Of a stretch of DNA of 64,000 nt, positions 1-64,000 are shown piece after piece (the first letter of the stretch is position 1; the number at the start of each line of letters is the position of its first letter). A program made the translations under genes and the position numbers. The DNA is from Mizuhopecten yessoensis. Taxonomy: Eukaryota. The stretch spans positions 3,026 to 67,025 of the forward strand of contig NW_018405113.1 of the NCBI RefSeq assembly GCF_002113885.1, read 5' to 3'. The notes below the pieces were generated by a model. The model was not told the origin of the DNA. It saw nothing but the letters and a program-made list of their open reading frames with translations, and did not search any database.

Positions 1-2848
1 CCAACATATAAAAAAAAAGATTGAACAGACACTATTTGTATCAGCGCCATTGATTTAGTATTTCATAGTATTTTGATTAAGAAGAAGAAAGTATTGAGAT
101 ATTTTTGAAACATGTTTCTTTCATCATCGATTGATTTTAGGAAATATTTGTTATGGTTGTAAGTGTGATTATGAAACCAAATTCGTTTATGTTTTTATAA
201 AAATAGACATACATTTTTATAACGAACAGAACAATAATGGTCCATGTACACAGACTAACGTCGCATTTCCAAAATGACATCAATTATCGAAAGAAAATAA
301 CATGCTATCTCCTTTTTTTTAGTTTGTCAAAATAATATTTAATGAGATAATAGTAAACAGCTGATTATCTTAAAACAAAGCAACATATAGTACAGGGAAT
401 TCTGTACACTACACTATTATATAATTAGCAATGATGGCGTTACAATAAGTGATTTTAGGTATCAGAATAATCAATGTGTGTGCACAAATGTGAACTACCT
501 CATTCAATATATATATAATCTTTATTAGATATATGTTGAATGTTGACTCTAGAGTTTTTACTTTTCCCCCACCTCGGTAATAGTTTCTGCTGTATTCATA
601 GGACTGAAGTGACGGTATTTATAAGTGTTTTTAATTTCGTACGACACTGTGTCCATAAAAGATTGTTAGTCTCAGCACATTCGCATTCTGTCTCTTAATG
701 AGACATCATTGTCTGCAGGGTTTGGGTGGAAAGGGCACTTGGCGTCCTTGGAAACATACACTTAGACATGGGAGATAACTCAAAGTTTTACCAAGTTATA
801 GGTCACACAACATCAACAATATAATATCAAAAAAGGTTACCTTTGGAAGATCACAATCAAAGACCTTGTAAGTTTTTTTTTTATTTGCACAATGGTCTTG
901 TTTCTTTACGTACCATTTATGAAAGTAAAATATACCATCAATTTAAACTATTTTACCATGACTATTTATTTGACATAAACAAAATGTTATGGACTTGCTT
1001 TTAAAGCGCTTTTTCCCAGAGTATTGACCACGAAACAACAAGGAACTGTTTGATGACATTTGATGACGTTTTTAAAATACCATGGTAGACAAAGGCAGTT
1101 TAATCATTTTGCCTTTCAAAAATGAAACGCATTGGTAAAATGTGGAATAATTCATCCGCTAGGTACACATATTCTGCAAACATGACCTTTAAAAATTGAA
1201 TTACGTCTTCAAATGACATCACTTTATAGATAGCAATTATTTTCCAATAGTTTCGTGTGCTCTCGTTATTAATACGACGAGGTTCTTTTTTTAAACGTCA
1301 CATCTTTTAATTAGGCGAACGTCCCGGGTCGTGTGACATAAAAACATAAAATTTTGTCACATCGTTGTACAGGTACACAATACAAATCGCTCACTCAGTC
1401 ATGCATGTAGCTTGAGAAGGGGCTTGAAACGTTGTGACTCGTTTAATACGTACATTGTATGTGTATCAAGTAAAATGTTGATATTACATATTTCCAAACT
1501 GCTAAATCTTATTGAAGATGGTCTTACTTAGTATATCTGTCATTATTTATATTTCATTAAAACAAGCCGCCGTCTACAAGTACAATGGTAACCTACCACT
1601 GCTGCAGCTAGCTACTGTATACAAATACGTTGTTTATTAAGTACATAATGTATATTGATTCAATTTTATCAAATATACACAAGTTATCGTAATACTCTTA
1701 ACTCTTCTCTACTCTTCTATAATTTAACAATGCTATAAATACCTTACCGACCGTTTACTGCCGGTACATCTTAACACATCCTGTTCAATACGTTCATTGT
1801 TATAACAATAGATTACGGGACTTTCCTTCAGACATTCGACCAGTGACATACTGAGTAGTGTCACACATTGCAGACTATTGTCGGTAGAGTCATTAATAAA
1901 ATACAGTGGACTCTGTCCAAACCGGACACCATCGGGACCATATAAATTGGCTGATATCATATTGGCTTATATATATATGAGAGTTCCGGATAGTAGAGAG
2001 TTCAAAATTATGGAGAGCATGTTGGAGCATGACTTGTCACCCGTTAGCTTTCCTATGCAAAAGAAGTTATTAGGTCTGTATAACCACCCGCATTTAACCA
2101 GAATGGAATTCGACACCTGTTTTCAGAAAGTGAATTTACTAGTGTACTGGGTCGGAAAACAAGGCAAGCTCAAATGATCGAGATTAGATTAATCAGGGAT
2201 TAATTTCTTCAGTTAATGAAGAGTCGTGAAGGGAAAAAAAGCATTGGCCGTTTTAGACAAATGACCTGATAGGACAGAGTCAGGTTTACCCTGTGCCCTT
2301 TGTTATATGATAGGATTAAAATTATTATACAGAGACAGGGAAATCTCTAATATGTTGGGGGATTCTTTTGTTGTCCCACCCTCAGCTTCAGGATAGACAA
2401 TTAAACAATTCACCACTCGTATTTGGGATGTCGCTGTCAAACCCTTATGGCGAGGTAAAATTGTATTCGTCTACCTTACACTTGGGCCGATATTTCTGTT
2501 AACATTACTTAGGCAGTTATATTTCTCTGTCACAAGAGTTGACTTATTCTGTCTGAATTGCACACGAAAGTATTCAATATCTATTCTACCGTATTAAACA
2601 TATGAACTGACACGTCATTGAATCACATTTCAGCACGACACTTCACTGTACCATTAATGCCATTTCAATTATTGACATGGACAATAATTTATTACACTGT
2701 ACGTGTCCCTTGATAAAAGAAAGATAAAATTGTCTAACACCTTTATAAAATGCATTTGAAGTGTACGTTTTAAAATATCATAAAGCATATTTTCATTATT
2801 ATTTACTGAAATAACGCGAATTTGTGCTTGTTGATTTTAAATTTTCAG

Positions 2849-4853
2849 CAGAAGATACGGTTTTGCAAGCTCTCGGGTTAAAAAAGTACTTCCCAAATAA
2901 ACTGACCAAGCAAGACGTGATGTGTATCTCTGATGACGACGACAGGGAACCTGAGGAACTCAAAGATATCCCCTGGGTAATCCTCCGTAAAATTATAATG
3001 CTTGATATATCAGGCAGGGATCGAGTTTCAAGCGATTTTTATGAGGAAAATGATGATAATAATGATGATGAAGTTGACTTTTTTACTGATAACGATAACA
3101 GGGATGAGGAAAAAGATAATACAGATGAGGACGTTGATTTGCTAGAAAAAATACAATCAAAACAAATGAAGTTACATCCAATTGATATATTTTTGTCTAC
3201 ATATTTATGTTTACACCCTATCCTACAACAACATGTATGTACCAAAATGTTCACGTGTCATCTGGCCGTTCCCTTTATGTACAGGCATCCGACACCCAAC
3301 AAACCTTTGATGCTATCGTTGTGGCCTTTTCGTAATATTAATGTGAACAATGGGGAAAGGGATACCAGTATCATTAACTGTAGGCAACATGTAATATCAT
3401 TTGTACGGTTAGGTCGACCTAACATATCTAAGTCTGTCGTTGCAAACTTATTACTCAGCGCCAACAACCATCATAATTTCTTTAATATTGACNAAGACAA
3501 AAAGAATCAAAATTTGACGAAACAGAGATAAAACAAATTCTACGAGATATACGACAGGTAGTGGAGGACTTTAACCATGCCGGGAAAGACATGTCATTTC
3601 TTGAGCCATACACAATCAGGGTATCAGTCTTCGTGTGTAAATTTGCCCTGCCAATATTGACAGAACTTGACGTAAAATATATAGAAAAACATAGTTTGAA
3701 GGCACAGCTTGATTTACACAAGACATCAGTATTCGAAGATTTTACAGATCTCGTCAATAAAAAGAAGACCGTTTCGATGGCAACTACTCGTTTATGTGAC
3801 AGAATCCGTCCACATATCTGTGAACACATAAGACAAGATCTCCTTCAGAAAATCCGTATTTATACATTAGAGAAGTGCCCTTCAAAAGAGTACTTGATTG
3901 TTAAAATCATGACTGAACTAGCTCAAAATAATCAATTTGCTCCCTATATGGCTTATATACATGATCCATATAGTTATGCCTTGGAGTGGCTGGAACAGTT
4001 TGGTAACGACCTGTGTTTCGAAGAACCTCGGGATTTCTATTATCACAATGCGAAAGTGAAAATGGAGTCCTTGTTATCAGAAATAAAGGTGGTTGTTCGA
4101 TCAAATGAAGAAAAGGGAATAAGACATTGCCTTTCAAATATTGATGAAAAATTAGGGTTCATTAAGCCCTTTCTGGATCATTATTTAAAGCAATTGGGAG
4201 ATGAAACAGATTTAGATACTTCAGATTTTAAGACAACTTTTTTGGAAGAAATCGACCAAATGTATGACAAATTAAAAAAAGAGTTTCGTGCTGTTAATAA
4301 GGCTACTATAAGATGGCCACTTGAAACGCCATATAAAAGTGTCTTAGATCATATCTGGGGATGTAACAGCGACTGTCCCTTCTGTCTTGAGCCGTGTATA
4401 TTAGGACGAGATCATGAAAAAATGGTAGCACATAGATGCATACAGCACAGACCCACAGGGCTGAAAAAGTGGTTTTGGGAAGATTCCGACAAACTGTCTA
4501 TAGAGAACTGTAATGTAGAAGTCGGAGCCAGATTATCTCTTTACAAATGTGGCCATATATGTACCAGAGGACCTCCGGAACGCCATACAATTGGTTTTAT
4601 ACGTAATATCTTTGTTAGGTTAGGCATTGAGAAGTTCCATGCATATAAAGACTACAAGAAGTTTTTCCCTGACTGGGACATTGTTCCACATTCAGATATG
4701 TCCTCTTCTGTGTATTGGGCTTGGGTACTATGTCAATTTAATGCTCAATTCGCTGCCTATTATGAAAAGGAAGAAGCTGATATTCCTGCATCATGGACAT
4801 TATATACAAAAGAAGATGCCATTGACAGCCTTCCAATATTGGACAATTCCTGA
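2849..4853 (+). CDS. GVIN1: Interferon-induced very large GTPase (GVIN1/VLIG)/URGCP-like protein, long terminal coding exon interrupted by an assembly gap
   Basis: Acceptor ttttcag at 2842-2848 (tandem cagcag). The N-terminal part has HPIDIF...LQQHVCTKMFTCHLAVPF and ISFVRLGRPNISKS, typical of URGCP/GVIN. The C-terminal part has WGCNSDCPFCLEPC...HRCIQHRPTGL and YKDYKKFFPDWDI...SSSVYWAWVL, the GVIN C-terminus. The frame changes exactly at the n (3493) and is open on both sides. Start exon not identified. Confidence 0.85.
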
Positions 4854-6820
4854 AATGAAACACATGTGATTGTATGTTTATGTTGAAACAAATGTACAAT
4901 TCTATATACCTACAAATATTTGATATCTACTCTAGTAGCTGACTAGTATAAACAACCCGTTGGCTAATACACACTTAGGACACTGGTCAATATATATACA
5001 CATGTTTTAAAGCACCAATCAAATACTTTAAGTGCACACATTGTAACTTGCAATTATAATTGATAATATTGGCAATAAATGCTATAACTTGTGCAAATCT
5101 GTAAGCACGATGCTCATCGTTGATGTAAATTAACGAACAGCTTAACAATAATATCGAAATGTGATTTTCAGCTTTTTTCCCCCTAAAACATTATGTTTAC
5201 AACACATATCCGACACGATCCCGATTCTCACACATTTACTAACTGATCGAAAATGTATCTTATATTTACTTGAATGAAAATGCATAGAGAAATCAAGTAA
5301 ATTATGATAAGTCCTGGTGGAAATATTTTGGGCCGCGAGGCTGAATCTAGCACCTTTGTGTGGAAGGCAAATAGAAGGTGGACAATGAAGAAAGTTTTCC
5401 CCAAAGTAATGGGTTATGAGCTTAAGCCTAGATGCTTCCAAAATACCCATTGTGGTTGGCTGAATTTACTTTCTCTACTAAAACAACAAACTTTTGGAGT
5501 CAATCAATTTCATATAAACAAAAGGATAACTCTTCTGGGTACAGTAATATTACTAGGGGTTATTACTTCTCGTTATGAAATCACCAATTTATAGATATCA
5601 CTAGGTATTGACTAATCTTTCTTGTACTTTTATAAACCATTGTCGATGTCTTTGTCTCCATTGAAAACTCTTTTGTATTCACAAAGCGGAGATTTTCATA
5701 TGCTCAGACTGTTATTTGATCTATGTGTGTGCTTTGTACATATCTATTTTTATATTTTTTTTGAAAGGGAAAATTTAACAAAGCTTTGGTTGGAGAAAAG
5801 GCTACCAATGGCTGTTTTCATTTGTTAGAAATAATTCAAGACAGTAATTATCTTTGTTTCCTGTTTATTATATGTAAAGGAGAAACACCGGAAACTGTTT
5901 TCGGTGTTTCTCCTTTACATATAATCAGGATTATTACAGATAACTTACTCAAATTGATAAAACATTTAAGCTTCTACGAGAATAAGGATTTATTTAACTG
6001 TTAACTTACTACAATATATCGGAAATATTTGTGCTGTAAACATTCAAAATTTACATTTTTTTGTAATTGAATTGTTTTAAATGAGTATGGTCATATCAAT
6101 TCATAATAAAATGTATAATGTATTGAGAATTGATAAAACAGGTACTTAGGTGAATTATGAATTGAGAATCGATGCAGTAACTCATTAATAATTTACGAAA
6201 GCGTAATATTATTCATGATATATTAAGTGTTTATAACGGTCATAGTTTTATATCACATATTACGATTTGACCATGGAAAAACAAGTATTAGTATTTATGA
6301 AGAATTGAGACTGATAAAAAAAAACTTCTGTGGTGTATTATCATAATTAATTGGAAATGGATGACAATAATATTTTGTATGATTTTTATTATTAATTGAG
6401 AATTAAGTTTGGTGTATAATTTTTAATATCATTCTAATCAATAATAAATTGACTATTGGGCAATTTTTATAATGCATTGACAATCGAAAATAAATATAGT
6501 TTGGTGTATTTTCTTAACGAGTTTCTAATATTTATCAATATATTTTGATGTAATATTTGTAACGATTTAATACTTTATAACATATATACATATTTGTGTG
6601 TACTAAGAATGATGGATTTATCTAAATGACAACATTTGTAAATTTTGAAAACCTCATTATCTATTGGAATTACTTCCTTCTTCCATACGCTACACGTATA
6701 TACCAATTTTAAGAAATGCTTATCCTGCAAACAGACGTTGTAAGGATCCAGTGTTATTATGTGATTTTACCGTTGATGTTAATTCTTTAACAATATATAT
6801 ATATAAAAATACATTGTACG

Positions 6821-7857
6821 TATAGCAGTGAGACTTGTTAAATCGATATGTGGACACATCATTATAACAATATAGTTGAACTGATTTGATAGATATATAG
6901 ACATATCATACAATGATAAAGTAGAACTTATTTATTAAGTCTACACTTTGAGCCTTGTTAATGAAATCGTATTGGCTAGCTTTGTGTATCATTATTATGT
7001 CTGTATTGTGAATGCTTTATTATAAACAGCTGGGCTTTATTTTTTATGTCTGCTACATGTAACGTTTGGTTTGTCTGCAATATGATCAATGAAACAATAC
7101 CAATGTATCTTAGCTGAGATAACCAAAACTTGACTAGCCATGTTACGCGGTGTACCTTGTCAACCCTATGAGGGTAACATACAGAAGGGAAACTGAATTG
7201 TTTATGGTGTATCTTTAAAAAAACAAATATGTTAAGATTTCATTATCGATTCAATATTTAATTTTATTAAGTTGAATAAAAACAAAAATTGCATTTTTAG
7301 TAAATGATGTTGGCTTTAGGATGTACATGTATGTACAGGCTTAACGTCGTATAACACGGCATATTAGATTATTGGTGATGCATGTTACTATTGTATTATT
7401 ATGCCGAGATAATGTTTACACAGATGTGGCCATTTCTAAGCTAATTTATATTCTTGTAAACATCGCTTCTAACGTGGTAGGTTTGGGAAGGTAATGTTTC
7501 GGCCAACCAATAATGAAATCATACAAGTTTAAAATTTTAAACAAATTTTACTTGTGTCTGTTTAACCAGTAAAACATTGATATTTTAATTAAATACGTAA
7601 TATTGCTATGTCTTACATATATAGTGTGATTACAATGCTGTAAATAAATAAATAAACATTTGTGTAACAGCATAAAGAGTTTTCCTGTTCCTTGAAACTC
7701 AAACACCATCGGGTGACATTTGTAGATACATACTAATTGTACATATAGCAGTGAGACTTGTTAAATCGATATGTGGACACATCATTATAACAATATATTT
7801 GGACTGATTTAATAGATATATAGACATATCATACATTGATAAAGTAGAACTTATTTA
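6821..7857. repeat. Dispersed direct duplication of ~115 bp (about 6821-6935 and 7744-7857)
   Basis: tatagcagtgagacttgttaaatcgatatgtggacacatc...gataaagtagaacttattta occurs twice. Confidence 0.85.
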
Positions 7858-9064
7858 ATAGATATATATATATATATATATATACAGATACATACAACAG
7901 GAAAGTACAGCAGAAGATTTTTTTTAAACTATATAGACAATTTATTATATCAAGAACTTTAGACTGATTCAACAGATAAATATACACATTAATATAACAG
8001 ATAGGTATGACCAGTTTGATAGATGTGTTACCGGAACAGTAGAAATATACTTACAACAGTGAAGTGAGGTGTTTCAGATATAAGAAAGCCTACGACTGGC
8101 AGAGAGAATGAATAGATTTTCTGCGATTCACGTATATCCTCAGTACTTAAAATGAACCATTTTTAATGTTGAACGTCGAAAAAACAATATTTCATTCAAA
8201 CGCTATCACTTGTGTTCCATTTGAAAAGTGAAATATCCGAATTTTTAAGTCAGTTGCAACTAGTGAATTGACGAGGAACGTTGTGTATCTTCTAAATACC
8301 TCAAGTCAATTAAAGGTGATACGACATAATTTAATGGATATGAACCTTGACCAATCAGAACGTTGCTTTCTATCACTGCATTCAAAGCCGTTAGTCTTCA
8401 TTCAGATGTAGGTGAGACGACGGTAGAATAGGTGGTTGTTTTATTACACGTCTACTACATCCAATAAGATATTCTGACTTATCCATAAAATGGATAGAAT
8501 TGTTGTCAGCAACTCTTACAAGCTGGAAAATAGCAGCAAACGGTAGAATGGCGTTCAGGATCTTATTCAAAATAAACCTCAGCATTGCTGAAACCGTATA
8601 ACTGGTCGTCGTATTCCTGTAACATCTGTCCACTGAAAGCATAAATTCTTCTTTCATTATTTAGAAATAAACTGCGGCTTTACGTGGCTTATATTTTATC
8701 AAACCATGGTTTCCCGATTGATTATTGCTTGGCATCAAAGTTTTCATGTTCTTTATGAAAATTATGAATTATGTAATACCGAATAAGAAACCATTCATAT
8801 CATTTTAGAAAGGTACAAACAAATGCAGGCAACTTTCGTAAATATGAATTAGGGCAGTTACATAAGTACACATGACTAGTATACAAGTAAACAACTTGTA
8901 ACACGTACAGAACCAGTACAGAAATATAGGAATATAATTATTTATAAACAATGAGAAACAAGCAGGTACAAAACATCACATAAATAAAGAATTACAATTT
9001 TGAATGTAGAAATTTCTGTAGTATAGTAATAAACAACGCGAAATATATAGGTACAATCACATTT

Positions 9065-10235
9065 ATGTCCGTTTGATCCCTGAGATGGTCATTCTCGACA
9101 ACTGACCATAGTTCTCGGGTGACTCCTTTATGTCGAACTGATCACTCAAATGGTAATTCCTGCCGACTGTTCAAGAACCGCAAATGGATCCTTCATATCA
9201 AATCGATTCAATTGGTTATCTCTGCTAATTGTCCAAGGTTCTAAATTGACTCGCTTATGTCCAAATAATCCCCAAAATAGTCATCGTCACCAACTGTCCA
9301 ATGCCCTCAGGTGACTTTTCACATCAACTGGTCCCCCGATTGGTGATTCTCGCTAACTTTGAAAAGCTCTCAAGTGTCTCCTTTATGTCAAATTGAGTCC
9401 CCAAATGGTTATAGTTTCCAACTGTCGAATGTTCTCAGTTTACTCATTTACGTCCGACTAAACCCCCAAATGGTCATCCTCGCAAACTCTCCAGGGCTCT
9501 CAAACGACACCGTTATGTCCAACTGATCCCCCAAATGGTCATCCTCGTCAACTCTCCAAGGTCCTCAAGTGAATATTTCATGTTCAACTGATTCCCGAAA
9601 TTGTCAACCTCGCCAACTGTCCAAGCCTCTCAATTGACTCATTTATGTCTAACTGATCCTCCCAATTGTCATTCACGCCAACTGTCTAATGCCCTCAGTG
9701 GACTTCTTCATATCCATCAGATCCCCGAAATTGACATTATTGCCATTTTTTCAAGGCTTTAAAGTGACTTTTCCTATCAAATTGATCCCCAAATGGTTAT
9801 CCTCGCCAACTGTTTAAGGCTCTTAATGAATCCTTCATATCCTATTGACTTCTAAAATGGTCTTCCTCCCAAACTGACCATGGTTTTCAAGTGAATCCTT
9901 CATGTCGAATCGCACCTTGTAATTGTCATTCGCGCCAACTGTCCAATGCCCTCATGTTACTCATACATGACCAACTGATCCCCAAAATGGTCATTCTCGC
10001 CACTTGTTCAAGGCTTTAAAGTGACTTGATCATCCTCGCTAACTGCCAAAGGCTCTCACGTGAGTCCTTTTATATCGAATTTATCACTCACATGGTGACC
10101 ATCACCAGCTGTCCATGCTCTATAATGACTCCGTTAACCCAATCTGGTCCTTCAAATGGTCATCCTTCCCTCCTCCCCAATTCCCAAGGCCCTCAAGTGA
10201 CTCATTCATGTCCAACTGATACTCCAAATAGTCAA
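9065..10235. repeat. Old degenerate tandem array, ~64-65-bp unit, roughly 18 copies
   Basis: Recurring caactgatccccaaatggtcatcctcgccaactgtccaaggctctcaagtgactcc; tggtcatcct at 9471 and 9536. Confidence 0.85.
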
Positions 10236-10909
10236 CTTCAAAACCTAAGGGTTAGGCTCACTTACATGTTTTGACAAAAGTGTAGAACGACTTGAGCTAT
10301 TTGATTGGTTAAAGGTACAAATTCACTAATCGCTAGGCTGATTCATGTCCTTTTAATATTACAGAGGAGGAATAGCGGACTCTTCAGAGTCGGTTGATTT
10401 ACCGTTATGCTGCCGTATGATTCTTTTGATGTTCATCAAATGACCTAACTAGTCTACTTACATCATCTGTAAGGTGGAGCATACAAAGCATTCAAATTGT
10501 CATGACATATACCAGGGAATAAGAGAATGTTAGTGAGCGTTACCCATTGCATTTTGAGGATACCGAATGGTATAGTGACTTGTACATTGTAATCAGGCCC
10601 AATTTTTCCGTTGTATTGCTTTGCACGCTGTATAACTCTGTTGTCAAGATCTTCGCTTTGATGGTTCTTCCAAAATATAATAGTTTTGAGATAAGAAGTA
10701 CAAACTACTACACACAAGTTCATTTAGGCAGGTCAATGACTTATATTTTAACAAAGGAGAAAGGTTCAATATCCACAGGGATAACCAATCGGGATTAATT
10801 TGTACATTAATATGCATACCAAGAACCGCTGACGGACTTCCCATGAAGGACGACGCTGTAAAGAAGAGTGAAGAGTTACAATTAATTTTTTTGGTTCATG
10901 GGACCTGGA

Positions 10910-11097
10910 ATTCCGTCTTTGCGTATTGCAGAGTTATCTTCTCTTGTGAACAGGGATTGATTGTTACGTCATTGGTTTGTGCGAGAAAATTACGTGGTTT
11001 TCTCAAAAATTGATGACGTTACTCTCACAAACAAGTGACGTAACAATCAATCCCTGCTCTCAAGAGAAGATAACTCTGCAATACGCAAAGACGGAAT
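10910..11097. mobile_element. Nearly palindromic MITE (~190 bp)
   Basis: attccgtctttgcgtattgcagagttatcttctcttg...caagagaagataactctgcaatacgcaaagacggaat; inverted arms of ~75 bp. Confidence 0.85.
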
Positions 11098-13129
11098 AGG
11101 AAAATTAGTATTGCAATTAACCAAATTATGGGAGTGTTTCCCAAATTTTACTGAAAATCAACTTTTTTTACAATTTTGTTTATTAATGATAAAAATTGAG
11201 AAATTTTAAAGATATTCTCTGGAAAATAAACCTGTAGTCTAAGGAGTTGTGGAATGTTTACCAAATGTTATGGCTATAGGCATGTTGCTGAATGTTATCA
11301 ATTTATATTTGACTAAGGCTTCTTTTCTTCCTGTGGGACTAGTTGCGCTCGCAAACATGTGTTTTTTAAGAAGAAAATTCTAAAATGCAAATTTAGGCCA
11401 TATTGTAACTCTTGTTAAAATGGATAATTGGTCTGACTTTATTTATAAGGGAATCTGCATAAAGAGGTGGATGTGAGGGAGGGGGTGTCCCTTTTTCTTT
11501 GGTTGATTCTTAAAGGAGATGCGGGGTTGGGTCACAAAAATAGATGATGGGGGGCTGAAAGGCTTTTCATCTGCACCTCAGTTCAATACACCCCTCCCAA
11601 ACAGTTTGACCTGGCTACACATTATTTTCCCCAAGAGAATACACCTCAAATATTGCTGCAGGCTAATTAGTTTCCACATACAGGTATACAGTACCCAAGA
11701 GAGTTCAGAGATACTCGCACTAATACAAGGGTCTTTTGTTTAAACAAGATCGGATGTAAAACTAGATAAGTTGAAATCTCAAAAGTACACCTAATTATGT
11801 GAAAGGTCAGTCATCAAGGGCGTCTAACAGAAAATATACGCCTAAGGGCCAAATATCAATAGATCCAAGATCATACAATCAGTTAATTAAAAGCTAGAAG
11901 TCATTTTGATGGGCACGATAATTGGTCACACAAAAAAGTGATATTTTGCCAAAAGATACAAAAAAAAGGCAATCAATATCAAAACTCATTGAATCAGAGA
12001 GTACACCTACACATCAGTATCAATTTGACAACGTGATCAACGCAAAATTTGCCATAATGAAGAAAATATATTGGACTTACTCAAATGTCAGTCCATGAGG
12101 GTTGACAGCGCGGGAAGAAGTGACGCGAACTTCGAGCTCGTTCTATGTACATGTGACCAAGTGCATTTTCATTGGTCGAGAGGTTAGCACGAACTCAGTT
12201 TTCGTACTAAATTCAATGACGCCAGGATCGAGGGGCCATTCAGAGGTGCAGTTATTAATAGGTATCTCTGCGGATGCACATTTAATGAAAGATTACTTCG
12301 TGAAGAAACACCGAAATAAGTGTCTTTTCTACAAGAAATATCAACCGTTTTAGTATCCTGTTGTTTTCCTCATACATGCAATTTTACAGACTTTTTGTCC
12401 CTACACGATCCCCAGCAAAGGTTTGGTGCTGTCCTTTGCAAAATGTAACTCCTCTGGTACTTTTTAACAAATTATTTACAAGACAACATCAGACAGTGTA
12501 AATATATTGCATTTAAATAGATATAAACCAGGGATACAAAAAGTTACTAAAATGTCTCTAAAATCCTAATTTCAGCAGAGAGTGTAATATATACGTCAGT
12601 AAACATTACACATATCGGATACTAAAGAAAAATAAATGATTCTAGTCTCAAAACAATGCATGTATATATATATATATATATAATATAATGAAACGTCTGT
12701 CCGCTTCAAATGGGAAAATATGCACAAAGGTACATATATGTGGCAGTGGCACGGTAGACCACATGGTTTCATTTATTTTAGTTAAATAATGTTCTCGTTC
12801 TCGTAAATAGTTGGAAACATGATATTGAATATCATACAGGGGTGGGTCCATGTATTCCGAAAAGTGGAGGCCCAGTTCTTTTTGTAGTTTTCGGTGTCCA
12901 CTTGTCGGCCCCCCCCCCCCCCCTCCCAGTCGTGAAAAAAATTAATTATCGATGTGTGGAAACTAGAAAAAATAGTATTTTGATACATAAAAGTCAACAC
13001 ATTGAATTGTATGCAACATGTTGACATAAACATATCATCAACATCGACTAATTACGTGTACATAGTTCTGTCTGTTAGAACTACCTCGAGGATTGACCAA
13101 ATAAGCTGTATGCAGGGACAAATGAAATG

Positions 13130-13601
13130 GTAAGTTTTAGTATTATTTGTTAAAATGAATGACCTTGACTTATATTCAAGGTCACAGGGATCAAATATGT
13201 TAAAATCTTTAAATGACTTATTCTGAATACCCATGAGGCCCAGAATGTTGATATTTGGCCAGTAGCATGCCTGTATGACAGGCTATCAAGGTTTTTCATT
13301 TGAATGTTCTTGTCCCACTTTCAAGGTCACATTTGGTCAAATTTAAAAAAATAAATAGGGTAATGATATTTGGCAAGTTGCATGCTGAGATGAAGGCTAT
13401 AAAGTTTGCTCAACGTAATGACCTTGTTTGACTTTCAATGTCACAGGGGTCAAATACTTTTAAATATTTTAACATGTTCTTTTGAATGACTTTTAGTCAT
13501 AAATACTGATATTTTGCCTGTAGCTTTATTTTAGTCCTCTTTAAAGGTTACAAGTGTGAGATTAATACCAGGTGAGCGATGCAGGCCCATTGGGCCTCTT
13601 G
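13130..13601 (+). mobile_element. Non-autonomous Helentron/HINE, 5'-eroded copy
   Basis: tgaccttga...tcaaggtcaca monomers; ends caggtgagcgatgcaggcccattgggcctcttg like the copy at 52992-53905. Confidence 0.85.
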
Positions 13602-14357
13602 ATTAAACGAAGGATTAGATATTACTGGTGAGTTCATTGAAAACAAAACAAAAAGAAAATCCCAGTTTTTCCAATTGCTTTCGACTTTGGTATCGGTACC
13701 ATCGATTATTTTTTCTGCTTATTTATACTTTCGAACTTTCCAATACGACTGCCTTCTTCTGTATTTCCGATAAAGAAACATGGAATTCTCATACATGTGC
13801 ATGCTCAACAACATTGCTGTCAGATGACGTGGATATTTTAGATTGCTGTCTATTTTGAGTATTTTCCATTCCGTGACTTGTTCTACAACGATCAATATCA
13901 ATATTTACCAAATATTGTCACTCGTAACTCGAACTGTAGGCGACCGTAAATGAAAGCAGATATGCACTTTTTTATTCATAACTTATTTTTTTAATCACAT
14001 ACGAAATCTGGTCAGAAGGAGAATGCGTATATAGGCCTACCGGGTGATGAGAGAGTTACGAATCGAAATCAGCTGTTGGTATATAGGCCATGCATGTTGT
14101 TTAATCTTTCTTTTGAAACAATAAACTATCTCGAACGATATCTGGTCGTTGACAATATTACTGTATTAATATAAAGCTCCAATTTGACAATCGTTCACTG
14201 GTTGATCTCTTATAGAACTAGATCCTCAACATTTTTTTCGTGATAATTTGTGTTGGAAGCAATTTAAATAATACTGAAAATAATCAGGGGTAAATCATAC
14301 GTAAAGCCCAACCAAGTAGAAGTCGTTAATTAGATAACCCGCCTTTAGAAACAGAAA

Positions 14358-14582
14358 GGGGCCGCGGTGGTTAAGGCGTCTGACATTCTGCTACCACTAA
14401 CACTCCACCACTGGGTCGCAGGTTCGAACCCTATACGTGGGGCAGTCGCCAGGTATTGACCGTAGATCGGTGGTTTTTCTCCGGGAACTCCGGCTTTCCT
14501 CCAACACCGAAACCTTGCACGTCATTAAATGATCGTAGCTGTTAATGGGACGTAAATATCAAACAAACAAACAAAACCAATT
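14358..14582 (+). mobile_element. tRNA-derived SINE with V-domain-like core
   Basis: A box ggtggttaagg, B box ggttcgaacc, core ggtttttctccgggaactccggctttcctcc, (caaa)n tail, flanking aaacagaaa direct repeats. Confidence 0.85.
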
Positions 14583-14958
14583 AAAAACAGAAATGATCAA
14601 TTCCAAGAAGAGTTACAGTGTAGAGAACAAAAGGAGCTGCATTATCTGAGGAGAATTGCATGTCTTGGAGACCACAAGACTATGGCCGTATGTATTTATA
14701 ATCAAGCATTTTAAAGTTCGGGTGGCACGATTTTCCTCTCATATTTGAGAACTTGTTACAGCTATAATTGGACCTAAACAATTAATTTTATATGTTTTAG
14801 AGGTTTAGATATATCATCAATAAGAATCGGTGCGCACTTCCATCCGAGCAAACAAGAGTGGTTCATTTAAGCAGATTAAACTTTTATTTATTGTCAAATA
14901 TATTCTATGACTTATAAGTCGTAATAGATGTATAATGTAAATTTTAGACCGCTGCCTA

Positions 14959-15330
14959 TAGAGACGTATATAATATAGACTATATACTAGCTTTACTTTA
15001 TAAATGCATACATGTACGTCTCTGAACTACTCGAACACGAGTGCTATCTGCCTCAGAATCGGTCTATTAATACACACATATATGATTCAGATATGTCTAC
15101 AATCTGTCAATGACAACCGGTAAAATAATTTCCTAATTTGTTTCAATAATAGTAACATATGTAGATAGACCATTTTGTCATCCTTGTACTGCTGCACGTC
15201 AGAGACGTATATATTACATAATACGTCTCTGTGCACGTGGACGATGACAACTTAATGTGTCAACTTCAGCCAGAGCAGAGACGTAGAGACATATAAAGCC
15301 ATAGTATATATATATATATATACGTCTCTG
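14959..15330. mobile_element. Three micro-MITEs with CAGAGACGTA...TACGTCTCTG ends (14959-15024, 15200-15231, 15276-15330)
   Basis: 10-bp TIRs; 7-bp TSD tgcacgt around the second copy and cttcagc/cttcagg around the third. Confidence 0.75.
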
Positions 15331-15466
15331 CTTCAGGCTCAGACTGCTTTCATGATAAACTTTCATTGTTTCAGAGGTACTGTTTACATAATTTACAACC
15401 TAGCACATACACCAAGTAAAAATATTCCATAACTGTACCAACACGACCGTAAATTTAGTATTGTAA

Positions 15467-15518
15467 TTTCCCGCCACAGTAAATCTTATCACGTGATTGA
15501 TCTTGTGACAGTCATGTG
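15467..15518 (+). promoter_or_regulatory. Proximal promoter motifs: E2F-like TTTCCCGCC, CLEAR-like E-box ATCACGTGAT, M-box GTCATGTG
   Basis: Motifs at 15467-15475, 15488-15497 and 15511-15518, 30-85 bp before the ATG of a lysosomal-pathway gene. Confidence 0.5.
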
Positions 15519-15549
15519 TTCATGCGCAAAACTTCCTCTGCACACCATC

Positions 15550-15710
15550 ATGGCGGCGGCCATATCAAGGAAGAAAACAAATGCCATGTTTTGTTTACGT
15601 TACGTATTTTCAATTAGTTTCTTGCTGGCAATAAGTCTGCATGGGGGATATTGTGATCAAACACCACAAGACTGTGTTTTTGGTGGCTCAGACTTCTCTT
15701 TGATCAAGCA
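15550..15710 (+). CDS. IGF2R: CI-MPR exon 1 (signal peptide, start of domain 1)
   Basis: atcATGG start, MAAAISRKKTNAMFCLRYVFSISFLLAISLHGGYC; donor gtaagt, phase 2. Confidence 0.88.
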
Positions 15711-18700
15711 GTAAGTAATTTCTATCTTTGTGACGGTCTTCCAATTGATCTCAGTTAATCAGCTGACACTGGTTATATCAGAATCGTTTATACTACTATA
15801 TGGCTTTATATGTCTCTGGTAATATGTACAACCATGACCACTGGCATGATGTTGTAGACATCTTGCTTAAAGTTACACTGAACACATGTAAGCTTCTGTA
15901 TTACGTGACATTTAAAAGGCCTGTTTCTATGATACAATCACAAGGGTATGCAATAACAAGAAATGCAGCAAAGCTGTTGGACACCAAATAATTTTTGACT
16001 TACTGACAGTCCAACAACCAGGATCGAGGTTACGGATCATGCATACTTGAATTTGTTGAATTATAATTACAAATAATGAATATAAATTGTTAATGGCAAT
16101 AGTTTTGTCGTTCAGAATATTCTGTTCACGCTCGAATTCAGGTCGTTTCGGTACTTCTGAAAGTCGTTTCGGTACTTATGTAAAAAACATTTTGGTACCA
16201 AGTTATGGTCAACGTCACCATTATTTCAATAATTTCTAAGTATAGCGGGACATATATATAACATGTATATATAATGTATTAAGAATAATTAATTAAGAAT
16301 AATAATAAGAAGGAAACACATCACAATAACAATAGGTATTTCCATCCAAAATGGAACGCTGTCACACTGAATACGCGTACCAGCCGAAGACATGATGACA
16401 AGTTGGTGAATTCCCTCAATGTTGAGTTTCTCCTAAAGAGCTTACTCCGATCTACTCAGCTGCTCAGTTAAACTACGAAAGCAAACGTTATATAAACAAC
16501 CAACTATAAATAACAAATGAGAAATATTTATTAACTAATAAAGGAAGTACCGAAACAAATTAAATACAGGTACCGAAACGACTTACAAAGAGTACCGAAA
16601 CATCTTCTTTTTGAAGTACCAAAACTACAGGGTACCGAAACGACTGTACCCCTTCACGCTCAATGTCCAAACATTTTGCACTATTTTCACTCAATAATTG
16701 TCCCACTGCTCGCAAATGTACATTTGTTATTGCATTTTTAAATGTAAACGATTTGGTTATGACGTCATCTTCTGAGAAAGAGAAGGGACATAACATGATT
16801 TACATAAAATAACATTTACACCTCTTTTTTTACAAATATTTCTTTTAACAATGTATCTTTGGATAAGATATCAACCGTCGTCTTGATTAAAGTGTCATGT
16901 GTAGCCCCCCTTTGAATAATAGTTATTACTTCTCGAGACTGCTACGAAGACAGATTTTGTCACCAATGCCGAACGTTATTTTGTTGGTAATCGCATAATA
17001 GTTTTATACAATTGAAATAAATATGTTGTATTGAACGGGAAAAACTATGAAATTTTCTTTTTCTAACATTTTTTTCACTTCACCCAATGCAAATATTGCT
17101 ACATCAGAAAAGCGCGGGAATGTGTAGCATATTTTTTGACGCCAAGTTTTAATGACATCACGCTTGACAACAATAAAGAGCGCCATTGCATCTATTATCT
17201 GGTAAGATTTCCAGACAAAAATGATATTAATTGTGTTGTTTTGTAAAAACAATAATGTATGCTGCAAATGGTGTCAGGTCGTTTCGGTAACAAGACGAAA
17301 GTCGTTTCGGGACTTTTTTGGGTCGTTTCGAGACATGTCAAAAGTCGATTAGGATTTTTTTCTGTAGATACCATTGTCTTTTTTCTTTAAACATATTTTA
17401 ATGTCAACTAAATTCCAAAATAAAATGCTTCAAACATTGTTAGAATCAATGTTAACTCATTCATCTCTTAATGTCAATAATGGAGGAAATAGTGAATTGA
17501 AAACATATTATTACGATATCAAACAAGGAATCAACCTATCAAAAACGAAAGAAATTGAATGTCGAATTTCATAAGTTCCTCTAGATCTGTACTTGATAAT
17601 GAAATCAGTTTCACCAGGTAACAACACACTGTCAATCGGGTAAATGTTGGTAGGTATCCCCTCAAGCACTAGCATTCTGTTAACACTAATGATCCCAAGC
17701 ACGGGTAAGTCGTGACACAGGTCATAGACTAAAACCATACTTTTATGTGTATCTACAAGACTTTTTATGAACACGGAGCAAAATGTAATTTATAAGTGAA
17801 CATTTTTATGTCCCAAAACGACTTGATTAAGTCCCGAAACCTTTTGTGTCATGTCCAGAAACGACTTTTGGACTCCCGAAACGACTTGTTACCGAAACGA
17901 CCTGTTACCGAAACAACTAGCATTCCTGCAAATCAGACTTCACTAAACTTGAAACTTAAAATCTAAGCAGAGAATAGAATGTATATTACTGATGAGATTG
18001 GACAATACTTAGAGTGACTTCTTCACATGTGAAGATATAATATTTCGTATTTTTTCACTGTATTTGAGATTTGTTTTTATGAAATTGTGAATTCATGATA
18101 TTTCACTAGTAAATGTAACAAATACGGATACCGTAAGGTTAACTATCATATTTTTGTAGACAGTATGCGGCCTCAATTTTCCAGAAGCTTGAGGCTTTCA
18201 TGCATGACGAAGCACCGGAGGTGGACAAAGTGTTTACAGATCAAACCCCGGCAGCGCTTTACGCCGCTTGGGGGTTTGAAAAAAAAAAATGGTTTTATTA
18301 TAACAACATCACATTTAAAATTACACTGTATTATATTATTACAGGTTTAATCCCTGGCCAATGTTATCCGAGGATGGGAACACAACCTATCAGATCAGTC
18401 TTTGTGAGGCAATCAAACCGCATCAAGGTGGAGATTGTCACGACCAGACTTCTATCTGTAGGACAGTCAAGGGGGAATCGCCAAAGTCTTCGGGCAACTT
18501 TACACACATGGCAGCTGCTGATAACACTCAAGTCTCTGAACAAACACTTGTCTTTCAAGGGGATGCATGTCCTGATGTAGTCGATGGCCATTATGTTACA
18601 ATGATCACCTTCCAGTGCAGTTTAAATGTGGTAAGATACTCCTTTTTGTTATAATTGTAAATGTATAATAACAATTTACTATTTTTTGTAACTTTTATAT

Positions 18701-21700
18701 CATAAGTATCAATCATGCATTGGCACTACTAGAGAGGACTTCTGGTATATATGTAGCTTTGCAATTCTGCCCAATGCCCGGGACAGGCAGTTTTATCGCT
18801 CAGGCAAGTGCAAAAATTTTGAGGCTCTAATATGCATCTTATGCTTGTACAAAGTACCTGCTAAGGAAATTCCCTTTGTTTACTTGTTTACTGTATGAAT
18901 TTTACCAGCTAAGAAAATAAGTAGCCTGTAGCATTAACAGTTTGCAAACCTGACAATTTATAAAAAAAAAGAAAAAAAAGATGAACTCTTCAATGAATGT
19001 TATGAAACATAATCTACACACTATTTCAGGGCCTAGGTTCACCTGAATTCCTGGTGTACTCGCTGTGTACAACGTATGTGCTGTGGCGCACAAATGTGGT
19101 TTGTAACGACACCGAGCGGGCTGTGAAGGAGGTCCCTTGTTATGTGTATGACCATCTCAACCAGAAACACAACCTTGCACCGCTCACAAAGAAAGACGGT
19201 GGCTACCTGGTGTCGTCCGAGGCAGGCTGGAACTTTTATATCAATGTGTGTAAAGACATTAAAGGAATTACAGAAATTCCTGGCGGAGACCCAGGTAAGA
19301 GGTCAAACTGTAGTTCAAAGTTCACTTGGTGGCTTGGAGGAGAGTTGAGAGGTTTTTTTATTCCCCTTCTTATAAATACGTATGTATATATATATGTGCT
19401 TCTGTCAAGCTTGGTAGATATGAGGTAAACTTGATAGTTGAGATGTTTTATAAGCACTGTAATTATATAACTAGTCACCTTGTCTGATGGGCTGTTAGCT
19501 ATATAGTCAGGCATAACTTAACATTGGTAATACATCATGCTGAATCTTTTTATCCCCCTTCTTATCAATACGTACATTTTTTTGTATGTATATATATGTT
19601 GCTTGAGTTTTGCTTCTGTCAAGCTAGGATTAAATATCTTTAATGGAATTCATGTTCTTTGAATATACTTAATAAAACATGGATAACTTGCAAGTTGAAT
19701 ACATATCATTGATTATGTGACTGTTAAAGTTCTCGTTCTTCACCTACTCACCATCATTGATTCAAAATTTTATTTAAATAACTTATCCATTAGATGCTGC
19801 ATTTTGTTATTTTACCTGCAGATGAAAAGACAAAGATGTGCCCACCAGGGGCTGGTGCCTGTCAGATCAATACACGTGGTTCAGGAACAGCATTAGGGAT
19901 GGGAGACCCTAAAGACAAGCTTCAGGTTGCCACTGGAGAAAACAAATTCCTGTTACGCTACACTACTGATGAGACTGTTAATGGCTGTACTGCGAAACCT
20001 TCCACCAGTATAGAGTTCCGGTGTCCCAGTGTGGGTGGGGTACGACATACTTTTTTCTAAAAGAATGTTTTGGACTCCCTAAAATGAGCTTTAACATTCT
20101 GGGTTTGAAAGAACAGGTCTATTTGTCAATTGTGTTTTCACCCTCCGATTTTCAAGGAAAATGCTTTTTGACTTCTGAAATTGCTAAATGTCAATGGTTA
20201 CCAGAAAGCTCTGATTTATAACAATATATGTTTCTATACTACAGAGATGGTCAACTATCCTAGCATTAGAGGGTACAGAATGCTTTGTTTTAAAAGATAT
20301 TTATCAGACCAAATACTGTATATTGGGATTTTTTTTTGCTGCAGTTTGACTTTTGCTTTTCCTCTGCAATCATGATAGCAAATATTAGTTACATAAGATA
20401 CCATATCTATATTGTGAAGGGCGTGTATTTGCCTGTGTCAAAGTTACCTGGTATACAGTAAATATTTAAAAGTTTTTTAATTTGTTCTTGATCAAAGGTA
20501 ACTATATGCTCATACTGTTTAAAAAGTATTGGTGTTTGTATTTCAAAACTACTGTCAGTATTATTTGTGTTTTGCAAAATGTGAAACATTTTTGACGATT
20601 CTTTTGTAATTCATCAGAAAATAGTATGTTCAGTTTGTCTGATTTCCATTAGTGCTTCATATATTATTGACTTTTAAATGAATTTAAATTCCTTGTCTTC
20701 CAGGGGAAAGATCCTGTCATGGTGGCTGATTTCAACTGTCAGTTCCGCATCGTGTGGGAAACGGAACATGCTTGTGCGGAAGTTGACATCACAAACAAAA
20801 CTTGTCGTCTTGTCAAGGAATCTGAAAACATTGACATAGATCTTTCACCTCTCAGGGTTTACCGTGGCAAGTATACAAAACAGTGTCACCATATTTTGGG
20901 AATTGAAAAATTAAGTCCATCTAAATTACATGCAGTACCATATTTTCTATGATAAAGATGCATGCAGTGATAATGTGAAATAGGTTTCCTTTTCAAAAGT
21001 TTTCACATTAAGAAACAAAGAAAATTAATTGGTATTTGGGCTTGGTTGGGGAATTAAGTTAAATAATAACATTTTGTTAATTAAAGTTGAAGTGATTTAC
21101 TGACACTTAAACAAATTTAGGAAAGATAACTCAGACACAAAGTCACATTGTGTATCAAGTTGCATATACTTTAAGTATTATATGTAAGTTAATATTTTAA
21201 TTTGTTCTTTCTGTACATTTGAGTGAGTTACCATAATAAGATTTGGTTATTTGACTATGCCACAATTCTATCAACACACACATCATTTTGGCTAAGTGGC
21301 TTTATTAAGTAAGATATATAGACAGGTGTATAGTTTGTGACTGAAAGGAAGAGACTCAAAGGCAAGTTTGAGTCGTGTTAATTATGAATACATTACTTCT
21401 AGGGAGTTCTGATTTTCAGTATTTTATAGAGATGTACAGTAGCTACTAACTTTACATTGCTTTTTGGGGGAGACAGAAAGGCCAGAGTGGCTACATTTAT
21501 ATATGGACATAGCCATTATACATTCGATAAACTTCATTTTTTTTCCTTCTGATTTTAATTGACGGTTATTTGAAACCCCATGTTTGTGAGATTTTTTTTT
21601 TCTGAAATTGAACATAATTTTATTAGAGATACATGTGTTGATAACAGTCTTATTTCCAAAGGAACACCATATCACAATTTGATTGAACAGTTCCATGTTT

Positions 21701-24700
21701 ATCACACATCTTTATGTGTTCCTGTCTGGTTACATGTACTAAAAATTTTTTTTTTTAAATTAACTAAACACAATTGCAAAAAACACCTACATGTTATAAT
21801 GATCTTAGAATTAATGAGTTTTAATTGTCTCTAATTTGTGGCATTGTTTGCCATCATTGATAGCAGACCGTAAATACCAGGTAACAGTGCCCCCTAGCAC
21901 TAAAGGTGGCGACTACTACATATACTACCTCAACGTATGTGGGGAGCTGGGAATCCAGTGTCCGGACATGAACCACGTCCAAAACGTGGCAGCGTGTCAG
22001 ACCAAGTCTGGTGACTCGGATTACGGCCGTGTCATTGGGTCAGTTGGCAATGGTGACCAGAGACTAAGGTAATTTTACTTCTGTGCAGGTGAAAAATTCA
22101 CAATTATTTGTTAATTCAAGACAATGTAAATTCAGTTCATTAAGGGGACTGCCGTATGTAAATTCATCTAAGTCAGGATTGGTTTGGTTGGTAATTTGGG
22201 TTGGTTGTCCTCGCTACAGCTAATATGAAAATAATATTCACAGAGGATAGGGCAACTTAACTCATTCACCCCTGAAATTTCATAATGAACTATTCCAACA
22301 TTTGAATTGGAAGAGTTCAAATGTGTCTTCAGGGATTGATGAGTTAACATACCTTCTCGCTGAAATGTTGTATCCTCGACACAGTAGCATGACACTCCAC
22401 CTGGTCATTTAACCCTTTCACCCATGCAGACCATTATGGACTTCTCCAGATCAATGCACAGAAGAGTCTACTAAAGTTACACAGGGGTGAAAGGGTTAAA
22501 GCTGAACATCAAAGAGCAATAAGTAGTAATGTTATGGACTTTGGTTTTTCTGTGTCAGGGGACAGAATCTATCACCTTCGTCACCCAGGCAAACACTCAA
22601 TACTAAGGCTGAAATTAAAAGAAGAGAGAAAATACAAATAAACTCAAATGGGTACAGCAGATTTATTCTGGTCACTTTCATGTCCCCAAGTAGATGGCAC
22701 AAGAGAAAATTCCCAATTCCTCAATCGGTAATCTCTTATGAATCATACAGTGGGTAACAGCATGTATATTTTCTTCTAAATCCCGGAATTGCAGATTGAT
22801 TTAGGGGACTGTGATATGTAAATTCAGTAACTTTGTATTTAGGTGTACTCATGTTTGTACCCAACTTTGTATTGAAGTATACATGTGTTTTACCTAACTT
22901 TGTATTTTAGGTACGCTGATGGAGATCTTACCTTGACCTACCGAGGAGGCGATATTTGCCACAAGAACAATCCACGAACAACTATTATCAACTTTAAATG
23001 TGACCCCAATACAGGTAATTTGATTGACACATATCCTTCAGTCAGCTGAATCTGCAGAAAAAGATTCGTTACTATGTATCAATGAATTATTAAGATGTAT
23101 ATAAACAGTTGTTCACTTGATTTTTGATAAGTTAATTTTCTGGATCATTTTCGGAATAAGATATTTGAGAGGATTCAATGAGCCAAAATACAACTATACC
23201 CTTATTGATTTTGTATGTGTCTGAAGAGATATCTGCAAGGTACTTGGACTTACAATTTACTCTTCATCACTTTGCTTGGAAATATTGATTGAATGACTAG
23301 TATATTAACTTCATAAATGTGTACCCACCTAACACTGGTTGAGATTGTCATGAAATACAGGAAGTGTTGTGTTGCCTCTTATAGTTGTAGTGTTATCATG
23401 TTGTGGATATGTTGATAACCTAGTTAGCTGTTTTGTTATCTGGTTGTAGATATTGTATTATCCTGTTGTAATTGCTATGTTAATTACCTGTTGTAGATAT
23501 TGTGTTCCTCTATTCTAGCAGTGATGTTATCCTGTTGTAAATGCTGAGTTGTCCTGTTGTAAATGAAGTGTTACCCTGTTTTAGCTAATGTGTGTAAAGC
23601 TGTTGTTGATGTAGTGTTACATTGTTTTAGCTAATGTGTGTAAAGCTGTTGTTGATGTAGTGTTACCCTGTTGTAGATGTTATGTTACCCTGTTGTAGAT
23701 GTTGTGTTACCCTGCTGTAGATGTTTTGTTACCCTGGTTAGATATTGAGTTACCCTGCTGTAGATGTTATTTTACCCTGTGTTTGTTAAGGCCATGAACT
23801 TGAGGAATTGTTGTTACCCTGTTGTAGATGCTGTGTTGCCCTGCTGTAGATGTTATGTTACCCTAATGTAGATGTTATGTTACCCTTCTGTAGATGTTGT
23901 GTTACCCTGGTTAGATATTGAGTTACCCTGCTGTAGATGTTATTTTACCCTGTGTTTGTTAAGGTCATGACCTTGAGTAAATGTTGTGTTACCCTGTTGT
24001 AGCTGTTAACATGGGTAAAGGTTACCCAACATTTGTGAAGGAGGTCAACGACAGCTGTATCTACATGTTTGATTGGGCTACCAAGTACGCATGTTCGGGT
24101 CATCCAGCTAATGAAGAGTGTCGAGTTGACTACAATGGCAAACGCTACGACCTTTCACCCCTTACACGACGCCATGGACACGGTGATACACCAAATTTTG
24201 TTTCTGTTTTTATATATGATACATGTTAACTTGTTGGATGAAAAAAATATTATCTGCTGGGAATAGTCAGGAACAGATCATTGTGAGATAACGTTAATAA
24301 CCAGAATGATCAAGTGCTCAGTGTACCACTTAGTAATCAGGAATACTGTGTAGAGCAGACTTTATTTTATCACTTTCACTTTCTATAATTATAGTTTCTT
24401 ATGTTATTTAGCTGTTCAATGAATTTAAAGTTAATATATTTTCTGGATAAAAAAAGATGGTCTGGATCCTTTGGTGATTGAATTTGACAGTTTTCACTAT
24501 TTACTTTTACCTTGGCAGTGAAATCCACTGTGCCTGCAGGAATCGATGTTTTTAATATTGATTGTTTAGAATGAAAAAGTTAAGACAATTCGAACATTGG
24601 AGACACATTGTAAGCTAGGGAAATATGAAACGTGTTTTTATTTGGCTTTATTGAATTGTTGAATTTGACACAGAAACTGATTGGGAGGTGTTACACAGTG

Positions 24701-27700
24701 ACGGGACAGACGCTGGGAAACAATTCTACCTTAATGTGTGTAACGACTTACTGAACACAGGCGGTGCTGCTAGCTGTCACCCGGACGCTTCCGTCTGTCT
24801 TATAGGTCTGTAGTTTAAAGATACAGACATTAACAAATCCATATAAATGAACGTTATGCAGATAAGATATTTGAATATGCAGTAAAAGATTAGATTGAAA
24901 CTTGGTGTTTGTAATAACTAGTGGGAAAGTAAAAACTTGTGAAGCTTGTCATTTCTAACTGTAAAGAGTACGGACATTTTTGTGATGGTGTACTGCAGCA
25001 TTCATTTCCACAATGTTAACATTTCCATACTGTGAACATTCACCTTGAACATATTCTACATTGTTAATATTTCTGTACTGTGAACATTTCCACCATGTGA
25101 ACATTTTTACACTGAAAAAGAATTAAACCCTAAAATTTATTTGCATGTAGATCATAATGGCCCCCATAATCTGGGTTCATTCATCGAGAATCCTGTATTC
25201 TCCAAGGAGACAAATGCCCTACAAATCACCTACGGTAACGGGGAACCATGTGGGGACAAGAAACGCACACGCTCCATTATAGACTTCATCTGTAAGCCAG
25301 GAGACCTGGAGAGTGGCCCTGTTCTCATGGATACCTCTCTTGACAGCTGTCTGTACAGGTTTGAGTGGCATACCTCCGCTGCATGTGTACTGGGACATTG
25401 GAGGGGAGACAACTGTCATGTATTTGACAAGGAAGCAGGTATTTTTACCCTCATTCAAAATTATGTCATTTTCATTCTGAAAAAGAAGCCGTGCAACTTT
25501 TAAAAAATAAATATAATTTAGGATCAATCCAGTAACCTGTCTATGAAGATTGCTTTTTTGTGCTGTTTTTCCTCAGAGTATGTACAATGTTCACTTACTT
25601 TGTTCACTGAAACAAGAAACTCAATGGATATACATGGTTGTTTTTTATTATGTAGGATTCAACTTTGACCTTTCACCTCTGACCTTGAAGGAAGGATCAT
25701 ATTCTGTCACGGATACAAACAAGACTTATGAATATCATATCAATGTGTGTGATGCTGTCCATAACACTTCGTGTGACACAAGTAAAAGTACTCCTCCGAA
25801 TGCCGGAGTTTGTCAGACAAAGAGGTAAGTTATATTTATAATGGGACACCTNAGAGTGTATTAAACAAAGAGGTAGGTCATGTGACACCTTCTGAAGCTA
25901 GAGTGTATCAGACTTAGAGGTAGGTAATGTGACACCTTCTGAAGCTAGAGTTTGTCAGACAAAGAGGTAGGTAATGTGACACCTTCTGAAGCTAGAGTGT
26001 GTCAGACAAAGAGGTTAGTCATGTGACACCTTCTGAAGCTAGAGTGTATCAGACTAAGAGGTTAGTCATGTGACACCTTCTGAAGCTAGAGTGTATCAGA
26101 CAAAGAGGTAAGTCATGGGACACCTTCTGAAGCTAGAGTGTGTCAGACAAAGAGGTAGTTAATGTGACACCTTTTGAAGCTAGAGTGTATTAAACAAAGA
26201 GGTAAGTCATTTGACACTTTTTGAAGCTAGAGTGTATTGAAAAAAGAGGTAAGTCATGTGACACTTTTTGAAGCTAGAGTGTATTAAACAAAGAGGTAAG
26301 TCATTTGACACTTTTTGAAGCTGGAGTGTATTGAAAAAAGAGGTAAGTCATGTGACACTTTTTGAAGCTAGAGTGTATTAGACAAAGAGGTAAGTCAAGT
26401 GACACCTTCTGAAGCTAGAGTGTATTAAACAAAGAGGTAGGTCATGTGACACCTTCTGAAGCTAGAGGGTATCAGACAAAGGGTTAGTCATGTGACACCT
26501 TCTGAAGCTAGAGTTTGTTGGACAAAGAGGAAAGTCATGTGACACCTTCTGAAGCTAGAGTGTAGTAAACAAAGAGGTAAGTCATGTGACACCTTCTGAA
26601 GCTAGAGTGTATCAGACTAAGAGGTTAGTCATGTGACACCTTCTGAAGCTAGAGTTTGTCAGACAAAGAGGTAGGTCATGTGACACCTTCTGAAGCTAGA
26701 GGGTATCAGACAAAGGGTTAGTCATGTGACACCTTCTGAAGCTAGAGTTTGTTGGACAAAGAGGCAAGTCATGTGACACCTTCTGAAGCTAGAGTGTATC
26801 AAACAAAGAGGAAAGTCATGTGAAACCTTCTGAAACTAGAGTGTAGTAAACAAAGAGGTAAGTCATGTGACAGTCACCTTCTGAAGCTAGAGTGTATTAA
26901 ACAAAGAGGTAGGTCATGTGACACCTTCTGAAGCTAGAGTGTATCAGACTAAGAGGTTAGTCATGTGACACCTTCTGAAGCTAGAGTTTGTTGGACAAAG
27001 AGGAAAGTCATGTGACACCTTCTGAAGCTAGAGTGTAGTAAACAAAGAGGTAAGTCATGTGACAGTCACCTTCTGAAGCTAGAGTGTATTAAACAAAGAG
27101 GTAATTCATGTTACACCTTCTGAAGCTAGAGTGTATTAAACAAAGAGGTAATTCATGTTACACCTTCTGAAGCTAGAGTGTATTAAACAAAGAGGTAGGT
27201 CATGTGACACCTTCTGAAGCTAGAGGGTATCAGACAAAGGGTTAGTCATGTGACACCTTCTGAAGCTAGAGTGTATTAAACAAAGAGGTAATTCATGTTA
27301 CACCTTCTGAAGCTAGAGTGTATTAAACAAAGAGGTAATTCATGTTACACCTTCTGAAGCTAGAGTGTATTAAACAAAGAGGTAGGTCATGTGACACCTT
27401 CTGAAGCTAGAGTGTATCAAACAAAGAGGTAAGTCATGTGACACCTTCTGAAGCTAGATTGTATTAAACAAAGAGGTAAGTCGTGTTACACCTTCTGAAG
27501 CTAGAGTTTGTCAGACACAAGGGTAAGTTATATTTATAATGGGACACCTTCTGAAGCTAGAGTTTGTCAGACAAAGAGGTAGGTCATGTGACACCTTCTG
27601 AAGCTAGAGGGTATCAGACAAAGGGTTAGTCATGTGACACCTTCTGAAGCTAGAGTGTATTAAACAAAGAGGTAGGTCATGTGACACCTCCAATTGTTGG

Positions 27701-30700
27701 GATATGTCAGACAAAGAGGTAGTTCATGTAACACTTTCAATGACATGGGTGTTTCAGACAAACAGGTAGGTCATGTGACATATTGGAATGCCAGGTGTGT
27801 CGGGGGAAAGGTCATGTGGCTTTACCACATCTACAGCAGTGACTTGTATTGCAATTTAACATGGAAACTTTCAGAACACTTATTTTCATAATTGTGGACA
27901 TAAGGCATCTGCTATTGTTAAAACAAATTGAGAAACCAGCATAGTTTATTTATGAGAAGAAACTTGTAAAGTACCCTAATATTCCTATGTTACAGCGGTG
28001 ACCATGCAATCAATACAGGAACTGCTTCCAGCATTCTGGAGTACTACGATGGTATGATAAACCTAACATACACAAATGGACAGGTGTACAACAGCCATCC
28101 TCCAGTTCCACGGAAGACAGAGATTGTGTTCCTATGTGACACAAGTGCTGGCAAAGGCAAGCCCTCGTTTATTTCAGAGAGTTCCTGGGGATACAGTTTT
28201 GAGTGGTACACAGCCTATGCTTGTCCGAATGAGCCAGTCGAATGTACGGTCACAGACCCAGCACGCAAGCAACAGTATGATCTGTCTAGGTAAACATTCC
28301 AGTTCCGTCTTAAATATGAAATATGCAGCATATATAGATGTCATTTTGGCATTTGTTCATTCTCTTTTATCAAGGTACAAGGTGCAAAGTACAAAAAGTA
28401 GGTCAATGTGACCTATGCTTTGACCTTTGAGGTCAACCCTTTGAAATAGTTTGTGTGGGGCTTAACTTCTATCCTTTTTCACATGAATTAACTAGATATG
28501 GTATATATGCTAGTACATCTTTTGATGGTAAAGTGTCAAGTACAAAAAGTAGGTTACTGTTACCTATGCTTTGACCTCTGACCTTATCACTTGAAAAAAA
28601 GTTTGTCTTAGGCATATCTTTTATACTGATTCATCTGATGTAACCAGATTTAGTGTGGCTGGCATAGTGTGGAGTGCAAGAAGTATGTCACTGTGACATA
28701 TATCCCAAGATAGGTGTACAGCTGGGTGAATAAATAACTTATTACCGATAGGGAACTATGGATTGCCTTGCTATACTTTGACTTGTTCATTTTTTAATGT
28801 TCTCAAACTATTCCTACAGCTTTTGGTGAAGGCAGCAACTCTAGTTGTACTTATTCTAAGATCTATTAACCCTTTCACCCCTATGTAACTTTAGTAGACT
28901 CTACCATGCATTGATATGGAGGGGTCCATTATGGTCTACAGCGGTGAAGGAGTTAACTGATATATTACAGGTGTTGGATATTCAATGAAAATAGTGTTAA
29001 CTTTTGAGTTTTAAATGGATTTCTGATGTTATGTTCAGGGTTCATCACCCCTATGCAATTAACAAAATTGTATTCATGTATGTCTGTCATGGAATACAAG
29101 CATATGAACACGTGAAGAGTATTGACACTGGCATGTTTATTTCGAGTATTTGAGTAAAAGAATCTTGCATGGGTGTGATGCATGGACAAGGAAATCTCGA
29201 CAAAGCCTTGTGCTGGATAGCCAAACTCTTACCCTCATGTTGAGATATCCCCGTCTATGGACCACACCCATGTAAGATTCTTTTAATCCAGAATGTCTAT
29301 ACGATGTGTTGTGTGCCACACATATAGGTCTGTGCCCCAAGATCAAGGTTTCATAAAAGTTCAGAGAGGCCTATCTAAAGATTAGACATACCAAGTTAAA
29401 CCTTTCAAGACAATAAACCATATTCTGTATAATCAAGACTCCTGTATAACCCAGAACTTTAGTAAGACCCTGCTGTTTACACCTTTATTTTTCTGGAACT
29501 GTTCGATGTAGTTTGCTCCTGGCAGGTTTTACTGTACTAGTGTAATTACTATGGTAGTCAATTGCATTTTCAGCTTATCCAAGTCAGTGAGTCAGGACAA
29601 CTGGGAGTTATTGGACGACAGTGACCCCAAAAACAAGCTCAAGTACTACATCAATGTGTGTCGTCCACTCAGCGAGGTACACGTAGGCAAGGGCTGCTCA
29701 ACCTTTGGGTCAGCATGTCGCACATCCTACAAAACTGGACAGGTAACAGCACATTGTCTTGTACTTGTACCAAAGTTTAAGGGCGGTTTAACTGCATTTA
29801 GTAGCACTTGCTTAGGCAGGAAATAATTTCTGCAGATTATTGTTTATAATTTTTGAGGTTGCTTGAACACCCTATATAGTATTCTAGTAGCAAAGCTACA
29901 TACAGATGTATTTCACAAAGAGGACCTTTTTTTATAAACAATCCTAGTTTATTCGACAGTAAAGCACAAAAGGCTGTTCAAGAATTAATTGTATGGGAGA
30001 ACATCGGTTAGTTAGAAAAGTGACATTTACAGAAAAATGACCTATTGCTCTCCAATGGCATGTTAAAATTTAAACTACCCCCCCCCCCCTTCGTATAATT
30101 TATCGAGGAACAGCCCTAACTGTATTACAGTTATGTTAGTTTTTTAGTTTTGTCTTTTTCTCATGTTGTTCTTTCGACCTTGACAGGAGGCTGTGGACAT
30201 AGCAGATTTAGGAAGTGTGGTGTCGCCACCGGTCGTGGAGAGGGAGGGTCAGCTGTCACTCAAATACCGTACCAAAGACAAGATCTGTGACGACATTAAT
30301 GGCAATGGCAAGACGACTATCACCACATCCATACATTTCATCTGTAGTCGAGGCGCTATGGTGAGTGGGTCCAGGATATGGTCTATAGAGGGATACGAAA
30401 GTGGACGTTTGAACCTAAGGTCAAGGTCGCTTACTTAAATAGAAAATACATTATATTGCCTTTTTGACTAACCAGTGTTAAATTTGGTAATATTAGGTGG
30501 ATATCCTACATGAAAAATGCCATATTAGCAGGATCCCAAAATACATGTTGGCTAAGACATGTATGGCCATAACTTTTGTTTTATTGATACTATTTTGTTC
30601 AGAGTTGGTGGTGGAAAGTGGTACTTAGAGGATGGTGTATATGGTGAAAAAACAAAAGATATTATCCTGATCCTATCAAACAAGATGGCCACCATGGCTT

Positions 30701-33700
30701 CCGATTGGCTTAGACCTTTCGGGTTATAGCTTCTGTTCTGCTGGTCTGGTTTTGTTCATACTTGGTGGTTACTGGTGCTGTTAAGATTACATACATGTGA
30801 AAGTCTTCATTATCAATATTTCAGAATCTAAATGAAACACACACAGTCTATAATTTCATCATAGACCAAAAATGTTTTGGTTTTGATAAAACATTAAGAT
30901 GACAGGTACAGAGCCAATTATATTTCAATTGTTTTGCAGTACAACTGTACTAGATTTACCATGGGTTTGTATTTATGAAACCGTTCTCATGCTCAAGTTT
31001 GAACTTTGTGGTCAAACCTTATTTCTTGTTCTGGTTATAACTTAATAGATAAATCTTATTTTGTCAATTATTTGGAAACATTTTGAAGAGACTTAAAGCC
31101 AAATACTGTTGTCAATGTTTACATTTGACTTTTTGATCGTTTGACATGATCTAAGTGAGTTACAAGAAAGTTGGTTTGAGCACAAAATCCATGCTTGAGC
31201 ATGAGAACGGTTTCATGAATACGGGCCCTGTTACAGTTTACCTAATTGTTATGTTTACAGGTGACTGGGCCAAGCACTGTGACAAAGTTAGGTAACTGTG
31301 ATTATGTATACATGTGGGCCACAGAGGCTGCCTGTCCTCTAGAGATGACAGAAGCAACCACCAACTGTTCTGTCAAGGACCGTAACTCTGATTATGTCTT
31401 CAACCTTGGCCTCCTCACCAGAAAGAGTGATACTGACTACTATGACGTCAAGGACGGAGCCTATCAATTCAGAGTGAGTTTCCTTCATTCTCATGTCTCT
31501 CCCCTCCTGTAAATCATTCAAAAACCAAAATGGTGTGGTAGAGATCCCATTCCACGGTCAGTGCTAGGTATCAAGGGTAATAACTCTGCAAAAAACAATC
31601 AGCAGATTGTTTTGTTCGATTTTAATAAACATTCGTCAATTGAATTTGAACACGCATGTAAATTCGGTTATGTAGATATTTGTCTTTTGATATTACTTTA
31701 ACATATCCAATTGCGAACTTCATGTTTGTATTTGTAAACATCATTTCTTGTACAAGTTTACATTTCAGCCTTCTTTGATCTAAAACATATAACTTTTTTT
31801 ATACGTACCACAATTAAATTAAGGGGGGTATACTGGAATCACCCTGTCTGTCTGGTTGTCTGTCTGGATGTCTGTCTGTCGTCCAGAGTAACTTGTCTGC
31901 AAAACTCCATCTTAACTAACAGACAGATTTGATTGAAACTTCACTTGAATAATCAGTATATTATGAAGTTGTGCACTGGCATTTTAATTTCAGATTTCAA
32001 AACTTTTTAAGGGAGTTATGGCCCTTTATGCAAAATAACTTGTCTGGAAACCCCAAGGTCAAGGTCACTAAATGATGTATAAACTACCAACATCTGGGGG
32101 GGGGGTATTAGTTATCCTCAAGATGACAGTTCTAGTTTTTGATTATCCTGAAAGTTAAACATCACTTCTTTAGTCGATGTTATAATGTTATTAAGATCTG
32201 TGTTACAACATTTGACATCATCAACCCTAAGTCATTCTGTACAGAACTGATCACTCCCAATCACAAGGGTATTAGTATCTTCTTTGTTACAATAACCAGT
32301 ATCATGTTTCAGATCAGTATCATCAACCCTAAGTCGCTCTGTATACTACTGATAACTCCCAATCACGAGGGTATTAGTATCTTCTTCTTTGTAACAAAGG
32401 TGCAATCATCCCAGATTGCACACTCCGGAAGTAACTGAAAATCTGTTAAAAATAGCCAAAACCCTGATTTGGTACATCTCCCGCATTGGGGTCGATTTAG
32501 CCCCAGATATTGAAAGTTACCCTTCATTAAACCCTAAAAAATCACCAACTTTACAAAGTATCTCTATTGTTGTTAAGTTCATTGCCAATTTCCCTGGACA
32601 AAATCCCGGTGATTTTTTTTTCACTAATTTGTGATATGGAATGAGGGAGATCTCCCTCATTGGAGGTTTCAGAGGTTGACACCTATGTTGTTACAACAAC
32701 CAGTATCATGTTTCAGATCAACATCTGCGGAGTCATGTCACCGACTCATTGTCCTCATGTGGAGGGTAAGGCTATGTCCTTATGTCGTCTGCTCCCCAAC
32801 TCCTCCACCGAGGGCCTCAGCTTCCTCAAATACACCCTCGACTATGATGACGATGGCAAACTGATGCTGAAATATGAAGGCAAACGACTGGACAGTGGTA
32901 CGGAATCTGACTTAATCATTGAATGGAGAAATTTGGAAACTTTTGTTCAATATCTATATTTGGACCATGGTCTTAGTGATGCCTTGTAAAGTACTGACAG
33001 ACATATATATGAACACTTTGAGGTTTTAGCTGTTTACCAGGAAAGTATTTGTTTGCTTATGCAAAACCAATTCATTGCTTTCCTTGATATGGAATTCTCT
33101 TTTGAACTGTCTTTACAAAAAGTAATGATCAAGTTTTATATATGGCCTCCTTGTGTGGCTTTGAAGAGTTATATAAGCATGGGAAACATACAAAAATGTA
33201 AAGTTCTTGTTCTTCCAGGGATAAGGATAGAGGTCAGGGTTCTGTTCCTCTGCCGACAAAATGTGGATATTGGTGAGCCTAAGTTTGACCGAGTGGACGA
33301 GGGATACAAGTACATATTTACATTTGAGACATCACTAGCGTGTAAACCTGACCCAATAGATTGCTTGGCTGAAGATATCCATGGAAACCGTTTTGACCTG
33401 AGTCCGCTGGCACGTGGTGCCGGCGACACAAACTGGCAGGTGACAGACACTCATAGTGACCATAAAAATACCTATCACATCAATGTTTGTCGACCAATCA
33501 ACACAGCCGGTACCTCCTGCCAAGGTGTGTTAAAAGAACATAAAATGAAACTTAATTTAAGTGTACTGATAGATCTAAATTTTAGAATAGTTCTATTTTT
33601 CTCACTGTTATCGATATATATTTTCTGTCAGAGATAATGGTTTTCTGTAATTTATATTCCATGAGCTGTTCATTTGCTCTGTCAAGTTAAATTTCTTCGC

Positions 33701-36700
33701 ATGAATTCTGGTGAATTTATGAAAGGAATTCACAGGAAATTATATCGCTTAAATGATCTTTTTTAAGGGACATCAAAATGTTTTTGTCTGTTCAACTGAA
33801 CATAATTTTTAATGAATAATATGATTACGTTCTTGAAATTATATAATTAATATACACAGAATTAAGTTATTTATATTAGTCCTGTCTGGTGATTGGTTTG
33901 CAGACATGATGTCATGTGTCATTACTGTTGCCAGGTGGACCAATCGGAGGGTGTGGGGTGTCCAGCATTGGCGATAGCTTCAACATGGGCTACATACATT
34001 CTCAACCCATCGCAGCCGAGGACGGGACCGTCACACTTCACTATCGCAACGGAGACATCTGTAACAAAAACAAAACCAATGAATCCCGATACAGTACAAG
34101 GATTCTGTTCTCCTGCTCAGGGGTTGAGGTAGGTGGTATCCATGACAACAGCTAATGGCTTCTGTGTAGAAGGGGTTCTGGTACATTGTATCCATGAAGG
34201 CAGCAACATCAACTTTCCTTGTGAAGTTTAGAACTTCCTTGTTGGAAGAAGATTGTTTTAGTATTTTAACCCTAAAAGGTTACACATGGCAGATCTAGAT
34301 GCTTTCATTTGTGCCCAACAGGGTTGTAAATAAATTAGTAAACCAATAAGTTTCAAAGTGCTCCAAAACCTCTATGATTTTGCCACAGTAAGTTACATGT
34401 ATTTTTGTTCATGTACTTTTCTTTATAAGGGGAAATTAGTTTCAAATTGTCATTTGTAGCATCATACATGTATGATGTTTTGTGAAAAAAGTAAGTCTTG
34501 TCTTCTGTAGGGTATTCAGCATTTAATAACTTGATAATGCTTTCTCGTCAGATGTTAGACTATATTTGAATAATTATGTTTACTTTAAAGATTTTTGCAA
34601 AGTAAAACTTCACTAATCCAATACAATTTTGGCATTATTATAAAGAGGTTTGGTGATATATTGGGGAGGATATGATAAAAGATTAACCCTTCACAAATGC
34701 TGGTGGAAAACGAGGTGTTTATTTTTGGATTTATACACAACATACAAGATAAAGCGTAAATAATTCTAAAACTGGTTTATTAAAATTTAGTTTCTTGAGT
34801 ATAACAAATCTAAACTGTGGCTCTTCTCACCATTTGATAATCTTTTACATAATAGAAACTAGAAACATAATGCAATGTCACATGCATGTATCTTGTAAAT
34901 TGCACCATTACCAAAAAAAACAATCTTATAGTAAGTAAAAATTAAACTTAAGAAAGTATGCCTTTAAAGAAAGAGTAGTCAACCATTGGAACTCACTGCC
35001 AAACCACGTCGTCACATCACCAACACTAAAAACGTTTGAAGCCCGACTGGATAAGCACTGGGGAAAACCAGAATGCTATTATAACCATGAAATTGATAAT
35101 AATGAACTTATTAACTGTCGGGGTGTCAGCTTAGAGTCTGACGATACACCTGATCTGGATATATAGGCATATGCCTGCGTCCAGTACTATTATATTATAT
35201 ATTATTATATTATATTATTATACCAAATTATCCAATAACTGTGTGATGTTAATAAAAGCCAAGAATAATTATTATCTGAATGGGGAAAAGAATTCCCTTG
35301 AATTCTAATGGCCAAATGAATGAATTTATGCTTGCATAAATGAGCGAGAGCCCCAAGAATTTTGGATACGTTTTAACTATGTGTATTTGTTTTCTCTCCA
35401 GCGCAACCCAACCTTTATGGGCAAGACTGACAGCTGTGAGTACTTGTTCAGCTGGCAGACTCCCTTTGCCTGTCCCATGAAGAAGGTATGCTAAACTGGA
35501 ATTAGCTATAACACACGAAACTTTTTTTATCTAACCATGTTATAAACAAGACAAACAACAAAATAAAGAAATGGTGACAAAAGCAAGTGTTTAGACACTT
35601 AATTGGCTCTGTGTATGACAATACCTCATTATCTTTTACTCGAGATGTTGGTTCATGATTTGAAATAGCAACATTAAGTTCTAAATATACTTATTACTGG
35701 AGTCAACGTTAGTATTATTTAATCGCTGCTGTGCAGTACTAAGTTGTACTGTCAAATAGAAACAATGTCATTTTGAATTGCATTCAAATAGAATTTCATT
35801 CAAAACATGTATGATTAAACTTTGCCTTTCCACCACTGTTGAAAAACAAATTATGATATTTACTCTGATCGCTTTCTTCAAAACATGTTATAAGTCTAAG
35901 GTAAGTTTAACCCTTTCACCACTGTGGACCATAATAGACTCATCCAGATCAATGCATGGTAGAGTTTACTAAAGTTACCTAGGGGTGAAAGGGTTAAAGA
36001 TTATACTGTTACAGTTTACAGTGACAATGAAAAAACCCACAGATGACCTCTGTGTTTAGTACAAGTATGGCGACAAACTTTTGCCTCCTGGTAAACCAGG
36101 CCCGATACAGAAAACAAAGGACCCTGATCTAAAGCTTCTTTGATTTCTTTTAACTATCCATCAATTGATATATGCATTACAGGGGTATATGAATTGTCCC
36201 TAGAAAGTTGTTTTAATTCACACGGTGTGGGATACCAATAGAATCAAGGCATAGGAAAATCTGTAAAAAAGTTGAATAATAGAAAAAAATATTCTGAGTA
36301 TTTAAGGATTGAATTCTGTTTTGTTGAGGTTTATGGGGTATAAACCTCAATTGGTCTTGAGACAAATTTTATGAACTGCAAAGCAAATGGGATTCTATCC
36401 TTATATTTACATTCAGAGCGATATTGATATTTGTTCGGATAATTTCTAAAATTTTGGTCTTGTGCAAGTCTAACACAACAGAAGGTATCAAAACTTATGA
36501 CCTCATCTCTCACTTTGAGACGTCGTCCTGGTAAGATGAATAATCAAATTAAGATGTAAATAATTTTTTTAATTCAATTGAATACTTCTGAAAAAAAAAA
36601 AAAAAAATGAAAACAATCTATGAATGGAACTACTTCCCGCATTCCGCGGAATAACAGAGTAATCAGGTTGATAATATGCTGATGTATTCATACTCCAACT

Positions 36701-39700
36701 GAAAAGTTCATTGAAAAATAACCTTTAAAATGTTTAGTAGGTATATTGAGTCCAAGTTCAGTAGAAATGTAAATATATACATATGAATCATTCGAAAGCT
36801 GCTAAGATGACCAATCACTTCATTAACCAATCAGTGAACAGCTGTACCTAATTTGGGTGACTGACCAGTTATATCCTCCCGTTAACCACTGATTAATGAT
36901 TTCTCCCATTGGTCCTTGTTCTCTCTCAATATCTGAAGGACCTTCTTAGACTGCAAGTCCTTGTACATTAACAACACTCACTCACATCAATCATTCAATT
37001 AAAATAAGCTGTGAGGTGACAAAAAACTTACATCTTAGATAAGATAAGTATAGTCAAATCTGGATTAGGAGACTATCCAAGGGAAGGCTAAAGGTCATCT
37101 ATCAATAGAGTGTTATTATAAACTGCTTAGTGGGGTATACATAGAGAAAATGGTGGTCTCTTGAACACAGATTTGACTGAATTAAAGATAAAGTTAATAT
37201 TAACACAGTAAGACCGTATTCCTTTACTTCTTTGGTTGTAGCCTCATATTGGTTCAGACTGTAAGGTGCAGGATCCACTGGCGACCCACGAGTTTGATCT
37301 GAACCCTTTACGAAAGGCAACAGACTATAAAGTGCCAACACCAGACAACTATTTATACATCTTAAATGTGTGCGGCCCCTTACAGTCCACCACCGCATGT
37401 GGGGCAGACCAAGTCGGTATATGCCAGACCAAGCCCAGTAATGCAAGTTACAAGGTCAATGCAGGTTGGTAAATACTCTTTACCTCTAATTTTAACATTG
37501 TTAAGTTGCTGGAACCCAGCTAAAGTTTAATATGTTGGTAGATTCTGGGATATTGAACTTCGTAAATGAATTTAAATGAAATGAAACAGAAGTTTGTTGA
37601 ATGTTCAGTCATTATCTTGCTGTTTAAAATGGACCAGAATTTTTAAAGGTGAAGGTTGTTGAGTAAGTTGTTAACATGCAAGCTGACATATTTTCCATTT
37701 GTAGGAATGCCTTCCTCGGCTCTGCGCTACCAGACAGGGGTGATCACTCTGAAATATCTCAATGGAAAATCACCCTGCCATGGAAAATACAATCGCAGCA
37801 CCATCATTACGTTTCTATGTGACCACTCTACGAATGGATCAGCAGGACCGGTCTTTATTAAGGAGGAATCCGACTGTACTTACATGTTTGAGTGGAAAAC
37901 CAGTCTTGCTTGCCCTCCGTTTAAAGAAGAAGACTGTAGCATCACTGCCCCAAACCATAACCAGTATGATCTGAGCACGCTCGCCTTGACCAGTGATAAC
38001 TATGACTACCTTGATTATATTCATAATAAAAAGTTCATCATCAACGTATGCCGATCACTCGTCCACAAGAAAGGTACAGCCCTTATAGATCAAGGTTACT
38101 TTTTATAAGACCACAAAGCTAGAGTTCAATGCTATCATGCTGTCTGTCCCTTAACATCAATTTTTCATGAGTTATGCCTCTTTGCAACTTAGATTATTCT
38201 CTTAGCATAATTCTTTCTTGTAAGCACAAATAGAACACATTTTTCAAACCAAAATTAAGAATCTTCATATGTCAATCCAGATCCTGCATCAATTTTTACC
38301 CCCCCCCCCCATGAAAACAGAGAAGTTACAACATGCAATGTTGTAACTTCTCTGTTTTCATGCTCCTTAACACATGTTAAAAATGGCCACCCTGTCTGCT
38401 AAAGGTAACTGAAAAGATAGAGCAATTCCCTCCAATAAGAAATCTCTATTTTCTCATTCACACAAAGCAATTATAGTTATACTTTATTAAGAGACCATTT
38501 TTGTTTTGAGCCTTATAGATATAAACTTTATTTAACAACAATTATGAAACAGGTTATTTCAACTTATACTTATCACTCTTGTTGGCCCGGATGTTAGCGC
38601 ATGGGGGGTCTTAGTGTGGGAGAAAACCGGAGTACCCGGAGAAAACCCACGTGGTCAGGCAGGTGACCCCTACCTTTTCACGTCCGATCGGGAATCGAAC
38701 CCCAGCCGCCTTGGTGAAAAGCAAGTGCGCTATCCACTGCACCACCTGACCACCTGACCACCTGACCACCCTGACCACCACCTGACCACCCAATGAGCCT
38801 TCCCTTGGGTGGTCTATTAATACAGATTCAACTGTAGTTTCTATTATATGAGTATCTGAAAAGCAGGAGGTAATAATATGATTTCTTATAAATCTTTATC
38901 TTATTTGAGAATTTTGTTTCAAATCACATTGTAAATTGTTTTTCCATCAGATAGCTAGCCAGAGTTTTTTTTCTGCTAGCCAAGCATCCATAACACTCTA
39001 TAAAAGATTTTGTAAAGATTGTCCTTAAAAATATTTACAGATTCCTAAATTTTCTAATTACAGATCAGACATGTCCGTACAATGCCGCTGTATGTATGGT
39101 TGACCTGACCCAACAAAACGATACTCTAAGGTAATAATGGTGTCGTCTGCTCCGTATTTCTTCCATACTTATTATGATAAGTGTTGTATTAATATCTAAG
39201 ACAGATAACACTTGTGGTTCATTACTGTCCACCCTGTAATTGCAGGTTCCACAACCTGGGCGAGGTAAACAAGCACCAGGTGATCGTAGATAACGGACAG
39301 CTAGAACTCCATTACACCAATGGTGAACAGTGTTCCTCGGGCGGCAGAACCTCAACACGTATCATCATGTACTGCGACAAAACAACCCTGGTACTGCTTA
39401 TTGTGTTAGGATACTATCACATTATGTGTTAATTCCTATAATGCTATACATGAACTAATTTTCGGCAAAGTTTAATTTCCTTACTGTAGAGTTATGGTTA
39501 CAAACACTGACGCTGACTTTAGATAGGTGTAAAGCACCTACATGATGCAGACTATAATAAGCCTATTACTGAGTGGGATTTTCAGGATGGCGGCATGGGT
39601 ACATTCGCGTATCCGGTTGAAACGGTTGAACCGGTTGAACCTGTAAAGGAAACGACTGGCACAGATCTGGACCGAGGCTGACCTCAGGAAAATTTGGCAT

Positions 39701-42700
39701 GGGTAGATTGAGGGGTCCAGACGAACCTGACCGAAACTAAAATGCTGACTATTGCCAGTTTGTGTTATTTCTTTCTAAAACAATGTCAAGTCACATGTAA
39801 TTTTTAAGATACGTTATGTAATTTAGTGGACGCATGAGAGAAGGGCATAATATTCTTGATACATTGTTTTTTATTCTCCGAAACTGTGGATTTTTAGCTC
39901 TGCTTATAGAACAGTCCAAGTGTGTTCGTTTATTGTGGAAAATTTCTGCGCCCACGTACCGTTTCAACCGGGATACACGAATGTAGCCCATGTGTACCAC
40001 CTTTATATGTTCAGATGAATAAAATGCAGTATTGGATTTAATTGACATGTATTTGTTGAAGGCTTCAATGTTATAACACATTCAAAGTAATGTATTCTCG
40101 AGGATATTTAACGTAACTAATATTCAATTATTAAGTAAGCTCTTGTGTTAAAATATTGAAATAAATAAATTTATTGTCAAATTTCCGCACAAAGGAGCAT
40201 GAAAGTTTGTATTCTGTGAAATGTATTTGATTTGAGACAAATTTGTGAAAGCTTTGCTATTGAAATATTATCATCGGAAAATTCTGCAAATCATAACTTC
40301 ATGTCTGATTTTTGTTTGGTTTGCTATGGCTATAATGTTGAAAACCCTTGATTTCGTAATTGTGTTTAACATATTAATTCAAACAGTTTTCCCATCCGGT
40401 TGGCCATTTTACGGTGAACAATTGCGAGCATGAATTTACCTGGAGTACACAGGCTGCATGTCCCTTAAACACTGACCAAGACAGCGAGCAGACGGGCAAC
40501 TGTACCGCCAGGAATCCAGTCACAGGTAAAACATAGATTTTGTTTGCTTTTGTACAACAGGAAAAGTAAGTGTGGAATTAAATCACCTTTCTTGTAACAG
40601 ATCCTTCTCAACACAGCAGACACAGAACAATAATGATGTACTTCATACAACTTTGTATTTGGAATACAATCAAATCCGTGTATATATGGCTCATAGAGAG
40701 CAAATCAGTCTTTATACAGTCTTATTATGCGTTAACTCATTCACCCCTGAACTTTCATAATCAATTATTCCAACCTTTGAATTGGAAGAGTTCAAATGTG
40801 TCTTCAGGGGTGAATGAGTTAATGTACCTATTTTTTTCACATACATACTTTCCTGAATTGACATTTCCATACCTTTTCCCGAAAAAATCAATTGCATTCA
40901 CATATTTTTCTGTCTTACACTATGTATAAACGATTGTTAGCATGAAACTGAAAATTGGGAACAAAGCAAATTCCCATAGAAATATATGTGTTACATTTTC
41001 GCCAGTGAAATATCAGAAATTAGTTGTTTAATAAAAACATGTACCTGTGAAGATATATGAAAGGTTATATCTTTACATGTCAAGATATCACTTTTGATAT
41101 TGTTCAATCAGAACGGTACTTTCTTTTCACTGCATAGATTTTCAGTTTCAAGTTTAGATGAAGCAATAGAAGAATAAGAGGGTTTGACTCAAGTGACACT
41201 CAAGAACTTATAGATTTTTCCTCCAGAAATTATATTAAATACAAACAAGGTCACTACTGAGAATATATTGTTTCCTCTGTAAGATTCTTTGCCGTTAAGC
41301 AGTGTCATTTTGTTCCACAGGACATGTATTTGACCTCAGTTCCCTAAATAAAGGGACACCTTATAAAATTGACGACCATCGAGGCCACATCTTCAAACTC
41401 AATGTGTGTGGCAAAGTTACTGGCTCCGGATGTGCTGGAGTCTCAGGTGAGTTATAACATCTTAATATATTTTTACTTTATGTAATAAAGAAATAAGATA
41501 GAGCTAAAAAATGTTTTGTTAGATAAACTGTTGATTGCTTGAACCATTTTTAATGTTAAAATGTCCCTGCCGGCAGTAGATTTTCCTATCATTGGGTTTT
41601 TGTGTGAGGTCAGTAGCTTTTATTAACATGACCAGTGCCTATATAAGAATGAATAGAGTCATGTTAAAGTGGGCAGTTTTATGATATTTATGATGTTGTC
41701 AGTTTTGTGTTTTGCCGATATATAATTTATTTGTGATAACGTCACTTAGTTTTTGCTATGGTCAGTGTTATCAGGATAACATGGTTTTGTACTGTGATAG
41801 GTCACTGTTTGATTTGAGTTGTCTATTTCATTACGTGTCAAGTTTTTGCTATGGTCAGTGTTATCACACGGTTTTGTACTGAGAAAGGTCACTGTTTGAT
41901 TTGAGTTGTCTATTTTATTACGTGTCAAGTTTTTGCTATGGTCAGTGTTATCACACGGTTTTGTAGTGAGATAGGTCACTATCTTTGAGTTTGGAACATG
42001 TTTGTGGGTTTTTGAGTTTGGGACATGTTTGTGGGGTCAGTTTTGAGTGGTCCGGTGTCATTTAGAATGGTTATGTAATGCCACCTTTCTGTTAAAGTGG
42101 GAGCCTGCCAGGAAGAAGTGGCCGGAGACAAGAGGAACTTCAGTAGTGGGCTATACAACTCCAAGCTACAGTTTGACAATGGCGTCCTCGTGCTGAACTA
42201 TCATGGTGGTAAAGACTGCCATAATAAAATGTACAAACGCACAACCATCATCAACTTTGTCTGCTCCCAGACAGCCGGTGAGGGTAACCCGGTGTTTATA
42301 GATGAATCAGATGACTGCACTTACTATTTATCTTGGCATACCAGCCTCGCATGTGAAAAAGAGGTAACCAATCAGCACACTTAAACTTTATAAATCAGCC
42401 AATCAAATTGTTTAGTGCTCCAATATACCCTACTCAAAACAATTCTCTGTTCTAAGTTTGAACGAGGAGTGCTTATTCAAGTGTGAGTTTGTTTATACTT
42501 GTCATGTGACAGTTTGATTTAGGAGAGGTATTTGACTGCTCTGAGCTTGATTGAACTTATTATATCATATAGACATGTCAACATTATATAATGTTAATCA
42601 AAATTTGATTTTAATGTACACATTTACTATAATGTTACATTAACTGTACATAGATTACTTTCAACAATTAAGTTATCACTGATTACCTGGCTGTACAGGA

Positions 42701-45700
42701 GTATTCTTCCACGAGTTTAGCTGGTTCTACAGCTTTAGGTGGCTTGATATGTGCTGAAATTTAAACTAGGCTTCAAGTCATTGTTTACGAACATAAATGT
42801 ATATTTTGACACTCTCCAATACATTAATACACTTGCAGGGTTTCTAATTCATTTTCGGGTGTACTAGAATTTGGCAACAATCAATCTCTGTTTTTATAAT
42901 CATATTTATGTTTGGGTTTTCTGATCAGACTAAAAGATTTCACTGTGTATGGATGTTATTTGAGAATCACATGTTTCAAGTTATTTCACAAAAGAAATTT
43001 TGGACAGATTTCATCAAAAAAAACTTTCTCTGTTTTTTTACCAGGTGAAATGTTCTGTTGATGCTGGAAACAGAACTATTGACCTTTCACCTCTGGTCAA
43101 GCCAACTGGAGAGTACTCATCTCTGTCCACTATGAATGGGAAAGATGTCTCGTACTACATTAACATCTGCCGACCTCTGAACCCGATCTACGGAACACTT
43201 TGTCCCCCACAGGCCAGTGCTTGTATGCTACAGCCTGGTGGTAGCCCACAGGTAATACTAACAGGTCAACACCAATGTTGTTATGATCAATTAATGATGG
43301 GTTCCTGTTGATTTTCAGCAGTATTTAACTGTTTAAAAGATGTTTTAAATGTTATGATAATTTTTCAGTTAAACAGGAAGTAAAAATATTTTGTTAATTT
43401 CACCCTTGAAATCAAATTCCAGAGATAAATGCCAGAATAACAAAATTTTGATGAATAGGATCCCCCAGTAACTCACCGTGTGCCCACAGCAAGTTGCTGC
43501 ATTATGTCTTGTCTGTCGTCATACTATTCAATGTCAGTTGTCTAGGTGATTAAAGGAGTGCAATTGTTGGGAACCTTCCAAAAGTTGCCAATGTTGTTAA
43601 AATTTAAAAAATAATTGAATCCTGTGGAAAGTCTCTCCTAATATTTTCAATAGATAATAACAGAAATAAGAAATTAGGGTTTTTATTTTCACATTTTAGG
43701 AGGAGATATTGTGACCATTCCTCTCAAACTAGTGAATCCATTTTGACAGTGTAACCCAGACTGAACTCCAATCATAGTATTCCTCTTATTTGAAGTTCAT
43801 TAAATGAATTAATTGATTTAAGAAACAACTTGAAAACAGCAACACACAATTTTACACATCCTTATATGCAATACTACCATTAGCAATATTGTTTTGACTT
43901 TTATAACTTTACAAAATCCTTTTACTTAGATTATAAGCAGTGAATGAGAGTACCCTGTGTAGGCATATTATTTCATAAGATTATATTATTATTTTTTTAT
44001 CAATTAGCGAGAATTCATTTGTTGAATTTTATTTCATAAACGAGAATCAATCACAACAATATTCAGTGACAGTAAAATAATTCTGTTTTCAGAGTTTGGG
44101 GAAAGTAACTGGTCCTCCAGTGCTGGAGAAAGGAACTGGAAAAGTAACCTTAATTTATGAAGGAGGAGATGTGTGCTCGACAAACCAAGCCAAAAATATG
44201 TCGACTAAAATTGTGTTCGTATGCAACCCAGGAGTGTCCAGAGTGAGTACCAACACGGCAATATCTAAGTTATAACTGATCTGACTTGCCTCACAAGACA
44301 GAAGGAAATCTTGTTCTCGGCATACCTTATAATGTCATTTCTTTCTTTTTGAACAATTAGCAGCTATCATAATTATCCTTGAAATTCCAAGGGTTATGCT
44401 CACGGATGTTCTCTGCACTCCAGGAATATGTCATGACAAAATTAATGTCTCTGTATGTGCCACCATGTGAATGATACAAATAGATTAGCTTAATGTACAT
44501 CATTAGAATGGCAGTGTTTAACTATAAAATTGACAGGTTTTGAATCTGATTTTAATGTACACATGTACTATAATATTACATTAACTGTACATAGATTACT
44601 TTCAACAATTTAGTTATCACTGATTACCTGGCTGTACAGGAGTATTCTTCCACGAGTTTAGCTGGTTCTACAGCTTTAGGTGGCTTGATATGTGCTGAAA
44701 TTTAAACTAGGCTTCAAGTCATTATTGACGAACATAAATTTATATGTTGACACTCATCAATACATTAATACACTTGCATGGTTTCTACTTCATTTTCAAG
44801 AGATCTAGGTTTTGGCAACAATCAAGGGTTATGCTCACGGATGTTCTCTGCACTCAAGGAATATGTCATGACAAAATTAAAGTCTCTGTATGTGCCACCA
44901 TGTGAATGATACAAATAGATTAGTTTGATCCTTTAATGTACATCTAAAGAATGGCAGTGTTTAACTGTAACATGGACTGGCATTGAAGTCGTGTATTGCT
45001 TCTCTGTAATCCTCAGAAGGCAGGTATCAGCCTAGCGATAAATCCCTTCAATCAAATCGCCTTCAGATTTGTCATGACATATGCCAGGGGCCAGGAGAAC
45101 CCTGCTGTTGATGAATATATATAAGTTTGGAATGCGACAATCTGAAAAACAGAAAACACAATTATAAAATTGGTGTGTTTAATCTGTAACTTATCAACAA
45201 AGCTAGCCCTGTAATGTAGACATCTAGTTTACTATTCTTTTACATCAAGGTAAGGGGGGGGGGGGGGCAGCCAAATGGCCTCTGCATGGAGANGACCATA
45301 ATACCATTCATAGTAGGTATTTTACAAGTGTCCTTAGTGCAGTACTGCAGAACTCTTTTAAAAGGATATACTTGCCAAATTTAGATAACGTATGTCTGGT
45401 GTCGTTTATGTCAGGATTCAATGTGATATGCTGACGGTGACTGTTATAACTTTTATTACTTTTTTTCATTCATCAAGTCTGGCCCGGTACTACAGGAAGT
45501 GTCGGACTGCCAGTATGTGTTTGTATGGGACACCTCTGTTGTCTGTAGTCAAGACGACACCAATCTACAGCCAGTGGCCAATCAGGATTGTTCTTACAAA
45601 GACGCTCAAACTGGCAACACCTACAACCTTACATACTTCAAAACTTTACAGAAAAGAGAACCAGTGAGTAATTAACGTAGTCGACGTTTGGTAATTTACT

Positions 45701-48700
45701 TGATTGATTGATTGGTTTTACGTCCACTTCACTACCGAGTAGTTTGGTGATCCAGCAGATGTAGAAAAGCAAGGAAAATGAGTAGAAGGGATAAAGTATG
45801 TAGTGAAAGAATAGAAAGGGGAGACAGGGGAGAGAAGGAGCCGTCTATCCTATATGTATTTATGTTCATGAATTTAATTTTTTCCTAGGCCTAATGTTTG
45901 CCTTAACCTAGGTAATGTACAGATCCACTTCAAATAAATACCACTGTGTGCTTATGTACAGTCATATATAGCAGTCAAATCTGGTAAGATACAAATCTAC
46001 TAGAAATAATTACCAGTGTGTTACAATAATTATACATAGTTGTCATAGTTTGGTAACATACAAACTACTACCACTGTGCTTGTGTAAAGTAATATATAGC
46101 TGTTGAAGTTCTATGATATACAACCACTACAAATCCATACCACTGTGTGCTTGTGTACAGTAATATATAGCAGTCAAATCTGGTAAGATACAAACTTGCT
46201 ACAAATAATTACCTGTGTGCTTGTTTATATATAATGGTCTTACTTCCATTTGACTATACATGCTGAAGGCATGTTGCTGTGATAATTCAAATAGTTAAAC
46301 ATCACTTTTTGTTTATTTTTTATTGAAACAGATGAAAAAAAATGGTTTCTCATATTCAATCAACGTTTGTGATAAAGTGGAGACAGCATTACCTGGATGT
46401 GAGACAGCTGGTGTTTGTCGGACCAATAATACGAGAGGGGTCTCCTACGGCAGTGTCGCCCACAGAACTGTGTCAAAGACAGGCAAAGTCATCCAGCTAA
46501 CATACACACAGGGCGATACTTGTGGTGGTTAGTTTCTTTGTAATTAATAGCAAAATGTGAAAATTGGTAAATTGCAGATATGTTTTTTAAACAAAATAAA
46601 GGATCCCTGTGCCACTGCACTGGAGTTTTCCTATATACAGTAACCTCCCTTTAACTTATGTTTGGATGTAGCTGTAGTACATGTACAGTTGGACCGCGAT
46701 GCCTCACTCACACTCACTGGTAGCTGAATCAGTTAGAGTGATGGTAAGATTCATATCTCGGTCTAGCACCGCTGAAGCTTTACACAAGTCTCGCAAAGTA
46801 TGGTTTTCTTTTCATAAATGATTTGGTAAAGCTTAAGTCATGCCTGAAAAAAGTTCCCAATTTTGTTGTTACAGTTTTGGCTGTGATACGGGGAATCCTT
46901 TAATGCTTTCACTTACTTCGGATTGAAAATATGAAATATCGTAAAAAGTAATAAATACTGGCATTGACCAATGATTCCTTGTAATTCAATGGGAAAGCGA
47001 AAGTAAGAATTATATTATACATTATGCTAGATGTCCATGCTCCTTGATTAACTGTCGCTACTGATATTTGTTTATCTTCCAGAGAATAGAAAGCGGGAGA
47101 GTGTGATCACTTTTGACTGTGATACATCTGGCAAAGTCGGCCAACCCAAGTATACCTATGTAAGTACCTCATCTCGTTATCTAACCAAGTACGCCTTTCT
47201 ACATACTTTCTATATTCATGTTACCAGAAATGTCCTTGATACATGTACATGTAAGAAATGTATACAGGGAAATTTTCACTGTAGCTTTGACCTTTTTCGC
47301 CCTCCAAAATGTGGGTTAATTTACCATAACAGTTGATGTAATATTAAAACACAGTATACAGTATATTGAAATTACATATAAAGGGCAAAATGAGCACTGG
47401 GTGATTCTGGTTTTCACTGATAAGGGGGTAAAACTTCCCCACTTTACGCTGTCTCTTTACTTTAGTCTGTTCCATATATCTCACAGCCTTGCTTTCTGCA
47501 CATGTGTAGAAATGACAGCTCATTTCTGACATGGCGGCTTTCTTTGACAAAGGGTTATTTGCAAGTTTTGTGTTGGAGAAAAATAATCAATAATTACTGT
47601 ATAATTCAGGTAGGAAAATCTCCACCTTTGAGTTAAGATTTTAACTGTTGAGACCTTGGCAGAGCCTCTGTGGTGAAACAGTAAATATCCTATAGGTTGA
47701 GATTTTCCCTTCTGCATTATACAGTGTCATTTTATACATAAGAAGTAAGCTCTATATATATTTATAGAGGTAATGTTGTATGTTTTATAGGCCGGTCAGT
47801 GTCATTCTATACATGAGAAGTAAGCTCTATATATATTTATAGCGGTAATGTTGTATGTTTTATAGGCCGGTCAGTGTCATTCTATACATAAGAAGTAAGC
47901 TCTATATATATTTATAGAGGTAATGTTGTATGTTTTATAGGCCGGTCAGTGTCATTCTATACATAAGAAGTAAGCTCTATATATATTTATAGAGGTAATG
48001 TTGTATGTTTTATAGGCCGGTCAGTGTCATTCTATACATAAGAAGTAAGCTCTATATATATTTATAGAGGTAATGTTGTATGTTTTATAGGCCGGTCAGT
48101 GTCATTCTATACATAAGAAGTAAGCTCTATATATATTTATAGAGGTAATGTTGTATGTTTTATAGGCCGGTCAGTGTCATTCTATACATAAGAAGTAAGC
48201 TCTATATATATTTATAGAGGTAATGTTGTATGTTTTATAGGCCGGTCAGTGTCATTCTATACATAAGAAGTAAGCTCTATATATATTTATAGAGGTAATG
48301 TTGTATGTTTTATAGGCCGGTCAGTGTCATTCTATACATAAGAAGTAAGCTCTATATATATTTATAGAGGTAATGTTGTATGTTTTATAGGCCGGTCAGT
48401 GTCATTCTATACATAAGAAGTAAGCTCTATATATATTTATAGAGGTAATGTTGTATGTTTTATAGGCCGGTCAGTGTCATTCTATACATAAGAAGTAAGC
48501 TCTATATATATTTATAGAGGTAATGTTGTATGTTTTATAGGCCGGTCAGTGTCATTCTATACATAAGAAGTAAGCTCTATATATATTTATAGAGGTAATG
48601 TTGTATGTTTTATAGGCCGGTCAGTGTCATTCTATACATAAGAAGTAAGCTCTATATATATTTATAGAGGTAATGTTGTATGTTTTATAGGCCGGTCAGT

Positions 48701-51700
48701 GTCATTCTATACATAAGAAGTAAGCTCTATATATATTTATAGAGGTAATGTTGTATGTTTTATAGGCCGGTCAGTGTCATTCTATACATAAGAAGTAAGC
48801 TCTATATATATTTATAGAGGTAATGTTGTATGTTTTATAGGCCGGTCAGTGTCATTCTATACATAAGAAGTAAGCTCTATATATATTTATAGAGGTAATG
48901 TTGTATGTTTTATAGGCCGGTCAGTGTCATTCTATACATAAGAAGTAAGCTCTATATATATTTATAGAGGTAATGTTGTATGTTTTATAGGCCGGTCAGT
49001 GTCATTCTATACATAAGAAGTAAGCTCTATATATATTTATAGAGGTAATGTTGTATGTTTTATAGGCCGGTCAGTGTCATTCTATACATAAGAAGTAAGC
49101 TCTATATATATTTATAGAGGTAATGTTGTATGTTTTATAGGCCGGTCAGTGTCATTCTATACATAAGAAGTAAGCTCTATATATATTTATAGAGGTAATG
49201 TTGTATGTTTTCTAGGCCGGTCAGTGTCAGGCCCTGTTTTACTGGCGGACGTGTGTGGTGTGTCCCAAAGTGGCTGATGCGTGCTCACTTGGCTACAATT
49301 ACAAAAGCTATGATCTAAGTATGTTGTCAAGTGAAACTGGTGGCTGGAATCTCACTGACGCCAAGGGAAACAGGTGAGGTCAAGGTCATCCCGAACCAAA
49401 AGTCTTATTGCAAAATATTTTACAAAATTTAGGTATGAACATATTTCCTAAATGTAAAACACATCATTTGTGTAAAAACTTACTCTCCGCATTGCATGTC
49501 ATTGAATTTTCACAAAGAATTTTAATTCAGAAAACGAAAAACAATATTATACATGTACATCAAGTCTATAAATGTATTTGAATAAATATTGGCCATAGTT
49601 GTTGTAGTTGACTCTCAATTGTTAAAAAATATGTAAAATATAGAAATTACTTATAGATATTTTGGAGTATTATGCTATAATAAATAAGAATGGTCCTATT
49701 ACTTTGTGTTGGTACAATTACAGTTGAAGCTTACAAACTTTTAAATTTACTTGTCTGGAAAAATTGGTGTCCACTTGGTTGTTATTTTAGAAAATGAGGG
49801 TGTTTTCATTATATATGAGAGTATCTTAATTGTCTTAAAAAAACAGATACTGGATCAACATATGTCAATCAGTGAACAATGGCCCCACAGACTCTGAGGA
49901 GTGCCCACACATGGTGGCAGCCTGGCGACAGACTCCCAGTGGACTGGTGGACAGATTAGGGCTAATCAGCACACAGAAACTCACCATGGACAGTAAGTAG
50001 AACTTAAACAGACAAGTGCTTGTCAGTATAGAGAAACTCACCATACAGGACAGATGGACACAAGGCTTGTTAGTACACACGCACTGAGTGTGTTCGTTTC
50101 TATATGTTATTAAGCCCATGCCTCATAGTCATAAAAAGCCAACCCATATGCAGTAACGTAGAAATGCCAAAAAAGATAAGTTTATTTGCCTGTAATAACC
50201 CAATCCCCCTAGTCAGAGATCATGTGTTGGTCTCCTGTACTTATAGGATAAAATATAAATAATTAATAGGCTTAATAGGCATGAAGAGATGAAGACAATA
50301 ATGTTACCAGGATTGGCCCAGGTGTCTGGCCCCACTACAGGATTATTACATCAGGTATATCAGTAATAACTGACACAGTGATTCACTGGGATATGTAGCC
50401 CTGTAATAGGGCTACATTCGCGTATCCCGGTTGAAACGGTACGTGTGGCGCAGAAATTTTCCACGATAAACGAACACACTTGGACCGTTCTATAAGCAGA
50501 GCTAAAAATCCACAGTTTCGGAGAATAAAAAACAGTGTTTCAAGAATATTATGACCTTTTTTCATCCGTCCATTGAATTACATAACGTATCTTAAAAACT
50601 ACATGTGACTTGACATTGTTTTAGAAAGAAATAACACAAATTGGCAATAGTCAGCATTTTAGTTTCGGTCAGGCACGTCTGGACCCCTCAATCTACACGT
50701 GCCAAATTTTCCTGAGATCAGCCTATGTCCAGATCTGTACCTGTCGTTTTCTTTACTGGTTCAACCGTTTCAACCGGTAACACGAATGTACCCTAGGTGT
50801 TTAAAAGGTTTCTAAGGTCAAGGTTACTGTAACTGGGAAACAAAAAGGTTTCTAAGGTCAAGGTCACTGTAACTGGGAAACAAAAACATGCATGCAGGAG
50901 GGGTTATGGTTGAGTTGTCATTGTTCTAGTATTCAGGAAGAATGAAGCTGCATAGGTTCATTTAAAAAAGATTTGTGTGATATAAGCCCCATGGGTTTTT
51001 TCTCATTTTAATCCAACTGCTACATGTACACATAAAGAAAATTGCAGAATTATAAGTTTGTTGTATAAGTTTTAAACTGGGGGGTTTTCTGATAGAATTA
51101 ATGTATAGGTTTGAAGTTGGTTATATGGGCTGATATAGTTGGTTATTTAGGTTTTAAGCTGGTTATTTGGGCTGATATAACCTGTGTTCAATGTTCTCCC
51201 CACCTTGGGCACAGAGAATACTACACTGAGACTGGTTATATAAGCCCATAAAACATGTTTGCATGGTGTCTATAAATGTAGTTGTTTATAAATATATATC
51301 ATATTTAATGTTGTGTTTATGTTTTTAGCTGATGAGAAGACACTGATTCTACAGTACTTCCAGGGTGACACAGCTTGTTCTAACACAAAGCGACGAAGTG
51401 ACAACTCTCATGCCCAAACCTTGATCAAGTTTGTGTGTGGAAATACTGTCGGAGGCCCGGTTTTCATTGAAAGGTTAGTCAAGTATATATTACATATTTA
51501 CTAACACTTTGGGTATTGGAAAGAGACCATAGTGGCCATAGTCTACACTGATTGCCATACCTACAGAGGTGTTTCAAAGGATCCTAATCTTATACACGTA
51601 TTTCCTCTACAGGGCTACTGTGTTGTAACCATTGGTTAGCGCGGATGGGAAGCATGCGATTTGTGATTTATGAAAGTGATAGAGTATTCATCATAGACAT

Positions 51701-54700
51701 ATCATTGGTTGTTCTGTATATATTTACCAACCTGGAGAAAATAAAAGGGACATACATGTATATGGCATTAACCCTTTCACCCCTATGTCACTATAGTAGA
51801 CTCTACACTGCATTGATATGGATGAGTCCATTATGGTCCACGGTGGTGAAAGGGTTAAGTCCTTTTCTGGTGCTAAGCCCAAAAGAGAAAGAAAGAAGGA
51901 TATTAATGGTCCTAAGAAATTTCCTTGTTGTCTTCCCGTTAATATAATGGGAATTGTTAAAAGATCATGCATATAATATCAATACATAGAACCACACAAA
52001 GATTACCAGAATCTATATAATCTGTAAACCTGATTAAACCAGGCCCTGTATACAATTAGTACAGCTCTGTCTTGATCAAACCTTGTATAATCCTGAAAAT
52101 GAATTAAATCATAATCAACCATATAAACCTATCTAAAACAAACTGTTGTATTACAAAAACCTGTGCAGTTTAGAAACATGTTGAAAACCCTGAACCAAAT
52201 AATCTGTAAGCTGTGTAGTTTTACACGTTCATGTAGGGCATAAGACAATCTTGTATGTCAAAACGTACTGGTCCATTTGGTTTTAGTCAGGTGTTACAGT
52301 GTGAAGTTTTGTTCTTTGAAGTGTAGGTGAGGGTTTAATATAATCAATTGGATTGTTTCTGATTTTTTGTGGTTATAAATATGAATATTATTTGCCATTA
52401 TAAATAAAAACAGTATAAATGATATATTATCTAACCCTTTCACCACTGTAGACCATAATGGACTCATCCAGATCAATGCATGGAAGAGTCTACTAAAGTT
52501 ACATAGGGGTGAAATGGCTAAACTAAAATTATGGATGTAAAACTTGTACAGTATTTTACCGATGATAAGCCCATACCTGATACATAATAAGCTCACCCCA
52601 TTAAGTTTATATATATATTTGTCCATTAAAAATTCTAGTAATAATTGGTTGCTTTTATGTTTATGTACATACAGTAATGAATATTTTGCGTTTTTTTTCT
52701 TTTCAGGGACAATCAAGGTGAATGTGTGTTCGAGTTCCACTGGAAGTCAAAGGTCGCCTGCAGTCTGATTAGGTATGATGTCAACATTGCAAGCAATATA
52801 TATTATATATTATCTTATACTGTAAATTATCAGTAGTGAAGCAGACGTAAAACCTATCAATCAATCGATCAATCAATACTGTAGTGGAACTGGATTGGGT
52901 CGATCGTCAGCGACCAGATAGCTCAATTGGTTAGAGCGTCCGTCTAGAGACCGAAGGGTCCCGGGTTCGAACCCTGGTCTGGCCTTGCATTTTTAGCTCA
53001 CCTGGTACGTGGCGCGGCGTCCGGCGTCAATATTTTACTTTAAACGACTTCTTCTTAATAACCTAAAGGCCTAGGGTGATGATATTTGGCCAGAAGCAAA
53101 CTGGGATGAAGGGTTACAAAGTTTGTTCAAATTTATGACCTTCAATTGTATTCAAGGTCACAGGGGTCAATTGTCTTGAAAAACCTTTAAAACAACTTCG
53201 TCTGAATAACCAAAATGCCCAGGGTGATGATATTTGGCCAATAGCATGCTGAGATGAAGGGCTACAAAGTTTGTTCAAATGAATGACCTTCACCCATATG
53301 CAAGGTCACAGGGGTCAAATATGTAAAAAAAACTTTAAACAACTTCTTCTGAATAACCAAAATGCCCAGGGTGATGATATTTAGTCAGTAGCATACTAGG
53401 ATCAAGGGCTACCAAGTTTGTTTAAATGTATGACCTTGAATCATATTCAAGGTCACAAGGAGCAAATATGTTCAAAATATTTAAACAACTTGTTCTGAAT
53501 AACCAAAAGGCTCAGGATGTTGATATTTAGTCAGTAGCATGCTGGGATCAAGGACTACGAAGTTTATTCAAATGAATCACCTTCACCCATATTCAAGGTC
53601 ACAGGGGTCAAATTTGTTTAAAATCTTTAAACAACCTCTTCTGAATAACCATGAGTCCCAGGATGTTGATACTTTGCAAGTTGCATCCTGAGATGAAAGG
53701 CTATAAAATTTGTTCAACATAATGACTTTGTTCGACTTTCAATCACAGGGGTGAAATGTTTTTAAAAAGATTAACAGGTTCTTTTGAATGAATTTTAATC
53801 ATAAATACTGATATTTTGCTTGTAGCTTTAATTTAGATCACTTTTAATGTTACAAGTGTGAGATTTATACCAGGTGAGCGATGCAGGCCCATTGGGCCTC
53901 TTGTTCCTCTCCTGTTACATTTGGCGCCCAACTAAATATACCCACAAAAGGTGTTATGGGGTCTTGTGTGTCTTCGGGGTCCAAGACTTTGTTAAAGGAG
54001 AGAGGAATGTAGCGGAACTGGACTGGGTCGATCGTCGGCACCAGGTAGCTCAATTGGTTAGAGCGTCCGTCTAAAGACAGGAGGGTCCCGGGTTTGAACC
54101 CCGGTCTTGCTGTATATTTTTTACCCTCCTGTTACAATACCATCAAAAAATGTTAACAGGAAAATATTACTGAAGTTTGTATACTTAATAATTGAATATT
54201 TGATATACATTACAGTCAGACAGTCAAAGACAAAGATGGCGCTGTGAAAGATCCAGAAACTGGTGGTGTAATCAACCTAAATAAACTTGGGTAAGTGTAG
54301 TGAGAGTGTAGTCTACCTCAATAAACTTAAGTAGGAATCAGAAAGTCAGTTGTCTCTTACCAGGAAGGAACCAGTGAGAGTTACAGTTAGCTGGAGTAGG
54401 GGGTAGGGAGTGGTTTCTTCTCATGTACAATGTCTGTAGGAGGAAATATACCATTAAATCATGTCTTCAGGAAACTTCAATCATGGGGTGTCTTTGAAAA
54501 TTTATACAAGTCTTTGTGCAATATTAATTAATACAACGACTTTTGATAATCTTGGTAATTCAGATGTTCAGTATATACAGATACAGCACTATAGACCAAT
54601 GAAACCTTTCTCGTACTCAAAAAGCCAGATACTGTGCTGGCCCAAATCCTTGATCAGGTGATAAATTATTCAAATTTCACATTTTTCAAATAATTAAAGG

Positions 54701-57700
54701 GAATTTAACCTTTCGCAAATTTTCATAAGATTTCAATGAGTTACATACAGTCAGGTTGTTTGAGCATAGAATTCAAATTTGAGAATGAGAGTGATTTAAT
54801 GAATACAGGCCGAGATGTTTTGATAAAAGATGGCTGAGCTAATGAAGCACATTGTGAAGCACAGATAAATGTGATCTTATGTATACATAATGTTTTCCAG
54901 GTCGTCTAACGTAAGAGTCAGTGACACAAGTTACTATGAGCTGAACCCCTCCAGTATAGTGGGTTCGTGTACAGATTCTGTTGTTTGTCTACACGACACC
55001 ACATCTACAGTACAAAATATTGGGGCATATTCAAAGAGAAAATTTTCTTTTGAAGGTAAGACAAAATCTTCTGTAGAAAAATAACTTTTTGAAATGTATA
55101 CTGCAACTTAGATAATCATTGAAAAATTATTGATCATCCGGAAAAGTTCAAAAATAATTTGGAAAGCTAAATGATAATCCTTAATGTTCACTAGTAAATG
55201 AAAATCAAGGAAGCTCATAATTAATAGCTCTGTATTTAATTACTAATTACTATTCCTGCTTATTTACTGCATTATTGTTGACCTGAACATATGTCTGGAG
55301 AGGCTTTGGTGAGAGTATCAATTTGACATGCTGTATACTAATCTTAAATGAACCAAAGGGCCAAGGTAGCTTACCTATGTAATGCCACATACAGCATCTG
55401 GAATCACCTATTCCTTAAATGGTGCAGCTTCCAAGGGAACAGGGGACATTGCTCCAGATGTGGTTATCAAATTTGACCTTTATTAGACTTCTTATTACCG
55501 TACATATCAATGAGGGGAATTTAACCAAATTTAGCCTGAAGCTTATCTTGGCCAGGGGGAATTAATCTTGTTCATTTATACCAGTTAATATTTAAAAGAT
55601 TACTTAATAAGCATGAGCAAAGGGATTTGGTCCTTTTTGACATGGATTATTCATATTAGAATTTGATTTTGTATAAAAGGAAGATCATGGTCGACCTGTG
55701 GATTAGATGGAAGGGTGGGGCCCCAATCTGAGAGCTTGGGTGGTGGTAAATCTTAAACAGACTACTTAAAGTTTCACATTCCAAGTGCTGCTGTTTGAAT
55801 TCTTTTCTTCTATAAACAAACTGAGATGGCCATCATGATCTCAAGTTAGCAGAAACGTTTCAACTAACTGTATAGCTCAGATAGCAAGACAAATGAGCAA
55901 TACACCAGCCCAATGAAAGTTAACTGTTTATAGATTTGTTCTCTCAAATTTCTATGCCCAAGCTTGTTTGTATATTTATGGCCCTTTATTTGAGATGTGG
56001 GTGCCCTATAGTAATCATGGTGTCTGTCTGTCTGTCGACATGGTCATATACTGTGGTCTGTAAATGCCTTATAGGGGTTTTAAATTTTATAAAGTCTAGG
56101 TTACTGTCAATTAGAATAGACCATTAGGGTACTGTCAGGCACATGGCGGGGCTCTAGCTGAACAGTTGGTGTTCTATTTATATAGACTAATATACACAAT
56201 GTTTTTACAGGGCCTGTATGTTTCAAACGGTCAGAAAAAGTGTTACATTTGAAGCAATCCTCTTACTGTTTAAAAACAAGGAAAGTGAAAAGAGGCTCAT
56301 AAAAGTCAGTGTTTTAGATAAATATAAGAAATGATATATATAAAAAAGGAGGAAAACAATTATAATTTAAGCAAAATGTTGTTGAATTAACTAGCCATTC
56401 CCCTTTCCTGAAAAAACATGTTCAGATTTTGAGTACCGGTAATTCTCTGTTCTACAGATGGAATGTTGGAAGCAGAGTATGAGTCCGATAAAATCTGTGT
56501 CCAGGACAGGAAGAAAAATGTCAAGGCCATTATAACATTCCACTGTAATGACCAAGAGGTACGACTTACATCGTTAACATTTATCATACCTGTCTACATC
56601 GTTACATCGTTTACATTTATCATACCTGTCTACATCGTTACATCGTTTACATTTATCATACCTGTCTACATCGTTACATCGTTTACATTTATTATACCTG
56701 TCTACATCGTTACATCGTTTACATTTATCATACCTGTCTACATCGTTACATCGTTTACATTTATCATACCTGTCTACATCGTTACATCGTTTACATTTAT
56801 CATACCTGTCTACATCGTTACATCGTTTACATTTATCATACCTGTCTACATCGTTACATCGTTTACATTTATCATACCTGTCTACATCGTTACATCGTTT
56901 ACATTTATCATACCTGTCTACATCGTTACATCGTTTACATTTATCATACCTGTCTACATCGTTACATCGTTTACATTTATCATACCTGTCTACATCGTTA
57001 CATCGTTTACATTTATCATACCTGTCTACATCGTTACATCGTTTACATTTATCATACCTGTCTACATCGTTACATCGTTTACATTTATCATACCTGTCTA
57101 CATCGTTACATCGTTTACATTTATCATACCTGTCTACATCGTTACATCGTTTACATTTATCATACCTGTCTACATCGTTACATCGTTTACATTTATCATA
57201 CCTGTCTACATCGTTACATCGTTTACATTTATCATACCTGTCTACATCGTTACATCGTTTACATTTATCATACCTGTCTACATCATTACATCGTTTACAT
57301 TTATCATACCTGTCTACATCGTTACATCGTGTACAGTTATCATACCTGTCTTCATCGTTACATCGTTTCCATTTATCAACCATGTCTACATCGTTACATC
57401 GGTTACATTTATCATACCTGTCTACAGCGTTACATCGTTTACATGTATCATACCTGTTTACATCGTTACATCGCTTACATTTATCATACCTGTCTACATC
57501 GTTACATCGTTTACATTTATCATACCTGTCTACAGTCAGTATAATACTGTCATCAGATGTATATATACCTAGACATCACATGGGTGGTTACCATGGTGAC
57601 TGACCAAAGGAGTTGTTGAAATTCCAGAATCACAGTGTTAGTATTGATGTAAGTTTGGGCCCTCCAATTTCCCCTGAAAGGTCCAGTATAATCTTTTACT

Positions 57701-60700
57701 GAATTAAAGTAACAGAATTTATTAAGCTTGTGTGTAATTGCCCTCTTTTAATTTGTTGAAACCTTGCTCACAACTGTTATACATGTGCAATTTTATCCTA
57801 CACGAAACTACAATAATTTTCTGTTATCAATTAATACATACAAATTACAACACAGAAGTGACTTAATGTGTAACATTATAAGAACTATCTGAGATTTCTG
57901 AACATCATTAATGAATTAATAATATTTGTTGATGATTTTCACTTTTGTCTTGGTATCTAGGGAAGTTTCTCATCCCTTGAGAAAATATTCATTTCTGCCT
58001 TGGTGAAAGGTTTTTTTACAGGTTTGTAAATTCTTGTCAACCTCATAAAAGGTCAGTAACTAAATGCTAACACTGTTGTGTCCTTAATCCACAGAATTCC
58101 CCAATACTGTTGTCACGATCCAAAGATTGTGTCCACATGTTCCTGTGGGAAACTCCGGTTGCCTGTCTCCATCCTAAAGTGTGAGTATATAACAACATGA
58201 CAAAATAACTACACGATTATACAGGTTCTTTCTTTGTTCATGTACAGTGTATTTCTATATTTCATATAAGTGTCAACACAAGGTGTATTCTCTTAATGTG
58301 AGTAGTGTACATGGGTTGTACTCTCCATGTGGAAACAATGAGTTGCTGAAACCTTTTAATTGTTTTGTGTTCTAGATAAAGTCCCCGGTGATTTATAACA
58401 CTGTTATTTGTTCTCTCGACTAGATAAAGTCCCCGGTGAATTATAACACTGTTATTTGTTCTCTCGACTAGATAAAGTCCCCGGTGAATTATAACACTGT
58501 TATTTGTTCTCTCGACTAGATAAAGTCCCCAGTGAATTATAACACTGTTATTTGTTCTTTCGACTAGATAAAGTCTCGGTGAATTATAACACTGTTATTT
58601 GTTCTCTCGACTAGATAAAGTCTCCAGTGAATTATAACATTGTTATTTGTACTCTTGACTAGATAAAGTCCCTTGTGAGTTATAGCACTGTTATTTGTTC
58701 TCTCGACTAGATAAAGTCTCCAGTGAATTATAACACTGTTATTTGTTCTCTCGACTAGATAAAGCCCCCGGTGAATTATAACACTGTTATTTGTTTTCTC
58801 GACTAGATAAAGTCCCCAATGAATTATAACATTGTTATTTGTTCTCTCGACTAGATAAAACCCCTGGTGAATTATTACACTGTTATTTGTACTCTTGACT
58901 AGATAAAGTCCCCGGTGAATTATAACACTGTTATTTGTACTCTTGACTAGATAAAGTCCCCGGTGAATTATAACATTGTTATTTGTTCTCTCGACTAGAT
59001 GAAGTCCCCGGTGAATTATAACACTGTTATTTGTTCTCTCGACTAGATAAAGTCCCCGGTGAATTATAACACTGGTATTTGTTCTCTCGACTAGATAAAG
59101 CCCCTGGTAAATTATAACACTGTTATTTGTTCTCTCAACTAGAAAGGTGTGCTGTCGCAGGTAATGTTACAGTTTTGTTACGTTGCTCTGCTTCTTAGAC
59201 CACAGGTGTTTATGTTGTTGTTCTGATTTCCCAGAGTGATTGATGCGCCCATAGACAGTTCCAAAGCAAATGCAGCTGCTGCAGCCGCCAGTAAGGGGAA
59301 GACGATCGGTACAGTGATGGCGGTGTTTAGTAGCGCCATCCTCGTGTGTGTGCTCCTCATTGTATTCCACAAGAAAGAGCGCAGGTAAGACTAGTGTGTA
59401 CTTGGTTAAGACTAGTCTGTTCTTTGGTAAGACTTAAGCGAGCTCATATAAGACCAAAATGTGCTCAGTTAAGACTAATATTGTACAATGTACTAAGACT
59501 GTAGTAAGACTAGAATGTACTCATTTAAGACTAAAGTGAGCTCAGAAAAAACCAGAATGTGCTCAAGTAAGACTAGAGTGTACTCGGCTAAGACTAGAGT
59601 GTACTCGGCTAAGACTAAAGTGTACTCATGTAAGACTAAAGTGAGCTCAGAAAAGACCAGAATGTGCTCAAGTAAGACTAGAGCGTGCTCAGCTAAGACT
59701 AGAGTGTACTCAGCTAAGACTAAAGAGTACTCATGTAAGACTAAAGTGAGCTCAGAAAAGACCAGAATGTGCTCAAATAAGACTAGAGTGTGCTCAGCTA
59801 AGAACAAATTCTGTTCAGGTAAAGCTTTCTGTCCACAGGTATTAGCCTCCTCTGTCAATACACTTATATTATAGGTGTATTGACAGGCGAGGCTAGTACC
59901 TGTGTTCTGTCATTTAAATTTAGAAGCATAAGTTATAAACATACAATCTTCAGATAGAAATGGAGTTAAAGTCTTGAATACCTATAACTAAATTTTCTAT
60001 TTGGTTTGTAGAAACAATTTATTTGGAAAAACTGCATCTCAATTAATTGAATTTTGGAGACATCAATTTCAATCGATACGACTAATATATATCCTATTTA
60101 TCCATGTTTTACAGAGACTCCTGCCTTCTGAAGCTCCGTTCTGTGGTGAAGAAGGATACAGAGTACAGATATTCTATGGTAGGACTTCAGAGCACAGACA
60201 TATGTATAACAGGGGTTGAGAGCGGGCTGTTGAGAGGGGGATGCTTAGAGTGGGTCTCAAGGGGTTGTGTCAATAGTTGGTTGAGAGAGCCATTTTGAGA
60301 GTGGGTTGTTGAGATTGGGGTGTCATGGGGTTGGGTTAATAAGAGAGTTATTTTGAGCGAGGGTTGTTGAGATTGGGGTGTCATGGGTTGGGTTAATGAG
60401 AGAGTTATTTTGAGCGAGGGTTGTTGAGATCGGGGTGTCATGGGTTGGGTTAATAGTGGGTTAATGAGAGAGTTATTTTGAGCGTGGGTTGTTGAGATTT
60501 GTGTGTCATGGGGTTGGGTTAATAGTGGGTTGAGGAAAAAATAATTTTGAGAATGGGTTGTTGAGATTGGAGTGTCATGAGGGTTGGGTTAATACTTAAT
60601 AGTGGCCATGGGTTTAGGAGAGAGACATTTTGAGAGTGTGTTGTTTGGGTGTCATGAGTGATGGGTTAATAGTTGGTTGATTGGGTTGTCAAACGTTTGT

Positions 60701-61184
60701 GGGTTGTCAAGGAGTTGTGAATGGTTTCTGGAGAAGGAAGAGTTGAGACTGGGTTTCAAGGGGAATGCTGAGAAATAGTTTATGAATGGGGAAAATTTTA
60801 AGAATTGTCAAAAGGTTTGTGGTGACAGTGGTGAGATTTCAAGAGATAAGCTGATAAGAAGGGTTGTCAAGAATAATGTTTCAACCCGGAAAAGGGACAT
60901 TAACAAAGCACATTTGTTTCAGCCATTAATCTGAAGTATTTTTTATGAAGATTTGTATTTTCATTCAGTCTATAAATGTTAAAAGATTTTGTAATCAGTA
61001 CTCTGATTTTGTTCGACTTCAGTTGCCTGATGCTATTGGAAATGAGGAATATGAAGACATTTTAGGAGCAGCTAACAATACAGCGGAGCCAGACGAACCC
61101 AGGGAGGTGAACACCAATTCAATTGAGAGTGAACCAAAAGTGGAGAGTTACCATGATGACAGTGATGTAGACCTTCTGGAGTGA
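15550..61184 (+). CDS. IGF2R: Cation-independent mannose-6-phosphate receptor (CI-MPR/IGF2R-like), whole gene, 42 coding exons, ~2413 aa
   Basis: 15 successive MRH repeats (C-x-x-x-D...YDLSPL...INVC...W-x-T-x-x-AC), N-terminal signal peptide, TM helix IGTVMAVFSSAILVCVLLIVF, tail with YRYSML and terminal DDSDVDLLE. Exon lengths sum to 7242 nt and all 41 intron phases match. Confidence 0.96.
16134..16652. mobile_element. Non-autonomous Mutator-like element
   Basis: Reiterated gtcgtttcggtac at left, gtaccgaaacgac at right; perfect 9-bp TSD ttcacgctc (16125-16133, 16653-16661). Confidence 0.8.
17270..17925. mobile_element. Second related Mutator-like element with a different interior
   Basis: gtcgtttcgg / ccgaaacgac subterminal repeats; TSD ctgcaaat (17262-17269, 17926-17933). 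Confidence 0.78.
18345..18630 (+). CDS. IGF2R: CI-MPR exon 2
   Basis: acag|G TTT AAT CCC TGG...YQISLC...ITFQCSLNV|gtaaga. Confidence 0.92.
19030..19294 (+). CDS. IGF2R: CI-MPR exon 3
   Basis: GLGSPEF...WRTNVVC...EVPCYVYD...FYINVC; donor gtaaga. Confidence 0.93.
19822..20039 (+). CDS. IGF2R: CI-MPR exon 4
   Basis: CPPGAGACQ...SIEFRCP; donor gtacga. Confidence 0.92.
20704..20866 (+). CDS. IGF2R: CI-MPR exon 5 (probable GC donor)
   Basis: GKDPV...WETEHAC...IDLSPL; phase-1 donor G|gcaagt. Confidence 0.85.
21867..22068 (+). CDS. IGF2R: CI-MPR exon 6 (tandem tagcag acceptor; 21864 is an alternative start)
   Basis: YYLNVCG...VAACQTK...QRLR; donor gtaatt. Confidence 0.9.
22257..22347. mobile_element. 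TTAA-flanked MITE family B, copy 1
   Basis: ttaa ctcattcacccctgaa...ttcagggattgatgag ttaa; matches 40732-40822. Confidence 0.8.
22409..22499. mobile_element. piggyBac-like MITE family A, copy 1
   Basis: TTAA CCCTTTCACC...GGTGAAAGGG TTAA, 83-bp body. Confidence 0.85.
22911..23014 (+). CDS. IGF2R: CI-MPR exon 7
   Basis: RYADGDLTLTYRGGDICHKNNPRTTIINFKCDPNT; not in ORF track. Confidence 0.93.
23360..24007. repeat. Degenerate 22-bp minisatellite ending in the exon 8 acceptor
   Basis: Unit gatgttgtgttaccctgttgta (ttaccctg at 23663 and 23685). Confidence 0.9.
24003..24182 (+). CDS. IGF2R: CI-MPR exon 8
   Basis: GKGYPTFVKEVNDSCIYMFDWATKYAC...YDLSPL. Confidence 0.92.
24674..24805 (+). CDS. IGF2R: CI-MPR exon 9
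   Basis: TDWEVL...QFYLNVCNDL...SCHPDASVCLI. Confidence 0.92.
25151..25438 (+). CDS. IGF2R: CI-MPR exon 10
   Basis: HNLGSF...ITYGNGEPC...CKPGDLESGPVL...FEWHTSAAC. Confidence 0.94.
25656..25824 (+). CDS. IGF2R: CI-MPR exon 11
   Basis: GFNFDLSPL...YHINVC...AGVCQTK; donor gtaagt. Confidence 0.93.
25806..27780. repeat. 47-bp minisatellite (about 40 copies visible) built on the exon 11 end and donor
   Basis: Unit agagtgtattaaacaaagaggtaagtcatgtgacaccttctgaagct; period 47 (25853, 25900); gap n at 25852. Confidence 0.95.
27996..28289 (+). CDS. IGF2R: CI-MPR exon 12
   Basis: LEYYDGMINLTY...PRKTEIVFLCD...FEWYTAYAC...QYDLS. Confidence 0.94.
28866..28956. mobile_element. piggyBac-like MITE family A, copy 2 (inverted)
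   Basis: Same TIRs and reverse-complement interior. Confidence 0.85.
29574..29742 (+). CDS. IGF2R: CI-MPR exon 13
   Basis: DNWELL...KYYINVCRPL...SACR. Confidence 0.93.
30187..30360 (+). CDS. IGF2R: CI-MPR exon 14
   Basis: DLGSVVSPPVVE...SIHFICSRG; donor gtgagt. Confidence 0.93.
30963..31228. mobile_element. MITE with ~35-bp TIRs
   Basis: gtatttatgaaaccgttctcatgctcaag...cttgagcatgagaacggtttcatgaatac. Confidence 0.8.
31261..31473 (+). CDS. IGF2R: CI-MPR exon 15
   Basis: NCDYVYMWATEAACP...NCSVKD...VFNLGLL. Confidence 0.93.
31795..32138 (+). mobile_element. Degenerate HINE/Helentron-like element
   Basis: T-run start, (gtct)n microsatellite, caaggtcaaggtca core, gggggtatt...ttctagtt end. Confidence 0.6.
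32717..32897 (+). CDS. IGF2R: CI-MPR exon 16
   Basis: INICG...LDYDDDGKLMLKYEG. Confidence 0.92.
33219..33524 (+). CDS. IGF2R: CI-MPR exon 17
   Basis: VLFLC...FETSLAC...RFDLSPL...YHINVCRPI. Confidence 0.93.
33935..34128 (+). CDS. IGF2R: CI-MPR exon 18
   Basis: GPIGGC...FNMG...LHYRNGDIC...STRILFSC. Confidence 0.93.
34925..35220 (+). mobile_element. 5'-truncated CR1-clade LINE, 3' end
   Basis: Translates LRKYAFKERVVNHWNSLPNHVVTSPTLKTFEARLDKHW (ORF2 C-terminus), then a 3' hairpin and (tatta)n tail. Confidence 0.88.
35402..35485 (+). CDS. IGF2R: CI-MPR exon 19
   Basis: RNPTFMGKTDSCEYLFSWQTPFACPMKK; phase 0/0. Confidence 0.92.
35907..35997. mobile_element. piggyBac-like MITE family A, copy 3
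   Basis: TTAA-CCCTTTCACC ends, same interior. Confidence 0.85.
37242..37464 (+). CDS. IGF2R: CI-MPR exon 20
   Basis: GSDCKVQDP...FDLNPL...LNVCGPL...GICQTK. Confidence 0.93.
37705..38073 (+). CDS. IGF2R: CI-MPR exon 21
   Basis: CHGKYNRSTIITFLC...KEESDCTYMFEWKTSLACPP...INVCRSL. Confidence 0.94.
38515..38793 (-). mobile_element. tRNA-derived V-domain SINE
   Basis: Minus strand: ggtgcagtgg A box, ggttcgattcc B box, cgtgggttttctccgggtactccggttttctcccac core; TSD tgagcctt (38507-38514, 38794-38801). Confidence 0.88.
39064..39130 (+). CDS. IGF2R: CI-MPR exon 22
   Basis: QTCPYNAAVCMVDL; phases 1/2. Confidence 0.9.
39246..39390 (+). CDS. IGF2R: CI-MPR exon 23
   Basis: FHNLGE...LHYTNGEQC...TRIIMYCD. 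Confidence 0.92.
39597..39989 (+). mobile_element. ~390-bp non-autonomous DNA transposon, copy 1
   Basis: TIR gggtacattcgcgtatccggttgaaacggt...accgtttcaaccgggatacacgaatgtagccc. Confidence 0.88.
40387..40525 (+). CDS. IGF2R: CI-MPR exon 24
   Basis: NNCEHEFTWSTQAACP...NCTARNPVT. Confidence 0.9.
40732..40822. mobile_element. TTAA-flanked MITE family B, copy 2
   Basis: 16-bp TIR ctcattcacccctgaa / ttcaggggtgaatgag with TTAA both sides. Confidence 0.85.
41321..41446 (+). CDS. IGF2R: CI-MPR exon 25 (domain 11, 5' part)
   Basis: HVFDLSSL...FKLNVCG; donor gtgagt. Confidence 0.92.
41748..41980. repeat. ~90-bp tandem repeat, about 2.6 copies
   Basis: ttttgctatggtcagtgttatca at 41751, 41844, 41931. 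Confidence 0.85.
42098..42363 (+). CDS. IGF2R: CI-MPR exon 26 (domain 11, 3' part)
   Basis: VGACQ...YKRTTIINFVC...DESDDCTYYLSWHTSLAC; aag acceptor. Confidence 0.93.
43045..43251 (+). CDS. IGF2R: CI-MPR exon 27
   Basis: KCSV...IDLSPL...YYINICRPL...CPPQASAC. Confidence 0.93.
44093..44242 (+). CDS. IGF2R: CI-MPR exon 28
   Basis: SLGKVTGPPVL...LIYEGGDVC...TKIVFVCNPG. Confidence 0.92.
45478..45663 (+). CDS. IGF2R: CI-MPR exon 29
   Basis: SGPVLQEVSDCQYVFVWDTSVVC...DCSYKD...YNL; frame differs from the track ORF. Confidence 0.9.
46332..46527 (+). CDS. IGF2R: CI-MPR exon 30
   Basis: YSINVCD...AGVCR...LTYTQGDTC. Confidence 0.92.
47083..47159 (+). CDS. IGF2R: CI-MPR exon 31
   Basis: NRKRESVITFDCDTSGKVGQPKY; donor gtaagt. 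Confidence 0.92.
47722..49229. repeat. Almost perfect 75-bp minisatellite (20 units) built on the exon 32 acceptor
   Basis: gccggtcagtgtca recurs every 75 bp from 47791 to 49216. Confidence 0.97.
49216..49373 (+). CDS. IGF2R: CI-MPR exon 32
   Basis: AGQCQALFYWRTCVVCP...SYDLSML...GWNL; its acceptor is the last unit of the 75-bp array. Confidence 0.92.
49847..49992 (+). CDS. IGF2R: CI-MPR exon 33
   Basis: YWINICQ...ECPHMVAAWRQ...DRLGLISTQKL. Confidence 0.9.
50409..50793 (-). mobile_element. ~390-bp non-autonomous DNA transposon, copy 2 (inverted)
   Basis: Full-length reverse complement of 39597-39989. Confidence 0.88.
51329..51473 (+). CDS. IGF2R: CI-MPR exon 34
   Basis: LILQYFQGDTAC...TLIKFVCGNTVGGPVF. 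Confidence 0.92.
51768..51858. mobile_element. piggyBac-like MITE family A, copy 4 (inverted)
   Basis: TTAA-CCCTTTCACC ends. Confidence 0.85.
52431..52521. mobile_element. piggyBac-like MITE family A, copy 5
   Basis: Slightly diverged ends, same interior. Confidence 0.8.
52707..52772 (+). CDS. IGF2R: CI-MPR exon 35
   Basis: DNQGECVFEFHWKSKVAC. Confidence 0.92.
52880..54136 (+). mobile_element. TRIM (miniature LTR retroelement) with tRNA-like LTRs, Helenus-type
   Basis: TGTAG...TTACA LTRs (52880-53919 interrupted; 54008-54136 intact, 129 bp), PBS tggcgcccaac 53922-53932, PPT aaaggagagaggaa 53994-54007, TSD atac. Confidence 0.9.
52992..53905 (+). mobile_element. Non-autonomous Helentron/HINE with about five ~147-bp internal monomers, nested in the 5' LTR
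   Basis: ttagctcacctg ... caggtgagcga subterminal IRs, 3' hairpin aggcccattgggcct, TT target. Confidence 0.9.
54216..54290 (+). CDS. IGF2R: CI-MPR exon 36
   Basis: DGAVKDPETGGVINLNKL; donor gtaagt. Confidence 0.88.
54901..55055 (+). CDS. IGF2R: CI-MPR exon 37
   Basis: YYELNP...SCTDSVVCL...QNIG. Confidence 0.9.
56458..56558 (+). CDS. IGF2R: CI-MPR exon 38
   Basis: GMLEAEYESDKIC...KAIITFHCNDQE. Confidence 0.91.
56566..57534. repeat. 36-bp minisatellite (~27 copies) starting 7 nt after the exon 38 donor
   Basis: Unit catcgtttacatttatcatacctgtctacatcgtta. Confidence 0.96.
58095..58180 (+). CDS. IGF2R: CI-MPR exon 39 (end of domain 15)
   Basis: NSPILL...DCVHMFLWETPVAC; donor gtgagt, phase 2. 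Confidence 0.92.
58372..59143. repeat. 48-bp minisatellite (16 units)
   Basis: Unit ctagataaagtccccggtgaattataacactgttatttgttctctcga; ctag at 58372, 58420, 58468...59139. Confidence 0.95.
59235..59384 (+). CDS. IGF2R: CI-MPR exon 40 (transmembrane)
   Basis: KGKTIGTVMAVFSSAILVCVLLIVFHKKERR. Confidence 0.92.
59385..59805. repeat. 21-bp minisatellite beginning at the TM-exon donor
   Basis: Unit taagactagagtgtactcggc; the first copy is the donor gtaagactagtgtgtacttg. Confidence 0.9.
60115..60178 (+). CDS. IGF2R: CI-MPR exon 41 (cytoplasmic, Tyr motif)
   Basis: DSCLLKLRSVVKKDTEYRYSM. Confidence 0.9.
60211..60760. repeat. Degenerate G/T-rich ~55-70-bp repeat in the last intron
   Basis: gagagttattttgagcgagggttgttgagattggggtgtcatgggttgggttaat repeated. 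Confidence 0.8.
61023..61184 (+). CDS. IGF2R: CI-MPR exon 42 (acidic dileucine, stop)
   Basis: LPDAIGNEEYEDIL...YHDDSDVDLLE*. Confidence 0.93.
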   Translation: MPDAIGNEEYEDILGAANNTAEPDEPREVNTNSIESEPKVESYHDDSDVDLLE

Positions 61185-61199
61185 AGTTGGACATTGCTT

Positions 61200-61592
61200 G
61201 GCTTTCTGTGATAGATTAAAGAGAGGCCAGAACTCTCTTTTGTGATAGGTCGTTCAGAGGTCTGAATTGTTTGTGGTGATGAAATTAGACAGAGGTCTTA
61301 ACTCTGTGTGGTGATAAAATCATACAGAGGTCTTAACTCTGTGTGGTGATAGGTCATTCAGAGGTCTGAACTCTGTGTGGTGATATGTCATACAGAGGTC
61401 TTAACTCTGTGTGGTGATATGTCATTCAGAGGTCTGAACTCTGTGTGGTGATAAAATCATACAGAGGTCTGAACTCTGTGTGGTGATAAATCACATTGAA
61501 ATCTGAACTCTGTGTGGTGATGAAATTAGACAGAGGTCTGAACTTTGTGTGGTGATGAAATCATACAGAGGTCTGAACTCTGTGTTGTGATA
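61200..61592. repeat. 35-bp tandem repeat (~10 copies) at the start of the 3' UTR
   Basis: acagaggtctgaactctgtgtggtgataaaatcat. Confidence 0.88.
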
Positions 61593-62857
61593 GCTTCCAA
61601 ACGCCGATAATGTTCCTATCGAATGTAATACATGTATCACCATGCTGTTCACTTCTGCTGGCTAAAAAAATCATTCAAGTTAACTTATTACAAGTATCAA
61701 ATTAATTTATAAGCCAGAGTTACCTTGAATACTGCCTTAAAGACCACCTGTCTATAAAATACAGATCATTTGCTTATAAAGGCTACCTGTCTTAAAAGTC
61801 CACCTGGCTATAAAGGTCAACTGTCTATAAAGTCAAACTTTCTACATAGAATTGATTTTCTCTAGCCATGAGTGGTCTTTGTAAACCTATTTCAGCGTTG
61901 TTGTAAATTAATTTATTCACAAGATTAAAATAAACGACACCTAATATCCAAAAACAGTCACATTTTGGTAATGAAAACAAAGTTAAAGTTTTCAAAAGCA
62001 TTTCTTATATTGAGTGACTGATGTTAGAAACAATTTGCAAATGCAAATGCCTATTACTGTATTATGGACAGGGTTTGAGCGACTGGTCTACTGTTTATAT
62101 CCTCAAACTGACCCATACCCGAATGGAAAGAATGGAGAGATTTGTATACCTGGTTTAGCTTATAGATGTCATTTTTTTCTGGCATTGTGAATCTGAGAGT
62201 AAAAGATTGGAGGAAAGAAGTGAGAGATTTATGAAAAAACGGATATATGCAGCTTTGATAATGTAAATGAGGTAGAATTTCACCTCTGTTTGACATATTT
62301 TACCCGTTTTGAAGGGAGCATGAAACCAGGATGGAGGTGTTTTGATATTCTGTGTAGAACATGTTTAATATTTGGATATTTTTTCATAAAATAGAAATTT
62401 AACAGATAAACATTGATTAAACAGTAAAAATGTTACATTGCTAAATACTAATTATGGTGTGGAAATATTGTAAATTATTAAATGAGGGAAATATTGATTA
62501 CACAGTAAAAATTCAACATGATAAACAAAGGTTAAACAGTGAACATTTAAACAGTAAACAAGGTTCTGTATATTTTACAGCATATTACTTAAAATAAACT
62601 TTATATTTACATATCTGGTAAATCCAAATCTATCTACCAAACAAGGTATTGCAAACCTACTGAATGTCCAACTTTCAGAACCTCACGATGTGTGATCATG
62701 GTCATTGGGTGAAAGATGCTTCTATCATTTTCCTATATATATATTTATATTTGTTTTCATGTTGATGAGATGTTAAGGAATCATTTAAATATTTACATGG
62801 TGTGTGGTAATATCATTCCGTGCTGTTTGGATTTTCCTGGTTTTATAAACTTAATGC

Positions 62858-62948
62858 TTAATCCTTTCATCCCTATGTAACTTTTGTGGACTCTACTATG
62901 CATTGATCTGGATGAGTCCATTATGGTCTACAGTGGTGAAAGGGTTAA
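62858..62948. mobile_element. piggyBac-like MITE family A, copy 6 (inverted), downstream of the stop codon
   Basis: ttaatcctttcatcc...ggtgaaagggttaa. Confidence 0.8.
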
Positions 62949-63910
62949 ATATTGAGTTAGTGTGTCTTGTTGATAAACATATCATTTTGAATGTATGAAA
63001 CTTAATTTGAGACAGTTATTTAATTACTTTTTTTCATACATTAATGGAATCTGTTATCTACAAACTTTGATGAATGTAAGTATCACTTTTAGAATTGAAG
63101 TGGGTTTTTTTTACTTTTAAATATAAAACTGAATAAAACAACTTATTCTTTATTTTGAAACAACATCAATTTTTCACGTTTCTTCAATACTTTTTGGTTT
63201 GTTTTCCCCATATGAGCATAGAGAAATAGCAATTGAGAGAAAAACTTGATTATGAAGCTTGTCACAGAGGTTTGTACTTTTCTTTTTATAAGCTATAAAA
63301 AGTAAATATCTGAATACCCGGTATTCTATCAATTTTTTTTAAATGACTAGGCCCTGTGATTAACAGGATAGGGCATTCAGCAATTAGATTTTATTGTTTA
63401 AAGGGAGATCATTTGACATCAACTACTTTGTTGGGTTTCTTAGAGATTTCATGTATTATATGCTGTAATGAGATTTCATATTTTCCTAATAAGCAATTCC
63501 TTTTGTGTTTTAACAAAAGGCTAAACAACAACTTGAGTTGAATCAATCAGGGGAAACTCTAAATTGTTGATCTTAAATGGCTGCCTGAAGAAAGACCTGA
63601 TTTATTTTTGAATTTGGTTTTTGACTTCTCAACTCTTTGAAATTTAAAGGAAAAAATGAACATACAGGCTGCACTGTGACGGTTTCTTACTTTTATGTGG
63701 TTATTCGTTTCCCCGACAACAAATAGTTTCCTTGGAGTACGAGGTCATAAGAAGTTGCCAGTTCTGATGGCAGCGCTGTGTGCCATGTTTATAATACATG
63801 TTCCTGGAAAAGTGTTATAAAAATTGAAAGTTCTTGAATAAAGCATTATATTTGATTAAGTGCATTATATCTGTTCAGTGCTAAGTTCTGAGATTATAAT
63901 ATAAATATTA

Positions 63911-64000
63911 ACTTTATTTATTTTACAACAATTATGAAACAAGTTATTGCAACTTATATTAAGCACTCTAGTTGGCCCGGATGTTAGCGCGCAGGGGTCT
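63911..64000 (-). mobile_element. 3' part of another copy of the same SINE, cut by the window edge
   Basis: attatgaaacaagttatt...gttggcccggatgttagcgc matches 38540-38600. Confidence 0.85.

What the first reader, a model, noticed from the sequence alone, without database searches (positions are those of the whole stretch)
40497..42363. Domain 11, the mammalian IGF2-binding domain, carries an intact M6P-binding Q-R-E-Y signature
Seen: counting MRH repeats from the N-terminus gives exactly 15. The four signature residues are complete in domain 3 (AACQ / PRTT / KEVNDSCIY), 5 (GVCQ / PRKT / SESSWGY), 9 (GICQ / NRST / KEESDCTY) and also 11 (GACQ / KRTT / DESDDCTY); no other domain has all four. Domain 11 is very like domain 9 (CHNKMYKRTTIINFVC vs CHGKYNRSTIITFLC). 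Established: in mammals Gln-Arg-Glu-Tyr defines the sugar sites of domains 3, 5 and 9, while domain 11 lacks it and binds IGF2. Inference: this invertebrate receptor has a fourth full phosphomannosyl site, and the IGF2 pocket may have evolved from a lectin pocket.
Basis: partly seen in the sequence, partly recalled or inferred. Interest (0 to 1): 0.8.

Follow-up and report, generated by a model that had tools for sequence, protein, structure and literature searches.

The report
Scallop receptor keeps ancestral sugar pocket
In the Yesso scallop's lysosomal-enzyme receptor, the eleventh repeat (the one that binds the growth factor IGF2 in mammals) still has all the sugar-binding residues, as it does in most invertebrates including amphioxus and a coral, so the mammalian IGF2 pocket was probably remodelled from an old sugar pocket.

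Summary
[quoted passage not shown] Gln-Arg-Glu-Tyr is complete in repeats 3, 5, 9 and 11 only. RNA contigs and reads join the three repeat-11 exons exactly as modelled.

In a domain tree, scallop repeat 11 groups with repeat 11 of 16 other animals, vertebrates included (UFBoot 99 / SH-aLRT 94). A scallop-specific copy of repeat 9 is rejected (p-AU 0.027). Two broader alternatives are disfavoured but not rejected (p 0.17 and 0.076).

The trait is not special to scallops. Repeat 11 has the full signature in bivalves, abalone, octopus, a nemertean, chelicerates, echinoderms, hemichordates, amphioxus and a coral. It is lost in Ciona and in all vertebrates, which share R→H, Y→H and a one-residue insertion.

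The four lectin positions align with primate F1567, Y1606, L1629/D1630 and L1636, in the IGF2-binding domain.

So the reading is supported at sequence level: an ancestral domain-9-type sugar site in repeat 11, later rebuilt. Sugar binding itself is untested. I found no paper reporting this, but much of the relevant literature was not searchable.

The parts
15550..61184 (+). Whole CI-MPR gene: 42 exons, 2413 aa. It has a signal peptide, 15 MRH repeats, a transmembrane segment, and a tail ending in the acidic-cluster dileucine motif DDSDVDLLE.
   Evidence: Exon model; 15 repeats; 2412/2414 identical to Mizuhopecten yessoensis protein P0294; sequence
40387..40525 (+). Exon 24: end of repeat 10 (..WSTQAAC) and start of repeat 11 (..GNCTARNPVT, which carries the d11-specific NPxTG motif from about 40497).
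   Evidence: RNA joint 40525|41321; motif
41321..41446 (+). Exon 25: the N-terminal strands of repeat 11 (GHVFDLSSLNKGTPYKIDDHRGHIFKLNVCGKVTGSGCAGVS).
   Evidence: RNA joints on both sides
42098..42363 (+). Exon 26: the C-terminal two thirds of repeat 11, carrying the whole lectin signature.
   Evidence: Pfam CIMR PF00878, E 1.5e-14; RNA joints
42109..42111 (+). Gln codon (GACQ). Q1622 of the model, Q1623 of P0294. Aligns with F1567 of primate domain 11.
42220..42222 (+). His codon directly after the loop-C Cys (DCH). This is the domain-9-type extra residue.
42238..42240 (+). Arg codon (KRTT). Aligns with Y1606 of primate domain 11.
42304..42306 (+). Glu codon (IDES). Aligns with L1629/D1630 of primate domain 11, where Ciona and vertebrates have a one-residue insertion.
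42322..42324 (+). Tyr codon (DCTY). Aligns with L1636 of primate domain 11.
37242..38073 (+). Its intron lies after the CQ motif, whereas in repeat 11 the intron lies before it.
21864..24182 (+). Exons 6-8: repeat 3 signature (AACQ, PRTT, KEVNDSCIY).
25656..28289 (+). Exons 11-12: repeat 5 signature (GVCQ, PRKT, SESSWGY).

Best explanation
The window encodes the Yesso scallop CI-MPR. Its 11th MRH repeat is the true orthologue, by position and by phylogeny, of vertebrate domain 11. It keeps the ancestral carbohydrate-recognition site: Gln, Arg, Glu and Tyr, plus the His that follows the loop-C cysteine, and the loop-C/loop-D disulfide pair. This is the make-up of the high-affinity mannose-6-phosphate site of domain 9.

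The most likely function is a further phosphomannosyl-binding site. With domains 3, 5 and 9 it would raise the receptor's avidity for lysosomal hydrolases that it carries from the trans-Golgi network and cell surface to endosomes.

This state is ancestral for animals, being present from coral to amphioxus. The site was disabled in the common stem of tunicates and vertebrates. The same four positions later became hydrophobic (F1567, Y1606, L1629, L1636) in the domain that binds IGF2 in mammals.

Shown here: the gene model, its expression and splicing, the residues, the fold model, orthology, taxonomic distribution and the residue-by-residue correspondence. Inferred: sugar binding, phosphate specificity and the avidity role.
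For: Gene and residues.

Expression and splicing of the three d11 exons.

Orthology:
- Every domain index forms its own clade across 19 species.
- The d11 clade has SH-aLRT 84 in the first IQ-TREE run.
- With amphioxus and coral added it has UFBoot 99 / SH-aLRT 94 and appears in 100% of 200 bootstrap trees.
- A scallop d9+d11 clade is rejected, ΔlnL 35.9, p-AU 0.027.
- Window d11 averages 49% identity to invertebrate d11 against 37% to their d9, and 37% to vertebrate d11 against 33% to their d9.
- d9-d11 identity within the scallop is 39%, no higher than in octopus (39), Glandiceps (43) or Tachypleus (41).
- The motifs NPx[TS]G and xWHTxxxCE occur almost only in d11: 27/42 and 25/42 invertebrates, 13/14 and 14/14 vertebrates.
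- The d9 and d11 introns lie on opposite sides of the CQ motif.

Distribution: full QREY at d11 in 10 bivalves, Haliotis, Octopus, Lineus, spider, scorpion, horseshoe crabs, 8 echinoderms, 2 hemichordates, amphioxus and the coral Oculina.

Conservation: Q34 H30 R40 E27 Y38 of 40.

Fold: pLDDT 90.1. Best matches are human domain 9 (Z 22.2, rmsd 1.4 Å over 136 residues) and human domain 11 (Z 21.3).

Mapping onto IGF2-domain residues.

Mollusc and starfish CI-MPRs are reported to sort lysosomal enzymes (PMC11541866, citing Nadimpalli & Amancha 2010).
Against: - No binding data exist for any invertebrate domain 11.
- QREY is shared by MRH lectins that bind unphosphorylated mannose, so phosphate specificity is not proven. 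That the His is essential in domain 9 is my recollection of Hancock et al. 2002, not a tool result.
- Two broader AU tests did not reach significance: scallop d11 with all d9, p 0.169, and all invertebrate d11 with all d9 excluding vertebrate d11, p 0.076. Domain-level orthology therefore rests on the ML tree, bootstrap, motifs and colinearity, not on formal rejection of every alternative.
- The site was lost repeatedly: unionid mussels, most gastropods (Glu lost), Tubulanus, ticks, Lingula, Saccoglossus. It is therefore dispensable in some lineages.
- The C-terminal exon alone scores higher against bovine domain 9 (61 bits) than against domain 11 (34 bits).
- The AlphaFold model has no ligand, and its pocket geometry could not be measured here.
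Confidence: 0.7

Rival explanations
1. Repeat 11 is a lineage-specific duplicate or gene-conversion product of repeat 9 in scallops, so its lectin signature says nothing about the ancestry of vertebrate domain 11.
For: Exon 26 scores best against bovine domain 9 (61 bits against 34 for domain 11). The AU test of scallop d11 plus all d9 was not rejected (p 0.169).
Against: - The scallop d9+d11 clade is rejected (p-AU 0.027).
- The d11 clade including vertebrates has UFBoot 99 / SH-aLRT 94.
- d9-d11 identity is 39% in scallop, the same as in octopus, sea stars and horseshoe crab.
- The same QREY d11 is present in at least six other phyla.
- d11-specific motifs are shared with vertebrates.
- Intron positions differ between d9 and d11.
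Confidence: 0.03
2. The pocket is functional but is not a classical high-affinity M6P site. It binds another mannose-type ligand, such as unphosphorylated high-mannose glycans as OS-9 does, or the Man-P-GlcNAc phosphodiester as domains 5 and 15 do. Alternatively it binds M6P only weakly.
For: Q, R, E and Y contact the mannose ring in all MRH lectins, and phosphate contacts come from other loop residues (established knowledge of the family). Loop C of d11 is one residue longer than in d9. Structural matches also include domain 5.
Against: d11 has the Cys-His of loop C and the C-x-Y of loop D as in domain 9, not the Cys-less loop D of domain 5. The closest solved structure is human domain 9 (rmsd 1.4 Å).
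Confidence: 0.2
3. The four residues are a conserved structural relic with no ligand-binding role in the scallop. For example, the pocket may be buried against a neighbouring domain.
For: The site has been lost many times without loss of the receptor. In bovine receptor structures a sugar pocket can be occluded by neighbouring domains (PMC7481795, on domain 9).
Against: All of Q, H, R, E and Y are retained across lineages that split more than 500 million years ago, at frequencies close to those of domain 9. In lineages that lost one residue, other residues decay too, as in vertebrates, Ciona, Lymnaea and Physella. That is the pattern expected when a functional constraint is released.
Confidence: 0.07

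Closest known systems
Domain 9 of mammalian CI-MPR/IGF2R (high-affinity M6P site; PDB 6z30, 6z32)
   Same: Gln, His (after the loop-C Cys), Arg, Glu and Tyr sit at the same aligned positions. Same cysteine pattern. It is the best structural match to the model (Z 22.2, rmsd 1.4 Å over 136 residues).
   Different: It is not the orthologue: d9 and d11 form separate clades. Identity is only 33-39%. Loop C is one residue longer in scallop d11. The intron lies on the other side of the CQ motif.
Domain 11 of vertebrate CI-MPR/IGF2R (IGF2-binding in therian mammals; PDB 1e6f, 2v5p, 2l29)
   Same: Orthologous repeat: the 11th of 15, in the same clade, with shared NPxTG and SWHTxLACE motifs. Same fold (Z 21.3, rmsd 1.4 Å over 129 residues).
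   Different: All four lectin residues are replaced. Q becomes I/V in fishes and birds and F1567 in mammals. R becomes H, then Y1606. E becomes S/F/V, then L1629, with a one-residue insertion. Y becomes H/F/S, then L1636. The loop-C His is lost, and the CD loop is about six residues shorter in mammals. Nothing here suggests that the scallop domain binds an insulin-like peptide.
[quoted passage not shown]
   Same: It is the same gene: 2412/2414 identical to the window model. d11 is identical. The other scallops also have QREY at d3, 5, 9 and 11.
   Different: The public records give only an automatic name. No domain-level annotation of binding sites was seen.
Domains 5 and 15 of vertebrate CI-MPR (low-affinity / phosphodiester-preferring sites)
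   Same: MRH repeats that carry all or most of the signature: d5 QREY, d15 Q-V-E-Y.
   Different: d5 lacks the loop-D cysteine. Scallop d15 lacks the signature altogether (LVRH). Scallop d11 is built like d9.
MRH lectins of the ER (OS-9, glucosidase II beta, XTP3-B)
   Same: The same Q/R/E/Y mannose-binding quartet on the same fold. They appear as distant structural matches, Z 9-11.
   Different: They are single-domain proteins that bind unphosphorylated mannose. They are a reminder that QREY alone does not prove phosphate recognition.

Membership tests
[quoted passage not shown] | About 15 contiguous MRH (CIMR, PF00878) repeats in the lumenal part | tested here: met
   15 profile hits tile residues 35-2284. 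Pfam CIMR on exon 26 and on d11.
[quoted passage not shown] | Type I membrane protein: signal peptide, one transmembrane segment, and a cytosolic tail with an acidic-cluster dileucine sorting motif | tested here: met
   Read directly from the model: a hydrophobic N-terminus, TIGTVMAVFSSAILVCVLLIVF, and a tail ending DDSDVDLLE. No dedicated predictor was run.
[quoted passage not shown] | Gln-Arg-Glu-Tyr in domains 3, 5 and 9 | tested here: met
[quoted passage not shown] | One-to-one orthology of each repeat with vertebrate repeats | tested here: met
   Each domain index forms its own clade across 19 species. The exceptions are a few long-branch tick and Ciona repeats.
[quoted passage not shown] | Fibronectin type II insert in domain 13 | tested here: not met
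   No insert in the model. PF00040 is listed only for vertebrate hits. This is a vertebrate addition, not a defining feature of the wider family.
[quoted passage not shown] | Cation-independent binding of M6P-bearing hydrolases | not testable with these tools
   Reported for mollusc and starfish receptors in the literature cited by PMC11541866. Not measured for this protein.
M6P-binding MRH domain of the domain-9 type (applied to repeat 11) | Gln, Arg, Glu, Tyr at the four mannose-contacting positions | tested here: met
M6P-binding MRH domain of the domain-9 type (applied to repeat 11) | His directly after the loop-C Cys, and a Cys two residues before the Tyr (the loop C-loop D disulfide pair) | tested here: met
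   DCH and DCTY are present. The His is conserved in 30/40 invertebrate d11, 34/40 invertebrate d9 and 14/14 vertebrate d9. That the His is essential is recalled from Hancock et al. 2002, not checked here.
M6P-binding MRH domain of the domain-9 type (applied to repeat 11) | MRH flattened beta-barrel fold | tested here: met
   AlphaFold2 pLDDT 90.1. Z 22.2 to human domain 9.
M6P-binding MRH domain of the domain-9 type (applied to repeat 11) | Measured, M6P-inhibitable glycan binding | not testable with these tools
   Needs expression and binding assays.
IGF2-binding domain 11 of therian mammals | Orthology to vertebrate domain 11 | tested here: met
   AU tests of two broader alternatives were inconclusive.
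IGF2-binding domain 11 of therian mammals | Hydrophobic binding-site residues (F1567, Y1606, L1629, L1636 and the short CD loop with I1572) | tested here: not met
   The scallop has Q, R, E and Y at those positions and a longer CD loop. It should not be filed as an IGF2-binding domain.

The most novel reading that the evidence does not exclude
The ancestral animal CI-MPR carried five domain-9-like sugar sites, in repeats 3, 5, 8, 9 and 11. The site in repeat 11 was switched off once, in the common stem of tunicates and vertebrates after amphioxus split off. Shared R→H, Y→H and a one-residue insertion mark this event. The vacated pocket was then rebuilt stepwise into the hydrophobic IGF2 pocket of mammals: Q→I/V→F1567, R→H→Y1606, E→S/F/V→L1629, Y→H/F/S→L1636. 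If so, a growth-factor site at the centre of genomic-imprinting theory is a recycled lectin site, and invertebrate receptors bind hydrolases with higher valency than the mammalian one.
Probability: 0.55. Interest if true: 0.7.

Novelty: new variant of a known kind. Interest (0 to 1): 0.6.

Why it matters
Domain 11 of IGF2R is the textbook case of a new ligand-binding function. IGF2 capture is linked to the evolution of imprinting and to fetal growth control. Structural work showed that IGF2 sits where other MRH domains hold sugar.

What was missing was a direct ancestor state. Here, the orthologous domain of scallop, amphioxus, echinoderms, chelicerates and a coral still has the complete lectin residues. 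The loss is dated to the tunicate-plus-vertebrate stem, and each lectin position is mapped onto a residue of the mammalian IGF2-binding domain.

This makes an old question directly testable. One can express invertebrate domain 11 and measure M6P binding, and then walk the replacements.

It also predicts that invertebrate CI-MPRs have four or five sugar sites (d3, 5, 9 and 11, plus d8 in many). This bears on how lysosomal-enzyme sorting works outside vertebrates, and on engineering M6P-binding modules.

Tried and rejected
1. A scallop-specific duplicate or conversion of domain 9 was rejected.

2. Two broader AU tests were run and came out non-significant: scallop d11 with all d9, p 0.169, and invertebrate d11 with all d9, p 0.076. 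They are reported as inconclusive, not as support.

3. The first 'careful' tree of 95 rows did not finish in time, so the quick tree was used. A smaller, better-sampled set was then run to completion. Its bootstrap had not fully settled (correlation 0.95).

4. Seven literature searches found no paper noting a lectin signature in invertebrate domain 11. Williams et al. 2012 (PMC4658703) and Frago et al. 2016 (PMC4878476) are not held. Nadimpalli & Amancha 2010 is not searchable. Prior notice therefore cannot be excluded.

5. I tried to confirm the list of IGF2-contact residues from held papers and found nothing. Which residues contact IGF2 is therefore from memory. The numbering itself was checked on the colobus sequence via I1572, F1567 and Y1542.

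6. Pocket geometry could not be measured, because the model's coordinates are not exposed.

7. The joined (spliced) protein was assembled only inside scripts, from window coordinates. Searches used exon 26 by reference and public proteins by id.

8. The three single N positions (3493, 25852, 45293) lie outside the exons and were left alone.

Full report
WHAT IS IN THE WINDOW

The window is eukaryotic DNA with 33-40% G+C. It carries one large gene on the + strand.

Using the closest database protein (P0004, Ylistrum balloti CI-MPR-like) as a guide, I chained tblastn matches and refined every junction to GT-AG sites. The result is a 42-exon model. It runs from the ATG at 15550 to the last codon at 61181, followed by TGA, and encodes 2413 residues without a stop.

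[quoted passage not shown] The single difference lies at the exon 5/6 junction. The window is therefore Yesso scallop, and the gene is already annotated automatically.

The joined protein was built only inside scripts, from window coordinates. No joined sequence was given to a search tool.

CHECK OF THE OBSERVATION

A profile made from the window's own repeats finds exactly 15 MRH repeats tiling residues 35-2284.

Reading the four profile columns that hold Gln, Arg, Glu and Tyr in repeats 3, 5 and 9 gives QREY in repeats 3, 5, 9 and 11 and in no other. Repeat 8 reads GYKY and repeat 15 reads LVRH.

Repeat 11 is encoded by three pieces:
- the end of exon 24 (40387-40525),
- exon 25 (41321-41446),
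- exon 26 (42098-42363).

The four codons lie at 42109-42111 (Q), 42238-42240 (R), 42304-42306 (E) and 42322-42324 (Y). Pfam calls exon 26 a CIMR repeat.

An RNA-library contig joins 40525|41321 and 41446|42098, and another RNA contig joins 42363|43045. Raw RNA reads from other studies support the last two joints. The domain is therefore expressed and spliced as modelled.

Vertebrate receptors in the same table have QREY in repeats 3, 5 and 9, Q-V-E-Y in repeat 15, and nothing of the kind in repeat 11. This agrees with the literature statement that IGF2 binds domain 11 and M6P binds domains 3, 5 and 9 (PMC6684648 abstract).

IS REPEAT 11 THE ORTHOLOGUE OF VERTEBRATE DOMAIN 11, OR A COPY OF DOMAIN 9?

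The C-terminal exon alone scores best against bovine domain 9: 61 bits, against 47 for d3, 46 for d5, 38 for d10 and 34 for d11. That is what prompts the worry. Over the whole domain the picture reverses:
- Window d11 averages 49% identity to d11 of twelve non-pectinid invertebrates, against 37% to their d9.
- It averages 37% to vertebrate d11, against 33% to vertebrate d9.
- Identity between d9 and d11 inside one species is 39% in the scallop. It is the same or higher in octopus (39), Glandiceps (43), Acanthaster (39) and Tachypleus (41). So there is no sign of recent conversion.

The trees agree:
- A FastTree of all 15 repeats from 19 species recovers every repeat index as its own clade. For d11 this is 18 of 19 rows, support 0.89, and the tick is the long-branch exception.
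- An IQ-TREE run under a site-heterogeneous model on d3, 5, 8, 9 and 11 recovers all 19 d11 rows as one clade (SH-aLRT 84).
- With amphioxus and a coral added (17 species; d3, 5, 9, 11), the finished search gives the d11 clade UFBoot 99 / SH-aLRT 94, and it appears in all 200 bootstrap trees examined.

The AU tests give a mixed result:
- A scallop-only d9+d11 clade is rejected (ΔlnL 35.9, p 0.027).
- Scallop d11 joined to all d9 is worse but not rejected (ΔlnL 13.6, p 0.169).
- All invertebrate d11 joined to all d9, with vertebrate d11 outside, is worse but not rejected (ΔlnL 15.7, p 0.076). With 145 columns, this is the limit of what the domain alone can say.

Independent characters point the same way:
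- The motif NPx[TS]G near the first strand occurs in d11 of 27/42 non-vertebrates and 13/14 vertebrates.
- The motif xWHTxxxCE at the end occurs in d11 of 25/42 non-vertebrates and 14/14 vertebrates.
- Both motifs occur almost nowhere else, and the window has both.
- The intron inside the domain lies before the CQ motif in d11 but after it in d9.

I conclude that repeat 11 is the orthologue of vertebrate domain 11.

HOW WIDESPREAD IS IT?

The trait is not a scallop peculiarity. I segmented about 90 receptors with the same profile.

A complete QREY in repeat 11 is found in:
- ten bivalves (four scallops, Mytilus, Dreissena, Mercenaria, Pinctada, Mya, Mactra),
- the abalone Haliotis, Octopus and the nemertean Lineus,
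- the spider Nephila, the scorpion Centruroides, and the horseshoe crabs Tachypleus and Limulus,
- eight echinoderms,
- the hemichordates Glandiceps and Ptychodera,
- amphioxus (P0383),
- the coral Oculina (P0407).

It is incomplete in:
- unionid mussels (LRDY),
- most gastropods (Glu replaced),
- Tubulanus, ticks, Lingula (QRDF), Saccoglossus (QRDY),
- Ciona (LHDH),
- every vertebrate: IHSH in sharks and ray-finned fishes, FYLL in mammals.

In 40 non-vertebrate receptors with 15 clean repeats, the d11 columns read Q 34, R 40, E 27 and Y 38. For d9 they read 37, 38, 37 and 40.

A fifth residue, the His immediately after the loop-C cysteine, is present in 30/40 invertebrate d11, 34/40 invertebrate d9 and 14/14 vertebrate d9. 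Vertebrate d3 has Ser there. From memory of Hancock et al. 2002, that His is essential in domain 9. So invertebrate d11 is built like the high-affinity domain-9 site.

Repeat 8 also reads QREY in most molluscs, nemerteans, echinoderms, hemichordates and the coral. Scallops, arthropods, amphioxus and vertebrates have lost it.

WHEN WAS IT LOST, AND WHAT REPLACED IT?

Alignment A1 shows the order of replacement at each lectin position:
- Q is replaced by I or V in sharks, sturgeon, lungfish, caecilian and bird, and by F in echidna, marsupial, deer and monkey.
- R is replaced by H, then Y.
- E is replaced by S, F or V, then L.
- Y is replaced by H, F or S, then L or I.

On the colobus sequence (2491 aa), the motif search places I1572, F1567 and Y1542 at the residue numbers that I recall for the human IGF2-contact residues. 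On that numbering the four lectin positions are F1567, Y1606, L1629/D1630 and L1636.

I recall from the IGF2R literature that F1567 and L1629 contact IGF2. I could not retrieve a held paper listing the contacts.

Ciona and the shark share His at the Arg position, His at the Tyr position, and a one-residue insertion just before the loop-D cysteine. Amphioxus has none of these. The simplest reading is a single loss in the stem of tunicates plus vertebrates. Only one tunicate was sampled.

STRUCTURE

An AlphaFold2 model of the window's domain 11 (P0294:1554-1707, identical to the window) was built with alignment A1. It has mean pLDDT 90.1 and the expected all-beta architecture.

Foldseek ranks human domains 9-10 first (6z30, rmsd 1.5 Å), followed by other sugar-binding CI-MPR fragments and then domain-11 structures. 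The second-look aligner gives Z 22.2 for human domain 9 (residues 1225-1364, 136 aligned, rmsd 1.4 Å) and Z 21.3 for human domain 11 (129 aligned, rmsd 1.4 Å).

The fold is thus intact and compatible with either relative.

MECHANISM AND RIVALS

Most likely (about 0.7), domain 11 of the scallop receptor is a working carbohydrate-recognition domain of the domain-9 type. It would add a fourth phosphomannosyl site and hence avidity for multiply phosphorylated hydrolases. The receptor also keeps the transmembrane segment and the DDSDVDLLE sorting tail needed for Golgi-endosome cycling.

Rivals:
- The pocket binds a different mannose-type ligand or binds weakly (about 0.2), because QREY alone contacts mannose and not phosphate.
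- The residues are a silent relic (about 0.07).
- Repeat 11 is a copy of domain 9 (about 0.03).

Repeated losses in gastropods, unionids, ticks and chordates show that the site is dispensable in some settings. Where one residue goes, the others tend to follow, which is what release from a functional constraint looks like.

NOVELTY

The gene is known and annotated. The idea that IGF2 binds where MRH domains hold sugar is old.

What I did not find in seven full-text searches is any of the following:
- a statement that invertebrate domain 11 keeps the complete lectin signature,
- the dating of its loss to after the amphioxus split,
- the position-by-position mapping onto the IGF2-domain residues.

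Key subscription papers could not be read, so prior notice cannot be excluded. I class the finding as a new variant of a known kind, of moderate-to-good interest. It turns a long-standing evolutionary question into a simple binding experiment.

Noticed in passing
window 33219-35485 (repeat 8, exons 17-19): Scallops have lost the lectin signature of repeat 8 (GYKY). Most other bivalves, octopus, nemerteans, echinoderms, hemichordates and a coral read QREY there, so many invertebrate CI-MPRs appear to have five full sites.
   Followed up: partly
window 40731-40823 (intron 24): A stretch of about 90 bp is covered hundreds of times in every RNA run, and the reads run on into unrelated sequence on both sides. 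It is a dispersed, transcribed repeat. A similar piece translates alike at 22251-22409, in another intron.
   Followed up: partly
window 41720-41990 (intron 25): About three tandem copies of a unit of roughly 66 bp (..gtcactgtttgatttgagttgtctatt..gctatggtcagtgttatca..) lie between the two main exons of repeat 11.
   Followed up: no
window 56560-57600 (intron 38): A long, very regular minisatellite with a 36-bp period reads as repeated HLSYLSTSLHRL in one frame. It sits directly after the exon that ends at 56558.
   Followed up: no
window 2815-4850, + strand: Two long open frames (238 and 453 aa, interrupted by the single N at 3493) lie upstream of the receptor gene and have no Pfam match above threshold. 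They look like a separate, uncharacterised gene.
   Followed up: partly
proteins P0001, P0005, P0019 (unnamed transcript or metagenome proteins) and choanoflagellate receptors P0013, P0014, P0016: Some non-animal or unidentified CI-MPR-like proteins read QREY in most repeats: 15 of 17 in P0001 and 11 of 15 in P0005. This suggests that the ancestral multi-repeat receptor was lectin-active almost throughout and that animals progressively silenced repeats.
   Followed up: no
window 46332-49373 (repeat 13) and vertebrate hits: The scallop repeat 13 has no fibronectin type II insert. Among the hits listed, PF00040 appears only in vertebrate receptors, though some teleost isoforms lack it.
   Followed up: partly
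protein P0295 (Lingula anatina, 3344 aa): The brachiopod model has 22 repeats, with the block d4-d8 appearing twice in the same order. This is either a real internal duplication or an assembly or annotation artefact.
   Followed up: no
window 20863/21864 (exon 5/6 junction): My model and the public protein differ by one residue here (P against RA). This suggests alternative use of neighbouring splice sites, or a modelling choice.
   Followed up: no
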